Assembly (NCBI GenBank): GCA_001785675.1 | Contig: MFUJ01000016.1 | Location: 149-64,148, forward strand | Length of the DNA: 64,000 nt | Direction of reading: 5' to 3' | DNA from: Candidatus Nomurabacteria bacterium RIFCSPHIGHO2_12_FULL_37_29 | GTDB lineage: Bacteria; Patescibacteriota; Minisyncoccia; Phycocordibacterales; UBA9973 | Part shown: positions 1 through 64,000 of the stretch, one piece after another | Numbering within the stretch: the stretch's first letter is position 1 | Layout of the letters: every line of letters starts with the position of its first letter | Notes under the pieces: model-generated | What the model was told of the DNA's origin: nothing | Database searches by the model: none | Seen by the model: the letters and a program-made list of their open reading frames with translations, nothing else | Made by a program: the position numbers and the translations under genes

Positions 1-1665
1 ACAACAGCAACATTAAATGGCGACATAACAGCCACAGGTGGCGCCAATGCAACGGCTCGTGGATTCGAATATGGTACAACTATTTCCTATGGAACAAGTA
101 CCACGAGTAGTGGAAGCTATGGTATAGCTTCTTTCAGCGACAATATAACTTCACTTACCTGCGCCACGACATACCATTTTCGTTCCTATGCCACGAACTC
201 TGCCGGCACAGGATCAGGAGCTGATGCAACTTTCACAACCACAAGTTGTCCTTCCTCTGGCGGTGGCGGAGGCGGAAATAGCGGGCTTGGGGGAGGCGGT
301 GGTGGAGGAACGATAATTGTAAATGCACCAACAGTAGTGGAGATCATAGAAAATCCAATTGATTTTATCGATAATCAAATTATTACTCCAATTTTTACCA
401 CTATTGATAAAATAATTCCCTCATTTTTAAAACCTAAACCCGTTCCAGTAAAGCCTATTGTTCCAGTTGAAGAATTAGTGACAGAAAAGGTCCCGTTAGC
501 TTTGGGGGGTATATGGCAACTTTATCTTTTGCCTCAAAAAGCAGAATTTGTTTTAGCCCCTTTACCAAAAGCGATTAATGATCTGGCTCAAAAGTTCCCG
601 ACATTGGAACAAACTTTTAACGAAGTAGGTATTAGTAAAATTACCGATATTACAAAACTTAATAATATTAAATTAAACCTCCCTGGATTAACGGAAAGAG
701 TAGGTTTGTCGACTCTCAATATTAAACCCAGCATATTTTCTCTACCAGAGGGTATTCCGATCGGCAATCTATCACTAGCAACTAAAAAACAAATACCCGC
801 GGAAATTATCTTTGTTAAAACTGGCGCTGAATTGATTGATTTTAATCCTACTTTGTCTGTTTCTGATAAAGGCGAACCAGAGCAAAAAATCAACACAATC
901 TCTGGCAAACTTTTACAGTTAGCTGTAAAACCCGATAAACCAGTAGAGAGCGTGAAGGGCTATGTAGTCTTTAAATCAAGGGCAATCCGTTCAACTTCTT
1001 TAGAAATTCCGTCTGATTCTTTATTAGCATCAGCTATTTTTGCCACTCCAGTTTTTGCTCAAATAGAGGAGAAACCTGTTAGAGTTGAAGAAAAACTGGT
1101 TTTGCTCGAATTTTTATACACCGATATTGATGGTGATGGAATTTATACGGCTGAAATAAAGGCGCCTTTGGTTGAAGGTGAATATGAAATTATTACGGTA
1201 CTAGACTTTATCGATCCAGACTTGGGTAACAAACAAATTCGTTTGACTACCGTTGTTGACCCAGAGGGGTATGTTTATTCCACTTTGCCGGCAGGCAAAT
1301 TAAGAATCGCCGGAGCCGTTGTTTCTATTTATTGGTTAAACCCTGGAACCAAGAAATATGAAATATGGTCAGCCAAGGAATACCAGCAGGAAAATCCGCA
1401 AGTTACTGACGATACAGGCAAGTATTCTTTTTTAGTGCCCCCCGGCACATATTATTTAAGAATTGAACATCCTAATTATCCTGCTTATCAATCTGAAACT
1501 TTTGTGGTCAAAGAAGGCAGCGGAGTTCACATGAATATTGAGCTTAAAACTAAATACTGGTGGCTTCAGATTTTTGACTGGAAAACCACTTTATTAGTTC
1601 TAGTTATAATTTTATTGCTTTATAACTTTTATCGTGATAAAATGAGAGAGAGTTTAATGAAATAA
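1..1665 (+). CDS. 5'-truncated cell-surface protein with fibronectin-III-like repeat, Gly-rich linker, carboxypeptidase-regulatory-like beta-sandwich and C-terminal TM anchor
   Basis: Frame 1 is open from base 1. It encodes ...ARGFEYGTTISYGTS...TCATTYHFRSYATNSAG (fn3-like repeat common in CPR surface proteins), a GGGGGGNSGLGGGGGGG run, and KYSFLVPPGTYYLRIEHPNYPAYQSETFVV (CarbopepD_reg-like). A hydrophobic tail LLVLVIILLLY precedes the stop at 1663-1665. Confidence 0.55.
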   Translation, partial: TTATLNGDITATGGANATARGFEYGTTISYGTSTTSSGSYGIASFSDNITSLTCATTYHFRSYATNSAGTGSGADATFTTTSCPSSGGGGGGNSGLGGGGGGGTIIVNAPTVVEIIENPIDFIDNQIITPIFTTIDKIIPSFLKPKPVPVKPIVPVEELVTEKVPLALGGIWQLYLLPQKAEFVLAPLPKAINDLAQKFPTLEQTFNEVGISKITDITKLNNIKLNLPGLTERVGLSTLNIKPSIFSLPEGIPIGNLSLATKKQIPAEIIFVKTGAELIDFNPTLSVSDKGEPEQKINTISGKLLQLAVKPDKPVESVKGYVVFKSRAIRSTSLEIPSDSLLASAIFATPVFAQIEEKPVRVEEKLVLLEFLYTDIDGDGIYTAEIKAPLVEGEYEIITVLDFIDPDLGNKQIRLTTVVDPEGYVYSTLPAGKLRIAGAVVSIYWLNPGTKKYEIWSAKEYQQENPQVTDDTGKYSFLVPPGTYYLRIEHPNYPAYQSETFVVKEGSGVHMNIELKTKYWWLQIFDWKTTLLVLVIILLLYNFYRDKMRESLMK

Positions 1666-1672
1666 AGAATAT

Positions 1673-2035
1673 ATGAAAAACCCAAATAGAATTTTAATTC
1701 TCATTTTAGTTCTGCTTCTCGGTAATGTTTTTTTAGGCGTCAAATATTTTTCTGTTGCAAAAGAGCTTCGTCAGACCAAAACTCTTTCGGAAGCCCAAAA
1801 GGTCAATAATAAGGTTTTAGAATTTTCCAAGCTTTTTATTGAAAAAGTACTAAAAACCAAGACTGAAATTGATTTTGAAATGAGATTAAAACTTGAAAAC
1901 GCAGTTAGAGACTTAGGAGATAATGAAATTTTGGCTCAATGGTCCCAATTTATTGAAAGCACAACGGAAGCCAACGCGCAAGAAGAGGTTAAAAATTTAC
2001 TGGAATTATTAATAAACAAAATTAGGGTAAAATAA
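1673..2035 (+). CDS. hypothetical small membrane-anchored protein
   Basis: 120-aa ORF with an N-terminal hydrophobic helix (ILILILVLLLGNVFLGV). No recognisable domain. Confidence 0.35.
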   Translation: MKNPNRILILILVLLLGNVFLGVKYFSVAKELRQTKTLSEAQKVNNKVLEFSKLFIEKVLKTKTEIDFEMRLKLENAVRDLGDNEILAQWSQFIESTTEANAQEEVKNLLELLINKIRVK

Positions 2036-2180
2036 ATTTTGTTTCCATTGCATAGTACTTGTTTTTATGTCATTAAAGATCGGCATGGTGTGAGCGCTAC
2101 CCAACATCTCAACAATAATATAGCTATAAAGCAGGTACCATTTGAGTTTACGATAAACCTTCCACCGTCACTTAAAATTT

Positions 2181-2609
2181 TTGGTAATAAATAAAATATT
2201 AATTATGCAAATTTCTATTTTTGAAGAGGTGAAGCAGTTGAATTTTCCTTTTGGTAGTTATGCTGTCGTTGGTGGTGGTGTTATGGAAGCACACGGAATT
2301 CGCAATCATGGAGATGTTGATATTATTGTGACACGTGAATTTTTTGAAAAGTTAAAGAACCATGGTTGGGAATTAGTACATGGTAAAAATAATGTAATCA
2401 AAAAAGGGAATTATGAAATTGATGTGGATTTTAAATATGGAGACTATCAGCCTGACCATGAAGGATTAATAAGAGATGCAGAGATCATTAAGGGGGTGCC
2501 ATTTATGCGACTTGAGGAGCTTATTAAGTTTAAGAAAGCGCTTGGTAGGGATAAGGATAAAAAAGATATTGCGCTGGTGAAAAGATATTTGATAAAACAA
2601 AAAATTTAG
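2181..2609 (+). CDS. putative nucleotidyltransferase-fold protein
   Basis: GSYAVVGGGVMEAHGIRNHGDVDIIV resembles the Pol-beta-like NTase G[SG]...D.D motif. The start may instead be the ATG at 2205. Confidence 0.4.
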   Translation: MVINKILIMQISIFEEVKQLNFPFGSYAVVGGGVMEAHGIRNHGDVDIIVTREFFEKLKNHGWELVHGKNNVIKKGNYEIDVDFKYGDYQPDHEGLIRDAEIIKGVPFMRLEELIKFKKALGRDKDKKDIALVKRYLIKQKI

Positions 2610-2616
2610 ACTAATA

Positions 2617-3234
2617 TTGTTAATTATGGATACAGGGAAATTACTTTTAACATCAACAGGTCTATCTTCTGAAAATATCGCAAAAAGATTTCAGAGTTTT
2701 TTTGCTGATTCTGGAAGTCAGGCTGTTGCAATAATTACTACTGCTGCGGAGGGTAAGGAGCAAAATAAATATTCCCAATTAGCTAAAAAGCAGTTCAAGA
2801 AAATGGGATTTACTAAGATCGATTTTGTTGATCTCGAGACAGAGCCAACTATAGATTTTTCTTCGTATAGAGTAATTTATGTGTGTGGTGGAAACACATT
2901 TAAACTTCTAAAATTTGCACGAAAGGCAAATTTCCAGTCTTCGGTTAATAATCTCATAAAACGTAATGGTGTATATGTTGGTGTTAGTGCTGGAAGTATT
3001 ATTGTCAGTCCGTCTATTAATATTGCAAATGAGGTTGAGCCTGACTCAAATGATATTGGCTTAGAAGATCTTACTGGTTTTAATATCACTAATCTTATTA
3101 TTCTCCCACATTATTCTCCAGAAGTTGAGGAAGAAACAAAAGCTTTTGAGACAAAATATGGAGTTACTGTAGAACGTTTGAACAACTATCAGGCTGTCCT
3201 TATAGAAAACGGAGAAAAAACTATTATTGAATAA
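2617..3234 (+). CDS. peptidase S51 (dipeptidase E-like) / class I glutamine amidotransferase-like protein
   Basis: YVCGGNTFKLLKF and GVSAGSII motifs typical of the PepE/cyanophycinase family. Confidence 0.6.
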   Translation: MLIMDTGKLLLTSTGLSSENIAKRFQSFFADSGSQAVAIITTAAEGKEQNKYSQLAKKQFKKMGFTKIDFVDLETEPTIDFSSYRVIYVCGGNTFKLLKFARKANFQSSVNNLIKRNGVYVGVSAGSIIVSPSINIANEVEPDSNDIGLEDLTGFNITNLIILPHYSPEVEEETKAFETKYGVTVERLNNYQAVLIENGEKTIIE

Positions 3235-3237
3235 AAA

Positions 3238-3263
3238 TGGGGGCACACTTGCGTATGCCCCCA
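3238..3263. terminator. bidirectional hairpin terminator at the left border of the high-GC island
   Basis: Perfect 8-bp stem tgggggca/tgccccca with a 10-nt loop, lying between the convergent stops at 3234 (+) and 3266 (-). Confidence 0.5.
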
Positions 3264-3265
3264 TG

Positions 3266-4021
3266 TCAGATCAACCTCTTAATTTTACTCATCACATCCT
3301 TCACCCTTTTCCTCCTTGAGAGTTCTAGGGCAAGTTCATAGATGAGTAGGTCCGAAGACCTAAGGAGCCTTGCTTGCTGTTCAAGCGATCGGAATCCACG
3401 GAAGTATCTTCGACTATGCGCGAACGCAAGTCGAACCATCGAGGCCATGATATCCGAGAGGCATAATTCTCGCTCGAGAGTTGCATTTTCATGCAATTTC
3501 TCAAGCGTTGAGAGTTTCTGCCTGATCTCGTCAGCACACAGCTCAACGATAGATTTCGAGAGCGAGGCGGGGTAGGGAACAAGCAGCTCCCTAAGTCGGA
3601 CACTGATATCCGTAACATCATACAGAGTCTCGGCAGTTGCCAAGTCTCCGCACAACGCTTCTGGCAACCAGTATCCGGTAGCCCAGGGGCGGTGTTGACA
3701 GCCCAGATTCCTGCCCTCAATCCACTCCTCGACCTGCCTAACGAGCAAGGCTGAATCGCAAACTGCGACACCTCCAGAGCCCATCGGCAGATCAAAGCGA
3801 ACACTGTCATCGCACACAAAGAAGTTTCCGGTTGGCCACCGATTCTCTAGCAAAGCTTTGATGGTGTTGGAATATCTTTCAATACTCCCGTCATCACAGC
3901 CTGCCAAAAGGTCGATTTTGCCTTTTGCCGAATTCCTCTTCAGTCCAACATGTAGTAGCACTTTCATGCCATACAATTCACGCAAAACGTGAGACAGATC
4001 GGAGGCTAAGCTATTTTTCAT
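3266..4021 (-). CDS. hypothetical protein, possibly nucleotidyltransferase-like; last gene of the high-GC operon
   Basis: 251-aa ORF with high GC. Its start overlaps the stop of the upstream gene by 4 nt (4018-4021). No firm domain; KGKIDLLAGCDDGS and the helical C-terminus are only weakly NTase-like. Confidence 0.45.
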   Translation of the reverse strand: MKNSLASDLSHVLRELYGMKVLLHVGLKRNSAKGKIDLLAGCDDGSIERYSNTIKALLENRWPTGNFFVCDDSVRFDLPMGSGGVAVCDSALLVRQVEEWIEGRNLGCQHRPWATGYWLPEALCGDLATAETLYDVTDISVRLRELLVPYPASLSKSIVELCADEIRQKLSTLEKLHENATLERELCLSDIMASMVRLAFAHSRRYFRGFRSLEQQARLLRSSDLLIYELALELSRRKRVKDVMSKIKRLI

Positions 4022-5136
4022 AGTGCCTCCTTGTTCCGTTTCGACTCCTCAAGCTCGATAAGAGCCTTCGGAAATCCGAATGTGGACGTTAGATACTCGA
4101 TGTCTGATCCGGTCAGAGGGCCATTACTGCGAGAGGTAAGTTTTGTATATTCCTTCCTCCCACGCTCAAGCCCCTTCTCGAATTTTGACACCTCCTCGGC
4201 AAACACAGTCTGCACCGCATCAGCCGAGGCCCATTGATTTCCTGATATCACGACAAACTCATCAAATGAGATGGATGTCTGTCGGCAGAGGATGAAAGCC
4301 TCTCGGATGAGTTTCCGAAGGACATAATCCGCCGCTTTGTTTCCAGGCCGAAGCCCTTCCGATACCAGGAGTACCGCCGCTTTGCCGAGATCGGCGAGGC
4401 GACACATGATGGCTTGATCCTTTACTTCGGATTGTTCCGTGATGGATTCGATCACGCCTTTCCAGCTCGAGTTTTCGTAATCGCTGCCACAGCATTCGAC
4501 TGCTGTGACGATACGATCAATGCTCGCTCCCGAATCGGCGGCAATCTTCTCCAGGGGAGATTCGAAAAGCGTTTCGCCCAGAAACTCGGTAAAGACCAAG
4601 TTCCAGAGCTCGATCGACTTATCCGTGTCTGGATTTCTCCAGACGATCTCCGTGCGAATACCGCATCGATTCTGGGTCGGAGTAAAGGTGACGTTCTTGT
4701 CATTGCTGACAGTCCTGACACCCAACCTTTCCCATATTTTCTGCGATGTTGCATCTTGTGGATGCACTGTTGCCGACAGCGTGGCAGGGCTGATCCCTGC
4801 ACACACTGTCAGATAATGCCAAGCACTCTCGATCATTACATCCTTCACCTCTTGCTCCTTGCCCTCGTAGAGGGAAAAGTGGCCGAGCATGTCGAATGCA
4901 AGATGGTGCCTTCCCGACAAACCGATCTTCTCCCATCTATCTGTCCGCAAGCATGTCTGAACCGAAACGACACGGGTCTTCTCAGGGATTACTCCATGAG
5001 AGATCGCGTTCTCGAAAACGACACCGCCAGAGATGTTGAACAGGAGCTTAGGGTTTGCGCTTACGATTGGAACGCTGTCTTGCCACTGGAAACCGAAGGT
5101 CCCGAAGTGGCGTCTGATTTCATCATACGTCTTCAT
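4018..5136 (-). CDS. divergent alanyl-tRNA synthetase catalytic-domain homolog (mini-AlaRS-like, 372 aa)
   Basis: Class II AlaRS motifs are present: NPKLLFNISGGVVF, RHHLAFDMLGHFSLY, ELWNLVFTEF, ADSGASIDR and YVLRKLIREA. Motif 3 (GPCGPC) is degenerate (NRCGIRTE). The start is set at the ATG 5136-5134, which forms an ATGA overlap with the radical SAM stop. The longer ORF call to 5430 overlaps the upstream gene by 300 nt. Confidence 0.65.
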   Translation of the reverse strand: MKTYDEIRRHFGTFGFQWQDSVPIVSANPKLLFNISGGVVFENAISHGVIPEKTRVVSVQTCLRTDRWEKIGLSGRHHLAFDMLGHFSLYEGKEQEVKDVMIESAWHYLTVCAGISPATLSATVHPQDATSQKIWERLGVRTVSNDKNVTFTPTQNRCGIRTEIVWRNPDTDKSIELWNLVFTEFLGETLFESPLEKIAADSGASIDRIVTAVECCGSDYENSSWKGVIESITEQSEVKDQAIMCRLADLGKAAVLLVSEGLRPGNKAADYVLRKLIREAFILCRQTSISFDEFVVISGNQWASADAVQTVFAEEVSKFEKGLERGRKEYTKLTSRSNGPLTGSDIEYLTSTFGFPKALIELEESKRNKEAL

Positions 5137-6356
5137 GGAGAACCTCCCATTGCCAGATGTTTGAATACAGTCTGCCTGACTGCGTAGGTGAACTTGCTCA
5201 TCTCGGGATGAGTAACAAGTCCGTGGTTGATATCCCAACTCACTACGTGAGCCGGAATCCCGAGGCTGTCCAAGATACCCTGTGCTCGCTCCGCCGTCAT
5301 ATTGTAGGCTGAGCCTTGAGCGCAGATTCTCCGTTGGGCCAGAGGGCAGCGAGATGCCTCGCATTCTGACCGCGCGAAAATCTGTACCGAAGTGATGCTC
5401 GGAATCTTGAGCATCCGAGTAAGGGCGCACGACGACTTGAGATAGACGGGGATACCGGGAAAGTGTTCGGCGCTCAGTGAGAAGATGGAATCCACCAACT
5501 CCTGCGGCAACAACTTCACATTGTCATCCCGAGGGATGTTCGGCATGGGGAGCTTATGAATCTCCACCAGTCCGTTCTCGATACCTTCCGTCCAGCGCAG
5601 ACCGCCCGGAACGATCATGTCGATGACTTCGCCGTAGTGTTTTTTCACCCACAGCATCATCATCTCGATTCTGTCCCGATTACCGCTCCACTCAGGAACG
5701 ATCGGTCGCATGTACCACGCAATGGTGGCTCCTGCTTCCTTGGCTTCCTCAGAATTGAGAAAGCGGTTGTTATGCGCTGGCTCAATCGTGTCTGGATTGT
5801 CTGCCCAGCACAGCGACAGCATCAAGCCGCGCGTTGCATTCGAGATGCGGGCGAAGTCAAGCTTCCTCCCTTTAGGAACGCCACCTTTGGTAACGATCCA
5901 GAAGGGATTCCGTAGACCGCGCCGGACGAATCCGTCCATGATCTCGAATGTACTGTCTACGACAGCAGGAGCGAACGGCTCCGTGCTTGCTGTCCCGATG
6001 CTGATGATTGTCTCATCAGCAATGAAGAACGGATGCTTGACCAGTTCATCGAGGATTTGATCCACGCTAAACTGATTGCGCCGTTTCGGTTTTCTCGGCA
6101 TGGTGCCTCGCTCGTCGAGATCTTGGTAGGTCCCTTGAACGTGGCAGTACCGGCATTGCCAGGCGCAACCGATCCAGAGATCGATGCTCAGCGAGCTGTT
6201 GGACACACTGACTGATGAAAGGGGATGATTACTATCTGGCACGAGAGCTCCATACGTGTATTCACGCAAGGAAAACTCCTGTCCCGTAGTCGTGCCCCTG
6301 ATTTGGACGAGCGGCTCAGAATTAATGGCCGCGAAGTATTCCATCTTGGAATTCAT
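5133..6356 (-). CDS. radical SAM protein (SPL/DNA-photolyase-like family)
   Basis: CAWQCRYC is a CxxxCxxC cluster in the GC..C.YC context seen in spore-photoproduct-lyase-like radical SAM enzymes. 4-nt overlaps on both sides. Confidence 0.6.
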   Translation of the reverse strand: MNSKMEYFAAINSEPLVQIRGTTTGQEFSLREYTYGALVPDSNHPLSSVSVSNSSLSIDLWIGCAWQCRYCHVQGTYQDLDERGTMPRKPKRRNQFSVDQILDELVKHPFFIADETIISIGTASTEPFAPAVVDSTFEIMDGFVRRGLRNPFWIVTKGGVPKGRKLDFARISNATRGLMLSLCWADNPDTIEPAHNNRFLNSEEAKEAGATIAWYMRPIVPEWSGNRDRIEMMMLWVKKHYGEVIDMIVPGGLRWTEGIENGLVEIHKLPMPNIPRDDNVKLLPQELVDSIFSLSAEHFPGIPVYLKSSCALTRMLKIPSITSVQIFARSECEASRCPLAQRRICAQGSAYNMTAERAQGILDSLGIPAHVVSWDINHGLVTHPEMSKFTYAVRQTVFKHLAMGGSP

Positions 6357-7093
6357 GTGACTTCTCCTTTCAGGTAGTTGATGTTTCGTGTGACTTGTTC
6401 TTCCGTTGTCATACCAATGACAACGGAAGTGCCGAGGGTGAGTGCATTTCGTGCAACCATCTCGGCCGAGTGCGGGTCAGTGAGCAACTTCCCCTGTTTG
6501 AACAGACTTCTCAAGAGAACCTCCTTTTTAAGATCAAGCAGATATGGGAGCTGTTGAAGCGCCCAAGTCTGCTCAGTGTTGAAAGGAGCTTCAATCACGT
6601 CGATGTGCGGCAAAACCGCTTCAGCGACAGGATATGAGAAATTGTCGGGTAGGGAAATTCCTACACGCTTGACGATGCCTTCATCCTTAAGCCCCTTAAG
6701 GCACTCAAGGATTACTACTGCTTCTGACGACCACGTGGGCAACCAGTTGTGCAGAAGTACCGTGTCGATGGAAGATCGCCGTAGCCTTTCCAATGATCCG
6801 TACACACTTCGATGTATGCCATCTCGTGAGTAAAATCTTTGGATCGGTTCAGGTGCTTCCAGATTCGGTTTTGATGCTGCCGGAATTTTGGTCACAATGA
6901 CCGCATCTTCCGGTAGGCATGCGCCAAGCATCTCCTCGACCTTGCCTCCACCATAGACGGCCGCCGTATCAAAACGACGGATACCGGAGCTGATGGCGAA
7001 AAGCAGAAGCGATTCAATATAGGCAGGGGACAGGTTTTTGAACTGTCCTCCAAGTTGCCACGTACCGAAGTAGAGGCGATCAAACCAGTCCAT
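6353..7093 (-). CDS. aldo/keto reductase family oxidoreductase
   Basis: GTWQLGG...GIRRFDTAAVYGGGKVEEMLG is the aldo/keto reductase N-terminal signature. 246 aa; first gene of the minus-strand operon. Confidence 0.7.
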   Translation of the reverse strand: MDWFDRLYFGTWQLGGQFKNLSPAYIESLLLFAISSGIRRFDTAAVYGGGKVEEMLGACLPEDAVIVTKIPAASKPNLEAPEPIQRFYSRDGIHRSVYGSLERLRRSSIDTVLLHNWLPTWSSEAVVILECLKGLKDEGIVKRVGISLPDNFSYPVAEAVLPHIDVIEAPFNTEQTWALQQLPYLLDLKKEVLLRSLFKQGKLLTDPHSAEMVARNALTLGTSVVIGMTTEEQVTRNINYLKGEVT

Positions 7094-7275
7094 GTTTTCT
7101 CCTTAATTTTTAGGTTGTAAAAGAGCGTGGAATTGCGATAAGTTCTAGCACAAAACTACAATATATTCTCTAAAATGTCAATGGGTATCCCAAAAGGCGT
7201 ATCCTTGCCGTAATTATAATTGTGTGTTAATGTAATGCCGGAACGAAAACCCTAAACCACAGAAAGGACCTTGTA

Positions 7276-8568
7276 ATGAAACTGCTATATAAGACGACCG
7301 AGGAAGTGCGCCAGACCTTTCTGAGCCACTTTCTCAAGCATGATCACCAGCTCATCGATCCATCGGGGATCATTCCCAAGAACGATTCGACTCTCATGTT
7401 CATCAACTCGGGTATGGCCCCGCTCAAGCCATATTTCACGGGCCAAGCGAAACCGCCGTATCCGCGCCTGACGAACGTGCAGGACTGCATCAGGTTTGTG
7501 GACGTTGAAAGCGTCGGCGATTCCTATCACGGAACGAACTTCCGCATGATGGGTTCCTGGTCCTTCGGAGACTACTTCAAAGAACGGGCCATCGAGCTTG
7601 CCTTTGAACTCATCACCGAGGGATTCGGTATTCCTGCTGAACGTCTCTCCGCCACGGTATTCCTGGCAGACGAAAGTCTGCCAGGCGTACCGAGCGACGA
7701 AGAATCGGCTCGCATCTGGGAGAAATTCTTACCGCGAGATCGAATCATCGGACGGCCACCAGTAGACAACTTCTGGGGTCCAGCGGGAACCAGTGGTCCA
7801 TGTGGCCCTTGCACGGAAGTCTTCTTTGATCGAGGCGAGGAATTCGCCGAGAAAGAAACGGACGACGTGCTGGTTCCTGGGCGACACATCGAGATCTGGA
7901 ATGCCGGAGTGTTCATGCAATACTTCAAAGACGAGCAAGGGAATTTCTCTCCGCTCCCTATGAAGTGCGTGGATACGGGAGCGGGCCTTGAGCGCTTCGC
8001 CATGATCCTACAGGGCCGTGCCTCGATCCACGAGATCGATCAGTACGGCTCGTCCTACCAACTCATCAATCAGAGAATTGGTGACACGGCATGGACGAGG
8101 GTCATTCTCGACCACATCAAGACCTCGATTCTGATGATTCGTGAGGGTATCATTCCGAGCAACACTCGGGAGGGTTACCTTCTCCGTCGTGCGCTTCGGC
8201 GTGCGATGATCGGCATCTTCCTGCGAGGGATCAATCTGACCATTCTTCAGGAGTGGGCAGACTCTCTCAGCGAAGTGATCGATAACAAGGACCTGACCAT
8301 GCGTCAGAAATCTGTTATTGCACACTGGCTCAGCGAGGAGCGTGATAGCTTCGAAAAGCTGATGCATCGCAGCAGAAAGTATCTCGATAAGATCGTCATG
8401 GCTAAGGAGTTGGATGCGCAACATGCATTCACTTTGAAAACCGGCGTGGGTATTCCCGAAGATCTTCTGGAGGAATTCTGTTCTCGTCACGGCATTCCAT
8501 TTCCGAAGATTGAGTTCCTCCGACTTATTGAGGGGCATAAGGATGTCTCGCGTCGGCCGAAGAAGTAG
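7276..8568 (+). CDS. truncated alanyl-tRNA synthetase catalytic core (430 aa, no editing or C-Ala domains)
   Basis: Near-canonical AlaRS motifs: NSGMAPLKPYF, FRMMGSWSFGDYFK, GPCGPCTEVFFDRG, IEIWNAGVFMQYF, VDTGAGLERFAMIL and GYLLRRALRRA. The ORF ends in RRPKK* immediately before a terminator. High GC. Confidence 0.7.
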   Translation: MKLLYKTTEEVRQTFLSHFLKHDHQLIDPSGIIPKNDSTLMFINSGMAPLKPYFTGQAKPPYPRLTNVQDCIRFVDVESVGDSYHGTNFRMMGSWSFGDYFKERAIELAFELITEGFGIPAERLSATVFLADESLPGVPSDEESARIWEKFLPRDRIIGRPPVDNFWGPAGTSGPCGPCTEVFFDRGEEFAEKETDDVLVPGRHIEIWNAGVFMQYFKDEQGNFSPLPMKCVDTGAGLERFAMILQGRASIHEIDQYGSSYQLINQRIGDTAWTRVILDHIKTSILMIREGIIPSNTREGYLLRRALRRAMIGIFLRGINLTILQEWADSLSEVIDNKDLTMRQKSVIAHWLSEERDSFEKLMHRSRKYLDKIVMAKELDAQHAFTLKTGVGIPEDLLEEFCSRHGIPFPKIEFLRLIEGHKDVSRRPKK

Positions 8569-8590
8569 TTCTTTTTGTCTGCACTATGTG

Positions 8591-8630
8591 GAGCCCACCC
8601 GTTAACAAGACGGGCGGGCTCTTTTTTGTT
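8591..8630 (+). terminator. rho-independent terminator at the right border of the high-GC island
   Basis: gagcccacccg-ttaacaa-gacgggcgggctc forms a 12-13-bp stem and is followed by a TTTTTTGTTTTT run. Confidence 0.6.
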
Positions 8631-8696
8631 TTTATGAATATTTATTTAATAAAAAATTAAGTTTCTTTTTGCTTCGCATTTTGCTATATTCAATAA

Positions 8697-9548
8697 ATGT
8701 TAAAGATCGGGATTGTTGGTCTGCCAAATGTGGGGAAGTCCACGCTTTTTAATGCGTTGACGAAAAAGAGTGTACCAGCAGAAAATTATCCCTTTTGTAC
8801 TATTGATCCATCGGTAGGTATTGTTCCTGTGCCAGATGAAAGATTAGATAAACTATCAGCCATGTCTAAGTCCAAGAAAAAGATTCCTGCAGTGGTAGAA
8901 TTTGTAGATATTGCGGGATTGGTGAAGGGGGCAAGCGAGGGCGCAGGACTCGGTAATAAATTCCTTTCCCATATTAGAGAAGTGGATGCAATCATTGAAG
9001 TGGTGCGAATTTTTGAAGATAAAGATATGATTCATGTTCACGATAATATTGACCCGCTTTTTGATATTGAAGTTATAAATTTTGAACTTGAACAAGCTGG
9101 AATTACAAAACCGACTTTGTATGTGCTTAACACATCAGAAGCGGCAGAGAGTGTGAAAAAAGATTTTATATCAAAACTTCCAGGCCCACATATTGAAATT
9201 GATCCTATTTTTGGAACTGGTTTGGATAATCTAGTACAAGCAAGCTACGATCTTTTAAATTTAATTACTTTTTTCACTACCGGCGAAGATGAATCGAGGG
9301 CTTGGACTACGTTTCGTGGAGCGACCGCGCCTTTTGCTGGTCGCGCTATCCATAATGATTTTAAAGAAAAATTTATCCGCGCAGAAGTAATTAACTGGAA
9401 AGATTTATTAGACTGTGGCCGTTCAGGCTCTGAAGAGCCCTCAGGCTCGATGAGCTCTTATGTTGTCGCTCGCTCCAAAGGACTAGTGCGAACTGAAGGT
9501 AAAGAGTATATTGTGCAAGATGGAGATGTGATTGAATTTTTAATATGA
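8697..9548 (+). CDS. ychF: ribosome-binding ATPase YchF (Obg-like ATPase), short form
   Basis: IGIVGLPNVGKSTLFNALT...NYPFCTIDP...VEFVDIAGLVKGAS at the N-terminus and a C-terminal TGS-like YIVQDGDVIEF. 283 aa, versus about 363 aa typically. Confidence 0.75.
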   Translation: MLKIGIVGLPNVGKSTLFNALTKKSVPAENYPFCTIDPSVGIVPVPDERLDKLSAMSKSKKKIPAVVEFVDIAGLVKGASEGAGLGNKFLSHIREVDAIIEVVRIFEDKDMIHVHDNIDPLFDIEVINFELEQAGITKPTLYVLNTSEAAESVKKDFISKLPGPHIEIDPIFGTGLDNLVQASYDLLNLITFFTTGEDESRAWTTFRGATAPFAGRAIHNDFKEKFIRAEVINWKDLLDCGRSGSEEPSGSMSSYVVARSKGLVRTEGKEYIVQDGDVIEFLI

Positions 9549-9674
9549 GAAATAAAATTTTGAATACAATTTTTCTCCGGTACGAATTTTTTGAAGCTTA
9601 AAAAATCCTGAAGTTTGTTCGCCGTCGCTCACAAAACCCCTGCGAAAAGTTTATTCAAAATTTTATAAATCAAC

Positions 9675-10562
9675 ATGAAACAAATCAAAATTTTTTATTC
9701 AGAGAGTTGGACAGACTATGAACTTCTAGATACTGGAGAGGGAGAAAAATTGGAGCATTTTGGTTCATATACTTTTGTGCGTCCATTAGAAGATGCTTTT
9801 TGGTCAAAAACTTTATCCCAAAAAGAATGGGACAAAGCTAATGGTAAATTTTGGAGTTCAAAAGTAGGTGCAAAGGCAGGGTGGAAAATGCAAGGCAAAA
9901 TTGAAGAGAAATGGAAAATGTCATGTAAAAATATTAAATTTTTTGCCTCTCCCACACCATTTCGTCATTTGGGATTTTTCCCAGAACAAGCTGTGCATTG
10001 GGATTTTATAGAAAAGAAAATTAAGCAATCAAAAAAACCAGTTAAATTTCTAAATTTATTTGGTTACACTGGTGTGGCGAGTCTTTTTGCTCTGCGTGCT
10101 GGGGCGGAGGTGACACATATTGATGCTTCAAAGCAAATTTTAAATTGGGCAAAAGAAAACCAAAAATTATCAGATCTTAATAAATTACCTATGCGTATTA
10201 TTGAAGATGATGTTTTAAAATTTTTGGAGCGTGAAGTAAAAAGAGGAAATAAGTATGATGCTATCATCATGGATCCGCCAAAGTTCGGCAGGGGACCTAA
10301 AGGGGAAATTTGGAAATTGGAAGTTATGCTTCCAAAACTTCTTGCACAAGTACAAAAAGTTTTAAGTGATAAGCCACTTTTTGTAATTTTAACTTCTTAC
10401 GGAATTGATTCTTCATCATTAACACTCGGCTATGCACTTGCTGACATGATGAAAAATTTTACTGGCGATGTTGAGGCAGGTGAGCTTTGTGTGCTAGAAA
10501 AATCCAACAATCGTCTTATTTCATTAGCAAATACGGCTGTCTGGAGTGTACTTTCTAAATAA
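9675..10562 (+). CDS. class I SAM-dependent methyltransferase (RlmI/YccW-like rRNA m5C methyltransferase family)
   Basis: LNLFGYTGVASLFALRAGA-EVTHIDAS...IIMDPPKFGRGPKGEIW matches SAM motifs I and IV of the RlmI-like family. Confidence 0.6.
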   Translation: MKQIKIFYSESWTDYELLDTGEGEKLEHFGSYTFVRPLEDAFWSKTLSQKEWDKANGKFWSSKVGAKAGWKMQGKIEEKWKMSCKNIKFFASPTPFRHLGFFPEQAVHWDFIEKKIKQSKKPVKFLNLFGYTGVASLFALRAGAEVTHIDASKQILNWAKENQKLSDLNKLPMRIIEDDVLKFLEREVKRGNKYDAIIMDPPKFGRGPKGEIWKLEVMLPKLLAQVQKVLSDKPLFVILTSYGIDSSSLTLGYALADMMKNFTGDVEAGELCVLEKSNNRLISLANTAVWSVLSK

Positions 10563-10586
10563 AGTAGTTTATGGTAAAATTACCCT

Positions 10587-11612
10587 ATGGAAACACAAAC
10601 AAATGTTATAAAGTCAAAGTTTGGGATAGGATTCTTTTTCCTTTGCCTCGGAATGTTGATCGCATTAACAACTTCAGTCGTATCATTTCTAAATCTTGTT
10701 TTTGAAACGCTTAACAAGCGTTTTCCGGATGTTTTGAATTCTAGTTATCAATATGGTTATTCCACTTACGAATACGAAGGCATTCGAATGGCGCTCGCTA
10801 CCCTCATCATCTTTTTTCCAATTTTTTTATCCATATCTTATTTTTGGAATAAAATTAGAAACAGGGGATTGGAACATATAGACGAAGTGATTCAAAAGTG
10901 GCTTATATATATAATTTTATTTCTTTCATCAATTGTCACAGTGGTTGACCTGGTGACTCTAGTAAAATATTTTATTTCCGGAGAAGTTACAAGTCGGTTT
11001 ATTTTGAAAGTGGCATCTGTTTTAGTGGTGGCTCTTTTGGTGGGTGTTTATTATATATTTTTACTGCGAAGCAAAGACAATTCTCAGTCAAGAATCGGGA
11101 TGATTTTTGGATTAGTTGGGGTTGTTCTCGTCGTGGTCTCTATTTTTTACAGTTTTTCTGTTATTGGTAGTCCAGCAAAACAAAGACTGCTTCGTTTGGA
11201 CGACAGAAGGGTAAATGATCTTCAAAATATCCAATACCAAGTAATTAATTTTTGGCAGCAAAAAGAAAAATTGCCAGCAAATTTGACCGAGCTTTCCAAT
11301 CCACTTTCTGGTTATTCTCTACCTATTCCGCCAGAATTTGAGAAAGGAGAAACTTATGAATACAAAGTTCTCAGTCTGCTTAAGTTTGAATTTTGCGCGA
11401 CTTTTGCCTTGCCTATTCCTAAAGGTTGGCGCGAACATAATGGAGGTGGAGTAGTGCCGATGCTGGCTTATGAAAAAGATGTATCAATGACATATCCTTA
11501 CCCCCGTCCCGGTGGAGTGAATGAATCTTGGGACCATCAGGCCGGACGAACTTGTTTTGAAAGAACAATAGACAAAGATATTTATCCTCCATATCCTAAA
11601 CCTTTACGATAA
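10587..11612 (+). CDS. hypothetical multi-pass membrane protein
   Basis: Five or more hydrophobic helices in the N-terminal two thirds and a soluble C-terminal domain. No known motif. Confidence 0.4.
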   Translation: METQTNVIKSKFGIGFFFLCLGMLIALTTSVVSFLNLVFETLNKRFPDVLNSSYQYGYSTYEYEGIRMALATLIIFFPIFLSISYFWNKIRNRGLEHIDEVIQKWLIYIILFLSSIVTVVDLVTLVKYFISGEVTSRFILKVASVLVVALLVGVYYIFLLRSKDNSQSRIGMIFGLVGVVLVVVSIFYSFSVIGSPAKQRLLRLDDRRVNDLQNIQYQVINFWQQKEKLPANLTELSNPLSGYSLPIPPEFEKGETYEYKVLSLLKFEFCATFALPIPKGWREHNGGGVVPMLAYEKDVSMTYPYPRPGGVNESWDHQAGRTCFERTIDKDIYPPYPKPLR

Positions 11613-11675
11613 TGTCAAAGTGTCTCTTTGACAAAAAACCGCTTTGCATAAAAGCGTTTTTTTGTTTATTATGAA

Positions 11676-14084
11676 GTGATGAAAGAATACGACCATAAAA
11701 AAATCGAGAAAAAGTGGCAAACTATTTGGCAAGAAAACAAAGTATATAAAACTCTGGACAACTCCAAGAAAAAAAAGTTTTATGTCTTGGATATGTTTCC
11801 TTATGTTTCCGGGGAAGGTATTCACGTCGGGCATCCGAAAGGATACATAGCGACTGATGTGGTTTCCAGAATGAAAAGGATGCAGGGTTTCAATGTGTTG
11901 CACCCAATGGGCTTTGATGCCTTCGGTCTTCCGGCGGAGAATTACGCCATCAAGACGAAGACAAATCCTGTGATATCAGTAGCAAAAAATATTGCTAGAT
12001 TTAAAAAACAATTAGCAATTATTGGTTTTGATTATGACTGGGAGAGAGAAGTCAATACTTCTGACCCGAAGTTTTATAAATGGACTCAGTGGATATTTTT
12101 GAAGCTTTTGGAAAAGGGTTTGGCTTACGAATCTAATGAACCGGTGAACTGGTGTCCAAAAGACAGAACTGTTTTAGCCAATGAAGATGTGGAAGATGGA
12201 AAATGTGAAAGATGCGGAACTATTGTTGAGAAGAAGCCCATTCGTCAGTGGGTTTTGAAAATCACTGATTATGCTGACAGACTGCTTGCAGACTTAGATG
12301 AACTCGATTGGCCGGAATCTATAAAAGAGTCACAGAAGAATTGGATCGGCAGGAGTGAAGGTGCAGAAATTAATTTTCAAATTATATTTAAAAATGGAGG
12401 TAAACCTGGCTTGATACCAATTTTTACCACGAGGCCAGATACTATCTTTGGTGCTACATACTTAGTTCTTTCTCCTGAACATCCTTGGGTGACTCTGGCA
12501 ATAGACGATAATCACAAAGGAGTGATAGATAATGTCCTTGAGGTAGGGAAGTATGTTAAAGAAGTTAAAAACAAAAATGACATAGAGCGTACATCTCTAG
12601 ACAAAGTAAAGACAGGGGTAGAGCTCAAAGGAGTAAAAGCAATTAATCCAGCAACGAGAGAAGAAATTCCTGTCTGGATCGCAGACTATGTACTTCTGAA
12701 CTACGGTACTGGGGCAGTCATGGCAGTACCAGCCGATGATGCGCGCGACAGAGAGTTTTCAGAAAAATTTAAGTTGCCAATTTTTGAAAATTATCAAAAA
12801 GCCGGGTTTGAAGATTTTGGGAAAAAAGTTATAAAATTTAAACTTCGGGACTGGGTATTTTCTCGCCAGAGGTATTGGGGTGAACCGATTCCTATCTTGC
12901 GTGTCGTAGATCCTGAGGGGATCGAAGGAATGGGCAAGGTTATTCCAGTTAAAGAAAAAGATTTGCCTGTTAAATTGCCAAAAGTTAAATCTTACGAGCC
13001 GACAGGAACTGCAGAGTCGCCTTTGGCTAATGTGTCAAATTGGATAAATGTAAAAAAAGGCCAGAAAATCTTTAAGAGAGAGAGTAACACCATGCCTCAA
13101 TGGGCTGGTAGTTCTTGGTATTATCTTCGTTATATGGATCCAAAGAATAACAAAGCATTGGTTGATAAAAAAAAAGAAAAATATTGGAATATGGTGGATT
13201 TGTATGTTGGTGGCGCAGAACATGCGACTAGACACTTGATATACGCGAGGTTTTGGCATAAATTCCTCTATGATATAGGTGTTGTTGAAAATAAAGAACC
13301 TTTCAAAAGACTTCAACACGTGGGGCTTATTATAGCTTCTGATGGAAGAAAGATGTCAAAAAGGTTTGGAAATATTATAAATCCAGATACTGTAATTCAT
13401 ACTTTCGGTGCAGACACACTACGACTTTATGAAATGTTTATGGGGCCATTTGATCAAGCAGTTGCTTGGAGTGAGGAAGCAATAATAGGCCCAAGGAGAT
13501 TTTTAGAGAGAGTTTGGAAAATTGGAAAGAAAGTAAAAGAAAGGGAGACAAAGGATTTTCTGAGCCTTCGCCCTCGGAGTCGTAAGGGCAGGGAACCCAC
13601 GACTCTTGAAAATCCTTTGTCTCCCTTTCTTCAGAAACTCCTACACAAAACTATCAAAAAAGTTACAGAAGACATCGAAGCAATGAAATTTAATACTGCG
13701 ATTTCTTCACTCATGATTTTTATGAATGAAGTTGAGAAGTTTGATTCGCTCTCGTCAGATGTGTATAAAAAATTCTTACAGATTCTTGCGCCATTTGCGC
13801 CGCATATCACCGAAGAGTTATGGAATATGCTTGGAGAGAAAAAGTCTATCCATCTTTCATCCTGGCCAAAATATGATTCAGAGAAAATAAAAGACAAAGA
13901 AATAAAAATCATAGTACAAATAAACGGCAAAGTCAGAGCCGAGATTTTAGTAGAAGGGGATGAGACAGAAGAAAATATAAAGCAAAAATCTCTCAAGAAT
14001 GAAGCTGTCTCAAAATATACAGAAGATAAAGAAATAAAAAAAATAATTTATGTTAAAAACAGACTTATTAACATTGTACTGTAG
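11676..14084 (+). CDS. leuS: leucyl-tRNA synthetase
   Basis: HVGH (HIGH) motif in YVLDMFPYVSGEGIHVGHPKGY, KMSKRFGN (KMSKS), a CP1 editing domain, and the LeuRS-specific C-terminus. Confidence 0.9.
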   Translation: MMKEYDHKKIEKKWQTIWQENKVYKTLDNSKKKKFYVLDMFPYVSGEGIHVGHPKGYIATDVVSRMKRMQGFNVLHPMGFDAFGLPAENYAIKTKTNPVISVAKNIARFKKQLAIIGFDYDWEREVNTSDPKFYKWTQWIFLKLLEKGLAYESNEPVNWCPKDRTVLANEDVEDGKCERCGTIVEKKPIRQWVLKITDYADRLLADLDELDWPESIKESQKNWIGRSEGAEINFQIIFKNGGKPGLIPIFTTRPDTIFGATYLVLSPEHPWVTLAIDDNHKGVIDNVLEVGKYVKEVKNKNDIERTSLDKVKTGVELKGVKAINPATREEIPVWIADYVLLNYGTGAVMAVPADDARDREFSEKFKLPIFENYQKAGFEDFGKKVIKFKLRDWVFSRQRYWGEPIPILRVVDPEGIEGMGKVIPVKEKDLPVKLPKVKSYEPTGTAESPLANVSNWINVKKGQKIFKRESNTMPQWAGSSWYYLRYMDPKNNKALVDKKKEKYWNMVDLYVGGAEHATRHLIYARFWHKFLYDIGVVENKEPFKRLQHVGLIIASDGRKMSKRFGNIINPDTVIHTFGADTLRLYEMFMGPFDQAVAWSEEAIIGPRRFLERVWKIGKKVKERETKDFLSLRPRSRKGREPTTLENPLSPFLQKLLHKTIKKVTEDIEAMKFNTAISSLMIFMNEVEKFDSLSSDVYKKFLQILAPFAPHITEELWNMLGEKKSIHLSSWPKYDSEKIKDKEIKIIVQINGKVRAEILVEGDETEENIKQKSLKNEAVSKYTEDKEIKKIIYVKNRLINIVL
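13543..13625. repeat. 83-bp palindromic element inserted in-frame within leuS
   Basis: Perfect 18-bp terminal inverted repeats, gggagacaaaggattttc and gaaaatcctttgtctccc, flank a GC-rich core with its own hairpin (gccct..agggc). The element encodes the extra peptide KDFLSLRPRSRKGREPTTLENPLSP. Confidence 0.6.
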
Positions 14085-14131
14085 GCTACCTTATCCACAC
14101 TAAGGTTTTTCTATCAAATATATTATTATTA

Positions 14132-17100
14132 TTGTATAATATGTATGTTTCCGCAAATATAAAAAATATGTTCCCCAAACTTAACGAAAAGTATCTATTA
14201 CTATTGCGGTCCCTCTTTGGTTCCATTATTCTGTTTTTAGTCGTTTTTATTTTTCCCTCAAGCACTAGGGCTTTTGATTTTTCGACTGAATTAAATAATG
14301 TAAATAATTCTCTTCAAAATGTCTATAATAAATATATTTTATCACCCATAGGCAAAGGGTTGTTAGAAACGTCCTCTATTTCTAAAGAATATATTATCCA
14401 GTCGGTAAATAATATTACCAGTGAAATTGGAAAGGCTCCCAGGAAGATAGTTTCCAAAATTTCTAATGCTGAACTTTATTCTTCTATTTCTTTGGTTGCT
14501 AACCCCTTAACAGAATTAAGCGAATCCCTCTTTAATACTTATTACAATTACGTTATCAATCCACTAGGCGATGGGATTTCTGAAATCTTTTTTCTTTTTG
14601 AAAACCAAAATTCTGAACCATCAATTTCATCAAAAACTACTCCAACTTCTCCCAATACAATAGTTTCCTCTTCGCCCACCCCAAGCACTTCAAACACATC
14701 GGGCATTTCAGACCCTTCAAGTATTCCGCAATTTCCTGCTTCTCCCCACCCAAACACCATAGGTGAGCAGGTCTTGTCAGGAGTTAGTGTTTCTGCCAAA
14801 ACCCCTACCGCTAAAACAATTTACACCCAAGGCCTTCCAGGACCACAAGGCTTACAGGGTCCAGCAGGTCCAGCAGGTCCAGCAGGTCCTGCAGGAACAT
14901 CAGGCGGTTTTGCTCCACTCTCTCCTCCCTCCTTTGCTCCACCAAGCTATAATAATAATCAAATCATAGGTAACAGTGGTGGCTTTGCTTCGCTTGGAGT
15001 TCAAGATCTAATTGCGACTACATTAAATATTACCGGGGTCTCTACGCTTGCCAGCCTCGCTATTACTGGTGGTTCTACATTGACTGGCAATCTAACCGTT
15101 TCTGGTACAATTAACGGGACTTCTCTACCAACCTCCGGAACACTTTATGGCACAGCAACTGATTCAATCACATCTCTTCAGTTATTGACTTCGGTTTCCA
15201 ATGAAACAGGCACAGGTGCCTTAGTATTTGGAACTTCTCCGACTTTTACTACAAACATTACAACTCCTCTTATTGTCGGTGGCACAGCTGTTGGTTCAGG
15301 TGTCACTTATAAATCTACCACAGGCATAGGAACAGTAACAGGTATCGCTCATCAATTTGTCGGTGGAACTGACGGAGCAACTGTTGCAATGACCGTTTTG
15401 AATAATGGTTTCGTCGGCATTGGGACAAGTACACCAAATTTTGGTTTGGAAGTAACAACTTCAAAAGGCAATACGACGGCCAAATTAGGAGCTAGTGACG
15501 CGCTTTATACCATTTATAGTAATCCCGCACTTGGCTTTAACGCTTATTATGACAGCGGATGGAAATATGGTAACGCATCCCCGGCAAACTACGCTGCTTT
15601 AATTAGCCGTTCCAATACAGGTGATCTTTCTTTTTCGGTCGCTGGTACCGGCACTGCTGACTCGGCTATTACCTGGGCTAGTCCGCTGGTTATTTTAAAT
15701 TCTGGCAATATCGGTATCGGGACGACGGTGCCATTAGACCCATTAGAGGTAGTGGGTGTGAGTGGCGCATATAATGGAAATGGAAATGAAAGCATCTTTC
15801 AAATCACAACAGGGACGGGACTAATTACAGACGACAAACTTCAATTTGGAATTGTTGATGGGAGTTATTCGTGGTTACAGGCACTTGACCCGATGAACGA
15901 ATACAGAAATCTTGCCCTTCAACCAGGCGGGGGTAACATCGGTATCGGGACGACGGGACCGGGAGTTAAATTAGAAATTGAACATGCACAAGCGAGTGAA
16001 GCTGGTTTTGGTACTCCAGCAGTTTTGGTTGATGTTAGTAATAATTTTGGTAATAAAGTTATTGATTTAATAAGATTAGACCGTACAGTTTCTGGAGATG
16101 TAGGATCAGCTGGGGTAGGTGCTGGAATTTTGTTTAGGACAGAAGATTCTGCTGGAAATTTAGATGAAGTTGCAAGAATTACTGCTTTGCATTCAACCGT
16201 AACAAGCGGAAGCGAAGTTGGCGATATTAGATTTCAAACAAGGAGTAACGGAAGTGCGATTGCTGATGTTGTGACCATACAAGGCAGCAAGGTCGGTATC
16301 GGGACAACGGCGCCTTCAACATTACTTCATGTTGGTCTAGCAGGAACGACACTGGGAACTATTGGTGTAGCGGGGAATACCTCCGGACTGGTTACCATTC
16401 AACCAGCAGCTGCAGCAGGAACTTGGACTCTCACTTTACCCACCGCGGTGGGCGCCGCAGGTCAGCAACTGACTGATGCGGCAGGAAATGGTATAACTTC
16501 CTGGACGGCAGCAGGTTCAAAGAGAGAGTACAAAAACATACTTGGGACAGTTGAACCAGAAGAAGCTTTGTCGACGATTCTTGACACTCCCGTGTATAGG
16601 TTCAAATACAAAGCAGGATTTGGTACTGGAGACTATAGTACCGAGTACGTAGGGGTAATGGCAGATGAAGCTCCTTGGGCAGTACACTTTAACGGGACAA
16701 TTATAAATCCTGTTAATACGCTCGGATATGCCGTGCTTGGCATTCAGGCATTGGATGAAAAAGTGAATTTGCTGGATTTTAAAATAAAAGACTTACAGAT
16801 AAATGCTCTTGGTGTAAACACTCCTTTGATAAGCAGAGGGCAAGCAGGAAGTCTAACCGACACCCTAGGCGCTTATGCCAGTGCATTTTTTAGTGATGTA
16901 TTGCAAAAAGTTGAAAATGGTGTGGCGCAGGTGAAAGATTTGGTTGCAGAGACATTAAAAGTCGGTAGTTCCGAAAAACGTACTGGCATAACTTTGTATG
17001 ATGAAGTTACTGGAGACCCATATTGTCTCTCAATTACAAATGGGACAACAAAAACTGCTCCGGGCGAATGCGTTACCATAGAACCTCCAGCACCAATACT

Positions 17101-17203
17101 AGTGCCTGCACCTAATCCAGAACCTACACCTCAGCCAGAGGCTGGTCAGCCTCCGGCTGAAACTCCAACTCCTGTGTCTGAACCAGAACCTGTTGTTGAA
17201 TAA
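14132..17203 (+). CDS. tail-fibre-domain surface protein with collagen-like triplets and a C-terminal peptidase S74 intramolecular chaperone domain
   Basis: N-terminal signal-anchor, then GLPGPQGLQGPAGPAGPAGPAG. Repeated (N/K)(I/V)GIGTT.P motifs run through the body. The C-terminus KREYKNILGTVEPEEALSTILDTPVYRFKYK...YVGVMADEAPWAV...LGYAVLGIQALDEKVNLL matches the S74 chaperone domain. Ends in a Pro-rich tail. Confidence 0.7.
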   Translation: MYNMYVSANIKNMFPKLNEKYLLLLRSLFGSIILFLVVFIFPSSTRAFDFSTELNNVNNSLQNVYNKYILSPIGKGLLETSSISKEYIIQSVNNITSEIGKAPRKIVSKISNAELYSSISLVANPLTELSESLFNTYYNYVINPLGDGISEIFFLFENQNSEPSISSKTTPTSPNTIVSSSPTPSTSNTSGISDPSSIPQFPASPHPNTIGEQVLSGVSVSAKTPTAKTIYTQGLPGPQGLQGPAGPAGPAGPAGTSGGFAPLSPPSFAPPSYNNNQIIGNSGGFASLGVQDLIATTLNITGVSTLASLAITGGSTLTGNLTVSGTINGTSLPTSGTLYGTATDSITSLQLLTSVSNETGTGALVFGTSPTFTTNITTPLIVGGTAVGSGVTYKSTTGIGTVTGIAHQFVGGTDGATVAMTVLNNGFVGIGTSTPNFGLEVTTSKGNTTAKLGASDALYTIYSNPALGFNAYYDSGWKYGNASPANYAALISRSNTGDLSFSVAGTGTADSAITWASPLVILNSGNIGIGTTVPLDPLEVVGVSGAYNGNGNESIFQITTGTGLITDDKLQFGIVDGSYSWLQALDPMNEYRNLALQPGGGNIGIGTTGPGVKLEIEHAQASEAGFGTPAVLVDVSNNFGNKVIDLIRLDRTVSGDVGSAGVGAGILFRTEDSAGNLDEVARITALHSTVTSGSEVGDIRFQTRSNGSAIADVVTIQGSKVGIGTTAPSTLLHVGLAGTTLGTIGVAGNTSGLVTIQPAAAAGTWTLTLPTAVGAAGQQLTDAAGNGITSWTAAGSKREYKNILGTVEPEEALSTILDTPVYRFKYKAGFGTGDYSTEYVGVMADEAPWAVHFNGTIINPVNTLGYAVLGIQALDEKVNLLDFKIKDLQINALGVNTPLISRGQAGSLTDTLGAYASAFFSDVLQKVENGVAQVKDLVAETLKVGSSEKRTGITLYDEVTGDPYCLSITNGTTKTAPGECVTIEPPAPILVPAPNPEPTPQPEAGQPPAETPTPVSEPEPVVE

Positions 17204-17279
17204 AAAATATAAAAAATGTGTTGTGGGTTAACATCGTTTTGTAATTTGCACTTTTAAAATAGAATATAGTATAATAAAA

Positions 17280-19361
17280 TTGATGAAATCAAATATATTT
17301 GACAAGATTTCTTTTCTTTCTTTATTTTTAGTTGTTGTATTGTTACCATTTTTCTTTTTACCTTTCACTAATATCCCGATTGAAACTTTAAAAGGATTGC
17401 TTTTGGTAGTAGGACTTGCTGTTTGTATTATTTTTTGGGCCATAGCTCGTTTTTCTGATGGTAAAATCAGTTTTCCTAAATCTTTGATTTTAGTCGGAGG
17501 CGCAGGTATCATCTTGGCGTTTTTTCTTTCAGCTCTTTTTTCTGAAGCGTCCGGAATATCTTTTTTTGGCACAATTTTTGAGATAGGCACCTTCTGGTTT
17601 ATTTCTGCTGGTTTTCTTTTAATGCTTTTTTCTTCCATTATCTTTCGAAATCTGCAAAATGCCAAAATGCTTTTATCTGGAATAATGTTTTTTTCGATTA
17701 TCGTTTTGGTTTTTCAAGGCCTTCGTTTTTTTATGCCAGAGATTTTATCACTGGGAGTTTTAGGCGGAAAAACTGACAATATTTTGGGATCTTGGAATGC
17801 ATTTGGAATCTTTGCTGGGTTTTCTGCTCTTACCTCACTTTTGATAAGTGAATTTTTTTTGGTTACAAGGAAGACCCAATGGATACTTAGGATATTGGTT
17901 TTGTTTTCAATGGTATTTATTGCTGCCGTTAATTTGCTATTTGTTTGGGAAATTCTTGGAATTTTCAGTCTATTTATTTTTGTTTATAAAGTTTCTGTTA
18001 ACTCTAATGAAAAAGATGGCGAAGAGAAAAAAATCCATTTTCCAGCTTTTTCTTTTATCATAGTTATGATAACTCTCCTGTTTTTTATATCGGGAGCTTT
18101 TATTGGGGAAATCTTACCACGGCATCTAGGATTATCAAATACCGAAGTCAGTCCGTCTTTGGGGGCTACAATGTCAGTAACCAAATCAGTTCTCGCCAAT
18201 GATCCAATTTTTGGTATAGGTCCAAATAGATTCGGAGTTGCCTGGGCAATGTATAAACCTACCTCGGTCAATAATACTGTCTTTTGGGATGTTTTTTTTA
18301 ATTCTGGTTCGGGATTGTTGCCAACTCTTGCCTCTACTACTGGGTATCTTGGTATTCTCGCTTGGCTTATTTTCTTTATTTTGTTAATAGTCACTGGTAT
18401 GAGATTTCTTTTTGTTGGCATTAAAAGGATTATAAATCGTGAAATAATAGTATTTTTTTTATTATCTCTTTATTTATTTATTTCCTCCTTCTTTTACTCT
18501 ACAGGTTCTGTAATATTTTTATTAGCTTTTGCTTTTACAGGAGTGTTTATAGGTTTGTACACTTTTAATAGTCCGAATGGGAAAATTTCTATATCGTTTT
18601 TGGATGATCATAGAAAAAGTTTTTTTTCTATACTGCTTCTCGTAGTCGTTATAATTATTTCTGTTACCACTGCGTTTGAATACATACAGCGCTTTGCTTC
18701 TGTTTCCTATTTTAGAAAAACACTTTTGGCGTCAAACATTCCAGATGCCCAAGTATCCATAGGCAAAGCTATTTCACTTTATTCAAATGATCTGTATATG
18801 CGGACTTACGCGCAGATATATCTCATTAAATTAAATTCCTTAATTAAACAGGGAGTATCATTATCTGATGCAGATAAAGCTACACTACAAGCAAATTTAG
18901 ATCAAGCCGTGAATGGTGCGCAATTGGCGGTAACATATGATCCGAAAAATTATTTAAATTTTCAAGCAATCGGTTCTGTATATCAAACAGTTGCCTCATT
19001 CGGTGTTCCGGGTGCTTATAGTAAAGCGATCGAAGCGCACGAGATAGCATCGAGTCTTAATCCGAATAATCCGAGTATAAAACTATCTATAGCAAACGCT
19101 TTTTTTGCCGATGGAAAAATCAAAGAAGCCAAAGAATATGCGAAGATGTCCCTTTCCCTTAAGCCAGATTATATTGATGCTTTGATCACTCTTTCTCAAA
19201 TAGTAAAGAGTGAGGGTGATAATGCAAGTGCACTTTCTTATGCAGAGAGAGCGCTTGCCATTTCTCCCACGAATCAAGACCTGATACAATATATGGAATC
19301 TTTAAAGAATTTAAATGGAGCTACTAAAAAAGACGAAGACTCAGAAAAGAAAACACCATAA
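17280..19361 (+). CDS. O-antigen ligase-like polytopic membrane protein with C-terminal TPR repeats
   Basis: About 10 TM helices over the first 450 aa (Wzy_C-like architecture) and TPR-like repeats in the last 200 aa, e.g. AIEAHEIASSLNPNN...AKEYAKMSLSLKPDYIDAL. Confidence 0.5.
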   Translation: MMKSNIFDKISFLSLFLVVVLLPFFFLPFTNIPIETLKGLLLVVGLAVCIIFWAIARFSDGKISFPKSLILVGGAGIILAFFLSALFSEASGISFFGTIFEIGTFWFISAGFLLMLFSSIIFRNLQNAKMLLSGIMFFSIIVLVFQGLRFFMPEILSLGVLGGKTDNILGSWNAFGIFAGFSALTSLLISEFFLVTRKTQWILRILVLFSMVFIAAVNLLFVWEILGIFSLFIFVYKVSVNSNEKDGEEKKIHFPAFSFIIVMITLLFFISGAFIGEILPRHLGLSNTEVSPSLGATMSVTKSVLANDPIFGIGPNRFGVAWAMYKPTSVNNTVFWDVFFNSGSGLLPTLASTTGYLGILAWLIFFILLIVTGMRFLFVGIKRIINREIIVFFLLSLYLFISSFFYSTGSVIFLLAFAFTGVFIGLYTFNSPNGKISISFLDDHRKSFFSILLLVVVIIISVTTAFEYIQRFASVSYFRKTLLASNIPDAQVSIGKAISLYSNDLYMRTYAQIYLIKLNSLIKQGVSLSDADKATLQANLDQAVNGAQLAVTYDPKNYLNFQAIGSVYQTVASFGVPGAYSKAIEAHEIASSLNPNNPSIKLSIANAFFADGKIKEAKEYAKMSLSLKPDYIDALITLSQIVKSEGDNASALSYAERALAISPTNQDLIQYMESLKNLNGATKKDEDSEKKTP

Positions 19362-19444
19362 TCAAATAAATGAATAAATCCTGTGCGAAATTCACAGGAC
19401 ATATGTTATGCTGTAATAGTTATTAAATAATTAATTTCTACAGA

Positions 19445-21124
19445 ATGGAGAAGATTTTTAAGATTTTTAATAAAGAATATGTAAATATAAACCAAGCTGC
19501 GCTTCTTTTGGGGTGTTTTGCTTTCCTCTCTCAAATTTTGGCGTTATTTCGTGATCGCGCCTTCGCTCATTTTATTGGACCCTCTGCAACACTAGACATT
19601 TATTATGCGGCCTTTAGGATACCGGATCTTATATTTATATCTGTTGCTTCGCTTGCCTCGATCACTGTACTTATTCCTTTTCTAGTAGCAAAAATGAATG
19701 GTGATGCAGTAACAAGTGAAGCCCGAAAATTTTTAAATGATATTTTCACTGCTTTTTTTCTTGTGATGATAGGTGTTTCCATAACTGTTTTCTTTTTAAT
19801 GCCGTATTTAGTATCTTTTATTGCTCCGGGTTTTGATCCACTTTTGCAGACAAAAGTAGTTGTGCTTTCACGTATAATGTTGCTTTCACCTATTTTGATG
19901 GGACTTTCAAATCTTTTCGGGACAGTAACTCAGCTTTTTCGTAAGTTTTTTATTTATTCTTTAAGTCCCATTTTCTATAATTTAGGAATTATTATCGGTG
20001 TGATGTTTTTCTATTCTATTTGGGGGATTTATGGGTTAGCGATGGGAGTCGTTTTTGGGGCCTTGATGCATTTTATAATCCAGGTATTTGCCTCGACAAC
20101 TTTTGGATTTACGCCCCAATTTTCTTTTTCAATCAATTTTCAAGATATCAAGCGAGTGACGATGACTTCACTGCCAAGGACACTGGGCTTAGCTTTTAAT
20201 AATATAGCTTTGATTTCTATTATCGCTCTCGCTTCGTATTTGGAGAGTGGTTCTATCTCAATTTTTAATCTTTCATTAAATCTTCAATCAGTGCCCCTTA
20301 ATATTATTGGTATATCCTATGCAGTGGCTGCTTTTCCCACCCTAGCGAAGTCTGTTTCTCTCGGCAAAATGGATGAGTTTAAAGAACATCTTAAAGGAGC
20401 TGCTCGCGCTATCGTATTTTGGTCACTTCCAGTAATGTTTCTTTTTATTGTGGTTCGAGCGCAAATCGTAAGAGTTATTTTAGGTTCCGGGTCTTTCTCT
20501 TGGGAAAATACTCGATTAGTCGCGGCATCACTAGCAATTTTTTCTGTTTCAGTTGTTGCTCAGGGGATGATTGCTCTTTTGTCTCGAGCTTATTATGCGA
20601 AAGGTGATACAAAAACTCCACTCACAGTTAATCTGATCTGTTCTATTTTAATCATAATATTATCCTTTATTTTCATTAATCTTTTTGAGAATATGATTCT
20701 GTTTAGATTTTTTATAGAGTCCATACTAAAGGTTGCTGATATTTCTGGCACGCAAGTGTTGATGCTTCCGCTTGCATATTCTCTCGGTACGATTGTAAAT
20801 TCTATTGTTCTCTGGTTTTTTGTGAGACGTGACTTTATGAAAGGGGATTCCTTTATTACTAAAACTTTTTTCCAAAGTTTGGGCGCTGCGTTCTTCTTAG
20901 GACTTGTGGCATATCTCTCTTTAAATATACTTTCACCGATCTTTGGTACCACCACTTTCTGGGGTGTATTCTTCCAAGGTTTTATTTCTGGGATTTTAGG
21001 TATTTTTGTCGCTATTTTTGTATTGTATTTTTTGAATAATGAGGAATTAAAGGACATAGTAAAAACTTTTAAAACTAAATTCTGGCGTGCCAAAGTTGTC
21101 GCACCCTCTCAGGAGGGACTCTAA
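19445..21124 (+). CDS. murJ: lipid II flippase MurJ (MviN family)
   Basis: LGCFAFLSQILALFRDRAFAHFIGPSATLDIYYAAFRIPDLIF is the MurJ N-terminal signature. About 14 TM helices. Confidence 0.8.
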   Translation: MEKIFKIFNKEYVNINQAALLLGCFAFLSQILALFRDRAFAHFIGPSATLDIYYAAFRIPDLIFISVASLASITVLIPFLVAKMNGDAVTSEARKFLNDIFTAFFLVMIGVSITVFFLMPYLVSFIAPGFDPLLQTKVVVLSRIMLLSPILMGLSNLFGTVTQLFRKFFIYSLSPIFYNLGIIIGVMFFYSIWGIYGLAMGVVFGALMHFIIQVFASTTFGFTPQFSFSINFQDIKRVTMTSLPRTLGLAFNNIALISIIALASYLESGSISIFNLSLNLQSVPLNIIGISYAVAAFPTLAKSVSLGKMDEFKEHLKGAARAIVFWSLPVMFLFIVVRAQIVRVILGSGSFSWENTRLVAASLAIFSVSVVAQGMIALLSRAYYAKGDTKTPLTVNLICSILIIILSFIFINLFENMILFRFFIESILKVADISGTQVLMLPLAYSLGTIVNSIVLWFFVRRDFMKGDSFITKTFFQSLGAAFFLGLVAYLSLNILSPIFGTTTFWGVFFQGFISGILGIFVAIFVLYFLNNEELKDIVKTFKTKFWRAKVVAPSQEGL

Positions 21125-21174
21125 ACTCGTTTTCTGGGCTTTGAAATAAGGGCTTTTTCTGGTAGAATGGCAGA

Positions 21175-22932
21175 ATGTTTTCGGTTTCAAAAATATTTAA
21201 ATATATATGGCCTCATGCCAAAAAACATTGGGTGGCTTTTTCGCTGATGTTTTTAGGATACGCTGTTGGAATTATTTTCGACAGCATACTTAAACCTTTA
21301 GTTTTTAAATCCATAATAGATTTGTTTTCTTCCAATGTTTCAAGAGATTTAATTTTAAATCAGGCGCTACATTATTTTTTAATAATTTGTGTAATTGTCC
21401 TTATCCACAATGTTGGTTTTCGAGTAGGAGATTTTGCAACCTCGCGTTTTGAAAGTAAAGTCATGAAACGTCTTTATGATTTTACTTTTGAACAACTAAT
21501 GAAACATTCTTACCACTTTTTTTCCAATAATTTTTCTGGAAGCATCATTGCCAAGTCGAGACGTTTTACCAGGTCTTTTGAAACACTTACTGATATAGTT
21601 AGTTTCCAAATTTGGTTTTCTTTTATTACCTTGTCTGGAATTCTTATTATTTTATTCTTTAAAATTCCCATATTGGCTTATATCTTTTTAGTTTGGTCGG
21701 TATTTTATATTTTAGTTACATTTTTATTCATAAGAAAAAAAATCTTCTATGATATAGAAGAAGCTGCTGCTGACTCATTAGTTACAGGGCGCTTTTCTGA
21801 TGCAATAATGAATATATTAAACATAAAAATATTTAGTAGTGATAAAAAAGAAGAATTAAATTTTAAATTAGTTACTAACGACGAAGAAAAGAAGAGGAGA
21901 AAAGCTTGGTATTTTGGAAATTTCCAAAATATTGCTCAGTCAACAATGATGGCTACGTTACAAATCACTGTGCTTTTTACTAATATTCATTTTTGGTATG
22001 CAGGAAAAATATCATTAGGTATGTTCGTTTTGATTCAAACTTATATGTTTAGCTTGTTTGATATTTTATGGAATTTTGGAAGATCTTTAACAAAAGCCAT
22101 GAAAGCTATGACTGACATGCAAGAGGTTGTAAATATTTTTGATACGCCCATAGATATTGTTGACAAGCAAGTGCCTGAAAAATTAAAAATACATCAAGGG
22201 CATATCATCTTTAAAGATGTCTCTTTTGTTTATAAGGGCGGAATTTCTGTTTTCGAAAATTTTAATCTTGAAATTGCCCCAGGTGAACGTGTCGGTATCG
22301 TAGGACACTCTGGAGCAGGAAAATCAACCATCACTAAAATTCTCCTTCGTTTCGCAGATATATCAAATGGAGATATTACTATCGACGGACAAAATATAAA
22401 AAATGTATCCCAAAATGATTTGCGTTCCATGATTTCATATGTACCCCAAGAATCAATTTTATTTCATAGGACTATAGGGGAGAATATTGGCTATAGCAAA
22501 AACAATGCAACCAAAGAAGAAATTGCCGAGGTGGCAAAAAAGGCTCACGCCGATAAATTTATTTCTAAATTGCCAAAAAAATATGATACATTAGTTGGCG
22601 AGCGTGGGGTGAAACTTTCTGGTGGAGAGCGGCAGAGAGTGGCGATAGCTCGGGCGATGCTGAAGGATTCTCCGATACTTATGCTGGATGAAGCTACGAG
22701 CTCACTCGACAGTGTCAGCGAGTATTACATTCAGGACGCCTTCAACGAACTTATGAAAGGAAAAACTACGATAGTGATTGCTCACCGTCTTTCCACCATA
22801 CAAAAAATGGATAGAATAATTGTTTTAGATAAAGGACAAATCGTAGAACAAGGCACACACAAGACACTATTAGAAAAGTCGGGCGTGTACGCCGATCTAT
22901 GGAATCACCAAACTGGTGGATTTATGGAATAA
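21175..22932 (+). CDS. ABC transporter, fused permease/ATP-binding protein (MsbA-like type I exporter)
   Basis: N-terminal six-helix TMD. Walker A GHSGAGKST, signature LSGGERQR, Walker B ILMLDEATSSLD, and H-loop IAHRLS. Confidence 0.85.
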   Translation: MFSVSKIFKYIWPHAKKHWVAFSLMFLGYAVGIIFDSILKPLVFKSIIDLFSSNVSRDLILNQALHYFLIICVIVLIHNVGFRVGDFATSRFESKVMKRLYDFTFEQLMKHSYHFFSNNFSGSIIAKSRRFTRSFETLTDIVSFQIWFSFITLSGILIILFFKIPILAYIFLVWSVFYILVTFLFIRKKIFYDIEEAAADSLVTGRFSDAIMNILNIKIFSSDKKEELNFKLVTNDEEKKRRKAWYFGNFQNIAQSTMMATLQITVLFTNIHFWYAGKISLGMFVLIQTYMFSLFDILWNFGRSLTKAMKAMTDMQEVVNIFDTPIDIVDKQVPEKLKIHQGHIIFKDVSFVYKGGISVFENFNLEIAPGERVGIVGHSGAGKSTITKILLRFADISNGDITIDGQNIKNVSQNDLRSMISYVPQESILFHRTIGENIGYSKNNATKEEIAEVAKKAHADKFISKLPKKYDTLVGERGVKLSGGERQRVAIARAMLKDSPILMLDEATSSLDSVSEYYIQDAFNELMKGKTTIVIAHRLSTIQKMDRIIVLDKGQIVEQGTHKTLLEKSGVYADLWNHQTGGFME

Positions 22933-22970
22933 TGAATTAATGTCAAAGAGCATCTTTAATACCAAACAAC

Positions 22971-24830
22971 ATGGATTTAAAACACATTAGAAATTTTTCA
23001 ATTATAGCGCATATAGATCACGGGAAAAGCACCTTAGCAGATAGAATGCTTGAAATTACACATACCGTGCCAGAGCGGAAGATGCGTGATCAGGTGTTGG
23101 ACTCTATGGAACTTGAACGAGAGAGAGGGATAACCATCAAAATGCAACCCGTAAGGATGGTTTACCATCCTGGAGGTCCTGAAAGAAGTGAAGAGCAAGA
23201 ATATATACTAAATCTGATTGATACACCAGGGCATGTAGACTTTTCTTATGAAGTTTCCCGCGCTTTAAAGGCAGTGGAAGGATCTATTTTATTAATTGAT
23301 TCTACGCAAGGTGTGCAAGCGCAGACACTAACTACACTTGCTATGGCGCGAGATGGGGGCATAAAAATAATTCCCGTACTTTCTAAAATTGACTCACCTT
23401 TAGCTAGAATATCGGAGGTTAAAGAAGAAGTTGTAAAGCTTCTCCACTGTAGTAGAGAAGAAATACTGCAAGTTTCGGGTCGTACCGGAGAAGGTGTGGA
23501 TAATCTTTTGCAGGAAATTATAAAACGTGTTTCAGAACCGAAAGAAACTTACCCATTTCGCAACAGTGGTGGTGAAGTGAGTAAGAATGAAAATAGGAGT
23601 GATAATATTTTGCGTGCTTTAGTTTTTGATTTTAAATATTCTAATCATAAAGGAGTTATTGTTTTTGTACGATTACTTGATGGCAGAGTAAAACGAGGTG
23701 ATAATTTGATTTTTGCGGTATCGGGCGAGAAATTCAATGCGTTGGAAGTCGGCACTTTCTCACCAGAAGAGACTCCACAGGACTATCTCTCGTCTGGCGA
23801 TATTGGTTATATTGTCACAGGTATTAAAAAGCCGGGCATTGCTTCTGTCGGAGATACTATTACAATGTTAAAAAATCCGCTACCGGCGCTTTCTGGCTAT
23901 ATGCAACCTATGCCAGTGGTCTGGGCTTCCGTTTTTCCAGAAGATGCGGATGATTTTGCCGAACTTAAATTGGCGTTGGGAAAATTGCGACTTTCGGATT
24001 CCTCTTTTTCCTATGAAGAAGAGTCCTCTGGGTCTTTAGGTAGGGGGTTTCGATGTGGTTTCCTTGGAATGTTGCATCTAGAAATTATTACAGAGCGGTT
24101 GAGACGGGAATTCAATTTGAACTTGGTTGTTACCACCCCGTCTATTACTTATGAAGTGGTCAACAAACAAGGGAAGAAAGAAAAAATTTATTCACCGTTT
24201 TTTTTTCCAGATGACGGAAATATAGAAACCATATTTGAGTCCTGGGTAAATTTGAAAATAATTACTCCAGTAGAATATGTTGGCAGTATTATGCAAATTC
24301 TTTTTGACCATGAGGCAGAAGTGGGCGATACGGAGAATTTCGGGGACAGTCGTTCTACAATCTCGGTCAAAATGCCACTGCGCGAGCTAATGCGCAACTT
24401 TTTTGATGAATTAAAAAGTGTTTCCTCTGGCTATGGTTCCATATCTTACGAAATATCAGGGGAGCGTGAAGCTGATGTCACAAGGCTTGATATTCTGGTG
24501 GCAGGTGAAGTAGTACCCGCTTTTTCTAGAGTGGTTTCTAAAAAAAGGGTAGAGGAAGAAGCTCAAAAAGCAGTGGAAAAATTAGAAGCTCTTTTGCCGA
24601 GGCAAATGTTCACTTTAAAGATTCAAGGTCGCGCACTCGGACGCATCATTTCATCTGCCACTCTCTCTGGTATGAAAAAAGATGTTACCCAGCACATGTA
24701 CGGAGGTGACATTACTCGTAAAATGAAACTCCGTGAGAAACAAAAGAAAGGAAAAAAGAAAATGAAAGAAAGAGGACGGGTAAATATTTCACAAGATGTA
24801 TTCTTAAAAATGATGCGTAGCGGAGAGTAG
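22971..24830 (+). CDS. lepA: elongation factor 4 (LepA)
   Basis: [39 protein letters not shown], and the LepA-specific Lys-rich C-terminus. Confidence 0.9.
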   Translation: MDLKHIRNFSIIAHIDHGKSTLADRMLEITHTVPERKMRDQVLDSMELERERGITIKMQPVRMVYHPGGPERSEEQEYILNLIDTPGHVDFSYEVSRALKAVEGSILLIDSTQGVQAQTLTTLAMARDGGIKIIPVLSKIDSPLARISEVKEEVVKLLHCSREEILQVSGRTGEGVDNLLQEIIKRVSEPKETYPFRNSGGEVSKNENRSDNILRALVFDFKYSNHKGVIVFVRLLDGRVKRGDNLIFAVSGEKFNALEVGTFSPEETPQDYLSSGDIGYIVTGIKKPGIASVGDTITMLKNPLPALSGYMQPMPVVWASVFPEDADDFAELKLALGKLRLSDSSFSYEEESSGSLGRGFRCGFLGMLHLEIITERLRREFNLNLVVTTPSITYEVVNKQGKKEKIYSPFFFPDDGNIETIFESWVNLKIITPVEYVGSIMQILFDHEAEVGDTENFGDSRSTISVKMPLRELMRNFFDELKSVSSGYGSISYEISGEREADVTRLDILVAGEVVPAFSRVVSKKRVEEEAQKAVEKLEALLPRQMFTLKIQGRALGRIISSATLSGMKKDVTQHMYGGDITRKMKLREKQKKGKKKMKERGRVNISQDVFLKMMRSGE

Positions 24831-25027
24831 ATTAATCCACGTTTCTTAAAATTTTTCAAGATAGGGCCTAGTTCTAAAAGTCTACTTGAGACTAAATATG
24901 GGAGAATACAATAAAATCATACTAACGATGATTAAAATACCCAAAACCGTCCAAATCATTTGTATTTTCTTTTGATGTTTTTTATTGAAAAGCATATACT
25001 TAATGAGTATAGCATGTTTTTTAAATT

Positions 25028-25402
25028 ATGAGAAATTTCGAACAAAAAAGAGGATGGAGAAACATTTTACAATCAAGACCTATTTTGGTTCTTTTGGGTA
25101 TTTTAGTGATAATTTTTGCTTATGGTGTTATTGGTTTTATGGGTAAAATACAAGTTACCAGAGAAAATAGAAAAATAGCCGAAAATAAGATTGCAGAATT
25201 AAAACAGGAAAAAGACAAGCTAACATTAGATATTGCTAAATTAAAAACGGATGAAGGGGTAGAAGAAAGCATCCGTGATAAATTTGGTTTAGCAAAAGAA
25301 GGAGAGGGTATGGTGGTAGTAGTGGAAAACAAAAATAAAATAGAAATACAAGATACAAAATCCGGAGGATTTTTCTCTTTTTTTCGAAACTTATTTAACT
25401 AA
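25028..25402 (+). CDS. septum formation initiator family protein (FtsB/DivIC-like)
   Basis: A single N-terminal TM helix followed by a coiled coil (KIAENKIAELKQEKDKLTLDIAKLKTDEG) and then FGLAKEGE. Confidence 0.55.
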   Translation: MRNFEQKRGWRNILQSRPILVLLGILVIIFAYGVIGFMGKIQVTRENRKIAENKIAELKQEKDKLTLDIAKLKTDEGVEESIRDKFGLAKEGEGMVVVVENKNKIEIQDTKSGGFFSFFRNLFN

Positions 25403-25443
25403 CTGGTGCGGGATGGGGTAATCGAGCCACTACATAGCCAGGT

Positions 25444-25476
25444 GCTTTTCCGCTGGTGCATGGAAAAGCCTTTTCG
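25444..25476 (+). terminator. rho-independent terminator after the ftsB-like gene
   Basis: 8-bp stem gcttttcc/ggaaaagc with a 10-nt loop, followed by CTTTTCG. A second hairpin, gcaagcaaa/tttgcttgc, lies at 25486-25507. Confidence 0.45.
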
Positions 25477-25551
25477 ATTCCCCACGCAAGCAAAGCAGTT
25501 TGCTTGCTATCCCTTACTTTGTGCGGGATGGGGTAATCGAAACCCCGTCTA

Positions 25552-25736
25552 ATCCTTGGGAAGGACTCATTCTACCACTAAACTAATCCCGCATGACTTA
25601 AATTTATCACAAAAACATCCTCGCAGACTTGGAAATACTCATTCTACCACTAAACTAATCCCGCAGTATGTAAATTTTTTCAACAACGATCCTTTAGACT
25701 TGGAAATACTCATTCTACCACTAAACTAATCCCGCA
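25552..25736. repeat. degenerate ~71-bp tandem repeat (3 copies), CRISPR-like in layout
   Basis: Two exact 40-bp copies of GACTTGGAAATACTCATTCTACCACTAAACTAATCCCGCA (25626-25665 and 25697-25736) plus a 5'-degenerate first copy ending at 25593. The 31-32-bp spacers resemble each other (taaattt..ca(a/c)aa.a.cgatcct). A 20-bp direct repeat gtgcgggatggggtaatcga also occurs at 25406-25425 and 25521-25540. Confidence 0.6.
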
Positions 25737-25817
25737 ATTATTTAAAATATATCCTTATTTGGCCTTTAGAGCAAGTATGATATAATACTAATATTATAAA
25801 TTATTCGTATTTTTTTT

Positions 25818-26051
25818 ATGAAGAATGTAACAATTTATTCGACCCCGTCCTGTCATTTTTGTCACATGGCGAAAGAATTTTTTAAAGCAAATAATATTTC
25901 CTACATTGAACACGATGTGGCAGGGGATGCTGAACAAAGGAAGATTATGATAGAAAAAAGCGGGCAAATGGGTGTGCCGGTCATAGTTATTGACGAAGAG
26001 CTTGTGGTGGGCTTTAATAAGCCTAAAATTATCCAATTGCTCGGACTTTAA
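25818..26051 (+). CDS. glutaredoxin-like protein (NrdH/Grx family)
   Basis: IYSTPSCHFCHMAKEFF contains a CxxC active site. 77 aa with a thioredoxin-fold layout. Confidence 0.7.
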   Translation: MKNVTIYSTPSCHFCHMAKEFFKANNISYIEHDVAGDAEQRKIMIEKSGQMGVPVIVIDEELVVGFNKPKIIQLLGL

Positions 26052-26082
26052 TTTATTTACAACAATACCTTGTTCTCTATAG

Positions 26083-26157
26083 GCCCTCGTAGTTCAATGG
26101 ATAGAACAGTTCCGTCCTAAGGAATAGATGCACGTTCGATTCGTACCGAGGGCACCA
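26083..26157 (+). tRNA. tRNA-Arg (anticodon CCT)
   Basis: Cloverleaf: acceptor GCCCTCG/CGAGGGC, D-stem GTTC/GAAC, anticodon stem GTTCC/GGAAT with loop GTCCTAA (CCT), T-loop TTCGATT. CCA is encoded. Confidence 0.75.
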
Positions 26158-26196
26158 GAATTAGGTTTTAAAAAATTTTATGTTAAAATAATTTCT

Positions 26197-26919
26197 ATGA
26201 AGACAACACTTGAGACTGGTGAGCACGGAAGAAGAATTCCAAACCCAGAAAAGACAGGAGTGTTTCGACGTCTTAAAGAGTCAATAATATCTGGCAATTA
26301 CAATTTAAGAGAGTTAAAGGGTGCACTTACACAGGAGTCAATTACAGTAGCACAATATGCCGAACTAGCTTCTCTGCTTTTAGAAAAACTTGATAAGAGG
26401 GTTGAGATTGATGCCCTGACGGGTGTCTTTAGTCGCGCATCTTTAGAACTCAAACTAAATAGGTTGAAAGAAGAATTAAATTCTACTGAAGGGAGACGAA
26501 AATTACCTGTACAGTCAATTATGGTTATTTTTTTAGATATAAAAGAATTTAAAAAATTAAATGATACACATGGTCATCTAGCTGGTGATCAGGCATTGGT
26601 TGTCGCAGCAGAACGTTTTAAAGGGGTTACAAAGAGGGGCGATATGATATTTAGAGTGGGGGGTGATGAATTTCTAATAGTGTTACCCATAACAGACAAC
26701 AACCCTGATCTACTGCAGTCAATTTTTCAAAGGATTCAAGAGCAGATCAATACCAATTTATCTTTCAGTAAAATAGAACCTGATGGCAGTCAGAGTGAAA
26801 CTATTACTTTTTCTATTTCAATTGGACATGAAGTATTAAATAGGGGAGATGAGACAACAGTTAAAGAAATACTAAACAAAGCTGATCAAAAGATGTATCT
26901 AGATAAAAAAAGCCAATAA
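26197..26919 (+). CDS. GGDEF-domain diguanylate cyclase
   Basis: DALTGVFSR, HGHLAGDQAL and FRVGGDEFLIVLP. The start is moved from 26128 to the ATG at 26197, because the longer ORF overlaps tRNA-Arg. Confidence 0.7.
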   Translation: MKTTLETGEHGRRIPNPEKTGVFRRLKESIISGNYNLRELKGALTQESITVAQYAELASLLLEKLDKRVEIDALTGVFSRASLELKLNRLKEELNSTEGRRKLPVQSIMVIFLDIKEFKKLNDTHGHLAGDQALVVAAERFKGVTKRGDMIFRVGGDEFLIVLPITDNNPDLLQSIFQRIQEQINTNLSFSKIEPDGSQSETITFSISIGHEVLNRGDETTVKEILNKADQKMYLDKKSQ

Positions 26920-26976
26920 TTTTATCTAAGACACTACAATCTTTTATTTTATAAATTATTGTGCTAAATTATATTT

Positions 26977-27234
26977 ATGGATCCTGAATTCAAAAAGTTG
27001 CTAGAAGAGACCTTTGAGCTTGCTAAAGAGAATAATGACATGTTGCATTCCATGCGGCGCTCGATGCGTCTTCAGCGGATTATGAGTATTCTTTACTGGG
27101 TGTTCATAATTGGTTCTGCTGTTGGCGCTTATTATCTTATTCAGCCTTATATAGATCAATTAACGAATATATACGGTGGAGCGAGAAGTGATATTGATAA
27201 TTTTAATTCCCTACTTCAAAATTTTAAGAAATAA
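26977..27234 (+). CDS. hypothetical small membrane protein
   Basis: 85 aa with a central TM helix (ILYWVFIIGSAVGAYYLI). Confidence 0.35.
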   Translation: MDPEFKKLLEETFELAKENNDMLHSMRRSMRLQRIMSILYWVFIIGSAVGAYYLIQPYIDQLTNIYGGARSDIDNFNSLLQNFKK

Positions 27235-27272
27235 AATTAACAGCAAAAAGAAAGTTTTTTAAAAAAAACATT

Positions 27273-27348
27273 GCTTGGGTAGCTCAGTTAGTAGAGCATT
27301 CCCCTGAAGAGGGAAGGGTCGGCAGTGCGATTCTGCCCCCAAGCACCA
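27273..27348 (+). tRNA. tRNA-Phe (anticodon GAA)
   Basis: Acceptor GCTTGGG/CCCAAGC, D-arm GCTC-AGTTAGTA-GAGC, anticodon stem TTCCC/GGGAA with loop CTGAAGA, T-arm GGCAG-TGCGATT-CTGCC. CCA is encoded. Confidence 0.85.
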
Positions 27349-27355
27349 AAATTTC

Positions 27356-27841
27356 CTAGATTGATCTTACTTTTACGTTATTTGTTTTTTCTTTATCTAC
27401 CTTTTGAAGCTTGATAGTCAAGAGCCCGTGTTTCTCTGTTGCTTCAACTTCTTCCGGCTCTACTTCCTGCGGGAGAGATATAGTACGAGAAAATTTCCCC
27501 CAATAAAGTTCTTTGGTAAAATAATTTTCCTCATCGATGTTTCTATGTTCTTCACGTTTACCATGGATGGTTATCATATCACGGGCAATCGATAATTCTA
27601 AATCTTCTGGCTTAACTCCGGCAACCATTGTCTGTACAATAATCTCGACGGGGGTCTGATAAACATCAACAGCTAATTCCGCTTCCTCATTTTCTTCTTC
27701 AATCCAGTTGTTACCATTTTTTTTGTCTTTTCCGTTGCCCTTATTTCCCCCCGTTCCGTTTTTCTTCATTTCCCCTGACTCTTCTTCCGTACTAACACTT
27801 CCAGTTAATCTCTCCCAAAAACTTCTTTTTTTATTTTCCAT
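27356..27841 (-). CDS. Hsp20/alpha-crystallin family small heat-shock protein
   Basis: Alpha-crystallin domain VDVYQTPVEIIVQTMVAGVKPEDLELSI...HGLLTIKLQK. N-terminal Lys/Gly/Asn-rich region. Confidence 0.75.
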   Translation of the reverse strand: MENKKRSFWERLTGSVSTEEESGEMKKNGTGGNKGNGKDKKNGNNWIEEENEEAELAVDVYQTPVEIIVQTMVAGVKPEDLELSIARDMITIHGKREEHRNIDEENYFTKELYWGKFSRTISLPQEVEPEEVEATEKHGLLTIKLQKVDKEKTNNVKVRSI

Positions 27842-27844
27842 AAA

Positions 27845-28528
27845 TTAATTCATTCTCCTTACTTTTTCAAAAAGTAACATAACGATAATAGTAACGACCC
27901 ACAGGAAAGCAAAAACTTTTAAGAAATCATTTCCACTATTCCTTATTATAAAAAAATTAAAGACACTATGCAAGGTAATAGCGAATATAAAGCCGACAAC
28001 AAGATACCATTTTCTCTTTAATCCATCGATGTGCAAGGAAATTCCAAGCGCAATACCCAAAATTCCGCTTGAAACAGTATGTAGAAGAGTGGATCCCAAG
28101 AATCTAAGTTGCCCTGTGAGCAAGCCCACAGTATTTTGACCCATTGAAAATGGTTTTATCAAAAATAATGTATTTTCAAGCGCTGCAAAACCCAAAGCCG
28201 AAGTGATTAAATAAATTGGCCAATCTATAGGTTTATCGGCGTGATTTGTTTTGTAAATAATCACCAAAACAGCCAAATATTTAATTATTTCTTCCGCGCT
28301 TGCCCACAGAACTAGTTCCCACTGGTCAGAGCTTACATGGGCTTGTATAAACTTCTGGATTGGTAAAATGAAGACAACTGCTATCATTCCCATAATGAAG
28401 ACCACAGCAAGGATTCCTTTTGGTTCAGGTTTTTGATTATCTTCTTTAAGCCAGAACCACAGCCACAAAAGAGATGGGACGACTCCGCCCAAAAATGCTA
28501 AACCTAAAATTTTAGGATCATTTGTCAT
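27845..28528 (-). CDS. PrsW-family intramembrane metalloprotease (putative)
   Basis: Polytopic, with ASAEEIIKYLAV (EExxK), LHTVSSGILG and HSVFNFFI (H/FN) motifs resembling PrsW. Confidence 0.5.
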   Translation of the reverse strand: MTNDPKILGLAFLGGVVPSLLWLWFWLKEDNQKPEPKGILAVVFIMGMIAVVFILPIQKFIQAHVSSDQWELVLWASAEEIIKYLAVLVIIYKTNHADKPIDWPIYLITSALGFAALENTLFLIKPFSMGQNTVGLLTGQLRFLGSTLLHTVSSGILGIALGISLHIDGLKRKWYLVVGFIFAITLHSVFNFFIIRNSGNDFLKVFAFLWVVTIIVMLLFEKVRRMN

Positions 28529-30683
28529 TTAATTTATGTTTTGGCCAACTTTCCACCATTAAAAGATTTTTTTTATTTGGTAGCATAGACCAGATTTCTT
28601 CTGTGACAAAAGGCATAAATGGGTGTAGAACCTTGAGTAGGGTAATGAGGTGCATATAGAGAAGTATTTTTGCCGAATCTGCATTTTTATTTTCTAGAAT
28701 TTTTTTCTTCGAACGTTCTATTATAATATCAGCAAAAGTATGCCATGTATAGTGATATAATTTTTCAGCAACAATATAAAACTTATATTCATCCATCTCT
28801 TTTGTAATCTCTCCAATTAGGGAATTTAATTCTTCATCTGTGGCTTTATCTTCTTCATCATACTCTAGTTTCTCTTTAATATTGAAATTTTTTGCATTGT
28901 TCATATTCTCCATAACAAAACGTGCTGCGTTCCAGATTTTGTTTGAAAATTTACTATAGGCTTTTACTTTTTGGATATCAAATTTAGCATCTGCTCCCGG
29001 TCCGATGCCCACGATCATTGACATACGGAGCGCATCAGCACCATATTTTTCTATGATTTCGATAGGATCTATTCCATTATCTAATGATTTGCTAAATTTT
29101 TGTCCTTTAACATCTCGAAGCATTCCATGAAGGTACACTGTTTTAAAAGGAATTTCATCTATTAAATATTCTGACATTAGAATCATGCGAGCAACCCAGA
29201 AGAATAATATTTCGTATCCTGGATTTATGACGCTTGTTGGATGAAAGTTTTTCAAATCTTCTGTTTGGTTTGGCCAGCCAAGGGTTGAGAAAGTCCATAA
29301 CCCCGAAGAGAACCAAGTATCTAGTGTATCTTCATCTTGAATCCAATCGTTGCCCGGATTTTCTCCCACAATTATTTCATCTCCTTTGTAAAAAACAGGA
29401 ATCCTGTGTCCATACCAGATTTGTCTGGAAATACACCAATCGCGGAGATTTTCTATCCAATTATAGTAAACTTTTTCGAAATGACTTGGTATAATTTTAA
29501 TTTTGCCTTCTTGCACTGGATTAAGCATTAATTCTTTAAGAGATTTATTATTTCGAGAAGGAATTTTATGATTTACATTCACAAACCATTGAAGCATAAT
29601 TTGTGGCTCAATAATGCCTCCAGTTCTCTCAGCAGTGGCAACTCTATTTACATAATTTTCATCAATCGATACGAGTAATCCTTTTGTTTTTAGTTTCTCA
29701 ACAATTTTTTCACGTGCATCATTAATTTTCATTCCCGCGAATTCTTCTGCGATGGGAAGCAGCTTCCCATATTTATCAATAATTTGCTCTTTTTCTAGTT
29801 TATATTTAAGAGCGAGCGTGAAATCTTCGTGCGAGTGCCAAGGTGTGATGGTCATCGCTCCCGTACCGAATTCCATATCAATCATCTCATCTTTAATGAT
29901 TGTGGCCTCTATAGGGCCGTTGATCCACTCTAGTTTTATTTTTTGACCCTGTTTATACTCCGCGTATCTTTTATCTTCTGGATGCATCACCACGTATTTA
30001 TCACCAAATTTTGTTTCTGGCCGAGCTGTGGAAATAGAAAAAGGTCCATATTTAAAGGTATAAAATTTACCTTTTTGTTCTTTGTAAACTATTTCATCAT
30101 CAGAAATCACTGTCTGACCTTTCGGGTCCCAGTTTACAACTCTATTCCCTCTGTAAATCAGTCCATCGTCATACATTTTTTTGAATGTAGTTTTGACGGC
30201 AGTATTACGAGCTTCGTCTAAAGTAAAAGCTTCACGAGACCAGTCAAGAGATGCCCCAATTTTTCGGAGCTGACTCACAATAGTTTTTCTACTATTCTCC
30301 ACAAATGTATTTACATGTTCCAAGAATTTTTCTCGTCCGATATCTTTTTTATTTAAACCTTCTTTTTCAAGTATTTTTGTAACTTTGGAATCGGTGGCTA
30401 TGGCTGCATGATCTGTGCCAGGGAGCCAGAGAGTTTTTTTGCCCTGCATTCTATTGTAGCGAATCATAGTGTCTTGCATAGAATCTTCCAATGCATGACC
30501 TAAATGAAGTACGCCAGTAGCATTTGGAGGAGGGAGTACTATTGAAAAGTACGGAGCATCTGATTTTGTTATACCTTTTTCCACACACACATCTGGGTTA
30601 AAAAAACCGCTATCTTCCCACAGCTTATATATTCTTTCTTCTGTTTCTTTTGGATTGTAGGGTTTTAGCAGTTTATCGTTCAT
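28518..30683 (-). CDS. valS: valyl-tRNA synthetase (compact 721-aa form)
   Basis: PPPNATGVLHLGHALEDSMQDTMIRYNRMQGKKTLWLPGTDHAAIAT (HIGH region), KFSKSLDN (KMSKS) and a CP1 editing domain. Confidence 0.85.
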   Translation of the reverse strand: MNDKLLKPYNPKETEERIYKLWEDSGFFNPDVCVEKGITKSDAPYFSIVLPPPNATGVLHLGHALEDSMQDTMIRYNRMQGKKTLWLPGTDHAAIATDSKVTKILEKEGLNKKDIGREKFLEHVNTFVENSRKTIVSQLRKIGASLDWSREAFTLDEARNTAVKTTFKKMYDDGLIYRGNRVVNWDPKGQTVISDDEIVYKEQKGKFYTFKYGPFSISTARPETKFGDKYVVMHPEDKRYAEYKQGQKIKLEWINGPIEATIIKDEMIDMEFGTGAMTITPWHSHEDFTLALKYKLEKEQIIDKYGKLLPIAEEFAGMKINDAREKIVEKLKTKGLLVSIDENYVNRVATAERTGGIIEPQIMLQWFVNVNHKIPSRNNKSLKELMLNPVQEGKIKIIPSHFEKVYYNWIENLRDWCISRQIWYGHRIPVFYKGDEIIVGENPGNDWIQDEDTLDTWFSSGLWTFSTLGWPNQTEDLKNFHPTSVINPGYEILFFWVARMILMSEYLIDEIPFKTVYLHGMLRDVKGQKFSKSLDNGIDPIEIIEKYGADALRMSMIVGIGPGADAKFDIQKVKAYSKFSNKIWNAARFVMENMNNAKNFNIKEKLEYDEEDKATDEELNSLIGEITKEMDEYKFYIVAEKLYHYTWHTFADIIIERSKKKILENKNADSAKILLYMHLITLLKVLHPFMPFVTEEIWSMLPNKKNLLMVESWPKHKLNDK

Positions 30684-30715
30684 TCCTAAATAATACCATA
30701 GAATATTAGGTTTTT

Positions 30716-31909
30716 CTATTTTAGTCTTAAATTACCACTTGCTTTTATATTGGAAGCCTTGCCAAATTTTCCTTTCTTTTTTGCATAGAGCAAGTATCCC
30801 GCTATGCCAATCATTAAAGAATTATCTCCCACAAGTTCTTTTGGGGGAAATAGAAGTTTGATTTTATTACTTGCCTGTCCTTTGACGCGACTTGCAATTT
30901 TTTTTATTTCATTTCTCAAGTGTTGATTCGCAGCCACTCCTCCCGCAACAATAAGAGTTTTTACTTTATATTTTTCTATCGCTTTTTTTGTTTTATAAAT
31001 CAAACATTCAATGGCCGCGTTTTCAAATTCTAAAGCTATTTTTATTTTTGTTTTTTCATCTAGTAAACCAATTTTCTTGATTAAGTAAAGAACCGCCGTT
31101 TTCAGTCCCGAAAAAGAAAAATCTAAATTCTTAGAATGAAGCATTGGGCGCGGGAGGGAAAAAGAAAATAAGCTTTGATGGGACTCCACAGGGCGACGGC
31201 CCGAGGACTGAGTAAATTTTTCAGCAGAAAAATTACGACCCTGAAAAGTTTTATTTTCTTTTTCCCTCTCCCTCCCTTCTTCTGCCAATTTAGATATTTG
31301 TGGACCGCCAGGGTAGGGGAGGTCGAGCATCCGAGCAACTTTATCAAAAGCTTCGCCGACGGCATCGTCCAAGGTTTCGCCAATTATTTCATATCGCATC
31401 CACTTTTTACTGAGTACTAACTGTGTGTGTCCACCAGAAACCAAAAGAGAAAGTGTTGGAGTTTTCACTTTGGGTATGGTAAATTTTCCTTTATTTTTTC
31501 CAAATACAGAAAGTATATGTCCTTCCATGTGATTTACAGGCACCACGGGCACATTCCACTTTTTTGTTAACTCCTGCGCAAAAGTTATGCCTGCCCAGAG
31601 CGCTGGTTCTAATCCTGGACCATAAGTCACAGCTATTAAGTCAATCGGTGCTTTGGTCGTTAGGTCTTGCCTAGCGACGTTGTTTAGATGGGCTTGCTTT
31701 AATGCTTGTTCTAGCAGAATTGGTAAATTTTTAATATGTTCTTGTTTAGCGAGCATTGGATATACTCCGCCATAAGGAATATGGATTTTTATTTGCGAAT
31801 TTGAAATATCCGCCAAAACTTTGAAAGAAGCATTATTAATGCCTCCTTTTGCTTCCACTATACTTATTCCAGTATCGTCGCAAGATGTTTCAATCGAAAG
31901 AATGATCAT
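30716..31909 (-). CDS. tsaD: tRNA N6-adenosine threonylcarbamoyltransferase TsaD (Kae1/YgjD family)
   Basis: MIILSIETSCDDTGISIV and GVAANQHLR. Metal-binding HxxH in NHMEGHIL. 397 aa with an internal insertion. Confidence 0.85.
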   Translation of the reverse strand: MIILSIETSCDDTGISIVEAKGGINNASFKVLADISNSQIKIHIPYGGVYPMLAKQEHIKNLPILLEQALKQAHLNNVARQDLTTKAPIDLIAVTYGPGLEPALWAGITFAQELTKKWNVPVVPVNHMEGHILSVFGKNKGKFTIPKVKTPTLSLLVSGGHTQLVLSKKWMRYEIIGETLDDAVGEAFDKVARMLDLPYPGGPQISKLAEEGREREKENKTFQGRNFSAEKFTQSSGRRPVESHQSLFSFSLPRPMLHSKNLDFSFSGLKTAVLYLIKKIGLLDEKTKIKIALEFENAAIECLIYKTKKAIEKYKVKTLIVAGGVAANQHLRNEIKKIASRVKGQASNKIKLLFPPKELVGDNSLMIGIAGYLLYAKKKGKFGKASNIKASGNLRLK

Positions 31910-31999
31910 GTTAATTAATCAGGGGCAAAGTTCTTTTAGTTCTTTCTTCATTACTATAAATCAAAAAAAATTATTTTAATTTGACTTAATTCAGTTATA

Positions 32000-32386
32000 T
32001 TATTGTGTTGTTACACCGTCAAAGTGCTCCTCTTTCTCGTCCATTTTAGTTTTCTGTATCGTACCATCTTGATGTTCTGGTGGTGAATATAGTGTATAAA
32101 GTTTCAGATCAAGAGAACCAGTGTTTACAATATTGTGTCGAGTGCCTTGAGGGATCATAATTGCTTCATCGGTGCCAAAGCTATGTTCTTCACCATCAAT
32201 TATTGCCCTAGCTTCTCCTTCCTCAATACGAATAAACTGGTCAAGCTTATGAACTTCTTCCCCAATTTCTTCGCCAGGCTTTAGGTTCATTAATACAAGC
32301 TGGCTATTTTTTGCGGTATAAAGCACGCGACGGTAATCAGTATTCTCTTTTGTTGCTTTTTCTATATTGATTTTAAATCCTTTCAT
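32000..32386 (-). CDS. cupin-domain protein
   Basis: VLMNLKPGEEIGEEVHKLDQFIRIEEGEARAIIDGEEH...IPQGTRHNIVNTG is the cupin two-motif pattern. Confidence 0.6.
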   Translation of the reverse strand: MKGFKINIEKATKENTDYRRVLYTAKNSQLVLMNLKPGEEIGEEVHKLDQFIRIEEGEARAIIDGEEHSFGTDEAIMIPQGTRHNIVNTGSLDLKLYTLYSPPEHQDGTIQKTKMDEKEEHFDGVTTQ

Positions 32387-32448
32387 ATTCTTGGTTTATG
32401 TGTTTAATTATAATAAAAAACCTATCTTACAATTATACCACAATCTTA

Positions 32449-32467
32449 GTGCCGGGAGGGAGACTCG
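32449..32467 (-). repeat. 19-bp direct repeat duplicating the 3' end of tRNA-Leu(TAG)
   Basis: gtgccgggagggagactcg at 32449-32467 is identical to 32562-32580 (the tRNA 3' acceptor/T-arm), 94 bp away. Confidence 0.7.
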
Positions 32468-32562
32468 GTCACAGGTCTTTTTCTATTGAAAAAGCCTGCG
32501 ACCCCACCTCGACACGTCTGTCTCCGGCTTTCGAGTCAGCACAAATATATAACATATCTTTG

Positions 32563-32644
32563 TGCCGGGAGGGAGACTCGAACTCCCAAGGGTTGCCCCA
32601 CTAGTTCCTAAGACTAGCGCGTATACCAATTCCGCCATCCCGGC
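32563..32644 (-). tRNA. tRNA-Leu (anticodon TAG), type II
   Basis: Reverse complement folds as acceptor GCCGGGA/TCCCGGC, anticodon stem CTAGT/ACTAG with loop CTTAGGA, a long variable arm, and T-arm GGGAG-TTCGAGT-CTCCC. No encoded CCA. Confidence 0.75.
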
Positions 32645-32766
32645 AAAAATCAAACCGTTTCGCACAAAGTGCGTTAGCACTTTGTGCGCCTAATTGTAGC
32701 AAATTGGAACCTTATTTTCAATCAAATAAAGGGTTTTTCGTTTGTTTAGTAAAAAATTAAATTTTT

Positions 32767-33127
32767 ATGTTTGCCATTTACAGTTTATACATTTTATGTT
32801 ATAAGCTATTTGAAGGAGTCAAGATCTTGGGACAAAATTTCGCAGCGATGTGTTATGTGGCGGCCGCAGTCCGAGCTGGACAATTACCAGACAAAGATCG
32901 TACTGACGCCGAAATACAGGCGTTGTTCACGGCAAGTTGTCAGACCCTACCACCATGCCCCAAATGCAATCGGACAATGGTCAGTAGCGGGGGTCAATTT
33001 CACTGCACCGTTCACGGCGATCCGACGCTGTTACCCAACGAGGAAGTTAGTGACGAGGCGTGGATGGGAGCAGAACGTAACCGTCTATAATTCAAAAGGG
33101 TCGAGAGTCTCATACTCTCAAGGATAG
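32767..33127. other. GC-rich ~400-bp segment open in two overlapping + frames; candidate structured ncRNA or small Zn-ribbon protein
   Basis: About 50% GC against about 33% in the flanks. ORFs of 107 and 118 aa lie in frames +1 and +2 over the same DNA. The first contains CPKCNRTM...HCTVHG. Sits inside a minus-strand tRNA cluster. No RNase P, tmRNA or SRP core motifs found by eye. Confidence 0.3.
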
Positions 33128-33325
33128 CCAGACACACCGAAAGGAGGTAAGGTGCCTGGCTATTTTCAATTTCAACACAGAATGATTTTGTGGTCAGGAA
33201 TAATTTTGTTTTTGTCAAAACAAAATTTTCACGACCCTGCCTCGTCTATTTTTTCTGCTGAAAAAATATGACTCCGGCTCGCACAGCTAAAAAATCTACA
33301 GAAGTGCAGATTTTTCTTTACGCTG

Positions 33326-33398
33326 TGCGCCCAGTAGGGATCGAACCTACGACATTCTCCTTAAGAGGGAGCTACTCTACCAGCTGAGTTATGGGCGC
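33326..33398 (-). tRNA. tRNA-Lys (anticodon CTT)
   Basis: Reverse complement GCGCCCA-TA-ACTC-AGCTGGTAG-AGT...GCTCC-CTCTTAA-GGAGA...GTAGG-TTCGATC-CCTAC-TGGGCGC-A. 73 nt. Confidence 0.75.
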
Positions 33399-33508
33399 AT
33401 ATAATACATTTATCTTCTATCTTCTAATTTCAAACTACATTTACTAATATCTCGTCCTACCAAAACACTTATGGGCGCAAAAAATTTAATTTTCAAAAAA
33501 CTCTCAAG

Positions 33509-33590
33509 TGCCCGAGGTGGGAATCGAACCCACATCCCTTACGAGACACGATTTTAAGTCGTGCGCGTATACCAATTCCGCCACTCGGGC
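33509..33590 (-). tRNA. tRNA-Leu (anticodon TAA), type II
   Basis: Reverse complement GCCCGAG...CACGA-CTTAAAA-TCGTG, long variable arm, GTGGG-TTCGATT-CCCAC, acceptor 3' CTCGGGC and discriminator A. 82 nt. Confidence 0.75.
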
Positions 33591-33607
33591 ATATTTATTT
33601 TGCCTGG

Positions 33608-33679
33608 AGGCCTGGGGCGGAATTGAACCGCCGTATATTCCTTTTGCAGAGGAATGCCTTACCACTTGGCTACCAGGCC
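33608..33679 (-). tRNA. tRNA-Cys (anticodon GCA)
   Basis: Reverse complement GGCCTGG-TA-GCC-AAGTGGTAA-GGC...TTCCT-CTGCAAA-AGGAA...GGCGG-TTCAATT-CCGCC-CCAGGCC-T. Discriminator U, as expected for Cys. 72 nt. Confidence 0.75.
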
Positions 33680-33720
33680 GATATCATATTTAACAAAACT
33701 TTAACTTATTAATCTTAAAA

Positions 33721-33776
33721 CCTCTGCGCAGAGGAATGGCATATTCGCTACGCTCACGCCACTTGGCTACCAGGCC
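33721..33776 (-). pseudogene. tRNA-Cys 5'-half-like fragment
   Basis: The reverse complement begins GGCCTGGTAGCCAAGTGG, identical to the first 18 nt of tRNA-Cys about 90 bp away. It then diverges into CGTGAGCGTAGCGAATATGCCATTCCTCTGCGCAGAGG and ends in the palindrome cctctgcgcagagg. No T-arm or acceptor 3' strand. Confidence 0.5.
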
Positions 33777-33809
33777 ATTTTCAAACTATAACCTATAACC
33801 AACAACCTA

Positions 33810-34133
33810 TCAACCGTTCCGAAGCAGTTCGTCAATTTTTTGTCTATTCTTTTCGCCGAGATCTATGGCAAAGTCAACGAAAGGAACATTTTTTGTTGCC
33901 ATATTCTTTTTCAAGAATTCACGGAATTCTTTCCTTTTTCTTTTTGCAAAGAGGAACGCTGTATGTTCTTTAGAAAGTGGGAGTACTGTGATAAATATAG
34001 TCGTGCGTTTTAAGTCCGGGGAGGTGGTAGCAGAGGTTACAGTAATAAGGGAAGTTCTATTATTTTCACGTGCCAAAAATCTTGCAGCAAGCTCTTTTAT
34101 ATAATTCGCTACCTTCTCATTTCTTTGTGTCAT
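33810..34133 (-). CDS. rbfA: ribosome-binding factor A
   Basis: 107 aa. RNEKVANYIKELAARFLAREN...TSLITVTSATTSPDLKRTTIFITVL is RbfA KH-like. Located immediately downstream of infB, the conserved gene order. Confidence 0.7.
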   Translation of the reverse strand: MTQRNEKVANYIKELAARFLARENNRTSLITVTSATTSPDLKRTTIFITVLPLSKEHTAFLFAKRKRKEFREFLKKNMATKNVPFVDFAIDLGEKNRQKIDELLRNG

Positions 34134-34167
34134 TTTAATTATGAGTAAACGAAAATTTAAAATTTTT

Positions 34168-35718
34168 TTACATCTGCGCTACTCTAAATAATTCTATAAT
34201 ATCGCCTTGCGCAATCTCTATTTTTGATTCAATCATCATGCCGAATTCGTTTCCTTCGTCTACTTCTTTTGTTTTTATTTTATTCTTTTCCAGATTTACA
34301 ATTTTTCCGCGTCCAATTTCAAATTCTCGGCGCATAATTCTAACTGTTCCATTTAAAATAATTTTGCCCTCTGTCACTTTTCCACCCACTATTTGGCGAT
34401 CCTTGGTGCGACTGAAAGCCCGAATGATTTTCGCCCGGCCTGTCGTCTCCATTGTTTCAATTCTGGGTCTTAACTTTTCCATTTGTATTTCAAGCCATTC
34501 TGTCATTTTGTAAATAATGTCAAAAAAAGAAATAGTAATTCCTCTTTTTTCTGCTATCTCAATGGCACTTTTATCTGTTTTTACATTGAATCCAATTATT
34601 ATTACATTTTCGCCATTTGATAAGTTCTTTACGTCTGATTCTGAAATGGGTCCCACGCCTTTACCTATGATTTTAAATTCCGCTCCCTCATTTTTTATTT
34701 TGGCAATTTCTTTTTCAATGGCTTCGAGCGTGCCAGACACATCAGCTTTTAGTATTATTGGGATTATTTTTTTATCTTGATTCTTGTCGGGACTTTGGTG
34801 TTGATTGGGGTCTTCTTCTCTATTTCTCGTTTGCCAATTTTCAGCATCTTTTTCAGCATCTTTTTTATTTTTAAAAGTTTTAAAACAGCTTCCGACTTTC
34901 GGTATTTTATTAAAGCCGAAAATGCGTATTGGAGAAGAGAAAGACATTTCGTCTATGATCACTCCTTTATAATTTTCCATTATGCGTGTAGAGCAAATAC
35001 TATCTTCCACGACGACCGTCATTCCTTTTTTTAGGGATCCATTTTTTATAATTAGAGTTGCCAGTATTCCGCGCCTAGAATCAAGATTTGCTTCAATTAC
35101 GAAACCAGACGCATCTTCGTTTGGATTTCCGTTGAAATTTTCCATTTCCGCTACAATCAGAATCAATGATAATAAATTATCTATACCCGTGCCAATTTTG
35201 GCGGAAATTTCCGCATAAGGAATTTTGCCTCCGTAATTTTCCAAATAAATTTCACTTTCGGCTAATTCAGTTTTTGTTTTTTCAATATTGGCTCCCGGTT
35301 TATCTATTTTATTTATTGCCACAATACAGGGGAGTTTGCCCTCCGTGATTGTTTTCCAAGCTTCAATAGTTTGGGGTTTTACACCATCTTCAGCTGATAC
35401 TACCAAAACAGCAATATCAGCAATTTGCGCTCCGCGTTGTCGCATTTTCGAAAAAGCTTCATGTCCTGGTGTGTCCAAAAAAGTTATTTTTCGCGACCAG
35501 GATTCCCCTGGTGTCGGTATTTCTACCTCATAAGCGGAAATGTTTTGAGTTATACCCCCGATCTCTTTTTCTGCTATATTTGTTTTTCTGATATAGTCAA
35601 GCAATGTTGATTTACCGTGATCAATATGACCCATAACCACTACCACTGGCGGCCTCGCCTGTAAGCCTGTGGCCGAAGGGCGAGCTATTCTATTTTGTTT
35701 TGTATTATTTTTCTCCAT
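34168..35718 (-). CDS. infB: translation initiation factor IF-2 (short form)
   Basis: [43 protein letters not shown]. The G-domain is followed by beta-barrel domains. 516 aa. Confidence 0.85.
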
Positions 35719-35821
35719 GAATTATCCCAGATTGTAAGATTTTAGAGCACGGATATTTTTTTGCTAAAAAAATCCTCGTGTTAGCTTACGTTGCGCTTGC
35801 AAGTCTCCAAAACCCTACAGC

Positions 35822-36298
35822 CTACCTTGATACCACTTCCGCTTTTTTCAATGCTTCTTTTTCTTCAGCCGAAAGCTCGTACTCTGATTTGTTATTTTTA
35901 ATAGATTTAGCAAATACGCTCATTCGTTCACGAGAATATAAACTTGAAATTACCACACCATCACCATCTTCATTCAGCATTCCAATTGCAAAGCTTTGAT
36001 TGCTACCCTGATCAGGGAAAGGATTAAAGCGTATGGTCTCAAGTCCGCGGATACTTTTTCTTAGTTTTTCATTAATTAGAACAATATCTTTTTGCATAAA
36101 CTCTTTCGTTTTATTTAATTCCGTAATATTTTTTTCTAAACCCAGGATAGTATCCTCTAAATCTTTCGCTTTTTTACCAAGGAAAAATCTTTTTAAACGT
36201 TTCTCTGTAATGATAATCCAAATAGTGATAATGGTTACCACTATTCCAATTAAAATAAAAAAAACCAAGAAAAAAACACTGTCGAGCTTTATATTCAT
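35822..36298 (-). CDS. hypothetical membrane-anchored coiled-coil protein
   Basis: N-terminal TM helix (VFFLVFFILIGIVVTIITIWIII) and a coiled coil. No known domain. Confidence 0.35.
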   Translation of the reverse strand: MNIKLDSVFFLVFFILIGIVVTIITIWIIITEKRLKRFFLGKKAKDLEDTILGLEKNITELNKTKEFMQKDIVLINEKLRKSIRGLETIRFNPFPDQGSNQSFAIGMLNEDGDGVVISSLYSRERMSVFAKSIKNNKSEYELSAEEKEALKKAEVVSR

Positions 36299-36322
36299 AC
36301 GAGGATAATATATACTATTTTT

Positions 36323-37564
36323 ATGCTAAAATCAAATAACGCAAAAAAAATATATCTAGATTATGCATCCAGTTCGCTTCTTAACTCCGCGAATCCAGGA
36401 GCAATTCATGAATTTGGAATAAAAGAAAAAAACAAACTTGAAGAAGCCAGGACAACTGTTGCAAAGACTTTAAATGCATATCCCAATGAAATTATTTTCA
36501 CATCCGGCGCAACGGAAAGTAACAACTTGGCTATTTTAGGGTTAGTTCAGAATTTTAAGCAATATTCTAAGTTGCCACACATAATAACTACAAATATCGA
36601 ACATTCATCTGTTTTAGAAATTTGTAAACATTTAGAAAAAACAAAACAAGCAGAAGTGACTTATATAAAAGTAGAATTGAACGGAATAATTGATCCAAAG
36701 AAAATAAAAAAAGCCCTTAAAAAAAATACCATCTTAGTTTCGGTTATGTATGCGAATAATGAAATTGGTACGGTCCAGCCGATACAAGATATTGCAAAAG
36801 AGATTAGACATTGGAAAAAAGGCAAAGATAGCTTTTTGGAGCACAGATATTTTTCTGTTGAAAAATTCCTCGTGCTTACGCCGTCAAGAGTTTCTAAAAA
36901 GCTATCTTTGCCTTTTTTCCATACCGATGCTACACAAGCAATAAATTATTTACCCATAAATGTTCAAAAATTAGGAATTGATTTAATGTCTTTTAATAGT
37001 GCTAAAATTTATGGACCTAAAGGGGTCGGTGTCTTATATGTAAAAAAATACACACCTGTCAGGAAAATTATGTTCGGTGGAGATCAAGAAAGGGGACTAC
37101 GACCGGGAACAGAAAATGTGGTCGGGGCTATTGTGTTAGCCTCTGCCATAGAAATTACTGAAAAAATAAAAAAAAAGGAAACTATTCGTTTAACCAAACT
37201 CCGAGATTATTTTTTTAATGAGCTACAAGCAATGTCAAAGACGATCTTTAGCACTGGATTAATAGTAAACGGTGACTTAACAAACAGATTACCCAATAAT
37301 GTGAATATTAGTTTTAAAAATATTCCGAGCGACCTTCTGGTAATTGAGTTATCAGCTAGAGGTATCATGGCTTCTGCTAAAAGTGCCTGTAAAGCTGGAG
37401 ACAGTAAAGCTTCGCATGTAATAAAAGCGATTAATCCAAAAGCCAAAGACACAGATGGATCTTTAAGATTTTCCCTAGGCAAAGATACTACAAAAAAAGA
37501 TATTGATTATACTGTCAAAGCTTTTACTCAAATTTTGACAAAACTAAAAAAGTGGTATAATTAA
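36323..37564 (+). CDS. cysteine desulfurase (IscS/NifS, class V aminotransferase)
   Basis: IYLDYASSS near the N-terminus, TSGATESNNLAI, a PLP-lysine region SFNSAKIYGPKGVGVLYV, and active-site loop SAKSACKAG. Confidence 0.75.
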   Translation: MLKSNNAKKIYLDYASSSLLNSANPGAIHEFGIKEKNKLEEARTTVAKTLNAYPNEIIFTSGATESNNLAILGLVQNFKQYSKLPHIITTNIEHSSVLEICKHLEKTKQAEVTYIKVELNGIIDPKKIKKALKKNTILVSVMYANNEIGTVQPIQDIAKEIRHWKKGKDSFLEHRYFSVEKFLVLTPSRVSKKLSLPFFHTDATQAINYLPINVQKLGIDLMSFNSAKIYGPKGVGVLYVKKYTPVRKIMFGGDQERGLRPGTENVVGAIVLASAIEITEKIKKKETIRLTKLRDYFFNELQAMSKTIFSTGLIVNGDLTNRLPNNVNISFKNIPSDLLVIELSARGIMASAKSACKAGDSKASHVIKAINPKAKDTDGSLRFSLGKDTTKKDIDYTVKAFTQILTKLKKWYN

Positions 37565-37567
37565 GGG

Positions 37568-38344
37568 ATGGATATCAAGGATCTAAATAAATCACAGCTT
37601 ATATTGATCGCAGTGCTTTTAAGTTTCGTCACTTCTATTGCTACAGGTATTACGACAGTGACCTTAATGCAACAAGCACCAGCATCTTTTACCGTACCCG
37701 TCAATCGTATTATTAAACAGACAGTTGAGAAAATACAACAGGTGGAAGGCAAGACCACAGTGCAGACTGTTGTTATAAAAGAAGAAGATTTAGTAGTGGA
37801 TGCTATTGCTAAAAATAAATTGGCCGTATTTACTGTAAGCAAAGAAATTTTAGACATAGAAGGGAAGACTATTGAAGTTTCAGCTGGCAGGGGATTTGCT
37901 ATTTCTGCTGATGCTATAGTAGTAGTTGATGGCAATCTTGTGGGAGATTCAGGAGTCTATTATCTTAAGAATGATAGTGGGAAATTCAAAATGGATTTTA
38001 TATCCACGGACAAAGCTGGATTTTCATTTCTTAAAATTGGTGCTCCACTTGATGAAAAAAATAAAATAATTTTTACAGTACCTACTTTTGGAGATTTGGA
38101 GAAAATGAAAATAGGACAAAAGGTTTTAGTTTTAGGTAGCAATATATCTTCTTCTATTTTTGAAGGAATAAATATTGATATTAATGTTACAAAATCAAAT
38201 GCTGGGGGGCTGGTTCTTAATTTAGATGGTGAAGCTATTGGTATTGCTCTCTCTGGTGAGATGACAGACTTTGCTTCAATTGGTGTTATTAAGGATGCTC
38301 TCGAAGTTGTTATGAAAAAAATTAAAACACCCCAAACACTTTAA
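37568..38344 (+). CDS. hypothetical membrane-anchored protein
   Basis: N-terminal TM helix and a beta-rich body with faint trypsin-like PDZ-less resemblance. Unassigned. Confidence 0.3.
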   Translation: MDIKDLNKSQLILIAVLLSFVTSIATGITTVTLMQQAPASFTVPVNRIIKQTVEKIQQVEGKTTVQTVVIKEEDLVVDAIAKNKLAVFTVSKEILDIEGKTIEVSAGRGFAISADAIVVVDGNLVGDSGVYYLKNDSGKFKMDFISTDKAGFSFLKIGAPLDEKNKIIFTVPTFGDLEKMKIGQKVLVLGSNISSSIFEGINIDINVTKSNAGGLVLNLDGEAIGIALSGEMTDFASIGVIKDALEVVMKKIKTPQTL

Positions 38345-38374
38345 AAAATAACTTTATAAACTTTAAATCTATAT

Positions 38375-41101
38375 ATGCCACCATTAAATAAATTTACAAC
38401 AAAAGCTAAAGACGCGATAAAGAAAGCCCATGAACTTGCCATCGAACGGGGAGTTAATCACGTTTCCTCACTTCATTTATTAGCCGCATTACTCTTACAA
38501 GAAGAGTCCATGGTAAATTCTATTTTAGATAAGTTAGAGATTGACACAATGCTTCTGACTGATTCTGTTTTAGAATTAATAGAATTACCTGAGTCTCGTA
38601 GTACTCTCTCGCCCGCGTATCAGATTTATCTCAATCCAGATCTAGCACAAGTCATAGAGCAGTCAGCTAAATTGGCGGAATATATGAAAGATGATTTTGT
38701 TTCAACAGAACATCTCTTTATTGCAATTCTAGAAGTAACAAGCGAAGCCCACGAGACCTTAATGCGATTTAGAATTAACAAAGATTCTGTAATGAAAGTT
38801 TTAGAAGAGTTGCACAGTCAAAACATTACCGATGTAACAGAGCCGAAGAAATTCAAGTTGCTTTTGAAGTACACTCGCAACTTAACCAAGTTGGCCAAAG
38901 AAGACAAACTGGATCCGGTTATTGGTCGAGATAGTGAAATAATGCGTATTATGCAGATACTTTCTCGTAGAACAAAGAACAATCCTATTTTAATCGGTGA
39001 AGCTGGCACTGGAAAAACAGCAGTTGTGGAAGGACTTGCTCAGTTGATTGTAAAAAATAATGTTCCAGAATCTTTAAAAGACAAGGAGCTTGTTTCTCTC
39101 GATTTAGGATTACTTGTTGCCGGTACAAAATACCGCGGAGAATTTGAGGAGAGATTAAAAGGTATTATGAAAGAAATTGAACGATCAGATGGAAAAATTA
39201 TTCTTTTTATTGATGAAATTCATACAATTGTTGGTGCTGGGGGTGCAGAAGGTACAATGGATGCCTCAAATATGTTGAAGCCCGCATTATCTCGTGGCGA
39301 GTTGCGGGCTATCGGCGCGACGACACTAAGAGAATATCAAAAGCACATTGAGAAAGATCCGGCCCTGGCTCGGCGTTTTCAGCCAGTTTATATTGATGAA
39401 CCTGGAGTAGAAGATGCAACGGCCATACTACGTGGTCTAAAAGAAAAGTATGAACTTTTCCATGGCGTACGAATTACTGACGATGCTATAGTCGCCGCAG
39501 TGAATCTCTCTGCTAGATATATTACAAATAGATTTTTGCCGGATAAAGCAGTGGATCTAATAGATGAAGCTTCTTCTTCTCTTAAAATAATGCTTGAAAA
39601 TAAACCACCAGTCTTGGAAGATGCGCACAGAAAAATAATGCGTCTAGAAATTGAGAAAGAAGCGCTGAAAAAAGAAATTAGTTCTTTGAGTGGAGAGAAA
39701 AATAAAGAAGAGAAAGAGAAGGAGAAAGAAATAAAAAATAGAATAAAAGAAGTGGATAGTGAAATAGGTAATCTGCACGAGAAGACAAAAGAACTTGAGC
39801 TAAAATGGCAGAATGAAAAATCAATCGTAATTGAAATTCGTACTATTAAAAAAGACCTTGAAAGTTTGCGTCTGGAGGCCGAAAATGCTGAGATGCGAGC
39901 GGATCTTTCTCGTGCCGCGGAAATCCGTTATGGTAAAATTCCTGAGCTTAAAAAAGAATTAGAAATAAAGCTTCTACGATTAAAGAAACTTCAAAAATCG
40001 CGGAGAATTCTAAAAGAAGAAATTACCTCTGAAGATATAGCCGAGGTGGTAGCTCGTTGGACAGGAATACCACTTAATAAAATGCTTGAAGAAGAGCGGG
40101 CGAAGCTTGAGAAAATGGAAATGGAATTAAAAAAACGAGTTATTGGCCAAGATGAAGCTATCTCTCGCGTTGCCAATGTGATTCGTCGCTCTCGTGCAGG
40201 CATCGGAGATCCCAACAGGCCTATAGGTTCTTTTATATTTCTGGGACCTACGGGAGTCGGTAAGACCGAGCTTACTAAGGCATTGGGGCAATTTATGTTT
40301 AACGACGATCGCGCAATTATTCGCGTGGATATGTCTGAATATATGGAAAGGCATTCGATGTCAAAACTCATAGGTTCTCCCCCAGGGTATGTTGGTTACG
40401 ATGAATCTGGTCAACTCACTGAATCAGTCAGACACAGGCCCTATGCTGTAATACTCTTTGATGAAATTGAAAAAGCTCATCCGGAAGTTTTTAATATACT
40501 TTTACAAGTTATTGACGAGGGAAGGCTAACTGATGGCAAGGGCAGAGTGGTGAATTTCAAGAACGCCATCATTATTCTTACTTCCAATATTGGTTCACAA
40601 TTTGTTGAGAAAATGGAATCAATCGGATTTTCTAATAATTCTGACAGACAAGATTATAGCAACATGAAAGAAAAAGTTATGGAAGCCTTGAAAGACCATT
40701 TTCGTCCAGAATTTTTAAACCGTCTTGATGAAGTTGTTGTTTTTGATATCTTGGGAGAAGAAGCTATAAAAGAAATAGTTAATTTAAGGATACAAGTAGT
40801 GAAAGATCGATTGATCGGGAAGGGTATTGATTTTGAAATTGGAGATGATGCGCTCTCGTATTTAGCCAAAGAAGGTTATAATCCGCATTATGGCGCAAGA
40901 CCTCTTAACCGCTTAATTCAAAATAAAATCTTGAACCCTGTTGCGTCATACATTATTGGGAATGGAGTAAAGAAAGGGGATACGGTAATTGTCTCTGTGA
41001 AAGGAACGGAACTTGTCATTGAAAAGAAAAAAAATCTGTCTACTGGTCGGCAGGTCAAAATCAAAAGTCCTATTCGTGTACGCTCTCGCTCTTCGGTTTA
41101 A
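38375..41101 (+). CDS. clpB: ATP-dependent chaperone ClpB
   Basis: Clp N-domain, two AAA+ modules (GEAGTGKTA and GPTGVGKTE Walker A) and a coiled-coil M-domain between them. 908 aa. Confidence 0.9.
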
Positions 41102-41158
41102 AAATAATACATGGGGAAGTTTTGTGTACTCAAAAGATGCAAAAAAAGATTTTTTGTG

Positions 41159-42874
41159 TTATTTTGTGTGGGTGCGAGAGCAATACCTCACCCAAGGTAG
41201 ACAAGCGTCGGTACTCAAGTGGTCAACGAGGGCAGACTGTAAATCTGCTGGCTTCGGCCTCCGAAGGTTCGAATCCTTCCCGGCGCACAACCTAGGACGA
41301 ATTGGTGCGAAAGCATCAGTTCGTCCTTGCGCGTTATGATTATTTTTCCGTTCCAACCGCTCAATTTCAGGCATGAGCTCTTTTTCGCCTTTTTTAAGCA
41401 CCGAGAACCAAGAATGCAGATCAATAAAGAGTTTTCTAGATTCTATCTGTTGGTTCAAACCTAAACTACTTAGGATCTCCCTTTGTATTTGTGTATCGCC
41501 CTTTTGTAAGGCTATACTCGCACAATATGCAAAATGAACAACATTTTCAGTAAGTTCAGTCCAATTCTTTGCGCGTGTTTCAACCTCAGACAATTTTATT
41601 TTTTCTTTCTTAAGTATTTCTTCGAGTTCATGTTTTTGAGTATTGTATTCTTCTCTCGTGATAGTGCCGTCAATAAGAAAACCAAGGATACGATCTAATT
41701 TCTTTTGACCCTCTTCAACATTCTTTAGATGGGTTTCGTAAATTTGCTGACGCGTGCCTGTCTCGGTCTCATGCATTTCTTTCAAAACTTCTAATCCCAA
41801 CTTATAAAACTTCGGATTAATGTGATTTGTCTCTATAAGACTTTGCACAGCAATCTCCAGCTCATCCAGTCGTATTGGTTTTTCTTTGCAATCAATATAT
41901 TTTCTGCGTTTAGTGCAATGATAATAAGTATGGTAGTTAATAGTTCCATCCTTCAAGATTTTGTGCTTTTTTGAAGCTGTAATACATGCTCCACAACCAC
42001 CGCATGTCATAAGACCAGTAAAGGGAAAATCATGCTTCTGTGGCCGAGGCCGGCCTTTCTTACCCATTAGCACTTGCACCCGATCAAATTCCTCCATAGA
42101 GATCATTTGTTCATGATTGCCTTTATAAAGTTGCTTGTTGTAGTAAAAGTTTCCAGTGAAAAATATATTGCTAAACAAAAGATACATATAGCTTATTGAT
42201 AGAGGTTTTCCACCTAGCTTCTTTCTATTCGGTGTTCGCAAACCTAATTCATCAGTCGCTATCTGTAATATTTTTGGGATTGTATAATTTCCTGTGAGCA
42301 TTAAGTCCCACATCTTACGAACAATTAGGAAGCGTTCTCTATCGGTAATTATCGTCTCGTTTCCTTTTTCATGAGTTTTTGAATTTAGATATCCAATGGG
42401 CGGAATATTAGGGAACCATCCTTTTTCTGCCTTCGATCTCATTCCTCGTTTTACATTTGTAGATAAATCACGAATATACTGACTAGACATTCCACTTTCG
42501 ACTGACATTATGATGGCGTTGTCTTCCGGAAAATAATTCTTTTCTGGGGTCTTAATACAAAGTAATTTTTTCTTCTCCAAAAAATATTGTACTGCTCCAT
42601 TGTCTATAGCATTTCTACCGAGCCTATCCATTTTCCACACCAGAAGACCATTAATTTTCCCTTGCTCAACTAATTTCATGAGTTCAGTGAACCCATCTCG
42701 CTTGTATGGCTCTTTCGCAGATTTTGCTTCTTGGATTATTTGAACAACCTTGAGATCTTCTCGGTTTGCTAATACTTTTAGATTATTAATTTGATCGTTA
42801 ATGGATTGGATTTGTCGATCAGACGACTCAGTTGATTTTCTGGCGTATATTGCCCATCTAATATTTTTATCCAT
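41159..42874 (-). CDS. large serine recombinase (resolvase/invertase N-domain + recombinase domain + zinc ribbon); 3' end reads antisense through tRNA-Tyr
   Basis: MDKNIRWAIYARKSTESSDRQIQSINDQI carries the catalytic Ser in the YARKST context. Recombinase domain and a CGGCGAC...C zinc ribbon follow. The last ~45 codons are antisense to tRNA-Tyr (41205-41287). Confidence 0.75.
   Translation of the reverse strand: MDKNIRWAIYARKSTESSDRQIQSINDQINNLKVLANREDLKVVQIIQEAKSAKEPYKRDGFTELMKLVEQGKINGLLVWKMDRLGRNAIDNGAVQYFLEKKKLLCIKTPEKNYFPEDNAIIMSVESGMSSQYIRDLSTNVKRGMRSKAEKGWFPNIPPIGYLNSKTHEKGNETIITDRERFLIVRKMWDLMLTGNYTIPKILQIATDELGLRTPNRKKLGGKPLSISYMYLLFSNIFFTGNFYYNKQLYKGNHEQMISMEEFDRVQVLMGKKGRPRPQKHDFPFTGLMTCGGCGACITASKKHKILKDGTINYHTYYHCTKRRKYIDCKEKPIRLDELEIAVQSLIETNHINPKFYKLGLEVLKEMHETETGTRQQIYETHLKNVEEGQKKLDRILGFLIDGTITREEYNTQKHELEEILKKEKIKLSEVETRAKNWTELTENVVHFAYCASIALQKGDTQIQREILSSLGLNQQIESRKLFIDLHSWFSVLKKGEKELMPEIERLERKNNHNAQGRTDAFAPIRPRLCAGKDSNLRRPKPADLQSALVDHLSTDACLPWVRYCSRTHTK
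41205..41287 (+). tRNA. tRNA-Tyr (anticodon GTA), type II
   Basis: Acceptor GCGTCGG/CCGGCGC (one G-U pair), D-stem CTC/GAG, anticodon stem GCAGA/TCTGC with loop CTGTAAA, long variable arm GGCTTCGGCCTCC, T-arm GAAGG-TTCGAAT-CCTTC. No encoded CCA. Confidence 0.75.
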
Positions 42875-43017
42875 ATATTTTTTGTCCCAAAAAAGGGGCA
42901 ATAGTTAAGATCCTGTAATCGCTAAACCACAAGACCACTATTACCCCTTTTCTGGATTGAAAATATGGAATCTTATTGTCTCGTGGTTTAGCTTATTAAT
43001 TATATCATGTTTTAAAG

Positions 43018-45225
43018 TTAGAAAGGCAATTCCTCTGGAGGAAGAGGATCTTTCTTTGGAGGATTAATCTCATTATCGATATCTGAATTTACCCCACCCT
43101 CTTCACCACTATATTTTTCGCTTCGCTCACTTTCAGTTTCGAGAGGAATAACGACCATTTCCCTCATATCATCTACACTTTTTTCTTGAAAAATAAGGCC
43201 GACCCCCTCTAGCTGAGGCAAAATTTGATGTCTAAGTTTCTGTGTACCGAGTGGCGTTTTATATACCTGAAAATATTTCTTGAGGATTTCTTTTCTAGTT
43301 ATGGATTTTTTCTTGTCAGCGTTATCTGAAAATTCTCCAAAAGTGTCGCTTGGCTCGTTCCAAAGGGTCATAATAACTTTCGTATAAATATCAAACAAGT
43401 AAGGAGCTAGCCCATAATCCTGTCCGCAGTATATAACTTGCCAGAGATCAAATGCTTCCTCTATATCCTTCTCTGAAGCCCATATGTAATCACCATCGCG
43501 CTTTCTAAACCATATATTAAGCATGGCAAAACCTTTTATTATCGATATTATTTTTTTAATATCCCGTTGCTGTCTTGGTCTTGCACTTTCCACATCTTTT
43601 AAGTAAAGCTTTTCTATATATTCAATATTCTCGATTTTTACATCAATAATATTTTCTTGTTTTATTCCAAGAATTCTCTTTTTAAGCAAGTTTCTCCGAG
43701 GATCTGAATTTACTTCTTGATTAAATTTTTCACTATCTGAGTTTTTTCGTATGGCTTGTTTTACGCCTTGATATATTTTTTCCCGTTCGATTGACGGACT
43801 AAGCATTAAAAATCTAGTGCTTTCTTGTTCATCAACTCTCATTTCAGCACTACAGAAGTAAACGCTCGGGAATCCTATCAATACAATATTCTTTGTTTTA
43901 TTGCCTCCCTTCTGCGCCTTGTCTGTTATTTTTAATCGCGATTCTTTTTGATCATGTGAGAGAACAGGACGCAGTCTTGAAATTAATGCTTGATCTGGCA
44001 TATCGGTAAAGATTATTATTTTTCTTGCTAGATCAACTACAATTTCATTTTTTTCTTTATTATATTTACCTTGTTCATGAAAAAAAGCTGTAGGTGAACA
44101 ATACGCAAGAGTTATTACATCTTCTTGTGGAAAAAGTTCAACAACTGATAATGGTATATGTGATTTTCCAGTAGAGCTAGGTGCGTTAAAGAAAAGATTC
44201 ATTTGTGCATCCTCTGTGTATGTCGTAAGCATAGATAGAAATGCAACTGATTTATTGCCATCATCTTTTTTTATAGTAGAATCCAGAATCTCACAAACTT
44301 CTTTAATACTAATTTCTTTAAATTCAGAAGTGTCCACTTTTTCTGGAAATGGTTTTGCATATTTAGTAAATAAATCTTCTATGGGTAGACCTAGATGAAT
44401 TATATAATCTCCAAGGTCGCCCTTATTACCAACTTCTTCTGGGAGCGTAATTATATTTATTTTTTCACAGCCAGCGTTAAATAACGCATTGGCCAGTTTA
44501 TTTGATCCATTCTTGCCGACATCATCATTGTCATAGCAAATAAAATATTCAAGTTCGGGTTTAAAATGTTCAAACCACAACTCGTCAATTGTCATCGCTC
44601 CATGAGTATTGGTAATACAAGTTATCCCATGTGATTTCATAAGAAGGGCATCCATCTCACCTTCAGCGATCAAAACCCTGTCTTTGGCCATTATGAGGCT
44701 TTCCCAGTCATAGATTTGTGCTTCTATGCCGTTCGGCCAAGTCATTTTTTTATCCCCATATTTAGGGTCTTGGCGTAGCTTAAGGAAGCTGTAATTACCA
44801 TTCAAATCTTTAATAGGTATAGCTATCCACCAAGTTCCGTATTCGGAAATATACCCAACTTTATATTGGCTTATTCTATCGTCTGTAATACCTCTCTTGT
44901 TAAGATAATTAATAATCTCGGGAGTGAGAGCTTTGTGATACTTTTCGACCAATAAAGGTGTAAGTGTTCTTTTATTAACTTTCGGTTTTTCTTCTTTGGG
45001 AGTGAAGGGGTCGTTGAAGTGTTTTTTAAGAGTAAGGATATTTCCTTTGGCATCACACTTTTTACAATGATATTGACCAGTTTTTCTACTAAAATATAGA
45101 TGCGCCTCATTCTCTCGGCTATCCGAATCACAATTGGAAAAAAAACATTTTACAATAATCTCTTCATTAGTAATGCGAATAAACTTTATTGCCTTATCAT
45201 CTAGATATTTTTCTATGTCGCTCAT
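43018..45225 (-). CDS. primase-helicase-like replication protein (Zn-finger + Toprim primase + P-loop NTPase)
   Basis: N-terminal CHC2-like zinc finger (CFFSNC...HLYF...YHCKKC). Toprim motifs LIAEGEMDAL and ICYDNDDVGKNG. Walker A NAPSSTGKSH. Confidence 0.65.
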   Translation of the reverse strand: MSDIEKYLDDKAIKFIRITNEEIIVKCFFSNCDSDSRENEAHLYFSRKTGQYHCKKCDAKGNILTLKKHFNDPFTPKEEKPKVNKRTLTPLLVEKYHKALTPEIINYLNKRGITDDRISQYKVGYISEYGTWWIAIPIKDLNGNYSFLKLRQDPKYGDKKMTWPNGIEAQIYDWESLIMAKDRVLIAEGEMDALLMKSHGITCITNTHGAMTIDELWFEHFKPELEYFICYDNDDVGKNGSNKLANALFNAGCEKINIITLPEEVGNKGDLGDYIIHLGLPIEDLFTKYAKPFPEKVDTSEFKEISIKEVCEILDSTIKKDDGNKSVAFLSMLTTYTEDAQMNLFFNAPSSTGKSHIPLSVVELFPQEDVITLAYCSPTAFFHEQGKYNKEKNEIVVDLARKIIIFTDMPDQALISRLRPVLSHDQKESRLKITDKAQKGGNKTKNIVLIGFPSVYFCSAEMRVDEQESTRFLMLSPSIEREKIYQGVKQAIRKNSDSEKFNQEVNSDPRRNLLKKRILGIKQENIIDVKIENIEYIEKLYLKDVESARPRQQRDIKKIISIIKGFAMLNIWFRKRDGDYIWASEKDIEEAFDLWQVIYCGQDYGLAPYLFDIYTKVIMTLWNEPSDTFGEFSDNADKKKSITRKEILKKYFQVYKTPLGTQKLRHQILPQLEGVGLIFQEKSVDDMREMVVIPLETESERSEKYSGEEGGVNSDIDNEINPPKKDPLPPEELPF

Positions 45226-45924
45226 AAATTTTTGTTGTTAAATTGATAAACTGCTTCTAATAAACACACAAGCGAAGTCAGCTCAACTCGAGCTTGAGCC
45301 TTGTCAATTGGTTGACCATACTCTTCGAGATAGATGGCCACATATTTTTCTATTTGCTTCTCGGTAATTGGCATAAATAGAAAATCCACTTTTGGCTTGG
45401 CAGGCTACTGAGCAAGCGACCTGCAAACCCAAAAATGGATTTATTAGTGCTCAGTATTTACTGCCAAACAAAACAACCGCACTTCATAATGCGGTTTATG
45501 AAAGCAAAAAGCTGCCGTCATATTCCATGTCATCATGAAATAAAACGGCAGCCTCTCGATTTTTCCTGCCCAGTGAGATTCCTAGTCTCTTGTACAACCT
45601 TCTGTCTTAGAGAAGGCGCTCCGATTTACCGGAGAGGTGTGCATATATAATAATGCTAAAAAAATTCAAGTCAAATGAGGGGTGTTAATAAGTTTAAGAA
45701 AAAAAGTAAGATGTGATAAGATGTTGTTATAACTTAATAAGAAAGACCTAACCCTTATAGCGATATGAGATATGGTCAAAAGACCCATGGAAGACACTGA
45801 ACCCCTCGTTCAGCAACTCTTCCATGGGCTATACAGGGAAACTTGTATAGGGTCGTAAGACCTAGCTGGCGTGGGGTTCTGTGTTTTTCCGCGCTAGCTT
45901 ATTATCAGCTAGCTTTTTATTTTT

Positions 45925-46308
45925 ATGGCAATAGATAAACAATGGGAAGAGAATATGCAACAGCTTAAAAAGTCGGCTAGAAGAAAAGAAATTTTAATTA
46001 AGTTTGTATTACTACCGACCTTAATTATTGGGGTTATACTTTTTCTCTTTCGCCATCAAATTTTTGACAGAGAATTAACACCAGAGGAGATAAGAGCATC
46101 ACAAGAAAACTTTGATCAGATGATGTTAAAATCGATTGAATCTTCCGAAAAAGCATCTCTTGAAAAATCGCAGGAAGAGAAAGCTAAAGGTGATTGTATT
46201 AAAACCGCCATTTCAAATGGAGAAGTAGCAGAAACTTATCTTCAGAAATGCGCAAATGAATCCTCTGAACGCCAAAGAGAGAAGTATGGGAGCGGAGTTA
46301 GTAATTAG
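45925..46308 (+). CDS. hypothetical small membrane-anchored protein (element cargo)
   Basis: 127 aa, one TM helix (FVLLPTLIIGVILFLF). Confidence 0.3.
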   Translation: MAIDKQWEENMQQLKKSARRKEILIKFVLLPTLIIGVILFLFRHQIFDRELTPEEIRASQENFDQMMLKSIESSEKASLEKSQEEKAKGDCIKTAISNGEVAETYLQKCANESSERQREKYGSGVSN

Positions 46309-46703
46309 ATATTTCCTTATTTACCCTACACCCCCTGTCTATATTTTCTTAAGGTTAGGAGGTGTAATGTACTAGGATCTGTCTCTTTTTCGGGGTTCTG
46401 TATAAAAGTACTACAATTTTTATGTCAGAGCTTTAATTTTTAGTTTCGGGGGTAGTGGTAGCCTTATACTATAAGGGTTAAATATGACGCAGTTTAGCTC
46501 TCACATAAAAAAATAAAATATAAAAAAGAGACCTTATATTCCTTATATTATAAGCCTCATTTGGAAAAATTGTATGAAATTTTAGTCATTTTTATGGGTG
46601 ATTGCACCTATAATTGTAGTACTTTATAACATTTATGTATTAATTTTAACCAAAAACAAGGTTTTTATATCAAAAATCGATTTTTTATGGTATAAATTCA
46701 ACT

Positions 46704-55792: not shown

Positions 55793-56125
55793 ATGGGATT
55801 TTTTAGTCTTGACTTATTAAAAGGTATACCCTATACTCTAGAGTATATGGTAAAACAAACATTGCACAAACACGGCGAGCAAAACATAAAGGCTCGTAAA
55901 GTTATCAATATGGCAATCGGGAGCCTCAATACAATTCCTAACATGGTCAATGAAAAACGCTATTGTCCCGAGATTATCCAGCAGCTCGACAGTGTGGTTG
56001 GATTACTAAAAAGTGCGCGGACAGAACTACTTCGCGGGCATCTTGATTCCTGTCTTTCGGAACAACTCAAGAATGACAAAGAGGGAGCGGTCAAAGAATT
56101 ATTAAAAATCTATAACATGCAGTAA
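55793..56125 (+). CDS. csoR: CsoR/RcnR-family metal-sensing repressor (DUF156)
   Basis: [13 protein letters not shown]...[33 protein letters not shown] carries the C-H-C Cu(I) ligands. The real start is probably the ATG at 55847 (92 aa), given the promoter and operator inside the 5' end of the longer ORF. Confidence 0.7.
55809..55851 (+). promoter_or_regulatory. sigma70-type promoter with overlapping CsoR-type operator palindrome
   Basis: TTGACT (55809-55814), 17-bp spacer, TATACT (55832-55837). A 12-bp-arm inverted repeat taccctatactc/ta/gagtatatggta (55826-55851) overlaps the -10 box and the ATG at 55847. Confidence 0.55.
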
Positions 56126-56129
56126 TTTT

Positions 56130-58460
56130 ATGAATACTCCCCAAATATACAAAATAAAAGGAATGCACTGCGCTTCATGCGCAAGCATTATTGAAAGAAC
56201 TCTTAAAAAGATTGAGGGTGTAGAGAATATATCAGTAAATAATGGTACAGAAAATGCCAAAATCTCTTTTGATGAGAATAAAACAAATCCTGATCAATTT
56301 AATAAAAAGCTAGAACCTCTCGGCTACTCACTTGTCGCAAATCACGATATGTATTCTGGTAATATGACCGCAAAAGAAATGAACATGTCGGAAGATGAGC
56401 ACAAGACGCATCTTGGAATTAATCAATCAAAAAAAGAAAAACTTGCAGAAATATCGGACATGAAGTCAAAAGTCATTTCTGCGATTCCGCTTGCCATAAT
56501 TAGCTCTGTAATTTTAGGTTGGGACATTTTAGCCGAATACAAAATAGTTTCTGAAATGAGTCTTACGATTAAGGAATTTTTTCACCATCTTCTACCCCTG
56601 ATGGCGACATACGTTCTATTCGTGGTTGGTAAACCGTATCTTCTTGGTTTTTATCGTTTTCTGCGCTATGGCAAAGCCAATATGGATACTCTTATAGGCA
56701 TAGGTACACTGGTGGCATATCTGTACAGTTTTGCCGTAACTGCTTTTGAAGAACCACTGAAACAGTTCATAAATGTTGACGCAACTTATTATGATGTGAC
56801 GATAATCGTTATTACATTTATCGCGCTCGGAAAGTATTTGGAAGCTAAGTCAAAAATAAAAACCGGAGATGCCATTGAAAAATTACTTAATCTACAGGCG
56901 AAAACTGCCCTTGTAATTAGAAATAATAAAGAAATAGAAATTCCAGTTAATGACGTAATCCATGACGATCTGGTTATTGTTAAACCGGGAGCGAAAATCC
57001 CTGTTGACGGAATAATTACCGAGGGCTCTTCGTTCATTGATGAATCAATGGTTACGGGGGAACCGATGCCGGTTGGTAAAAAAGTTGGTGATAATGTGGT
57101 AGCTGCTACAATAAATACCAGTGGGTCATTCACATTCAAAGCGACCAAAGTCGGGTCGGAAACTTTACTTGCTCATATCATAAAAATGGTAGAAGAGGCG
57201 CAGGGGAGTAAAGCGCCGATTCAAGCATTAGCTGATAGAATTTCAAGTGTCTTTGTGCCAATTGTGCTTGTGATTTCCTTCCTTACTCTTTTAGCATGGC
57301 TTTTTTTCGGCATTAGCACGCTTGGATTTTCGCAAGCACTTTCCTTTGGCCTCGTTTCATTCGTGGGAGTATTAGTAATTGCTTGCCCTTGCGCTTTAGG
57401 GCTGGCAACGCCTACGGCGATTATTGTTGGGGTTGGGAAGGGCGCGCGTGAAGGAATTCTTGTCAAGGATGCAGCTACGCTCGAAAAACTGCATAAGGTG
57501 GATACGGTGATCGTCGACAAAACTGGAACGATTACTATCGGCAAGCCGACACTAGTAGATATTCAAAATTTTTCCGGTTTTTCGGATGATAAATTTATTT
57601 CACTGCTTGCATCGCTTGAAAAAAAGTCCGAGCATCCGATTGCTCACGCAATTGTAAATTACGCGCAAGAAAAAAATATGCCGCTAGAAAATGTTTCAAG
57701 TTTTGAAGGAATACAAGGGAAAGGACTTAAAGGAATAATCAATAACGTGGAATATTTTGTTGGGAACGCAAAACTTGTACAAGAACTCAGAATTCCCTTT
57801 GATAATTTAAAATTAGAACAGTACACGGCACAGGGAAAAACCCCGGTGATTTTTGCGACGCAGGAGAAAGGACTTAGCTCTATTTTGGGATTTGTAATGG
57901 TCGCGGATGAAATAAAAGCAGAATCAAAAAAAGCTGTGAGTGATCTTTATAAACTTGGTATTAAAGTAGTGATGCTAACCGGGGATGATGAGAGAGCAGC
58001 GAAGTATATCGGATCACTCGTTGGCATTGATAATGTGGTTGCTCACGTATTACCACAGGATAAACTGGAAAAGATAAAGGAACTTCAATCACAAGGTAAG
58101 GTTGTAGCCATGGCGGGTGATGGCGTGAATGATGCTCCGGCGTTAGCACAGGCCGATGTCGGTATCGCAATGGCGACAGGCACTGATGTTGCCATTGAAT
58201 CTGCTGGAATTACGCTTTTGCATGGCGACATTTCTAAATTAGTAAAAGCAATAAAATTATCAAAAATGACCATGCGGGGGATCAAGCAGAATCTTTTCTG
58301 GGCTTTCATATATAATATAATTGGCATTCCGCTTGCGACTGGAATTTTCTATCCAATTTTCGGGTGGTTGCTTTCGCCAGTTTTCGCTGGATTTGCGATG
58401 GCGATGTCTAGCGTCTCAGTAGTGTCGAATTCACTGCGGATTAAAAGTAAGAAATTATAA
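56130..58460 (+). CDS. copA: copper-translocating P1B-type ATPase
   Basis: N-terminal HMA domain [13 protein letters not shown], a CPC in TM6 ([11 protein letters not shown]), DKTGTIT phosphorylation site, [10 protein letters not shown] hinge. Confidence 0.9.
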
Positions 58461-58496
58461 AAGGTCGAGAATTATAAATTAACTAATTATAAAATT

Positions 58497-58718
58497 ATGA
58501 AACTATCAAAAATAATGCATGTTGTCAGTGTCGCCGTTGGCCTTATTGGAATTATTGTATTCTTGACTGCAGTTTTAAGTGGAGCTGATAATGTTGTATT
58601 TGGGGTCACAAAGGCAGATGCATTGCTTTGTGCTGGAATTCTTATTCTTATTGCAATCTGGGGTCAGATTGGAACGATTCACCACATGATGCTTGAGAAG
58701 ACAGGAGAGGTCATTTAA
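58497..58718 (+). CDS. hypothetical two-helix membrane protein
   Basis: 73 aa, two hydrophobic segments. Confidence 0.3.
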   Translation: MKLSKIMHVVSVAVGLIGIIVFLTAVLSGADNVVFGVTKADALLCAGILILIAIWGQIGTIHHMMLEKTGEVI

Positions 58719-58766
58719 TAAATAAATTGAAGTCGAAATATTAAAAACAATAATTAAAATAAATTT

Positions 58767-59015
58767 ATGATGAACGGATTATATAATGGTTATGGAGACT
58801 GGGGTGTTGGAAATATGATGGGTTGGTTTGGTGGCGGAATTATGATGGTTGCGTTCTGGGTGGCAATTATTTATTTTATTGTTTGGCTCGTTCGTAGCAA
58901 TAAAACTAACGAAGTAGATAATAAAAGAGCCATTGATATCTTAAAAGAGAGATATGCAAAAGGAGAGATAGATAAAAAAGAGTTTGAAGAAAAGAAAAAA
59001 GATCTAAGTAGTTGA
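58767..59015 (+). CDS. SHOCT-domain membrane protein
   Basis: A TM helix followed by [23 protein letters not shown], the SHOCT short C-terminal motif. Confidence 0.5.
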
Positions 59016-59037
59016 TTATCATTTAACTAGAAAATAT

Positions 59038-59421
59038 ATGGAATTTGATTACACTGTAACAACTCAAAAAGATTTTGACTCCGCGGTATTAGCGGTACAA
59101 GACGAAGTAGCTAAGGCTGGTTTTCGAGTCCTTTACATTCATGATGTTCGGGAGACTCTAGACGAAAAAGGATTTACCATCAACCCAATGAAAATTATTG
59201 AGTTTTGTAATGCCAAATCCGCCTACGCTGTCTTGCAAGCGGATATTAAAATTGGACTTTGTTTACCATGTAAAATAAATGTATATACTAAAGACGAGCA
59301 GACTTTTATTTCTGGCATGCGTCCGATTATTCTGCCACAATTTTTCCCAGAAGCGCAATTAGGCACATTGCCGGAAGAAATTGATAAACTTATAAAAATA
59401 GTCATTGATAATTCGAGATAA
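59038..59421 (+). CDS. DUF302-domain protein
   Basis: 127 aa. MEFDYTVTT...FDSAVLAVQDEVAKAGFRVLYIHDV is a DUF302-like N-terminus. Confidence 0.5.
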   Translation: MEFDYTVTTQKDFDSAVLAVQDEVAKAGFRVLYIHDVRETLDEKGFTINPMKIIEFCNAKSAYAVLQADIKIGLCLPCKINVYTKDEQTFISGMRPIILPQFFPEAQLGTLPEEIDKLIKIVIDNSR

Positions 59422-59848
59422 TTTTATTATGAATTACCACATTGCTAACATAAAATTACTCACAGGAATTTCTTTATTACTTGCCTTTGTAAGCATAGGC
59501 GTATTTGGTTTACTACAGTTTAACCATTCTAGCCACTCGGCTGAGACACCGATGGTAAATTGTCCTTATGCTCAAAACAGTTTTTCCTTATGTGAAAGTA
59601 ACTTTGGCCATATTAATAATTGGCGACAATTTTTAAATGTAATTTTCCCAACATTGCTTGTTTTTTCAATACTCTTGTTTGCGGTTCTGTATATTTTTGA
59701 TCAGAAGTTTTTTAACCAAGAAAAACATTCTTACAGGTGGAAATATTATTTAGATAATAAAAAGTTATATTCCTACCCGCAAGAAATAATTAAATGGCTA
59801 TCTCTTTTTGAAAATAGCCCCTCTTTTCAATACGCAAGACATAGCTAA
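59405..59848 (+). CDS. hypothetical membrane protein
   Basis: 147 aa, two TM helices and a Cys/His-containing loop (CPYAQNSFSLCESNFGH). Confidence 0.3.
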   Translation: MIIRDNFIMNYHIANIKLLTGISLLLAFVSIGVFGLLQFNHSSHSAETPMVNCPYAQNSFSLCESNFGHINNWRQFLNVIFPTLLVFSILLFAVLYIFDQKFFNQEKHSYRWKYYLDNKKLYSYPQEIIKWLSLFENSPSFQYARHS

Positions 59849-59879
59849 TTATTTTGTCGTAAAATTTTTAGCTGTGTCT

Positions 59880-60479
59880 ATGAAATCCCCATTAGGGATT
59901 TTTTACTATTCTAATTTGATTGCTAAAAATCTTATGAACAAACAAACAATTGTCTCGTTAGTAGTAATTCTTATCGGGGTTACAGCATTAGTGTGGTGGA
60001 GTAAGTCGGTAGACAGTAAAAAATTAGGTGCTGAAGGGGAAGGGTTATATCATTTAGCAAAAACAGGAAATAATCTCGAGGCGAACTCTATAAATTTTCT
60101 AGTTGCTTCAGAAACATTTTATGATTTCGGCACGATCTCAATGAAAAACGGCAAGGTCAGCAAAATATTCAAGATTACCAATCCAACAAGCCAAGATATT
60201 AAAATTCCAAGCTTAGTAACTTCTTGCATGTGCACTACGGCTTATATTCTTGGTGAAGATGGAACTCGAAGCAGACCTTACGGAATGCCGGGTCACGGCG
60301 GAGCAGTTCCTAAAGCAAATGCAATAGTTAGAGCCAGCGGATCACTAAATATTGAAGCTGTATATGATCCGAACGCGCACGGGCCGGCCGGAGTCGGCCT
60401 CATTGAAAGGTCGGTTCTACTTGAAGATGAGAACAATAACGTCATTGAATTTAAGTTCAGAGTGAATGTAACTCCGTAA
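59880..60479 (+). CDS. DUF1573-domain protein (secreted/periplasmic)
   Basis: Signal-anchor, then FYDFGTISMKNGKVSKIFKITNPTSQDIKIPSLVTSCMCT, the DUF1573 beta-sandwich signature. The start is moved to the internal ATG to reduce overlap with the upstream gene. Confidence 0.5.
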   Translation: MKSPLGIFYYSNLIAKNLMNKQTIVSLVVILIGVTALVWWSKSVDSKKLGAEGEGLYHLAKTGNNLEANSINFLVASETFYDFGTISMKNGKVSKIFKITNPTSQDIKIPSLVTSCMCTTAYILGEDGTRSRPYGMPGHGGAVPKANAIVRASGSLNIEAVYDPNAHGPAGVGLIERSVLLEDENNNVIEFKFRVNVTP

Positions 60480-60486
60480 TAAATAT

Positions 60487-61266
60487 ATGAAAAAAATTAT
60501 CATTACAATTAGTATTGTGCTTATTGCCATAATCAGCATAATTATCCTCAAAAATAATCCGGCAACTTCATCAATCATCTGGAATATGAGCAAACAGGGA
60601 ACATGGCTTCTACCACTTGTTTTCATATCTGCGCTCTTAGATAGTGTGCATCCTTGTTCGTTCTCAATTCTTCTTATAACCATTGCGTTTCTATTTGGAA
60701 TGCAATTGAGTAGAGAAAAAATTCTAAAACTAGGGGGAACATACATTGCCGGAATATTTACAGCGTATTTCTTGATTGGTCTCGGAATACTGAAGGTACT
60801 ACACCTATTCAACACCCCGCACTTTATGGGAAAATTGGGGGCAACACTTCTCATTACCTTTGGTGTGCTCAATCTGCTTGGTCGTTTCTTCCCGACATTT
60901 CCAATTAAATTTAAGATTCCAGGAATTGCTCACTCTAGCATGGGAAAATTAATGGATAAAGCTTCATTTCCAGCTGTCTTTGGTCTTGGGTTACTTGTTG
61001 GTATTTGTCAGTTCCCCTGTATGGGCGGACCGTATCTTATGGTTATAGGACTCTTGCGTGATCAGATGACTTATATGAGCGGATTTAATTATCTTCTACT
61101 CTATAATCTCATTTTAATTATTCCACTAGTGGCTGTATTATTCATATCTGCGGACAAAATTTTGGTTGATAAAATGCAAATATGGAAGCGTGACAATATA
61201 AGAGGACTAAAACTCTGGACTGGCATTGCAATGATTATTATTGGTATCTTAATCTTCTTTATCTAA
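60487..61266 (+). CDS. CcdA/DsbD-family thiol-disulfide transmembrane protein
   Basis: Polytopic. Conserved membrane-embedded Cys in LLDSVHPCSFSILLITIAFLFG and GICQFPCMGGPYLMVIGLL. Confidence 0.55.
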   Translation: MKKIIITISIVLIAIISIIILKNNPATSSIIWNMSKQGTWLLPLVFISALLDSVHPCSFSILLITIAFLFGMQLSREKILKLGGTYIAGIFTAYFLIGLGILKVLHLFNTPHFMGKLGATLLITFGVLNLLGRFFPTFPIKFKIPGIAHSSMGKLMDKASFPAVFGLGLLVGICQFPCMGGPYLMVIGLLRDQMTYMSGFNYLLLYNLILIIPLVAVLFISADKILVDKMQIWKRDNIRGLKLWTGIAMIIIGILIFFI

Positions 61267-61308
61267 TCCTTAAACTTAGGATTATGTTGAGTCGTATCGA
61301 AACATATT

Positions 61309-61617
61309 ATGATTAATGCAATATTATCAATTCTTATTTTTACGGGTGTTGTCTGGGGTCTTAATAAAAAACTGCCTATACAAATCTGTTCTATCTGTGC
61401 TGGGGTAACACTCACCTGGCTATGGATGCTTGGAGGAATGTGGCTTGGAGTTCTCTCCGTTTCTCGTTATGAGTTTCTAGCTGCAATTTTGATGGGGGCA
61501 TCGATTGGAGGCATCGTGACGGAAATCAAAAAAATGTTCTTGAAATTGCGAGCGAGAAGCGCGGGCAAAAGCAAAGAAGTCGAAACATTAGAAGATAAAT
61601 TAAAAAATTGCTGCTAA
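61309..61617 (+). CDS. hypothetical small membrane protein
   Basis: 102 aa, three hydrophobic helices, Cys in TM (QICSICAGV). Confidence 0.3.
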   Translation: MINAILSILIFTGVVWGLNKKLPIQICSICAGVTLTWLWMLGGMWLGVLSVSRYEFLAAILMGASIGGIVTEIKKMFLKLRARSAGKSKEVETLEDKLKNCC

Positions 61618-61618
61618 A

Positions 61619-62290
61619 ATGAAAAATAAACTAAAAGAAATATTCTATGCTGGCTTGATTATTCTGGTTGCGCTCACCCTGGGCTTGGCCCCAGTCACGC
61701 AAAAAGAAATATTTTCCCTAAAATGGAAAAATCTAGGGCTTCAACTGGTGGAAGCTGGAGTGATTGACCAAGAAAAGTTTGAAAATCTGTATACCGCTCG
61801 TGGCGGGCTATCAGAATCTGATAAGGAAATGCTTTATGGTAGAAATAATAGGGATTTTAAAATTACTCCAGAGAATTCTGGCATGGCGCTCCATATGCTT
61901 TGGGCCTTCGGACTGGCGAATAAGAATCCTATTCTGGAAGATGGGCCGATGATGGATCCGCGCTATGGCGGGGCGGAGAATTTCGCCTCTACTGGTGGTT
62001 GGACGTTGGCAAAAGGGAGTACTATGGATCATTACAGTATGCATTCATTCGTAACTCTTACAGATGACGAGCAGGCGTTGGTGGAAAAAGTTTCTAAGGG
62101 AATTTTTAGGCCATGTTGTAAAAATTCCACTTTTTTTCCAGACTGCAATCACGGCATGGCGATGCTCGGACTCTTGGAGCTCATGGCCTCACAAGGCGCA
62201 ACTGAAGATGAAATGAATCAAAAAGCACAAGAGGTAAATTCACTTTGGTTCCCGCAAGTCGAAAAAAAATCTGCAGGTTGTGCAGCATAA
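61619..62290 (+). CDS. hypothetical secreted Cys/His-rich protein
   Basis: N-terminal signal-anchor and a C-terminal CCKNSTFFPDCNHGMAMLG cluster. Unassigned. Confidence 0.35.
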   Translation: MKNKLKEIFYAGLIILVALTLGLAPVTQKEIFSLKWKNLGLQLVEAGVIDQEKFENLYTARGGLSESDKEMLYGRNNRDFKITPENSGMALHMLWAFGLANKNPILEDGPMMDPRYGGAENFASTGGWTLAKGSTMDHYSMHSFVTLTDDEQALVEKVSKGIFRPCCKNSTFFPDCNHGMAMLGLLELMASQGATEDEMNQKAQEVNSLWFPQVEKKSAGCAA

Positions 62291-62315
62291 CTTTTCATGT
62301 TAAATTGTATTCATA

Positions 62316-63326
62316 ATGTTAAAAAATTACACATTTCATGTAAAAGGAACTCACTGTGCCTCCTGCAAGATTTTGATTGAGGATGTTTTAAAAGATCAGG
62401 ATTTTATCAAAAGTGTTCATGTGGATTTACAAAAAGAAACTATAGAAATTAAAACTAACAGCGACCAAAATGCCGAAGAACTTGCTAATATCTTGACTGA
62501 TAAAGTAAAACTAAATGGTTATACGCTATCAGTAGAGAAAAAAACTCAAGAAAAAGAAAATGATGATGTAATTTGGAAAGCCATACCTATTGGGCTTGTA
62601 TTCTTAATATTATTTTTTATTCTACAAAAATCCGGAATTCTTAATTTTGGAATTGATGGCCAAACAACACCCACCACCAGTTTTATTATCGGACTTATTG
62701 CTTCAGTTTCAAGTTGCTTGGCTATAGTTGGTGGGTTAGTTTTATCACTTTCTGCAAAAATTTCCCAAGATAATGTAAGTGATACTAAAACTTTCCTACT
62801 CTTTCACCTAAGCAGACTCGCCAGTTTTGCATTATTGGGCGGAGTTCTTGGATTAATTGGCAATGCTATAGGTATAAACTTTACATTTACAGCAATACTG
62901 GGAATTTTAGCGTCTATTGTTATGTTACTTCTCGGTCTCAATTTAGTCGGAGTATTTGCAAAAAATAAAGTTGCACTTCCCTCTGGAATCTTTAACTTCT
63001 TTAGAAAAATTGAACACAAAACCCTCACTCCTCTCATTGTAGGATTTGGAACGTTTTTCTTACCTTGTGGATTTACCCAAGCAATGCAGGTAGTGGCTCT
63101 CTCAAGTGGGTCCTTTATGTCAGGATTTCTCATTATGTTTGCATTTGTTCTGGGAACCTTGCCGATGCTTTTATTGTTATCATTTGGATCAGCATCTTTC
63201 GCACACGGCAAACATGCGCCATTATTTTTTAAATCTGCCGGAGTTGTGGTAATTGGTCTTGGTTTATTTGCACTCTTAGCTGGACTTGCAGGTTTGGGTA
63301 TCATTAATCCATTATTCAATATATAA
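62316..63326 (+). CDS. HMA-domain / CcdA-like transmembrane fusion protein
   Basis: N-terminal heavy-metal-associated motif VKGTHCASCKILIEDVL, then six TM helices with paired Cys (SSCLAIVGG and FLPCGFTQAMQ). Confidence 0.6.
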   Translation: MLKNYTFHVKGTHCASCKILIEDVLKDQDFIKSVHVDLQKETIEIKTNSDQNAEELANILTDKVKLNGYTLSVEKKTQEKENDDVIWKAIPIGLVFLILFFILQKSGILNFGIDGQTTPTTSFIIGLIASVSSCLAIVGGLVLSLSAKISQDNVSDTKTFLLFHLSRLASFALLGGVLGLIGNAIGINFTFTAILGILASIVMLLLGLNLVGVFAKNKVALPSGIFNFFRKIEHKTLTPLIVGFGTFFLPCGFTQAMQVVALSSGSFMSGFLIMFAFVLGTLPMLLLLSFGSASFAHGKHAPLFFKSAGVVVIGLGLFALLAGLAGLGIINPLFNI

Positions 63327-63333
63327 TCTTCAT

Positions 63334-63714
63334 ATGAATAAAACGGTTTCAATTATTATAATATTGGCTTTAGTAGTAGTTCTTGGAATTATTTTCTTCG
63401 GAGGGGGTTCAGATTCTGTCTCAGCGCAAAATGTAGAAATCAGAGACGGGATACAATACGTCACTGTCGATGCTAGAGGAGGATATTTCCCCCAAACTTC
63501 AAACGCAAAAGCTGGCATACCAACAAAATTAATAATGAAAACCAGCGGAACCTTCGATTGTTCCTCTGCCCTCGTAATAAAATCTTTAAATTATCAAAAC
63601 ATTCTTCCGCAAAATGCGGAAACTGAAATCGATCTCGGGGTGCCTAAGGCGGGGGAACCACTTCAAGGAGTTTGTGGTATGGGAATGTATAATTTTCAAG
63701 TGCGGTTTAATTAA
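63334..63714 (+). CDS. putative cupredoxin-like periplasmic protein
   Basis: Signal-anchor followed by a beta-rich domain ending QGVCGMGMYNFQVRF, a Cys/Met-rich candidate Cu site. The start is set at the internal ATG (MNKTVSIII). Confidence 0.4.
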   Translation: MNKTVSIIIILALVVVLGIIFFGGGSDSVSAQNVEIRDGIQYVTVDARGGYFPQTSNAKAGIPTKLIMKTSGTFDCSSALVIKSLNYQNILPQNAETEIDLGVPKAGEPLQGVCGMGMYNFQVRFN

Positions 63715-63792
63715 AATTTGGCATTTCTTAAAAAATATGTTATTATAAAATAGATTCCAAAAGGCCTTAGGGCTTTTTTGTTTAGAAAAAAA

Positions 63793-64000
63793 TGGAAATT
63801 AGAAATATCGCTATTATTGCACACGTTGACCACGGCAAGACCACACTTACAGATGCTCTAATGAAGCAGAACGGTGGGTCCACAGATGAGGGACTGTCCA
63901 TGGATTCAAATGCTCTAGAAAAAGAGCGAGGTATTACTATTTACTCAAAAAATACTTCTATCTATTTTAAAGACACAAAAATAAATATCGTAGATACTCC
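63793..64000 (+). CDS. typA: translational GTPase TypA/BipA (3'-truncated by window end)
   Basis: [26 protein letters not shown]...[10 protein letters not shown]. Confidence 0.85.

Follow-up and report, generated by a model that had tools for sequence, protein, structure and literature searches.

A 19-bp repeat of the tRNA-Leu(TAG) 3' end probably flanks a small, structured, non-coding insertion element in a Candidatus Nomurabacteria genome

We analysed 64,000 nucleotides of Candidatus Nomurabacteria DNA (the window), in which 19 bp from the 3' end of a tRNA-Leu(TAG) gene occur again a short distance downstream. The results indicate, with a probability that we put at about 65%, that this repeat derives from the target and flanks a complete, small, non-coding and structured insertion element, and that it is not an att scar left by an integrase. 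The best reading of the insert is a non-autonomous insertion element or a structured RNA with a duplication of its target. Literature searches by topic and by sequence string returned no match to the element, and the family appears to be undescribed.

The genomes of Patescibacteria are among the smallest in bacteria, so a non-coding element that is kept at many of their tRNA and tmRNA genes needs explaining. The family is a testable object: its 68-nt core is a three-way junction whose two loops are invariant, it joins the tRNA copy at C56, and its arms copy the target in both orientations. Its study could bring to light a mechanism of insertion into the loops of stable-RNA genes, or equally a layer of tRNA-transcript processing in organisms that lack many standard RNases and regulators. 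For annotation, partial tRNA repeats of this kind in these genomes should not be recorded as att sites of prophages or islands, and the in-frame copies in TsaD and in a cysteine-desulfurase gene alter gene models.

The repeat and the tRNA-Leu locus

The tRNA-Leu gene, the two copies of the repeat and the features beside them were placed as follows.

32562-32644 (start 32562/3), minus strand: intact tRNA-Leu(TAG) gene, CCA not encoded (ARAGORN; Rfam tRNA, 58 bits)
32562-32580, minus strand: direct repeat copy 1 (X), tRNA C56 to N74 (exact 19-mer)
32449-32467, minus strand: direct repeat copy 2 (X'), consisting of the 3' strand of helix P1 (first 6 nt) and a tail identical to the tRNA 3' end
32429-32448, minus strand: degenerate, trailer-like continuation of the duplication (blastn, 40 nt at 87.5%; alignment)
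32539-32565, minus strand: trailer hairpin GCACAAAGAUAUG-UUA-UAUAUUUGUGC, made up of the tRNA's last bases and the insert's first ones (fold, coordinates)
32693-32721, minus strand: promoter-like site TTGAAA-17-TACAAT with TG, directly upstream of tRNA-Leu (consensus scan)

The original prediction of an exact 19-bp duplication with a 94-bp spacer was confirmed. The sequence GTGCCGGGAGGGAGACTCG is present at both positions without mismatch, no third copy was found in the window even at up to three mismatches, and the chance expectation was 0 (100 shuffles). The spacer of 94 bp corresponds to a copy-to-copy spacing of 113 bp. Copy 1 reads CGAGUCUCCCUCCCGGCAC on the minus strand and comprises the T-loop from C56 on, the 3' strands of both the T-stem and the acceptor stem, the discriminator and one further base. 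The first C of copy 2 doubles as the final base of the 68-nt module described below. Imperfect similarity between the copies extends about 20 bp beyond the tRNA end, and this degenerate continuation may overlap the promoter of the cupin gene.

The locus was base-for-base the same, with the 113-bp spacing, in all 8 contigs retrieved from NCBI, JGI and ENA records, indicating that it is not an assembly artefact. It is flanked by a cupin gene and by the genes for TsaD, ValRS, RbfA and IF2. A scan found no terminator-like site between tRNA-Leu and the insert, and this, together with the promoter-like site before the tRNA gene, makes co-transcription plausible in the window. Judged by its sequence, that promoter-like site could drive tRNA-Leu plus the insert.

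We also considered that the downstream copy might belong to a second, divergent tRNA or tRNA-like gene, to an intrinsic terminator, or to a chance repeat. The single-sequence fold of the spacer lends this some support, since GCCGG pairs with CCGGC in an acceptor-stem-like manner (z = -5.5). However, ARAGORN and the Rfam tRNA model returned nothing at 32440-32560, even at E values up to 10, and homologues such as that of L038 do not keep the GCCGG/CCGGC pairing. The terminator scan was likewise empty over 32440-32560, the U run of helix P3 lies within a stem, and a chance repeat is at odds with an expectation of 0. We therefore regard all three variants as refuted. The downstream copy had been described as a bare partial repeat; it is indeed neither a tRNA gene nor a terminator, but it forms the 3' arm and tail of a structured element.

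A conserved 68-nt module folds as a three-way junction

Most of the spacer, together with the first base of copy 2, is occupied by a conserved module with the following parts.

32467-32534, minus strand: conserved 68-nt module (M) (covariance model R1, 87.8 bits, E ~5e-19; covariation)
32506-32528, minus strand: helix P2, with GNC/GN'C, an internal loop GGA/GA, a 4-bp stem and a GACG loop
32467-32503, minus strand: helix P3, GGUCGC..UUUUU-CAAUAG-AAAAA..GUGACC
32532-32537, minus strand: left arm GACUCG, the 5' strand of the closing helix P1 (sequence)

The module folds as a three-way junction in which P2 and P3 are closed by P1. The window module starts with a 3-nt linker, P2 and P3 are separated by GG, and the repeat opens with the 6 nt CGAGUC, of which the left arm is the reverse complement. 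Across the family, the P2 loop is G(A/U)CG, and P3 is built of GGUCGC, a variable 4 bp with a bulged A, U5, a CAGCAG loop, A5 and GUGACC. Folding of the spacer had been proposed as a check on the original prediction; folded as a single sequence it gave the GCCGG/CCGGC pairing, which did not recur in homologues, and the three-way junction is supported by the alignment of family members. For the window copy, the family fold has an energy of -40.4 kcal/mol, compared with -43.7 kcal/mol for a different minimum-free-energy fold.

Covariation was assessed in a gap-free alignment of 68 instances (A2), from which R1 was built. In A2, 99.4% of cells were paired, and compensatory change occurred at 9 pairs (154 cells). 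The covariation score was 0.322, compared with 0.112 in shuffles, none of which (0/500) reached 0.322, and with at most 0.059 in slid-partner controls. The search pattern dictated the U5/A5 stem and the lower part of P3, and with them much of the invariance of P3. At the second wobble pair of P3, the U is fixed by the pattern and its free partner is only G or A; on the opposite strand this would be a C-A mismatch, indicating that the fold belongs to the tRNA-sense strand.

P1 pairs the 5' flank with the tRNA-derived 3' flank and covaries with tRNA identity in 21 units (alignment A3), which were picked solely by a T-loop-like 3' flank. One pair, for instance, is UA in 13 units and CG in 8, and another is CG in 8, UA in 6, AU in 2 and GC in 1. 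The tip motifs exchange helices in some copies, so that the U-rich CAGCAG hairpin stands in P2 and the GACG-type hairpin in P3, and they keep the tRNA-sense orientation even there. Taken together, compensatory change, G-U pairing and loops that remain strand-specific after the helix swap point to a constraint on RNA or single-stranded DNA of the tRNA-sense strand. The length of P2 varies among instances, and some units carry an extra hairpin.

The module recurs beside tRNA and tmRNA genes

Blastn was run against loci fetched via the neighbouring TsaD gene, and the 63 nt beside the second repeat copy recurred at 77-85% identity in other Paceibacteria genomes. The homologues lie just 3' of a same-strand tRNA, which is tRNA-Val in L038, tRNA-Phe in L014 and tRNA-Glu in L029. 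The block in L038 is followed by a 22-nt repeat of its own tRNA 3' end, with the same start in the T-loop.

From the long hairpin we derived a strict 39-nt pattern, GGGGTCGC-N4-TTTTTCA-N2-AGAAAAA-N4-TGTGACC, which was present in at least 119 stretches of metagenome contigs and gave no match in viral contigs. The family was collected by sequence pattern, and the instance set comprised 119 non-redundant members, consisting of the pattern matches listed and the TsaD-fetched loci. Taxonomic labels, which apply to the genome-derived loci only, were Nomurabacteria, Paceibacterota or "Patescibacteria group".

A same-strand tRNA ended within 200 nt upstream in 74 of the 104 instances with enough upstream sequence, and in most of the remaining instances a same-strand tRNA started 11-73 nt downstream. 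By our own rough estimate, about 1% tRNA adjacency would be expected for random sites at such a genome size. The tRNAs involved represent 29 isoacceptors, and tmRNA genes also precede modules (L043, L076). At these 29 other isoacceptors and the tmRNA genes the unit keeps a constant size of about 70-100 nt and carries no cargo. Many tRNA clusters hold several modules, as in L130, where the order is Cys-M-Leu-M-Lys-M, and copies sharing one genome are mostly divergent.

The flanks of the module are matched to the local tRNA. At least 27 units have a 3' flank that duplicates 12-25 or more nt of the tRNA upstream. In the common type this repeat always starts at C56, which is also the last C of GUGACC. 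On the other side, the 5' flank is antisense to tRNA positions 54 to about 69 and is not copied from the 5' T-stem strand; in L111, for example, AGGAGGTGGGACTTGAA is the reverse complement of TTCAAGTCCCACCTCC.

Searches of the window module against Rfam 15 at E values up to 10 gave no meaningful match, and ten related loci gave nothing at the gathering score. A known ribozyme or motif, such as a hammerhead-like or k-turn structure, was rejected, as the conserved cores do not fit and Rfam gave no match.

Empty sites and the target duplication

An unoccupied site in relatives, which had been suggested as a check on the original prediction, was found. The tRNA-Leu(TAG) gene of L139 is identical to that of the window (83/83), is followed 2 nt on by tRNA-Cys, and has no module. 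A second comparison involves two relatives. L155 lacks the element and has a promoter-like TTGACT...TATACT directly after tRNA-Leu, and L131 has a near-identical tRNA-Leu (82/83) with the element present, the L155-type promoter following the second repeat copy. The placement of this promoter indicates that the occupied site equals the empty site plus about 94 bp and a direct duplication of 19-20 bp. The element retained in L131 has base changes.

Across loci, the C56 end of the duplication is fixed and the far end is variable, giving direct repeats of 18 to about 65 bp. The far end is often at position 73 or 74 and sometimes 32, 41 or about 65 bp further on, with a trailer and a terminator-like hairpin; the duplication takes in the trailer or terminator in L055, L129 and L082. 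The whole unit is tandemly repeated at some loci. The tRNA and the element are separated by a terminator-like hairpin in several relatives, a placement that speaks against simple co-transcription at those loci.

The repeat is highly improbable as an integrase scar

The original prediction compared the repeat to the attL/attR signature of tRNA-targeting integrases and read it as the scar of an element that had excised or been largely deleted. In full, this reading has an integrative element or prophage insert into the T-loop of tRNA-Leu and shrink by deletion to 94 bp, leaving attL and attR. Part of this comparison held, in that a direct repeat of the tRNA 3' end, starting in the T-loop, flanks an insertion; the T-loop is reportedly a known sublocation of integrase sites, and empty sites in relatives would also suit an integrative element. 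A large serine recombinase is encoded elsewhere in the window at 41159-42901, beside tRNA-Tyr and 8.6 kb away. It was the only recombinase among the ORFs scanned, and serine recombinases are not known to leave 19-bp repeats.

The remaining evidence stands against a scar. No integrase gene or remnant was found between or beside the repeats, where there are 94 non-coding bp with the cupin, TsaD and ValRS genes as neighbours, and no integrase, transposase or reverse transcriptase domain was found in the neighbouring ORFs scanned. Nor does an integrase recur beside family members, as clustering of the neighbouring genes of 119 instances returned housekeeping synteny only and no recurrent non-housekeeping protein. 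The 94 bp hold a full-length copy of the module, scored at 87.8 bits, and lend no support to an excised or deleted larger element. No larger occupied form was seen, as all 8 contigs of the locus have the 113-bp spacing and the module lies within 200 nt of the tRNA in 74 of 104 family loci. The same-size conserved unit occurs at 29 other isoacceptors and at tmRNA, a convergence not expected of independent deletions; the left arm is tailored to each tRNA; and the strict pattern is absent from viral contigs. We therefore consider an att scar highly improbable, and this reading is disfavoured. A very small insertion, which had been offered as another option, came closest, except that the insert is a complete structured module and not a remnant. 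At four family loci we observed a serine recombinase that is part of a separate element at the 3' end of tRNA-Asn.

Variant members in the window and in relatives

Three further elements related to the module were found in the window.

33192-33280, minus strand: variant member, about 45 nt downstream of tRNA-Lys(CTT) (R1, 22.7 bits; sequence)
31154-31268, plus strand: module-like element with inverted arms of about 23 bp, in frame within TsaD and antisense to it (R1, 32.7 bits, E ~1e-6)
36813-36920, minus strand: related hairpin element with perfect 25-bp inverted arms (R1 partial match, 26.8 bits; sequence)

The variant at 33192-33280 carries the U-rich CAGCAG hairpin in P2 rather than P3. 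The TsaD gene lies at 30716-31909 on the minus strand, and its insertion site is occupied in relatives in either orientation, with arms that are species-specific yet still complementary. The element at 36813-36920 lies in frame in a cysteine-desulfurase-like gene (36323-37564, plus strand) and is absent from the relatives L059, L094 and L155. Both the TsaD and the cysteine-desulfurase ORFs stay open across the inserts. Read in module orientation, the cysteine-desulfurase insert has a 3' arm that includes original gene sequence and a 5' arm that is the inverted copy, which is the polarity of the tRNA sites.

On contig Ga0075868_11, the L074 locus, a tRNA-Ser(UGA) gene is split by the module in the T-loop, just before C56. 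ARAGORN calls this tRNA only with the insert removed, and the Rfam tRNA model spans the insert with 37 bits. The left flank and module (95 nt) are 100% identical to a unit 900 bp away, which follows an intact tRNA-Ser(CGA) and ends with that tRNA's own 3' end. The identity over 95 nt at two tRNA-Ser loci indicates a recent copy event, and recent mobility is evident in L074 alone. We removed the module in silico from the pattern-matched instances with enough flank, and a new junction-spanning tRNA appeared only in L074.

Units upstream of tRNAs are mirror images of the downstream units. One has a copy of tRNA-Asn from -9 to +10, then the module, then an antisense D-arm; another has tRNA-Glu 1-46, the module and an antisense T-arm; and a third has tRNA-Ser 1-17, the module and then 21-37. 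The junctions of upstream units lie in the D-loop, the variable loop or the T-loop.

Proposed mechanism and alternative origins

We propose that the element or its ancestor would have entered a single-stranded loop of the tRNA gene, here between U55 and C56. The lineages that survived had probably duplicated the tRNA segment past the insertion point and thereby kept an intact tRNA. Duplication of that segment would account for a repeat with its start at C56 and its end at the tRNA 3' terminus or slightly beyond it. Transcription from the tRNA-Leu promoter probably continues into the insert, which would fold as RNA, and P1 would then hold the anti-tRNA segment on the decoy copy rather than on the tRNA. 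The invariant loops, GACG and the CAGCAG on its U5/A5 stem, are probably a protein recognition platform, either for a processing factor or for a mobilising enzyme. For the origin of the duplication and the inverted arm there are two candidates. One fixed and one variable cut may have been made, for example in target-primed synthesis with snap-back, or a tandem duplication may have been followed by erosion of the interrupted copy and by quasi-palindrome template switching.

A reading without mobility treats the unit as a resident RNA gene or cis-element of tRNA operons that acts in processing, stability or regulation, with a tail resembling the tRNA 3' end, an anti-tRNA 5' arm, and shared sequence kept by selection and gene conversion. 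We hold this to be conceivable though not probable. It is favoured by the strong covariation, by sense-strand loop motifs that outlast the helix swap, by retention of the element with base changes in L131, by the ability of the module to follow nearly every tRNA of a cluster (L130), and by a tail that is 19/19 identical to the tRNA though just 6 nt pair in P1. A resident RNA sits poorly, however, with presence and absence that differ among relatives with identical tRNA, with a copy that disrupts a tRNA, with the terminator-like hairpins upstream of some copies, and with copies in protein-coding genes in both orientations. These TsaD and cysteine-desulfurase copies fit selfish palindromic DNA better than one RNA function. 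We consider it unlikely, in turn, that tRNA and trailer were doubled, that the module hit the second T-loop and that positions 1-55 of the dead copy were then deleted, so that the 19-mer would be the remainder of a second tRNA-Leu and the inverted arm a product of quasi-palindrome template switching. In its favour, L074 has a fully interrupted tRNA-Ser(UGA), intermediate forms keep tRNA positions 1-46, or 1-17 plus 21-37, beside an intact copy, the trailer or terminator is often part of the duplication (L055, L129, L082), and the window trailer after copy 2 is weakly like that after copy 1. Such a history nevertheless requires that dozens of different tRNA genes had each been tandemly duplicated beforehand, in genomes that are very small, and most repeats stop right at the tRNA 3' end. 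The 19/19 identity beside a trailer of about 70% identity also indicates constraint or gene conversion and not passive erosion.

It is distinctly unlikely that module RNA was copied into tRNA-gene loops by target-primed reverse transcription, in the manner of SINEs. In such a scheme the first nick would fall at U55/C56, a variable second nick would give the variable duplication, and snap-back self-priming of the cDNA would give the inverted arm. The fixed 3' junction with direct repeats of 18 to about 65 bp agrees with this, as do the inverted target copy exactly 5' of the module, seen at tRNAs and likewise in the cysteine-desulfurase gene, the strand-specific, RNA-like structure with G-U pairs, and the highly transcribed nature of the target genes. 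Against it, reverse transcriptase was not found near any copy, a poly-A or CCA signature was not seen, and group II introns were not detected in Patescibacteria in a published survey (PMC13011429). Duplications that include untranscribed or leader sequence upstream of tRNAs, and tandem repeats of the whole unit, are explained by duplication at the DNA level. We give somewhat more room, while still thinking it quite unlikely, to the broader proposal of a novel bacterial element that works at the RNA level and has tRNA and tmRNA loops as its points of entry, either by retroposition analogous to that of SINEs or with intron-like removal from the T-loop of at least one tRNA-Ser. Under this proposal the anti-tRNA arm and the tRNA-mimic tail could also serve in the control of tRNA maturation.

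Two other candidates were rejected. A guide RNA, such as a TnpB/IscB omega RNA, a CAST homing RNA or an IS110 bridge RNA, was discarded because no such protein recurs nearby and because, in place of a scaffold with a 3' guide, the sense and antisense pieces pair together. TsaD is preceded by a tRNA-Val gene in relatives, and a remnant of that gene was discarded as a source because there is no sequence similarity.

Comparison with known systems

The insertion element that we favour resembles integrative elements of tRNA and tmRNA genes, with their attL and attR sites made by tyrosine integrases, in its T-loop-start repeat, the intact tRNA on one side, the tmRNA targets and the empty sites. It differs in that there is no integrase or cargo, the insert of about 94 bp is all conserved folded module, the arms match the local tRNA at 29 other isoacceptors, and an inverted target copy lies across the module.

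MITEs, the Correia elements of Neisseria, REP/BIME sequences and the RPE of Rickettsia are likewise short, non-coding, structured and multi-copy, with sporadic presence and absence. The RPE also form in-frame palindromic insertions in protein genes, as found here in TsaD and cysteine desulfurase, but the Patescibacteria are unrelated to Rickettsia and the likeness drawn here is one of behaviour. Unlike the constant terminal inverted repeats of MITEs, the arms here are locus-specific and copied from the local tRNA, and the target duplication is 18 to about 65 bp with one end fixed, instead of being short and of fixed length. Compared with palindromic repeats, the family is specific for tRNA and tmRNA loops and for the tRNA-sense strand, and it has a three-way-junction core and strand-specific loops.

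The member inside the T-loop of tRNA-Ser(UGA) in L074 recalls tRNA introns, including group I introns of the anticodon loop and the non-canonical archaeal introns, some of which lie in the T-loop. Patescibacteria are rich in tRNA introns, and those reported are group I introns at position 35/36 (PMC13011429). In contrast, 68 nt is far below group I size, no Rfam intron model matched, and no splicing mechanism is evident. The window copy lies outside the tRNA, and the tested instances, save L074, stand beside an intact tRNA.

SINEs and other products of target-primed retroposition, as well as Cas1-type integrases (casposons, CRISPR repeats), share one fixed junction, a long or variable target duplication and tRNA-related targets, a resemblance that is architectural only. 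Reverse transcriptase and Cas1 were not found nearby, and the element lacks both terminal repeats and an A-tail. The intervening sequences (IVS) of 23S rRNA are also extended stem-loops set in the loop of a stable RNA and sporadically distributed. Here, however, the host genes are different, most copies lie outside a functional RNA, and the three-way-junction tip is common to the sites. By analogy with the 23S rRNA IVS, the long perfect stem could be a substrate of RNase III.

Module-like inserts in protein-coding genes

In the window, the following features were recorded besides the module copy behind tRNA-Leu(TAG):

31154-31268, module-like insert in the TsaD ORF (30716-31909, minus strand); about 115 nt, in frame, tip on the antisense strand
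33192-33280, variant member of the module family downstream of tRNA-Lys(CTT), the two hairpin tips exchanged between helices P2 and P3
35748-35778, minus strand, A/U hairpin (CGAGGAUUUUUUUAGCAAAAAAAUAUCCGUG) resembling the P3 tip; weak match to R1, the covariance model of the module (16.6 bits)
36813-36920, palindromic insert in the cysteine-desulfurase-like ORF (36323-37564, plus strand), in frame
41159-42901, large serine recombinase, 580 aa, with Resolvase, Recombinase and Zn_ribbon_recom domains
45745-45863, LOOT RNA (RF03000), full length, 80.7 bits

In the TsaD insert, two inverted arms of 23 bp carry a tip that resembles the module and lies antisense to the gene; the insert adds about 39 aa to the window ORF, including ..REREKENKTFQGRNFSAEKFTQSSGRRPVESHQSLFSFS.. 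The same TsaD site is also occupied in relatives, where inserts are found in both orientations, and the arms differ from species to species with their complementarity kept. The insert in the cysteine-desulfurase-like gene has perfect 25-bp arms with a P3-like hairpin as its tip; it is missing from the orthologues in three relatives (L059, L094 and L155), and other relatives carry different inserts at the same site. The isolated P3-like hairpin at 35748-35778 sits between the IF2 and DUF4446 genes.

A tRNA gene can also be interrupted: at 3341-3498 (minus strand) of the comparison contig L074, the module breaks a tRNA-Ser(UGA) gene in the T-loop. The same contig carries a group I intron match (RF00028, 51 bits) at 7812-8057.

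The tRNA-rich junction beside TsaD

Most relatives (TsaD loci L009-L038) have tRNA-Val(GAC) immediately upstream of TsaD. The window genome has a cupin gene and a tRNA-Cys/Leu/Lys/Leu cluster in that position, so synteny is broken at this tRNA-rich junction. Within the cluster, the spacer between tRNA-Lys and tRNA-Leu(TAG), which has the variant member in the window, holds a canonical module in the relatives L093, L094, L139 and L131.

The two tRNA genes are separated in the window by a relatively GC-rich segment of about 540 bp (32645-33188). This segment is missing from L008 (MFTV01000013), a contig otherwise related to the window; L008 is 86-92% identical to the window on one side of the tRNA-Leu 5' end and 100% identical on the other, with the switch precisely at that end. 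The GC-rich segment contains a 107-aa ORF (32767-33090) with CxxC...HC motifs, for which no Pfam match was found.

Other features of the window

The 3' end of the serine recombinase gene overlaps tRNA-Tyr (41205-41288) on the opposite strand. The recombinase could lie at one border of an integrated element; it is unrelated to the 19-bp tRNA-Leu repeat. Between about 3000 and 9000, GC content is 46-55%, compared with roughly 35% for the genome, and ORFs fill both strands; this block was possibly acquired horizontally.

Follow-up and report, generated by a model that had tools for sequence, protein, structure and literature searches.

The window, which is the whole 64,000-nt stretch of DNA analysed here, comes from the clade Candidatus Nomurabacteria (Patescibacteria) and carries a tRNA array on the - strand, downstream of infB-rbfA. 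A GC-rich segment sits in this array between tRNA-Leu(tag) and tRNA-Lys, both of which are - strand genes. An earlier note on this DNA had described a GC-rich segment inside the tRNA cluster, and our measurements agree: GC content is 0.49-0.53 in 200-nt windows across 32800-33199 and peaks at 0.555, whereas the window as a whole averages 0.38 and the flanks about 0.29-0.36. The other GC-rich parts of the window are ordinary protein genes. In the clade, the array runs in the order rbfA, tRNA-Cys, tRNA-Leu(taa), tRNA-Lys(ctt), a spacer that we call X, and tRNA-Leu(tag). The genes around the segment are as follows:

33605-33679, - strand: tRNA-Cys
33508-33590, - strand: tRNA-Leu(taa)
33325-33398, - strand: tRNA-Lys(ctt), found by ARAGORN and Rfam
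32645-33186: insert of 542 bp between X1 (the copy of X behind tRNA-Lys) and tRNA-Leu(tag); lineage-specific
32562-32644, - strand: tRNA-Leu(tag), found by ARAGORN and Rfam; separated from X1 by the insert
32000-32386: cupin gene, next after tRNA-Leu(tag) in the direction of the array

The insert between X and tRNA-Leu(tag)

Seventy-nine syntenic loci from different Nomurabacteria/Paceibacteria species were fetched with RbfA as the anchor. The tRNA order is kept in about 60 relatives, and about 20 species have roughly 5-60 nt between X and tRNA-Leu(tag). The window has an extra 542 bp (32645-33186), which separate the end of X at 33187 (CCTGACCACAAA) from the start of tRNA-Leu(tag) at 32644. 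The relatives match the flagged region at 33187-33332 and, weakly, at two hairpins at 33100-33170, and blastn, nhmmer, tblastn and tblastx searches of the 79 relatives gave no match to the ORF body. No paralogue of the insert was found within the window. The insert is specific to this lineage, and no known RNA family matches it. L015, the contig that matches the window best, was rejected as an empty-site reference, with 99.9% identity on the tRNA-Leu(tag) side and ~73% on the rbfA side. This contig is chimeric or recombinant, and the empty-site inference therefore rests on other relatives. L004 likewise has a breakpoint, at tRNA-Lys.

In relatives, the spacers of the array act as a hot spot for selfish DNA. 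Unusually long spacers of other species contain AT-rich ORFs that lie on the same strand as the tRNAs and that Pfam identifies as LAGLIDADG or HNH endonucleases. A metagenome contig (L091) has an element of 6.8 kb, which encodes a large serine recombinase, in precisely the interval from tRNA-Lys to tRNA-Leu(tag). Three further loci (L062, L090 and L092) contain an insert of 421 bp whose antisense ORF, of 83 aa, is a different one. A tRNA-targeting integrative element was rejected as the nature of the window's insert: the 542 bp hold no recombinase ORF, and there is no direct repeat at the insert junctions.

Within the insert, the promoter zone at 32645-32750 matches L062. The promoter module at 32693-32721 in this zone is identical in L062 and six metagenome contigs, where it lies upstream of tRNAs and protein genes. 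A block of ~55 nt (AAAACCCTTTAT.TGATTGAAAATAAGGTTCCAATTTG.TACAAT) beside the downstream tRNA is common to the window insert, L062 and L091. We rejected the block as the signature of a cassette family, because a metagenome scan placed the same block upstream of unrelated protein genes, and for this reason the shared block is read as a clade-typical promoter.

Element X, a structured spacer behind tRNAs

The earlier note had pointed to a long hairpin at the edge of the GC-rich segment. The hairpin is real (33281-33330; -30 kcal/mol in a 66-nt context) and belongs to a conserved structured RNA, but it is read from the opposite (tRNA) strand and lies outside both the GC-rich body and the insert. 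It constitutes helix P1 of X1 and overlaps the 3' end of tRNA-Lys, with its 5' arm beginning in the last bases of that tRNA.

An alignment of X from 20 species (A1) was analysed with RNAalifold, which revealed 24 consensus pairs in three helices, 13 of them with compensatory double changes. In A1, 98.5% of cells are paired, compared with 39-52% when the partners are slid by 1-3 columns, and none of 500 shuffles reached the observed values. Conserved G-U pairs place X on the tRNA strand (the - strand of the window). P1, the trailer hairpin, is accompanied by P2 with its 3-bp platform and by a long P3 whose loop reads CAGCAG. Covariation among homologous loci, which had been suggested as a check on the whole segment, is thus present in the hairpin element X (20 species), whereas the GC-rich body has no homologue in the 79 loci.

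A covariance model of X (R1) detected three copies of X in the window, given here with the tRNA fragment that follows the second copy:

33179-33332, - strand: X1, trailing tRNA-Lys; P1, then P2 and P3; R1 score 87.7 bits
32467-32566, - strand: X2, trailing tRNA-Leu(tag); R1 score 47.8 bits, E=1.5e-10
32449-32468: copy of the tRNA-Leu 3' end, 19-20 nt, following X2
36827-36955: third, weaker copy of X, away from any tRNA; R1 score 25.8 bits

Modules similar to X2 plus the fragment occur in L079, L032 and L008; the 19-nt tRNA-Leu fragment is part of the X2 module and not of the insert. Searches of the relatives with R1 gave 32 matches, and weak matches were found at a syntenic non-tRNA site in L048 and L070. 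In many Nomurabacteria, X modules trail tRNA-Lys, tRNA-Leu(tag) and at least one non-tRNA site. Rfam holds no family for X, either in the window or in eight relatives. We consider it fairly probable that X is a real functional RNA family absent from Rfam. Because of its position, X could be a stable processed small RNA of the spacer, or an element for tRNA processing or termination that is specific to this clade with its reduced genomes. X is the more novel item of the locus, compared with the GC-rich insert.

The GC-rich body and its reading frames

The insert holds two overlapping + strand frames and several candidate signals, the latter recognised by matches to consensus sequences or by predicted folding:

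32827-33090, + strand: ORF1, 87 codons, from TTG at 32827 to TAA at 33088-33090
32771-33127, + strand: ORF2, 118 aa, +1 frame, overlaps ORF1; judged spurious
32771-32805, + strand: promoter-like sites upstream of ORF1, TTGCCA-18-TATGTT overlapping TTTACA-17-(TG)-TATAAG
32815-32818, + strand: GGAG, 8 nt upstream of the TTG at 32827
33103-33119, + strand: small hairpin GAGAGT-CTCAT-ACTCTC, just past the ORF1 stop; -7 kcal/mol
33121-33177, + strand: terminator-like hairpin (hairpin 33121-33166), core ATAGCCAG...CTGGCTAT, then TTTTCAATTTC
32693-32721, - strand: promoter TTGAAA-17(TG)-TACAAT, facing tRNA-Leu(tag); 10/12 consensus matches, with TG
32661-32688, - strand: leader hairpin CGCACAAAGTGC-TAAC-GCACTTTGTGCG, between the promoter and tRNA-Leu(tag)

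These consensus matches suggest that ORF1, with a promoter and a ribosome-binding site before it and a terminator behind it, makes up a tidy unit on the strand opposite to the tRNAs. In DNA this rich in A and T, consensus matches such as the promoter-like sites upstream of ORF1 do not prove function. The Shine-Dalgarno motif is weak evidence, because GGAG or GAGG also precedes about a quarter of the long ORFs in the window. The terminator-like hairpin has a folding energy of -15 kcal/mol alone and -26.9 kcal/mol jointly with the small hairpin at 33103-33119; a strict terminator scan left it out since its loop exceeds the limit of the scan. On the tRNA side, the promoter at 32693-32721 belongs to the ~55-nt clade-typical block, and its module occurs once in the window. 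The leader hairpin is similar to P1, the trailer hairpin of tRNA-Lys, in relatives such as L061, with 90% identity between the leader hairpin region (WIN 5444-5474) and L061 4707-4737.

The small hairpin past ORF1 weakly resembles, on the - strand, the T-arm of tRNA-Leu (19/25, shuffle p ~0.02), and nhmmer aligns it to tRNA-Leu genes of relatives. The Rfam tRNA model does not match this hairpin. A pseudo-tRNA-Leu at 33100-33180 was therefore set aside: with a weak local similarity (p ~0.02) and no match to the tRNA model, we mention it as a possibility and do not claim it.

The earlier note had read the GC-rich body as compositionally constrained non-coding RNA, a reading that our searches do not support. 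It had seen no RNase P, tmRNA or SRP motifs by eye, and Rfam 15 likewise detected none, even at E<=10. The same scan, which had been proposed as a way to recognise a known RNA, covered RNase P, tmRNA, SRP, 6S, group I/II introns, ROOL/GOLLD, HEARO and others, and gave no match in 32645-33186, whether at the gathering score or with permissive filters at E<=10. Folding of the body (32812-33095) is on a par with that of its shuffles (z = +0.49), of which 141 of 200 fold at least as well. For the 381 nt at 32800-33180, z is -1.66 on the + strand and -1.62 on the - strand, values driven by the terminator hairpins. Searches found no sequence homologous to the body in the 79 syntenic loci, in six metagenome loci or in phage and viral collections. 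The GC-rich body as an RNA is not supported, and the flagged insert is no known or conserved RNA. By itself, GC-rich DNA that is open in several frames is no evidence for an RNA gene in an AT-rich genome.

Two overlapping + frames of more than 100 codons had been reported, and both are present, at 32767-33090 (107 aa) and 32771-33127 (118 aa), within stop-free stretches of 109 and 124 codons. Within 32827-33087, the three + frames hold 0, 0 and 5 stops and the three - frames 4, 5 and 3; the + strand thus has five stop triplets where ~9 are expected, all confined to the third frame, and the - strand has 12. Two stop-free frames are rare both among dinucleotide shuffles (0.16%) and among codon-order shuffles (0.1%), whereas a single stop-free frame of 87 codons arises in 10% of dinucleotide shuffles. 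The two open frames are unusual, yet they are not diagnostic, because 11% of 88-codon windows within genuine GC-rich genes of the same window also have a second open frame. Spurious overlapping ORFs of >100 aa occur in the GC-rich genes at 4018-8568, which comprise two tRNA-synt_2c (AlaRS-like) ORFs and an aldo-keto-reductase gene. The rule that two open frames mean RNA, on which the non-coding reading had leaned, fails in this genome, where GC-rich protein genes carry the same kind of spurious ORF. We attribute the second open frame to GC richness combined with chance.

ORF2 fits this description. Protein searches found no homologue of ORF2, and it is nowhere called as a gene. Pfam, PHROG and NCBIfam gave no match, its composition is junk-like, and no Shine-Dalgarno motif precedes any start inside the GC-rich island. 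AlphaFold returned a model with pLDDT 34.8, pTM 0.22 and no residue above 50.

GenBank annotates ORF1 from the ATG at 32767 as a 107-aa hypothetical protein, A3C60_01185, and the product is identical to A3C60_01185 of Candidatus Nomurabacteria bacterium RIFCSPHIGHO2_02_FULL_37_4x. Assemblies from NCBI, JGI and ENA contain ORF1 on 24 contigs, each time intact and unchanged; the insert has no SNPs among seven contigs, and the population is nearly clonal. The predicted tryptic peptides of the product include TDAEIQALFTASCQTLPPCPK and TMVSSGGQFHCTVHGDPTLLPNEEVSDEAWMGAER.

The plausible Zn-ribbon frame of the earlier note (CPKC...HCTVHG) has turned out to be the better-supported reading of the segment. 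The motif lies in ORF1, whose knuckles CPKCN and CTVHG stand 12 residues apart, so that CPKC and CTVH form two zinc knuckles of the type CxxC plus CxxC/H with ~10-20 residue spacing. This double-knuckle pattern occurs in 0.7% of residue shuffles (p ~0.007). Profile searches revealed weak zinc-ribbon matches to PADR1 (E=0.002), TFS (E=0.006) and TiaS, all below the curated cut-offs (PADR1 18.2 vs 25.1 bits, TiaS 14.0 vs 27.3 bits, TFS 17.3 vs 64.75 bits). Pfam, NCBIfam and PDB sequence searches with ORF1 and ORF2 gave these sub-threshold zinc-ribbon matches only. A single-sequence AlphaFold model of ORF1, of low confidence (pLDDT 58, pTM 0.43), shows two helices plus beta-hairpins at residues 50-68. 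The best Foldseek match to this low-confidence model, the Zn3/PADR1 domain of PARP-1 (E=0.076, TM 0.28-0.31), is not significant. Judged by its zinc knuckles and by a predicted pLDDT above that of the other frame, the ORF1 product looks protein-like.

The first codon position of ORF1 is G-rich and T-poor (G1=0.37, T1=0.16), as in host genes. Its codon-usage log-odds under host models are -7.9 bits, compared with +13.3 +/- 8.3 bits for windows of real GC-rich host genes, and under the GC-rich codon model it does not stand clearly above ORF2. A foreign origin would also account for codon usage unlike that of the host.

Searches for a homologue of the ORF product covered about 15 billion proteins and recovered none: in 5.8 billion clusters and 1.8 billion representatives, the genuine matches are ORF1 itself. 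The non-self matches (proteins of 7652, 1313 and 543 aa) were rejected as artefacts, since they sum weak internal-repeat matches of 24-28% identity. No viral or phage relative was found by phage blastn or in a viral-contig scan, and the best PHROG match (E=0.036) is to a family of unknown function. PADLOC gave no match to an anti-phage defence system, and Pfam gave no LAGLIDADG, HNH or GIY-YIG match. Because ORF1 has no homologue, membership in a family cannot be claimed.

Interpretation of the insert

We favour the explanation that ORF1 is a real orphan gene for a small zinc-ribbon protein, foreign to its host and left by mobile DNA in the hot spot of the tRNA array (probability roughly 0.55). 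In the proposed course of events, 542 bp of foreign, higher-GC DNA (32645-33186) would have entered between X and tRNA-Leu(tag). The insert would be a compact transcription unit antisense to the tRNAs, and the unit would encode a small orphan protein in which two helices at the N-terminus precede a zinc ribbon (CxxC...CxxH) at the C-terminus. This would most likely be an accessory protein that binds nucleic acids or depends on zinc in some other way, and that a mobile element left behind. The terminator of ORF1 would cut tRNA-Leu(tag) off from the transcript of the upstream tRNAs, and the promoter at the AT-rich left end of the insert would drive this tRNA anew. As far as the sequence can tell, the insert may encode a small zinc-binding protein that is new and taxonomically restricted, captured in the hot spot together with a tRNA-rescuing promoter; an RNA specific to the lineage is the less likely product.

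Several other explanations have to be weighed against this one. The insert might be non-functional foreign or rearranged scrap, such as a decayed element, in which the frames and knuckles are accidental and only the tRNA-facing promoter matters. This would suit the orphan status of ORF1 among about 15 billion proteins, its negative codon-model scores, the ease with which one open frame of this length arises (10% of shuffles), the use of the locus as a dumping ground for mobile DNA in relatives, and the faint tRNA-derived traces at its two ends. Scrap would hardly be expected, however, to keep two frames open (jointly p ~0.002) with so few stops on the + strand (5 vs ~9 expected, 12 on the - strand), to show the zinc-knuckle arrangement (p ~0.007), to yield a product clearly more foldable than the ORF2 control, or to have a start signal and a terminator that neatly bracket ORF1. 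We regard scrap as rather unlikely, though it has to be taken seriously. It is very improbable that the insert is a dual-coding cassette with both overlapping + frames translated. Two stop-free frames are rare (p ~0.001-0.002) and the five + strand stops all fall in the third frame, but ORF2 lacks a Shine-Dalgarno motif, a credible start inside the island and a homologue, its composition is junk-like and its pLDDT is 35, and 11% of windows in real GC-rich genes behave likewise.

Two further explanations invoke RNA. Structured RNA genes are known to stand out by their high GC content in AT-rich genomes, and the segment might accordingly be a novel lineage-specific non-coding RNA of ~360 nt on the + strand, running from the promoter-like site to the terminator, whose signals fit an RNA gene equally well; the missing protein homologues and the weak codon signal of ORF1 would fit too. 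We consider this doubtful, given the lack of an Rfam family at E<=10, a body that folds like its shuffles (z = +0.49, and only -1.6 for the whole region), the missing conservation among 79 syntenic relatives, six loci from metagenomes and the collections of phages and viruses, and the fact that the window's other GC-rich parts are ordinary protein genes. It is barely credible that the insert is a diverged group I intron or some other mobile RNA in or beside a tRNA gene. Group I introns are frequent in tRNA genes of Patescibacteria and some escape the Rfam model RF00028 (PMC13011429), which makes a GC-rich segment within a tRNA array worth considering in this light. Against this, neither RF00028 nor RF00029 matched at E<=10, ARAGORN found no split tRNA and only intact tRNAs on either side, the insert is intergenic rather than in an anticodon loop and is not flanked by tRNA exon halves, relatives have no extra tRNA at its position, and there is no excess folding energy.

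The orphan gene that we favour can be compared with several known systems. The zinc ribbons Zn_ribbon_PADR1 (PF08063), TFS/RpoM (TIGR01384) and TiaS (PF23783) share with ORF1 the knuckles CPxC[GN] and CxxHG, 12 residues apart. Small zinc-ribbon proteins also share with ORF1 a predicted pair of beta-hairpins after two helices and a length of <100 aa. Unlike these families, ORF1 has His rather than Cys as the fourth ligand, and its scores lie far below their cut-offs.

The setting recalls homing endonuclease genes in tRNA clusters, which like ORF1 are small lineage-specific genes wedged in a conserved array; segB of phage T4, for example, is a free-standing homing endonuclease gene inside a tRNA cluster (PMC2330249). 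The LAGLIDADG and HNH ORFs of related Nomurabacteria occupy the same array spacers as ORF1. These endonuclease ORFs are AT-rich, lie on the tRNA strand, encode 160-250 aa and carry LAGLIDADG or HNH motifs, whereas ORF1 is GC-rich, antisense and 87 aa long, with no nuclease motif. The serine-recombinase element of L091 and the window insert share the interval, the promoter module beside tRNA-Leu and a foreign composition. Unlike that element of 6.8 kb, the window insert has 542 bp, no recombinase and no direct repeats, and could be a remnant at most.

On the RNA side, the Breaker laboratory reportedly searches GC-rich intergenic regions for structured non-coding RNAs, and the insert resembles the regions of that pipeline in its length, its GC richness and its seeming lack of annotation within a genome rich in A and T. 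It differs from the structured RNAs of such searches in having no covariation, no conservation and no excess of folding. Such pipelines also recover short ORFs and scraps of mobile DNA, and the insert looks like this type of catch. With the group I introns of Patescibacteria tRNA genes, the insert has in common the phylum, the tRNA context and a length of a few hundred nucleotides; unlike them, it lies outside a tRNA, matches no intron model and has no exon halves (PMC13011429).

Taken together, the flagged segment most likely exemplifies something ordinary: a small orphan ORF within an insertion specific to the strain. The tRNA array of Nomurabacteria is a recurrent landing site for LAGLIDADG and HNH genes, a serine-recombinase element and small antisense ORFs, and we propose that the inserts bring along a promoter which maintains expression of the tRNA downstream. 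The same array holds a well-supported structured RNA spacer without an Rfam family. Patescibacteria have a reduced RNA-processing machinery, and for this reason the conserved tRNA-trailer structure X could bear on the maturation of tRNA precursors in these bacteria.

Structured RNA module X and tRNA duplicates in the array

Sequence comparison indicates that X, the spacer element of the minus-strand tRNA array, is a conserved structured RNA module. It is predicted to form three helices with a conserved CAGCAG loop, and compensatory changes were found at 13 of its 24 base pairs. In many Nomurabacteria (relatives within loci L008-L083), X is located 3' of tRNA-Lys(ctt) and tRNA-Leu(tag). A search of the window and eight relatives returned no matching Rfam family for X. 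The window holds three copies, the last of which is weaker and lies at an intergenic, non-tRNA site:

33179-33332, minus strand: X1, trailing tRNA-Lys
32467-32566, minus strand: X2, trailing tRNA-Leu(tag)
36827-36955, minus strand: weaker intergenic copy

Immediately after X2, a 19-20-nt copy of the tRNA-Leu(tag) 3' end, CGAGTCTCCCTCCCGGCAC, was observed at 32449-32468 on the minus strand. Together with X2, it resembles a duplicated X-plus-tRNA-Leu module from which most of the tRNA has been deleted. The same arrangement is present in the relative L079, where the fragment agrees with that locus's own tRNA-Leu variant. Additionally, the 5' half of tRNA-Cys is partly duplicated at 33722-33778 (minus strand), reading GGCCTGGTAGCCAAGTGG ... 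GCCATTCCTCTGCGCAGAGG with an 18-nt insertion; this partial duplicate is located a short distance upstream of the intact tRNA-Cys and is missing from the variant contig L004.

Population variation and other features of the window

Comparison of window positions 29767-33400 with contigs L001-L007 revealed ten polymorphic sites, none of which falls in the 542-bp GC-rich insert between X1 and tRNA-Leu(tag). ENA scaffold ERZ28563591 ANAN16-1 scaffold_350 is identical to the window across 4,009 compared bases, and GenBank MFUT01000015 differs from the window by 3 SNPs. Identity with the window switches abruptly from ~100% to 73-92% (a range shared by the two contigs) at exactly tRNA-Lys in L004 (ERZ4903125) and at exactly tRNA-Leu(tag) in L015 (MFTV01000013), and contigs L006 and L007 terminate at tRNA-Lys. 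These breakpoints and contig ends could stem from chimeric assembly, or from genuine recombination at tRNA genes between species that occur together.

Elsewhere, a 5.3-kb GC-rich island (3266-8568; GC up to 0.585) may have been horizontally acquired. Two of its ORFs, a minus-strand one of 470 aa and a plus-strand one of 430 aa, carry the core domain of class II alanyl-tRNA synthetases (tRNA-synt_2c); the island also contains an aldo-keto reductase, two further ORFs without a Pfam match, and antisense spurious ORFs of >100 aa. A LOOT RNA motif (Rfam RF03000) was matched full-length at 45745-45863 on the plus strand, scoring 80.7 bits where the gathering threshold is 46.4.

Mobile genes of the array and the promoter block

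In relatives, spacers of the tRNA array carry free-standing genes for homing endonucleases of the LAGLIDADG or HNH type. These genes are AT-rich and share the strand of the tRNAs, and Pfam confirmed the identity of three representatives. Such spacers were found at:

L034, 4322-5084
L036, 4797-5504
L019, 4667-5195
also in L041, L051, L067, L070, L081, L037 and L026

Moreover, in L091 (1-7059) a 6.8-kb element lies exactly between tRNA-Lys and tRNA-Leu(tag) and encodes a large serine recombinase (domains Resolvase, Recombinase and Zn_ribbon_recom). The promoter block at the end of this element is that of the window's insert:

32693-32750, minus strand: promoter block of ~55 nt, AAAACCCTTTAT.TGATTGAAAATAAGGTTCCAATTTG.TACAAT

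The block is nearly identical in the window, L062 and L087-L092, which represent distinct species and both tRNA and protein-gene contexts. Because this conservation is unusually high for a promoter, the block may additionally serve as a binding site for a regulator, or may be a promoter that is itself mobile.

Follow-up and report, generated by a model that had tools for sequence, protein, structure and literature searches.

Introduction

The large serine recombinases (LSRs) that serve as models, phiC31, Bxb1, A118/LI and SPbeta SprA, have the domain order resolvase, recombinase and zinc ribbon with coiled coil, act on short att sites with a tiny core, recombine attP with attB, need an RDF for excision and, to our knowledge, have attP outside the integrase gene. 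Mycobacteriophages such as BPs, the subject of work by Broussard et al. in 2013, reportedly carry attP within the repressor gene, and integration is said to remove a C-terminal degradation tag from the repressor. In LSRs, attB has its ZD motif “shifted by 5 bp toward the center” as compared with attP (PMC3783163), and a cryo-EM preprint on phiC31 gives the same rule for the spacing of this motif in attP and attB.

Partition of an integrase gene by its own integration is known from archaeal tyrosine integrases of the SSV type (SSV1, pTN3, pT26-2), in which attP lies in the int gene, the target is a tRNA gene, the gene is partitioned on integration and the int-att module is compact (PMC8371274); the split, near the N-terminus, leaves two fragments that are both inactive, and a long stretch identical to the tRNA is retained. 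In Riemerella, the integrase gene of a RAP44-like phage at tRNA-Ser loses a 43-bp 3' fragment to the attR side; this tyrosine (XerD-type) system has a 19-bp identity block and is a single case, read as aberrant fragmentation (PMC12169736). In the islands of tyrosine integrases (Islander/TIGER) and in tycheposons, the tRNA is rebuilt from a long direct repeat. An LSR is present in 27 of 937 tycheposon-like elements, and Mageeney et al. (2020) stated that the use of t(m)RNA genes by S-Int had “not been reported previously”, with 14 predicted cases among 297. In the literature that we covered, which includes subscription journals only thinly, we found no serine integrases that target tRNA genes, and none with attP in its own gene.

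Here we describe such a case in a 64,000-nucleotide stretch (the window) of a Candidatus Nomurabacteria genome, where an earlier note had pointed out an LSR gene that reads antisense through a complete tRNA-Tyr gene.

Results

The recombinase gene and its junction with tRNA-Tyr

The longest frame of the LSR gene (41159..42901, minus strand) encodes 580 aa from a TTG start, but the ATG at 42874 agrees with the N-termini of homologs and gives a protein of 571 aa (41159..42874; ORF list and Pfam). In this protein, Pfam recognizes Resolvase (PF00239) at residues 8-152 (E=2.7e-19), Recombinase (PF07508) at 184-270 (23.8 bits, cut-off 21.1) and Zn_ribbon_recom (PF13408) at 284-344 (36.8 bits, cut-off 25.3), which is the LSR arrangement of a resolvase-type catalytic domain, a Recombinase domain (DBD1) and then a zinc-ribbon domain (DBD2). 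Pfam gives serine-recombinase domains only, and Phage_integr_3 (PF16795), which marks the SSV type, is not among them. In an alignment of 27 sequences, Y10, R12 and S14 of the nucleophile motif Y-x-R-x-S are invariant, as are the zinc-ribbon ligands C294, C320 and C329, with C291 nearly so. For a free-form homolog, P0036 (BLASTP identity 64%), the AF2 model has helices 363-411 and 416-443 between the ribbon strands, which on this homolog form the coiled coil within the zinc ribbon. The top Foldseek matches of this model are the SPbeta, phiC31, Bxb1 and LI integrases (E=1e-17 to 1e-8); unlike them, it continues after the zinc ribbon with three extra helices, a C-terminal extension of about 75 aa.

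The ORF list and ARAGORN agree with the earlier note that the frame crosses the whole tRNA-Tyr and stops at 41159, and the peptide that it quoted from the overlap, GRTDAFAPIRPRLCAGKDSNLRRPKPADLQSALVDH, is found there. ARAGORN places tRNA-Tyr(GTA) at 41205..41288 (plus strand), the position proposed before (41205-41287) with one more base at its end. The last ~45 codons had been taken as tRNA antisense, and here the count changes: codons 1-530 are element DNA, and the 41 codons that follow the junction residue, C530, are host DNA, of which ~28 come from tRNA-Tyr and ~14 from the spacer 5' of it (stop at 41159-41161). Since nine of the 24 antisense frames of the tRNAs in the window are free of stops, an open frame through an antisense tRNA is by itself unremarkable. 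The non-random part is that the junction falls exactly at the end of family homology; when aligned with other LSRs, as had been suggested, conservation stops at '...RPRLC', which is the tRNA 3' end.

An end of LSR homology at the tRNA boundary might be expected if a sequencing, assembly or annotation error (an indel or missed stop near 41330) had lengthened the ORF and the real protein ended before the tRNA, and an NCBI-derived record (L007) lists no gene at the ORF position. However, the identical 571-aa protein, which has ~2000 homologs, is present on 18 contigs from several samples and is therefore not a read or indel error. Moreover, in-frame conservation is continuous to C530, 78 homolog clusters and 61 genome loci show the same fusion in frame, and the missing native tail is intact at attR. 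We thus give the artefact explanation virtually no credence: the ORF does not stem from faulty sequencing or annotation; it is the attL of an 11,102-bp integrative element. The gene reads into the tRNA because it is the left junction of this 11-kb element and has the att site in its own 3' end. The suspicion of an artificially extended ORF was right in that the last 41 codons are not the native C-terminus, and wrong in its cause, which is integration rather than an indel or mis-called stop. Similarly, homology does end near 41290 and the tail lacks conservation at the protein level, which the earlier note would have read as a translation artefact; this does not trivialize the finding because the native tail lies 11.1 kb away at attR.

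Boundaries and content of the element

The element occupies 41289..52390. A contig with an empty site (L006) joins window position 41288 to 52385: its nucleotides 1-141 correspond to 41148-41288 and its nucleotides 136-7227 to 52385-59476, both with 100% identity. Among the contigs that encode the exact flanking host proteins, it is the only empty site, and almost all others carry the element. This natural empty site shows a precise insertion. The sequences of attL and attR have only GCGCAC in common, at 41283..41288 (tRNA positions ~69-74; attL/attR/attB comparison) and 52385..52390. The first copy is within the ORF, 41 codons before its stop, which bears out the proposal that the att site is inside the 3' end of the recombinase gene. 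Element boundaries are ambiguous within these 6 bp, where the 2-bp crossover must fall at a dinucleotide that cannot be fixed. The empty site has the entire tRNA-Tyr, ending in GGCGCACCA with CCA present; the integrated tRNA-Tyr ends in GGCGCAC-AACC, and the encoded CCA is lost. The tRNA-Tyr attB sequence is CCCGGCGCACCAGAATAGAAC, and the predicted attB 24-mer is also present in a syntenic relative (L009). The attP reconstructed from the element ends contains ...CTAGTACAGCGCACAACCTAGG..., with the junction sequence CTAGTACAGCGCACAACCTAGGAC.

A minimal common core without long direct repeats is typical of LSR att sites. As tyrosine integrases classically insert islands at tRNA 3' ends, and integrase genes usually abut the tRNA, one could also think of a classical tRNA island, formed with long direct repeats by a tyrosine-type mechanism, or of a tRNA-Tyr borne by the element. 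Against these, the 3' half of the tRNA and its flanks have no more than chance matches elsewhere in the window (≤3 mismatches; BLAST word size 7), by which we ruled out the classical direct-repeat island. In addition, the shared core is only 6 bp, Pfam found no tyrosine recombinase among the scanned ORFs of 41289-52390, and the empty site keeps a complete tRNA. Both ideas have a negligible probability in our opinion. The inverted repeats that had been expected at attL and attR did not materialize either, the sites showing instead the 6-bp core and, displaced by 5 bp, a mimic of the T-loop. When the reconstructed attP and attB were scanned for dyad symmetry, no centre was convincing, and the best match was an unrelated 8-bp inverted repeat within the LSR gene.

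At attR, tblastn with homolog tails (E down to 1e-10) and a tail HMM (E=1e-17) identify the orphaned native C-terminal tail of the LSR, AVLESVRTELMKSPVSPYIPNLSMWADKVK (30 aa; 52297..52386, minus strand; stop at 52294-52296). Rejoined to codon 530 in the excised attP form, it gives a protein of 560 aa. The site also holds what is left of another LSR gene, older than this one: a relic of its 3' end, ASRILASKKPSSSILVR (52385..52435, minus strand), which matches the L009 LSR in 16 of 17 aa; the latter has 519 aa and adjoins tRNA-Tyr. The relic is the non-tRNA arm of the attB used by the window element. The element further encodes a Toprim primase/helicase-like replication protein of 735 aa (43018..45225, minus strand; Pfam Toprim_2), and homologous modules adjoin the recombinase gene in L013, L120 and L121. 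The cargo genes (45925..52271; Pfam) encode a Ser/Thr kinase (46704-48725), an AbiEi-like regulator (48712-49380, minus strand), a serine hydrolase, a pyroglutamyl peptidase, an LMW phosphatase, a peptidase S51 and a P-loop kinase. Small ORFs of the element lie at 45925-46308 and, with 50 aa, upstream of the primase gene.

The T-loop and its mimic

The tRNA T-loop GTTCGAA (TTCGAAC in int sense; 41267..41273) lies 10 nt after the core and, by the spacing rule of PMC3783163, is the putative attB-arm motif of the zinc ribbon. A mimic of it, GTTCTAA (TTAGAAC in int sense; 52364..52370), lies in the P' arm, on the element side, 15 nt after the core. The same holds for all six attL/attR pairs, with TTCGAAC beginning at +10/+11 on the tRNA side and TTAGAAC at +15/+16 on that of the element; in the homologous pair L013/L015 the mimic is also 5 bp further from the core than the T-loop. 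The offset of outer motifs between attB and attP that characterizes LSRs is therefore found in one arm, and the second attP arm, inside the coding region, has no clear symmetric T-loop mimic. A mirrored motif that we placed there by hand was dropped, as its axes were inconsistent. According to the LSR model, the zinc-ribbon domain would read the universal T-loop TTCGAAC as the attB motif and TTAGAAC, 5 bp further out, as the attP motif. Specificity for a given tRNA would then come from the acceptor and T stems, which would account for the at least 11 tRNA types found among relatives.

Occurrence in the family

The LSR family is not rare: a scan for it in a collection with one genome per species matched at least 591 places. 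An LSR gene that overlaps an antisense tRNA at its 3' end was present in 61 of 80 genome loci, with 11 tRNA types. The complete overlap, which had been called unusual for a serine recombinase, is so only as regards full read-through (8 of the 61 loci), which is set by the chance position of a stop in the antisense frame of each tRNA; overlap itself is the rule in the family. In more than 100 relatives, homology reaches '...RPxLC' and then divides into tail classes. Among the 120 closest homolog clusters, 78 have tRNA-antisense tails, in which D/E-S/L-N in fixed register corresponds to GAT TCG AAC (T-loop antisense), a further 19 reach a stop within 4 codons, and in 20 the tail is native, with the signature '..VRT..[IV]PxL..W'. 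Free and integrated forms interleave, with 84-86% identity.

The same architecture is found at tRNA-Trp (L038, L059), tRNA-His (L043) and tRNA-Asp (L072), with orphan tails 7-11 kb away. The core, of 6 bp in the window, has 7-8 bp in L043, L059 and L072, and 7 bp (GGCACGG) in L038. L013 and L015 are 87% identical across 6.4 kb, and their homology stops exactly at the core. With the strict tail HMM, an orphan tail was detected in the window alone among the 80 genome loci, together with intact tails in L012 and L025, and junction-anchored and motif searches added orphan tails in four more loci; most elements probably extend past the 10-kb flank or have diverged tails. Five native-tail genes without a nearby tRNA are in large contigs (33-759 kb), so that a native tail is no proof of a free element; L012, L013, L025 and L039 have native-tail genes in large contigs. 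Circularity was not demonstrable for the contigs with native-tail homologs, and L120-L123 showed no terminal overlap. As viral contigs yielded only relatives at 36% identity or less, the LSR family is not mainly of phage. The layout is common to a large, apparently undescribed family of tRNA-targeting serine integrases.

Discussion

We consider it very probable that an 11.1-kb integrative element has inserted at the tRNA-Tyr 3' end, that the ORF is its attL and that attP lies within the recombinase gene. From the sequence, the attP crossover site is carried within the LSR coding sequence, at codons L529-C530, and in the circular form the gene would continue into the other end of the element and encode the 560-aa enzyme with its conserved 30-aa tail. 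Recombination in GCGCAC joins the LSR gene to the tRNA antisense strand, so that the integrated copy consists of codons 1-530 and 41 host codons, with the native tail stranded at attR. By insertion into tRNA-Tyr, the last 30 aa of the enzyme are thus exchanged for host-encoded residues, and the tRNA remains intact save for the encoded CCA.

This LSR has the domain order and fold of phiC31, Bxb1, A118/LI and SPbeta SprA and, likewise, short att sites, a tiny core and a ZD-type motif 5 bp nearer the centre in attB. Unlike them, it targets a tRNA 3' end, with the universal T-loop as outer motif, and has attP in its own coding sequence, by which its C-terminal 30 aa are exchanged on integration. 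The location of attP in the integrase gene, the tRNA target, the partition of the gene and the compact int-att module are shared with the SSV type. In contrast to the latter, the family consists of serine recombinases, is mostly bacterial, exchanges the last 30 codons and has a core of 6-8 bp; 530 of 560 codons, with every recognized domain, remain in one ORF. The RAP44-like element is likewise bacterial and sits at a tRNA 3' end, and its integrase gene, too, gives up a short 3' piece on integration. As in BPs, attP lies in a coding sequence and integration alters the C-terminus of a protein, here the recombinase instead of the repressor. The element resembles Islander/TIGER islands and tycheposons in being small and located at a tRNA gene, with a tRNA-proximal integrase, a primase/helicase and cargo, but it lacks the direct repeat of the tRNA 3' segment (typically tens of bp) and, among the ORFs scanned, the tyrosine integrase that define Islander elements.

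The likeness to archaeal SSV-type systems (PMC8371274), which also have attP inside the integrase gene, raises the question of whether integration is “suicidal”, the loss of the tail inactivating the integrated enzyme. If so, the element would be locked in unless a related incoming element brings a full-length integrase, and the related elements and relics stacked at the same tRNAs (52385-52435; two attR-like tails in L059) would fit frequent superinfection. The free form of the window element was not seen in public data, which also suits this reading: its excised circle was not observed, the attP 24-mer was absent from viral contigs, and the exact 560-aa attP-form protein was absent from a collection of 15 billion proteins. 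However, the loss amounts to 30 of 560 residues and leaves the catalytic and DNA-binding domains all intact, and integrated genes show no decay over 530 codons. The empty site, with 100% identity in its flanks, fits recent excision, although it fits a never-occupied site equally. We therefore consider inactivation improbable.

The other question is whether the exchanged tail has any function. The fused, host-derived tail looks accidental: its length ranges from 3 to 104 codons with no sign of selection, as given by chance stops in each tRNA. In the native tail, conservation of 'VRT' is largely a DNA-level constraint of attP (GTT AGA AC) and not protein selection, and the distal part is weakly conserved, with a short motif only, 6 of 21 columns invariant and more non-synonymous than synonymous differences. 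Furthermore, in the structures of phiC31 and SPbeta the last 16-28 residues are disordered, and the 530-codon bodies are intact in the integrated copies (61 loci). All this could be explained if the tail swap were a neutral by-product, with attP in the last codons merely as a compact int-att module, an enzyme that works alike with a native tail, a junk one or none, and a separate RDF setting directionality, a possibility that we take seriously while placing it somewhat below an even chance. What speaks against neutrality is that the motif [YF][IV]P[DN]L..W persists at 42-60% identity, 50-75 bp past any plausible att footprint, with variation at synonymous sites of its [IV]-P-x-L and W codons, and that the junction breaks a confidently predicted helix (524-551 in the AF2 model of P0036, pLDDT ~85). 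There are also precedents for a role of the extreme C-terminus at the RDF interface and in directionality: that of phiC31 contacts the RDF (cryo-EM preprint), and in SprA an element at the extreme C-terminus is reportedly linked to directionality (reference 49 in PMC11722253). Given a native-tail motif conserved as protein and a predicted helix that is cut by the junction, the integrated enzyme may be functionally unlike the free-form enzyme, with altered directionality or RDF response, or lower activity; for this proposal we see the arguments as evenly poised.

Our results, which comprise attL, attR and a natural attB, are evidence from sequence for LSRs that target tRNA genes, a use which the 2020 survey described as unreported and in need of proof. 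They also extend the disruption by an integrase of its own gene, stated to be exclusive to archaeal tyrosine integrases, to bacterial serine integrases, in the milder form of a C-terminal tail swap. For annotation, it follows that gene callers which mask tRNAs, or trust the long ORF, mis-annotate such integrases, and that tools based on direct repeats miss such island boundaries. With its 5-bp offset, the T-loop mimic amounts to a simple and testable rule for attP/attB discrimination at tRNA targets and suggests a route by which one scaffold could move between at least 11 tRNA types, which is relevant to the design of integrases for conserved landing sites. The family is, moreover, a natural experiment on the extreme C-terminus of LSRs, which is poorly understood and is implicated in RDF contact and directionality (phiC31, SPbeta).

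If the two isoforms do differ, the structure of the gene itself would record the integration state. A broader and more doubtful hypothesis, to which we give less than an even chance, would be that of a widespread serine integrase clade, mostly of CPR/Patescibacteria, which uses the universal T-loop as landmark for its zinc-ribbon domain and carries attP in its own 3' end, the native tail being needed for integration or biasing toward it, and the host tail relaxing or reversing directionality or silencing the enzyme. Since every tRNA has the outer motif, retargeting in such a clade may need only a changed reading of the acceptor and T stems. The same hypothesis holds that, with attP inside the 3' end of the gene, there would be two enzyme isoforms dependent on the integration state and, if true, these integrases would have a built-in memory of directionality without a dedicated regulator.

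Results

In the recombinase gene's own reading direction (the minus strand), the large serine recombinase (LSR) frame occupies 41159..42901; homolog N-termini place its start at the ATG at 42874, which gives a protein of 571 aa with the Pfam domains Resolvase (8-152), Recombinase (184-270) and Zn_ribbon_recom (284-344) of an LSR. ARAGORN places tRNA-Tyr(GTA) at 41205..41288 (+), wholly within the 3' end of this frame. The earlier note's claim that the recombinase reads antisense through the complete tRNA is real, as the ORF list and ARAGORN agree and the same 571-aa protein was found unchanged on 18 public contigs, which excludes sequencing error as the cause of the long frame. By itself, a stop-free antisense frame over a tRNA is nothing unusual (9 of 24 such frames across the window's tRNAs).

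The earlier note had also raised the question of where homology ends. We searched 5.8 billion protein clusters (E<=1e-10; 1967 matches) and classed the tails of the best 120. Among these, family conservation runs up to '...RPxLC' (C530 in the window LSR) and then splits by tail: 78 carry a tRNA-antisense tail, x-G-x-D/E-S/L-N, in constant register, 19 stop within 4 codons past the junction, 20 share a mutually conserved other tail, '..[IV][ED]xVRTEL...[IV]P[DN]LSxW', one is of another kind and two are truncated or partial. In the fused tails, GAT-TCG-AAC is the universal T-loop in antisense, the W four codons 5' of it in many members is TGG (CCA in antisense), and the junction Cys codon TGC spans the tRNA discriminator base and the final two acceptor-stem bases. 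The two kinds of protein, native-tail and tRNA-fused, are interleaved at 84-86% identity (P0036/P0018, P0048/P0047 and P0006/P0003). For two further homologs, P0043 and P0066, the longest contig is 51,523 bp, so that a native-tail and a tRNA-fused LSR apparently lie on one 51.5-kb contig; if they share it, two family members, or two states, occur within one genome.

A tblastn search with the non-tRNA tails gave one match in the window, at 52389..52300 (-), which encodes CAVLESVRTELMKSPVSPYIPNLSMWADKVK (E down to 1e-10; tail HMM E=1e-17). Read in the sense of the recombinase gene, the left junction, attL, is ...cct agg ttG TGC GCc ggg aag gat tcg aac... (P R L C A G K D S N) and the right junction, attR, is ...ttc tgG TGC GCt gta cta gag agt gtt aga acg... 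(F W C A V L E S V R T). The two share only GTGCGC (GCGCAC on the plus strand, at 41283-41288 and 52385-52390), which delimits an element of 11,102 bp at 41289-52390. The gene reconstructed for the predicted circular form (attP) encodes 560 aa and terminates in the family's native tail. The attP 24-mer was absent from viral contigs, and the exact 560-aa protein from the protein collection searched. Beside the core, within the recombinase 3' end, the top match of a symmetry scan is an 8-bp inverted repeat, AGGACGAA-N16-TTCGTCCT, at 41296-41329; it may belong to the P arm, act as a regulatory hairpin or have arisen by chance.

Pfam assigns the element a Toprim primase/helicase-like protein and a cargo of Ser/Thr kinase, AbiEi-like regulator, hydrolases, peptidases, LMW phosphatase and P-loop kinase, and in the ORFs scanned it detected no domains of virion or conjugation proteins. 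The cargo at 46704-51063, where a 673-aa eukaryotic-type Ser/Thr kinase and an LMW phosphotyrosine-phosphatase-like protein stand alongside the AbiEi-like regulator, peptidases and hydrolases, might be a signalling or defence module. Elsewhere in the window, ~3000-9000 has a G+C content of 0.46-0.55 against a background of about 0.36 and is probably an rRNA operon.

The predicted empty site (attB), a chimera absent from the window, was found in two places. One is L006, a 61.9-kb contig of ENA sample ERZ4903137, whose nt 1-141 match window 41148-41288 and nt 136-7227 match window 52385-59476, both at 100% identity and overlapping by the 6-bp core; its tRNA-Tyr is whole, with the 3' end GGCGCACCA. 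The other is L009, a syntenic relative that also holds the attB 24-mer. The name of L006 (k141), together with a contig start that lies exactly 141 nt ahead of the junction, suggests a branch of the assembly graph at that point, which in turn suggests that occupied and empty sites occur together in the sample; a false join by a 6-bp repeat cannot arise at k=141. The comparison of attL, attR and attB, with the core inside the ORF, bears out the earlier proposal that the att site lies within the recombinase 3' end. On integration the encoded 3' end of tRNA-Tyr changes from ...GCGCACCA to ...GCGCACAAC, that is, from CCA-encoding to CCA-lacking. Among the window's tRNA genes at 25521-41288, CCA is encoded in Arg, Phe and Cys and not in Gly, the two Leu and Lys; from this mixture, CCA addition would have to exist in the organism.

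The flank to the right of attR is more than simple host DNA: 52385-52435 (-) encodes ASRILASKKPSSSILVR, of which 16 of 17 residues agree with the C-terminal end of another LSR. That LSR has 519 aa, is 33% identical to the window LSR and is intact in L009 at 8826-10385 (-), where it adjoins tRNA-Tyr and is also tRNA-fused ('...SSSILV|RRGGFEPP*'). Together, this relic and the L009 gene mark tRNA-Tyr as a repeatedly used LSR hotspot, and the attB used by the window element is tRNA-Tyr plus the relic of an older element's junction. To the right of the relic lie hydrolase, TauD, CsoR-CopA, SHOCT and DUF302 genes, a region that may be an older island. L009 also contains a 149-nt inverted repeat (8851-8999 / 10583-10731, 99% identity) that duplicates the LSR gene 3' end, one copy reading on through the tRNA ('RRGGFEPP*') and the second ending in a tail of native type ('RLLYQVRTYFQNKVR*'); the repeat could be a tail-toggling inversion or a hairpin assembly artefact near the contig end.

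Scanning 185,579 species, each represented by a single genome, gave matches to the family in at least 591 places. By record title, the matches listed are mostly Patescibacteria/CPR, with MAGs of Gammaproteobacteria, Chitinophagaceae and Clostridia and one Methanosarcinaceae MAG. The last (L079, 9022-10635) carries a member 41% identical to the query and fused to antisense tRNA-His, which may reflect spread across domains or an error in binning. Several of the 'Gammaproteobacteria' MAGs have chromosomes below 1 Mb (e.g. OZ246416.1, 886 kb), and their labels may be unreliable. An antisense tRNA lies at the LSR gene 3' end in 61 of the 80 loci fetched: tRNA-His (22), Asn (9), Asp (9), Trp (7), Gln (4), Ser (4), Tyr (2), Ile (2), Glu (1) and Lys (1). 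Beyond the tRNA 3' end the fused tail has a median of 12 codons (range 3-104) and varies with tRNA type, and only 8 of these 61 ORFs read through the whole tRNA, which marks the fused tail as an accident of stop position rather than a selected peptide. The earlier suspicion of an artificially extended ORF is right only in that the read-through peptide is an accidental fusion, and wrong as regards sequencing error.

At the far end of four other elements, a short copy of the tRNA 3' end leads straight into an orphan native tail: L038 (tRNA-Trp, core GGCACGG, about 7.1 kb away), L043 (tRNA-His, core TGGGGTG, 10.6 kb), L059 (tRNA-Trp, core TTGGCAGG, two copies 8.5 and 11.1 kb away) and L072 (tRNA-Asp, core GTGCGCGA, 9.4 kb). 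The two attR-like junctions of L059 (~484-560 and ~3076-3150; core plus native tail), upstream of one tRNA-Trp-fused LSR gene, suggest tandem or nested related elements. Native-tail L013 and tRNA-His-fused L015 are 87% identical over 6.4 kb, with the core TGGGGT as the exact limit of the homology. A Prim-Pol gene on one side and other element genes on the other flank the native-tail gene of L120 and L121, where no tRNA is present. Native-tail genes with no tRNA nearby also occur in contigs of 33-759 kb (L012, L013, L025, L039 and L073), in L013 followed by metal-resistance genes (cupredoxin, DsbD, CopA) and then NrdD/NrdG; these could reflect tandem arrays or nested elements, a further att site, or misassembly.

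Discussion

How the sites are recognized may be read from the native tails. In a codon alignment of 13, 'V-R-T' is GTT AGA AC in 10, constant even at third positions, which is a constraint on the DNA itself. TTAGAAC is one base off the T-loop antisense TTCGAAC. Measured from the core end, the motif starts at +10/+11 in the tRNA arm and its mimic at +15/+16 in the element arm, in six of six attL/attR pairs (the tRNA motif of L072, CTTGAAC, was read by eye), and the offset is also present in L013/L015. A motif nearer the centre by 5 bp in attB than in attP is a published LSR hallmark (PMC3783163); with crossover anywhere in the 6-bp core, the motifs fall at about half-site 18-24 (attP) and 13-19 (attB). 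We suggest that the zinc-ribbon domain would read the T-loop and the recombinase domain the acceptor and T stems, so that tRNA specificity would come from the stems and jumps between tRNAs would be eased by the common T-loop. No convincing mirrored motif was found in the other att arm, whose sequence is limited by the need to encode the conserved '...FASIRPxLC'.

Whether exchanging the tail changes function can be weighed from the tail itself. The motif in its distal part, P-Y/H-[IV]-P-[ND]-L-x-x-W, is 50-75 bp away from the core, beyond any known LSR footprint, and is kept in relatives at 42-60% identity with synonymous variation (CCT/CCC/CCA/CCG and CTA/TTA/CTG/CTT); in four close native tails 6 of 21 columns are invariant, 4 of these 6 with synonymous variation. 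AF2 modelling of P0036, a free-form homolog (mean pLDDT 75), puts the junction mid-helix (524-551, pLDDT about 85), ahead of a loop rich in Pro and a last helix; with the fused sequence AGKDSNLRRPKP, helix 524-551 would stop early. In phiC31 integrase, acidic residues 'at the extreme C-terminus' touch its directionality factor for excision, or RDF (phiC31 cryo-EM preprint), and work cited in PMC11722253 reportedly links the 'extreme C-terminal element' of SPbeta SprA to directionality. We tentatively propose that the swap may alter directionality or RDF response. It is about equally likely that the swap is neutral, since the whole native tail is weakly conserved, with more non-synonymous than synonymous differences, and the last 16-28 residues show no order in the structures of solved complexes (phiC31, SPbeta), although the retained distal motif and the mid-helix junction speak against this. 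That tail loss inactivates the enzyme, making it 'suicidal', seems less likely, and a smaller share is left to other outcomes. At each of the 61 loci the integrated gene keeps its 530 codons intact, which speaks against decay of the fused enzyme.

The archaeal SSV-type 'suicidal' integrases have a similar layout, with attP inside the integrase gene (PMC8371274), but they are tyrosine recombinases split near the N-terminus, whereas the window enzyme is a serine recombinase and an LSR by its domains, by the fold modelled for its homolog P0036, by core size and by motif offset. In Riemerella, a phage integrase of the tyrosine type (2025) loses a 43-bp 3' fragment at tRNA-Ser (PMC12169736), and Mageeney et al. 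(2020) give t(m)RNA genes as the predicted site of 14 of 297 S-Int islands, a use that they call 'not been reported previously'. In the literature searched, mostly outside subscription journals, neither this LSR family nor T-loop mimicry nor a tail swap of this kind was found described.

In conclusion, several independent lines of sequence comparison lend good support to an architecture in which a serine integrase carries attP inside its own gene, targets tRNAs, has a T-loop mimic offset by 5 bp and bears a C-terminal tail that depends on the integration state. As far as we found, this tail-swapping, tRNA-targeting architecture is widespread and undescribed in the literature searched. It also touches on annotation: the gene table of the NCBI-derived contig L007 (MFUT01000015.1) has no entry at 8727-10644, and the ENA-derived L008 lists the 571-aa recombinase at 7823-9538. 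The tRNA overlap may be the cause of the missing entry, and integrases of this LSR family may be under-annotated as a rule.

Follow-up and report, generated by a model that had tools for sequence, protein, structure and literature searches.

In Candidatus Nomurabacteria (Patescibacteria/CPR), a short stretch of DNA that falls at the beginning of a mechanically called reading frame is most probably the control region, together with the true 5' end, of a copper-efflux operon, csoR-copA, under the control of its own repressor; from the comparison of related sequences, we put the probability of this reading at about 0.8. A promoter, a palindrome overlapping it and an ATG at position 55847 follow one another at a spacing which is fixed and extremely conserved among related loci; the ATG is itself conserved, the protein that it opens carries the ligand signature of CsoR, and csoR is linked to copA (all positions are those of the window, i.e., the whole stretch of 64,000 nucleotides that was analysed).

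From these elements we infer a mechanism in which a sigma-70-type promoter (-35 box at 55809-55814, -10 box at 55832-55837) would start transcription at about 55843-55847, so that the 5' end of the mRNA would lie at the AUG at 55847, or 2-4 nt before it, and the 92-aa CsoR would be produced by leaderless, or nearly leaderless, translation free of any Shine-Dalgarno (SD) sequence; copA, beginning 4 nt past the csoR stop, would be translated by coupling. Apo-CsoR tetramers would bind the dyad ATACCC-N9-GRGTAT (55826-55846, with flanking TAC/GTA out to 55852), covering the -10 hexamer, the start site and the start codon and thereby blocking RNA polymerase, and the binding of Cu(I) at C40, H65 and C69 would lower the affinity for DNA and derepress both csoR and copA. 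The features of the locus are the following.

55701..55728, plus strand: second promoter-like site, TTGAAA-16-TACAAT, scoring 10/12, with an upstream TG (TGgTACAAT); outside the conserved unit
55793..56125, plus strand: long open reading frame (ORF) of 110 aa, simply the longest reading frame, called mechanically
55793..55846, plus strand: 18-codon N-terminal extension of that frame, probably spurious, being apparently non-coding promoter and operator DNA
55809..55814, plus strand: -35 hexamer TTGACT of the csoR-copA promoter, from a consensus scan
55826..55846, no strand: putative CsoR operator in the register of the family, ATACCCTATA-C-TCTAGAGTAT, centred on C55836
55827..55852, no strand: palindrome of 26 bp, with ungapped arms 55827-55839 (TACCCTATACTCT) and 55840-55852 (AGAGTATATGGTA) and its axis between 55839 and 55840
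55832..55837, plus strand: -10 hexamer TATACT, 17 bp from the -35 hexamer and inside the operator
55843..55847, plus strand: predicted transcription start zone, from the 6th to the 10th nt after the -10 box, giving a leader of 0-4 nt; deduced from where that box lies and from the 6-nt distance prevailing in other genes of the window
55847..56125, plus strand: csoR coding sequence, 92 aa plus stop
56130..58460, plus strand: copA, Cu(I)-exporting P1B-type ATPase, second gene of the operon (Pfam HMA, E1-E2_ATPase, Hydrolase)

Promoter, palindrome and their conservation

The earlier note had described a near-consensus promoter within the first 55 nt of the long ORF, and all of its parts (TTGACT, a 17-bp spacer and TATACT) are indeed found there, at 55809-55837. 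In a consensus scan of 1 kb this promoter scores 10/12, a top score which it shares with one other site; over the whole window, promoter-like sites scoring at least 10/12 number 12 per strand, against about 13.7 expected, and, since such sites show no enrichment, the promoter call is carried by conservation rather than by the match to the consensus taken by itself.

Conservation was assessed over two sets of loci, mostly from Patescibacteria: 37 in genomes and 43 on metagenome contigs, the latter being an independent sample retrieved by DNA pattern alone. The spacing of the -35 box, the -10 box and the ATG is fixed in the 37 genome loci, and in about 80 loci when the metagenome contigs are included; the 38 bp before the ATG are almost invariant across the related loci, and the flanks upstream of the -35 box are unrelated. 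The mean pairwise nucleotide identities, with positions counted from the ATG, are as follows.

-98..-39: 0.29
-38..-1: 0.79
-22..-1: 0.92
csoR coding sequence, all positions: 0.68
csoR coding sequence, third codon positions: 0.44

Even the second codon positions, with an identity of 0.85, are surpassed by the control region in its part nearest to the gene (-22..-1). The information content is below 0.35 bit upstream of -38, reaches 1.1-1.4 bit at TTGAC and stays at 1.6-2.0 bit over most of -22..+3; nucleotides +4..+13 of csoR are conserved as well, third positions included. As for the single elements, the -35 box matches TTGACA in at least 5 of 6 positions, at a fixed place, in 26 of the 32 distinct related loci; TATACT occupies the same -10 position in 26 of 32 distinct loci, the rest having TATAGT, TATACC or TATCAT; and -22..-1 is nearly invariant over 30 distinct sequences. 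The abrupt onset of this conservation at the -35 box (position -38) is a comparative signal which argues against a transcription start upstream of 55793. In some of the related loci the 3' end of a tRNA gene lies close upstream of the -35 box and in others a terminator-like short inverted repeat, followed by a run of T, is found in the same place, both having been read by eye.

Among the metagenome contigs, every complete case carries a CsoR-like ORF of 90-98 aa directly after the operator, and in the three apparent exceptions the site is fully symmetric and csoR is read from its opposite strand; each motif-carrying locus has one operator site, always 2 nt from the csoR ATG. Viral contigs scanned for the operator plus ATG gave 0 matches, and hence no sign of phage carriage.

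The palindrome had been described earlier as a 26-bp element with 12-bp arms, overlapping the -10 box and ending on the ATG at 55847. Its length and its overlap with the -10 box stand; the arms, on the other hand, are 13 nt long with one mismatch (12/13 positions complementary, 92%), and it is only the perfect 16-bp core TATACTCTAGAGTATA (55832-55847) that ends at the A of the ATG, the 26-bp form reaching as far as 55852 and taking in both the ATG and the GTA of codon 2. The ATG at 55847, which is in frame with 55793 at a distance of 54 nt and is codon 19 of the long ORF, lies within the right arm. The 64-kb window holds a single palindrome as good as this one, where Markov-1 simulations predict 0.21, and the operator-like pattern is found at this site only (0.01 expected); there being no further operator copy in the 64-kb window, no member is added there to the regulon.

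The family of related loci defines a somewhat different register. The family consensus operator, ATACCCTATA-C-TATAGGGTAT, covers the -10 box and abuts the ATG; in its extended form, ACCAT-ATACCCTATA-C-TATAGGGTAT-ATGGT, it makes up a dyad of 31 bp about the C at -11 (C55836), whose middle holds the -10 hexamer and whose right flank includes the start codon. In this register the window copy is degenerate (8/10 in the core), deviating at C55838, a base common to about a quarter of the relatives, and at A55842, where 97% of the relatives have G. In the register whose axis lies between 55839 and 55840 the window scores 12/13 and the family consensus 10/13, by hand count; the dyad conserved across the family is the one centred on C55836, and the other axis is the stronger one in this window only. 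The two registers arise from the presence in the site of two TAC triplets (at 55827 and 55834) and two GTA triplets (at 55843 and 55850), which form two TAC-X13-GTA units staggered by 7-8 bp. The half-sites of the window are ATACCC...GAGTAT, and those of the family, ATACCC/GGGTAT, match published CsoR boxes; the geometry differs from TAC-X9-GTA with G/C tracts of at least 4, the spacing being X13, that is 4 bp wider, and the tracts CCC/GGG only. By analogy with the published boxes, CsoR would bind the dyad at 55826-55846. A hairpin in the RNA was also considered as the primary function of the palindrome and was rejected: its fold is no better than that of shuffled sequence, and the left arm would be mostly absent from the transcript of the proximal promoter.

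Start codon and transcript leader

The comparison of related sequences supports the second ATG, at 55847, directly after the gene's own conserved promoter and palindrome, as the true start of csoR. The long ORF had been taken in the earlier note for the annotated csoR, which proved not to be the case: on NCBI contig MFUT01000015.1 the 92-aa form is called, with its start at 55847, and NCBI protein P0001 has the same sequence as the 92-aa product (100% identity). The same ATG is kept in all 30 of the distinct sequences compared. Homologues of about 90-100 aa had been expected, and 97 of the 120 best homologues listed are indeed 81-98 aa long, 92 being the commonest length; the other 23 of these 120, about one in five, are called with longer N-termini. 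Conservation of orthologues through the first 18 residues is not observed, since the long-called ones share only 'ID..IPYTLGY', which is the translation of the -35 box, the spacer and the operator ('IPYTLGY' being the translation of ATACCCTATACTCTAGGGTAT, the operator itself), and farther upstream they differ in both sequence and length. What looks like conservation in the N-termini of these long-called homologues arises because a conserved operator gets translated; indeed, over the extension region the conservation shows no codon periodicity, and it vanishes upstream of the -35 box.

The opposite reading is that the long ORF is real, a 110-aa CsoR being made from the ATG at 55793 and transcribed from 55701-55728, with TTGACT, TATACT and the palindrome present by chance or as internal elements. 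The frame is open from 55793, a promoter-like site scoring 10/12 and provided with a TG extension is available at 55701-55728, and the 23 extended proteins among the 120 best homologues listed align over 'ID..IPYTLGY'. However, of the 34 related genome loci, 11 have an in-frame stop in the promoter spacer, 30 nt ahead of the ATG, and 21 have one no more than 60 nt upstream of it; in 18 of the 34 there is no alternative in-frame upstream start, and thus no longer ORF is possible. Moreover, nothing is conserved upstream of the -35 box and the extensions vary in length; the Pfam domain is not reached until residue 35 of the long form, and it is at residue 5-6 of the 92-aa form that the alignment with the solved CsoRs sets in; no well-placed SD sequence precedes 55793, the GAGGA present there being about 18 nt upstream; and the public annotation starts at 55847. 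Because of the stops in the relatives, the 110-aa protein is excluded for practical purposes, and we hold it to be highly improbable. A start inside the 92-aa form, at M22 (ATG 55910), was tried and rejected as well, residues 7-21 being conserved as protein and the solved CsoRs aligning from residue 5-6.

With csoR starting at 55847, 9 nt separate the end of its -10 box from the ATG, the modal distance for the other genes of the window being 6 nt. The usual distance at which polymerase starts would place the 5' end at 55843-55845, giving a leader of 2-4 nt; a strictly leaderless transcript, beginning at the AUG itself, is no more likely than this and, because the -10 box is 9 nt away, needs an unusually distal start. 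A weaker overlapping hexamer, TACTCT (55834-55839), could be the source of an exact 5'-AUG, being 7 nt away from the ATG, although its distance from the -35 box is 19 bp. The earlier wording, according to which translation would begin 'at or within a few nucleotides' of the 5' end of the transcript, is therefore defensible as a prediction. No SD-like core is found before the ATG at 55847, and csoR combines the absence of an SD sequence, an ATG start and a conserved promoter abutting the start codon, all of them features of the leaderless type.

A second possibility accepts the start at 55847 but not an effectively leaderless mRNA: many transcripts would come from 55701-55728, with a leader of about 110 nt, and a hairpin formed by the palindrome would sequester the AUG, i.e., control would be exerted at the level of RNA. 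We consider this unlikely. The upstream site, 108 bp from the proximal promoter and equal to it in score, has the TGn-extended -10 box typical of this genome, and, when the RNA of 55735-55900 is folded, both the minimum-energy and the centroid structures place the palindrome and the AUG in a hairpin; yet this fold is not better than that of shuffled sequence (z = -0.99), and a leadered mRNA would have no SD sequence at its disposal. Furthermore, neither the upstream site nor the 430-bp spacer has a counterpart in any relative, whereas conservation of the proximal promoter extends over about 80 loci, and in relatives the tRNA genes or terminator-like repeats seen by eye stand close upstream of the -35 box. 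In particular, the region of the second site finds no counterpart in the related loci, and a BLASTN search of 55339-55808, run for the 430-bp spacer against all fetched related loci and the window, returned no similarity. Rfam, applied to the whole window at gathering thresholds, yields only tRNAs and a LOOT RNA, none of them near csoR, and, applied to 55330-56140 at E of at most 1, only a meaningless lncRNA match (E 0.38), so that no known RNA element is found there.

The leaderless, or nearly leaderless, start proposed for csoR stands beside a more general signature. Among the genes of the window (ORFs of at least 100 aa, n=55), 11 (20%) carry a -10-like hexamer resembling TATAAT exactly 6 nt upstream of the ATG, where internal control ATGs show one in 0.55% of cases; these 6-nt-spaced boxes often carry a TGn extension, and SD-like cores are rare among the window genes. 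In the related loci a -10 box 6 nt before the ATG is found in 11 of 140 genes, against 0.58% of controls, and an SD-like core in only 7 of the 140. Judging from one 64-kb window and short related loci, leaderless expression looks common in this candidate-phylum bacterium. Literature searches on leaderless expression in Patescibacteria, CPR, Saccharibacteria and Parcubacteria gave incidental mentions only, and no csoR entry was found in the text of the M. tuberculosis paper on transcription start sites.

The regulator and its operon partner

The product of csoR matches Pfam PF02583 (Trns_repr_metal), the family of the CsoR/RcnR metal-sensing repressors, with 54.3 bits, against a gathering score of 22.8, over residues 17-88 of the 92-aa protein (35-106 in the numbering of the long ORF). 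Matches of the 92-aa protein to six solved members of the family have E values from 6e-6 to 6e-4, and the alignment with the solved CsoRs runs nearly from end to end (query 5-88 of 92); in the HMMER alignment to 2hh7, YC is paired with YC, H-L-D-S-C with H-L-E-T-C, and KELL with EELI. By alignment to Y35/C36/H61/C65/E81 of the M. tuberculosis protein, the predicted Cu(I) ligands are C40, H65 and C69, with Y39 and E84 in the second shell, and the three ligands do not vary among 19 aligned homologues. The RLXR motif of helix alpha-1 is not found; in a pairwise alignment of low identity, to be read as tentative, the RLKR of 4m1p is paired with VINM, and conserved lysines (NxKAxK) are located 2-5 residues N-terminal of it. 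The presence of VINM in place of RLXR may go with the wider spacing of the operator.

The second gene, copA, begins 4 nt past the csoR stop and has no SD sequence; it is probably translated by coupling to csoR. Its product is assigned to TIGR01511, copper-translocating ATPase, with 598 bits against a cut-off of 397. A CopA homologue lies downstream of csoR in 31 of the 37 related loci, and in about half of the related loci a DUF305 gene is interposed between csoR and copA; DUF305 proteins are presumably associated with copper resistance.

It is on the identity of the metal, or of the regulator, that a further alternative turns, in which the palindrome is a real operator but not part of a Cu(I)-CsoR circuit, the site being bound by another regulator, or by a divergent CsoR/RcnR protein sensing Ni/Co, persulfide or aldehyde. 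The solved CsoRs are matched only at E of about 1e-5, the protein is far below the NCBIfam cut-offs for both RicR and RcnR, VINM stands at the RLXR position, many relatives have His-rich N-termini, and the spacing of the operator is unlike that of known CsoR boxes (PMC3902906). Against these points, the C-H-C triad and its Tyr/Glu second shell are intact, residue 3 is Lys and not the His of RcnR, the gene that shares the operon encodes a P1B ATPase of the Cu type, in which an HMA domain and a CPC motif are present, and a DUF305 gene separates csoR from copA in about half of the relatives; the half-sites ATACCC/GGGTAT, finally, are those of known CsoR boxes (PMC5057107). A circuit other than the Cu(I)-CsoR one is thus quite unlikely, and copper-responsive autoregulation by CsoR is the reading that we retain.

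Significance and relation to known systems

The comparison would fix the start codon of a csoR family which is widespread in CPR, about one fifth of whose entries (23 of the 120 best homologues listed) appear over-extended, and would provide a compact, highly conserved and putatively copper-responsive promoter-operator for organisms that are largely uncultured. It also adds evidence, at the level of sequence, that CPR bacteria, with their reduced ribosomes, use leaderless or near-leaderless translation; the genome-wide leaderless signature, drawn from one 64-kb window and short related loci, may perhaps be the more interesting by-product. A broader reading joins the two lines of evidence: in Nomurabacteria and other, related Patescibacteria, leaderless initiation, hitherto undescribed there, would be one of the main routes of gene expression, with few SD sites and with TGn-extended -10 boxes placed 6 nt ahead of the ATG; and a csoR-copA cassette, its 38-bp control region better conserved than the coding sequence, would be spreading through CPR lineages. 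We put this forward as a possibility, with the odds somewhat against it; were it true, the two staggered TAC-X13-GTA units around an AT-rich -10 centre, together with a CsoR lacking RLXR, would amount to a DNA-recognition geometry distinct from that of characterised CsoR-operator complexes.

The closest known counterpart is the csoR-cueA divergon of Bradyrhizobium liaoningense CCNWSX0360, in which 5'-RACE places the transcription start of csoR on the A of the ATG, so that the transcript is leaderless, and in which csoR is autoregulated through a CsoR box, TATACCC-N5-GGGTATA, overlapping the -10 element (PMC5057107). The published CsoR boxes include this form and ATACCCC-N3-GGGGTAT, with the sequences TATACCCnnnnnGGGTATA and ATACCCCnnnGGGGTAT (PMC5057107). 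The window shares with csoR-cueA the half-sites TATACCC/GGGTATA, the position of the box over the -10 element and the link to a Cu P-type ATPase. The differences concern the layout, the genes being divergent and served by a bidirectional promoter in B. liaoningense, whereas in the window csoR and copA point the same way and are separated by 4 nt; the spacer between the half-sites, which is 5 bp there and 9 bp here; the transcription start, measured in B. liaoningense and predicted in the window, where the -10 box is 9 nt from the ATG; and the host, an alphaproteobacterium in the one case and a CPR bacterium in the other.

A leaderless transcript has been demonstrated by 5'-RACE also for the nickel operon nreAXY of Mesorhizobium, whose layout is, according to its authors, conserved across strains, and whose repressor, NreA, is a member of the CsoR/RcnR family acting on a dyad operator within the core promoter (PMC12724321). 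As in the window, a small repressor of the CsoR/RcnR family is encoded by the first gene of an efflux operon and the promoter adjoins the start codon; NreA, however, responds to nickel, and its 19-bp operator, of a different sequence, lies between the -35 and -10 boxes, whereas the operator of the window covers the -10 box and the start codon.

As regards the operator itself, the Type-2 CsoR operators of S. lividans, found also in B. subtilis, C. glutamicum and M. tuberculosis, have the consensus ATATACCCCTNAGGGGTATAT, with ATACCC...GGGTAT half-sites and TAC/GTA flanks (PMC3902906). In S. lividans two CsoR tetramers bind each site, the TAC/GTA repeats providing essential, critical contacts, and sites with more than one TAC/GTA repeat behave differently; the characterised boxes are mostly TAC-X9-GTA with G-tracts of 4-5, and M. 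tuberculosis also departs from X9 (PMC3902906). The window resembles this type in its pseudopalindromic half-sites, in its TAC/GTA repeats and in the Cu(I) C-H-C sensor, and its protein has, like S. lividans CsoR, a conserved Gln after the ligand Cys (YCPEIIQQ). It differs in having TAC-X13-GTA with G-tracts 3 long, in an AT-rich centre, TATACTATA, which doubles as the -10 box, and, by alignment, in the replacement of the RLXR of helix alpha-1 by VINM. The leaderless and autoregulated csoR/nreA design being already published, the core finding is the confirmation of a known design and not a new one, and the window is its CPR example, with a wider-spaced variant of the operator.

Homolog N-termini and the operator of csoR

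Among the 120 listed database homologs of CsoR, the copper-sensing repressor, 23 are over-extended gene calls of 99-134 aa (P0002-P0013, P0020, P0032, P0052, P0053, P0109 and P0110, together with others), and the N-terminal peptide common to them, ID..IPYTLGY, is the promoter and operator in translation; the impression of N-terminal conservation given by these long entries is therefore false, because it is control-region DNA that has been translated. In the operator itself, the window carries A at position 55842, where 97% of the relatives have G (GGGTAT becoming GAGTAT), and GG at positions 55823-55824, where the relatives have CC (outer arm ACCAT). To judge from these substitutions, the window copy may be bound more weakly by the repressor, or may be bound in an alternative register, i.e., that of the 26-bp palindrome at 55827-55852, rather than in the family register centred on C55836.

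Downstream of the start codon, nucleotides +4 to +13 of csoR (codons 2-5, 55850-55859; GTAAAACAAA) show a conservation of 0.7-1.0, third codon positions included, whereas at the remaining third codon positions of the gene pairwise identity is about 0.44. Since third positions are conserved here, unlike elsewhere in csoR, the pattern points to a constraint acting on DNA or RNA, for example because the stretch flanks the operator or forms the beginning of an mRNA that lacks a leader.

The csoR-copA cassette and its surroundings

The gene for the copper exporter CopA starts 4 nt past the csoR stop (junction at 56123-56132), and a Shine-Dalgarno-like sequence is absent upstream of it, which implies that copA would be translated through coupling or re-initiation; the tight junction is also found in relatives, e.g., locus L004. 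In about half of the 37 related loci (L001-L037) a gene for a DUF305 protein lies between csoR and copA (in L011 at 3327-3890, 187 aa; Pfam PF03713, E 1e-17), and the window is without it.

The cassette, together with its control region, occurs in unrelated genomic contexts (L005, L006, L010, L020, L026, L028, L029 and L031). In L005 and L006 it adjoins the 3' end of a tRNA, and some copies sit on contigs whose bins are assigned to Gammaproteobacteria, Burkholderiales and Thermoplasmata; this variety of contexts and bins could reflect horizontal transfer or mis-binning. Viral contigs, scanned for the operator followed by the ATG, gave zero copies.

The spacer between a TauD-like gene and the csoR promoter (55376-55808) measures about 430 bp and contains no gene, which is unusual given the compactness of the genome; it gave no match to Rfam, and similarity to the related loci or to the remaining window was not found. 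Two features lie within it, and a structured RNA without known function occurs elsewhere in the window:

55607-16 / 55664-73: perfect inverted repeat, 10 bp, loop of 47 nt
55701-28: strong promoter-like site with extended -10
45745-45863, + strand: LOOT RNA (Rfam RF03000), match of 80.7 bits (gathering score 46.4)

Hexamers at a fixed distance from start codons

A TATAAT-like hexamer, often with a TGn extension, stands exactly 6 nt 5' of the ATG in 11 of the 55 window ORFs of at least 100 aa, as against 0.55% of the internal ATGs of the window taken as controls; examples are:

starts 8697, 10587, 21175, 37568 and 49503, + strand
ends 30683 and 49380, - strand

Few Shine-Dalgarno-like cores are found among the window genes, and the literature searches made on leaderless expression in Patescibacteria/CPR turned up nothing on such a trait beyond passing mentions. 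The same trend is seen in the related Patescibacteria loci (11/140 genes versus 0.58% of controls). The arrangement of these sequences suggests that leaderless expression is widespread in the CPR genome to which the window belongs.
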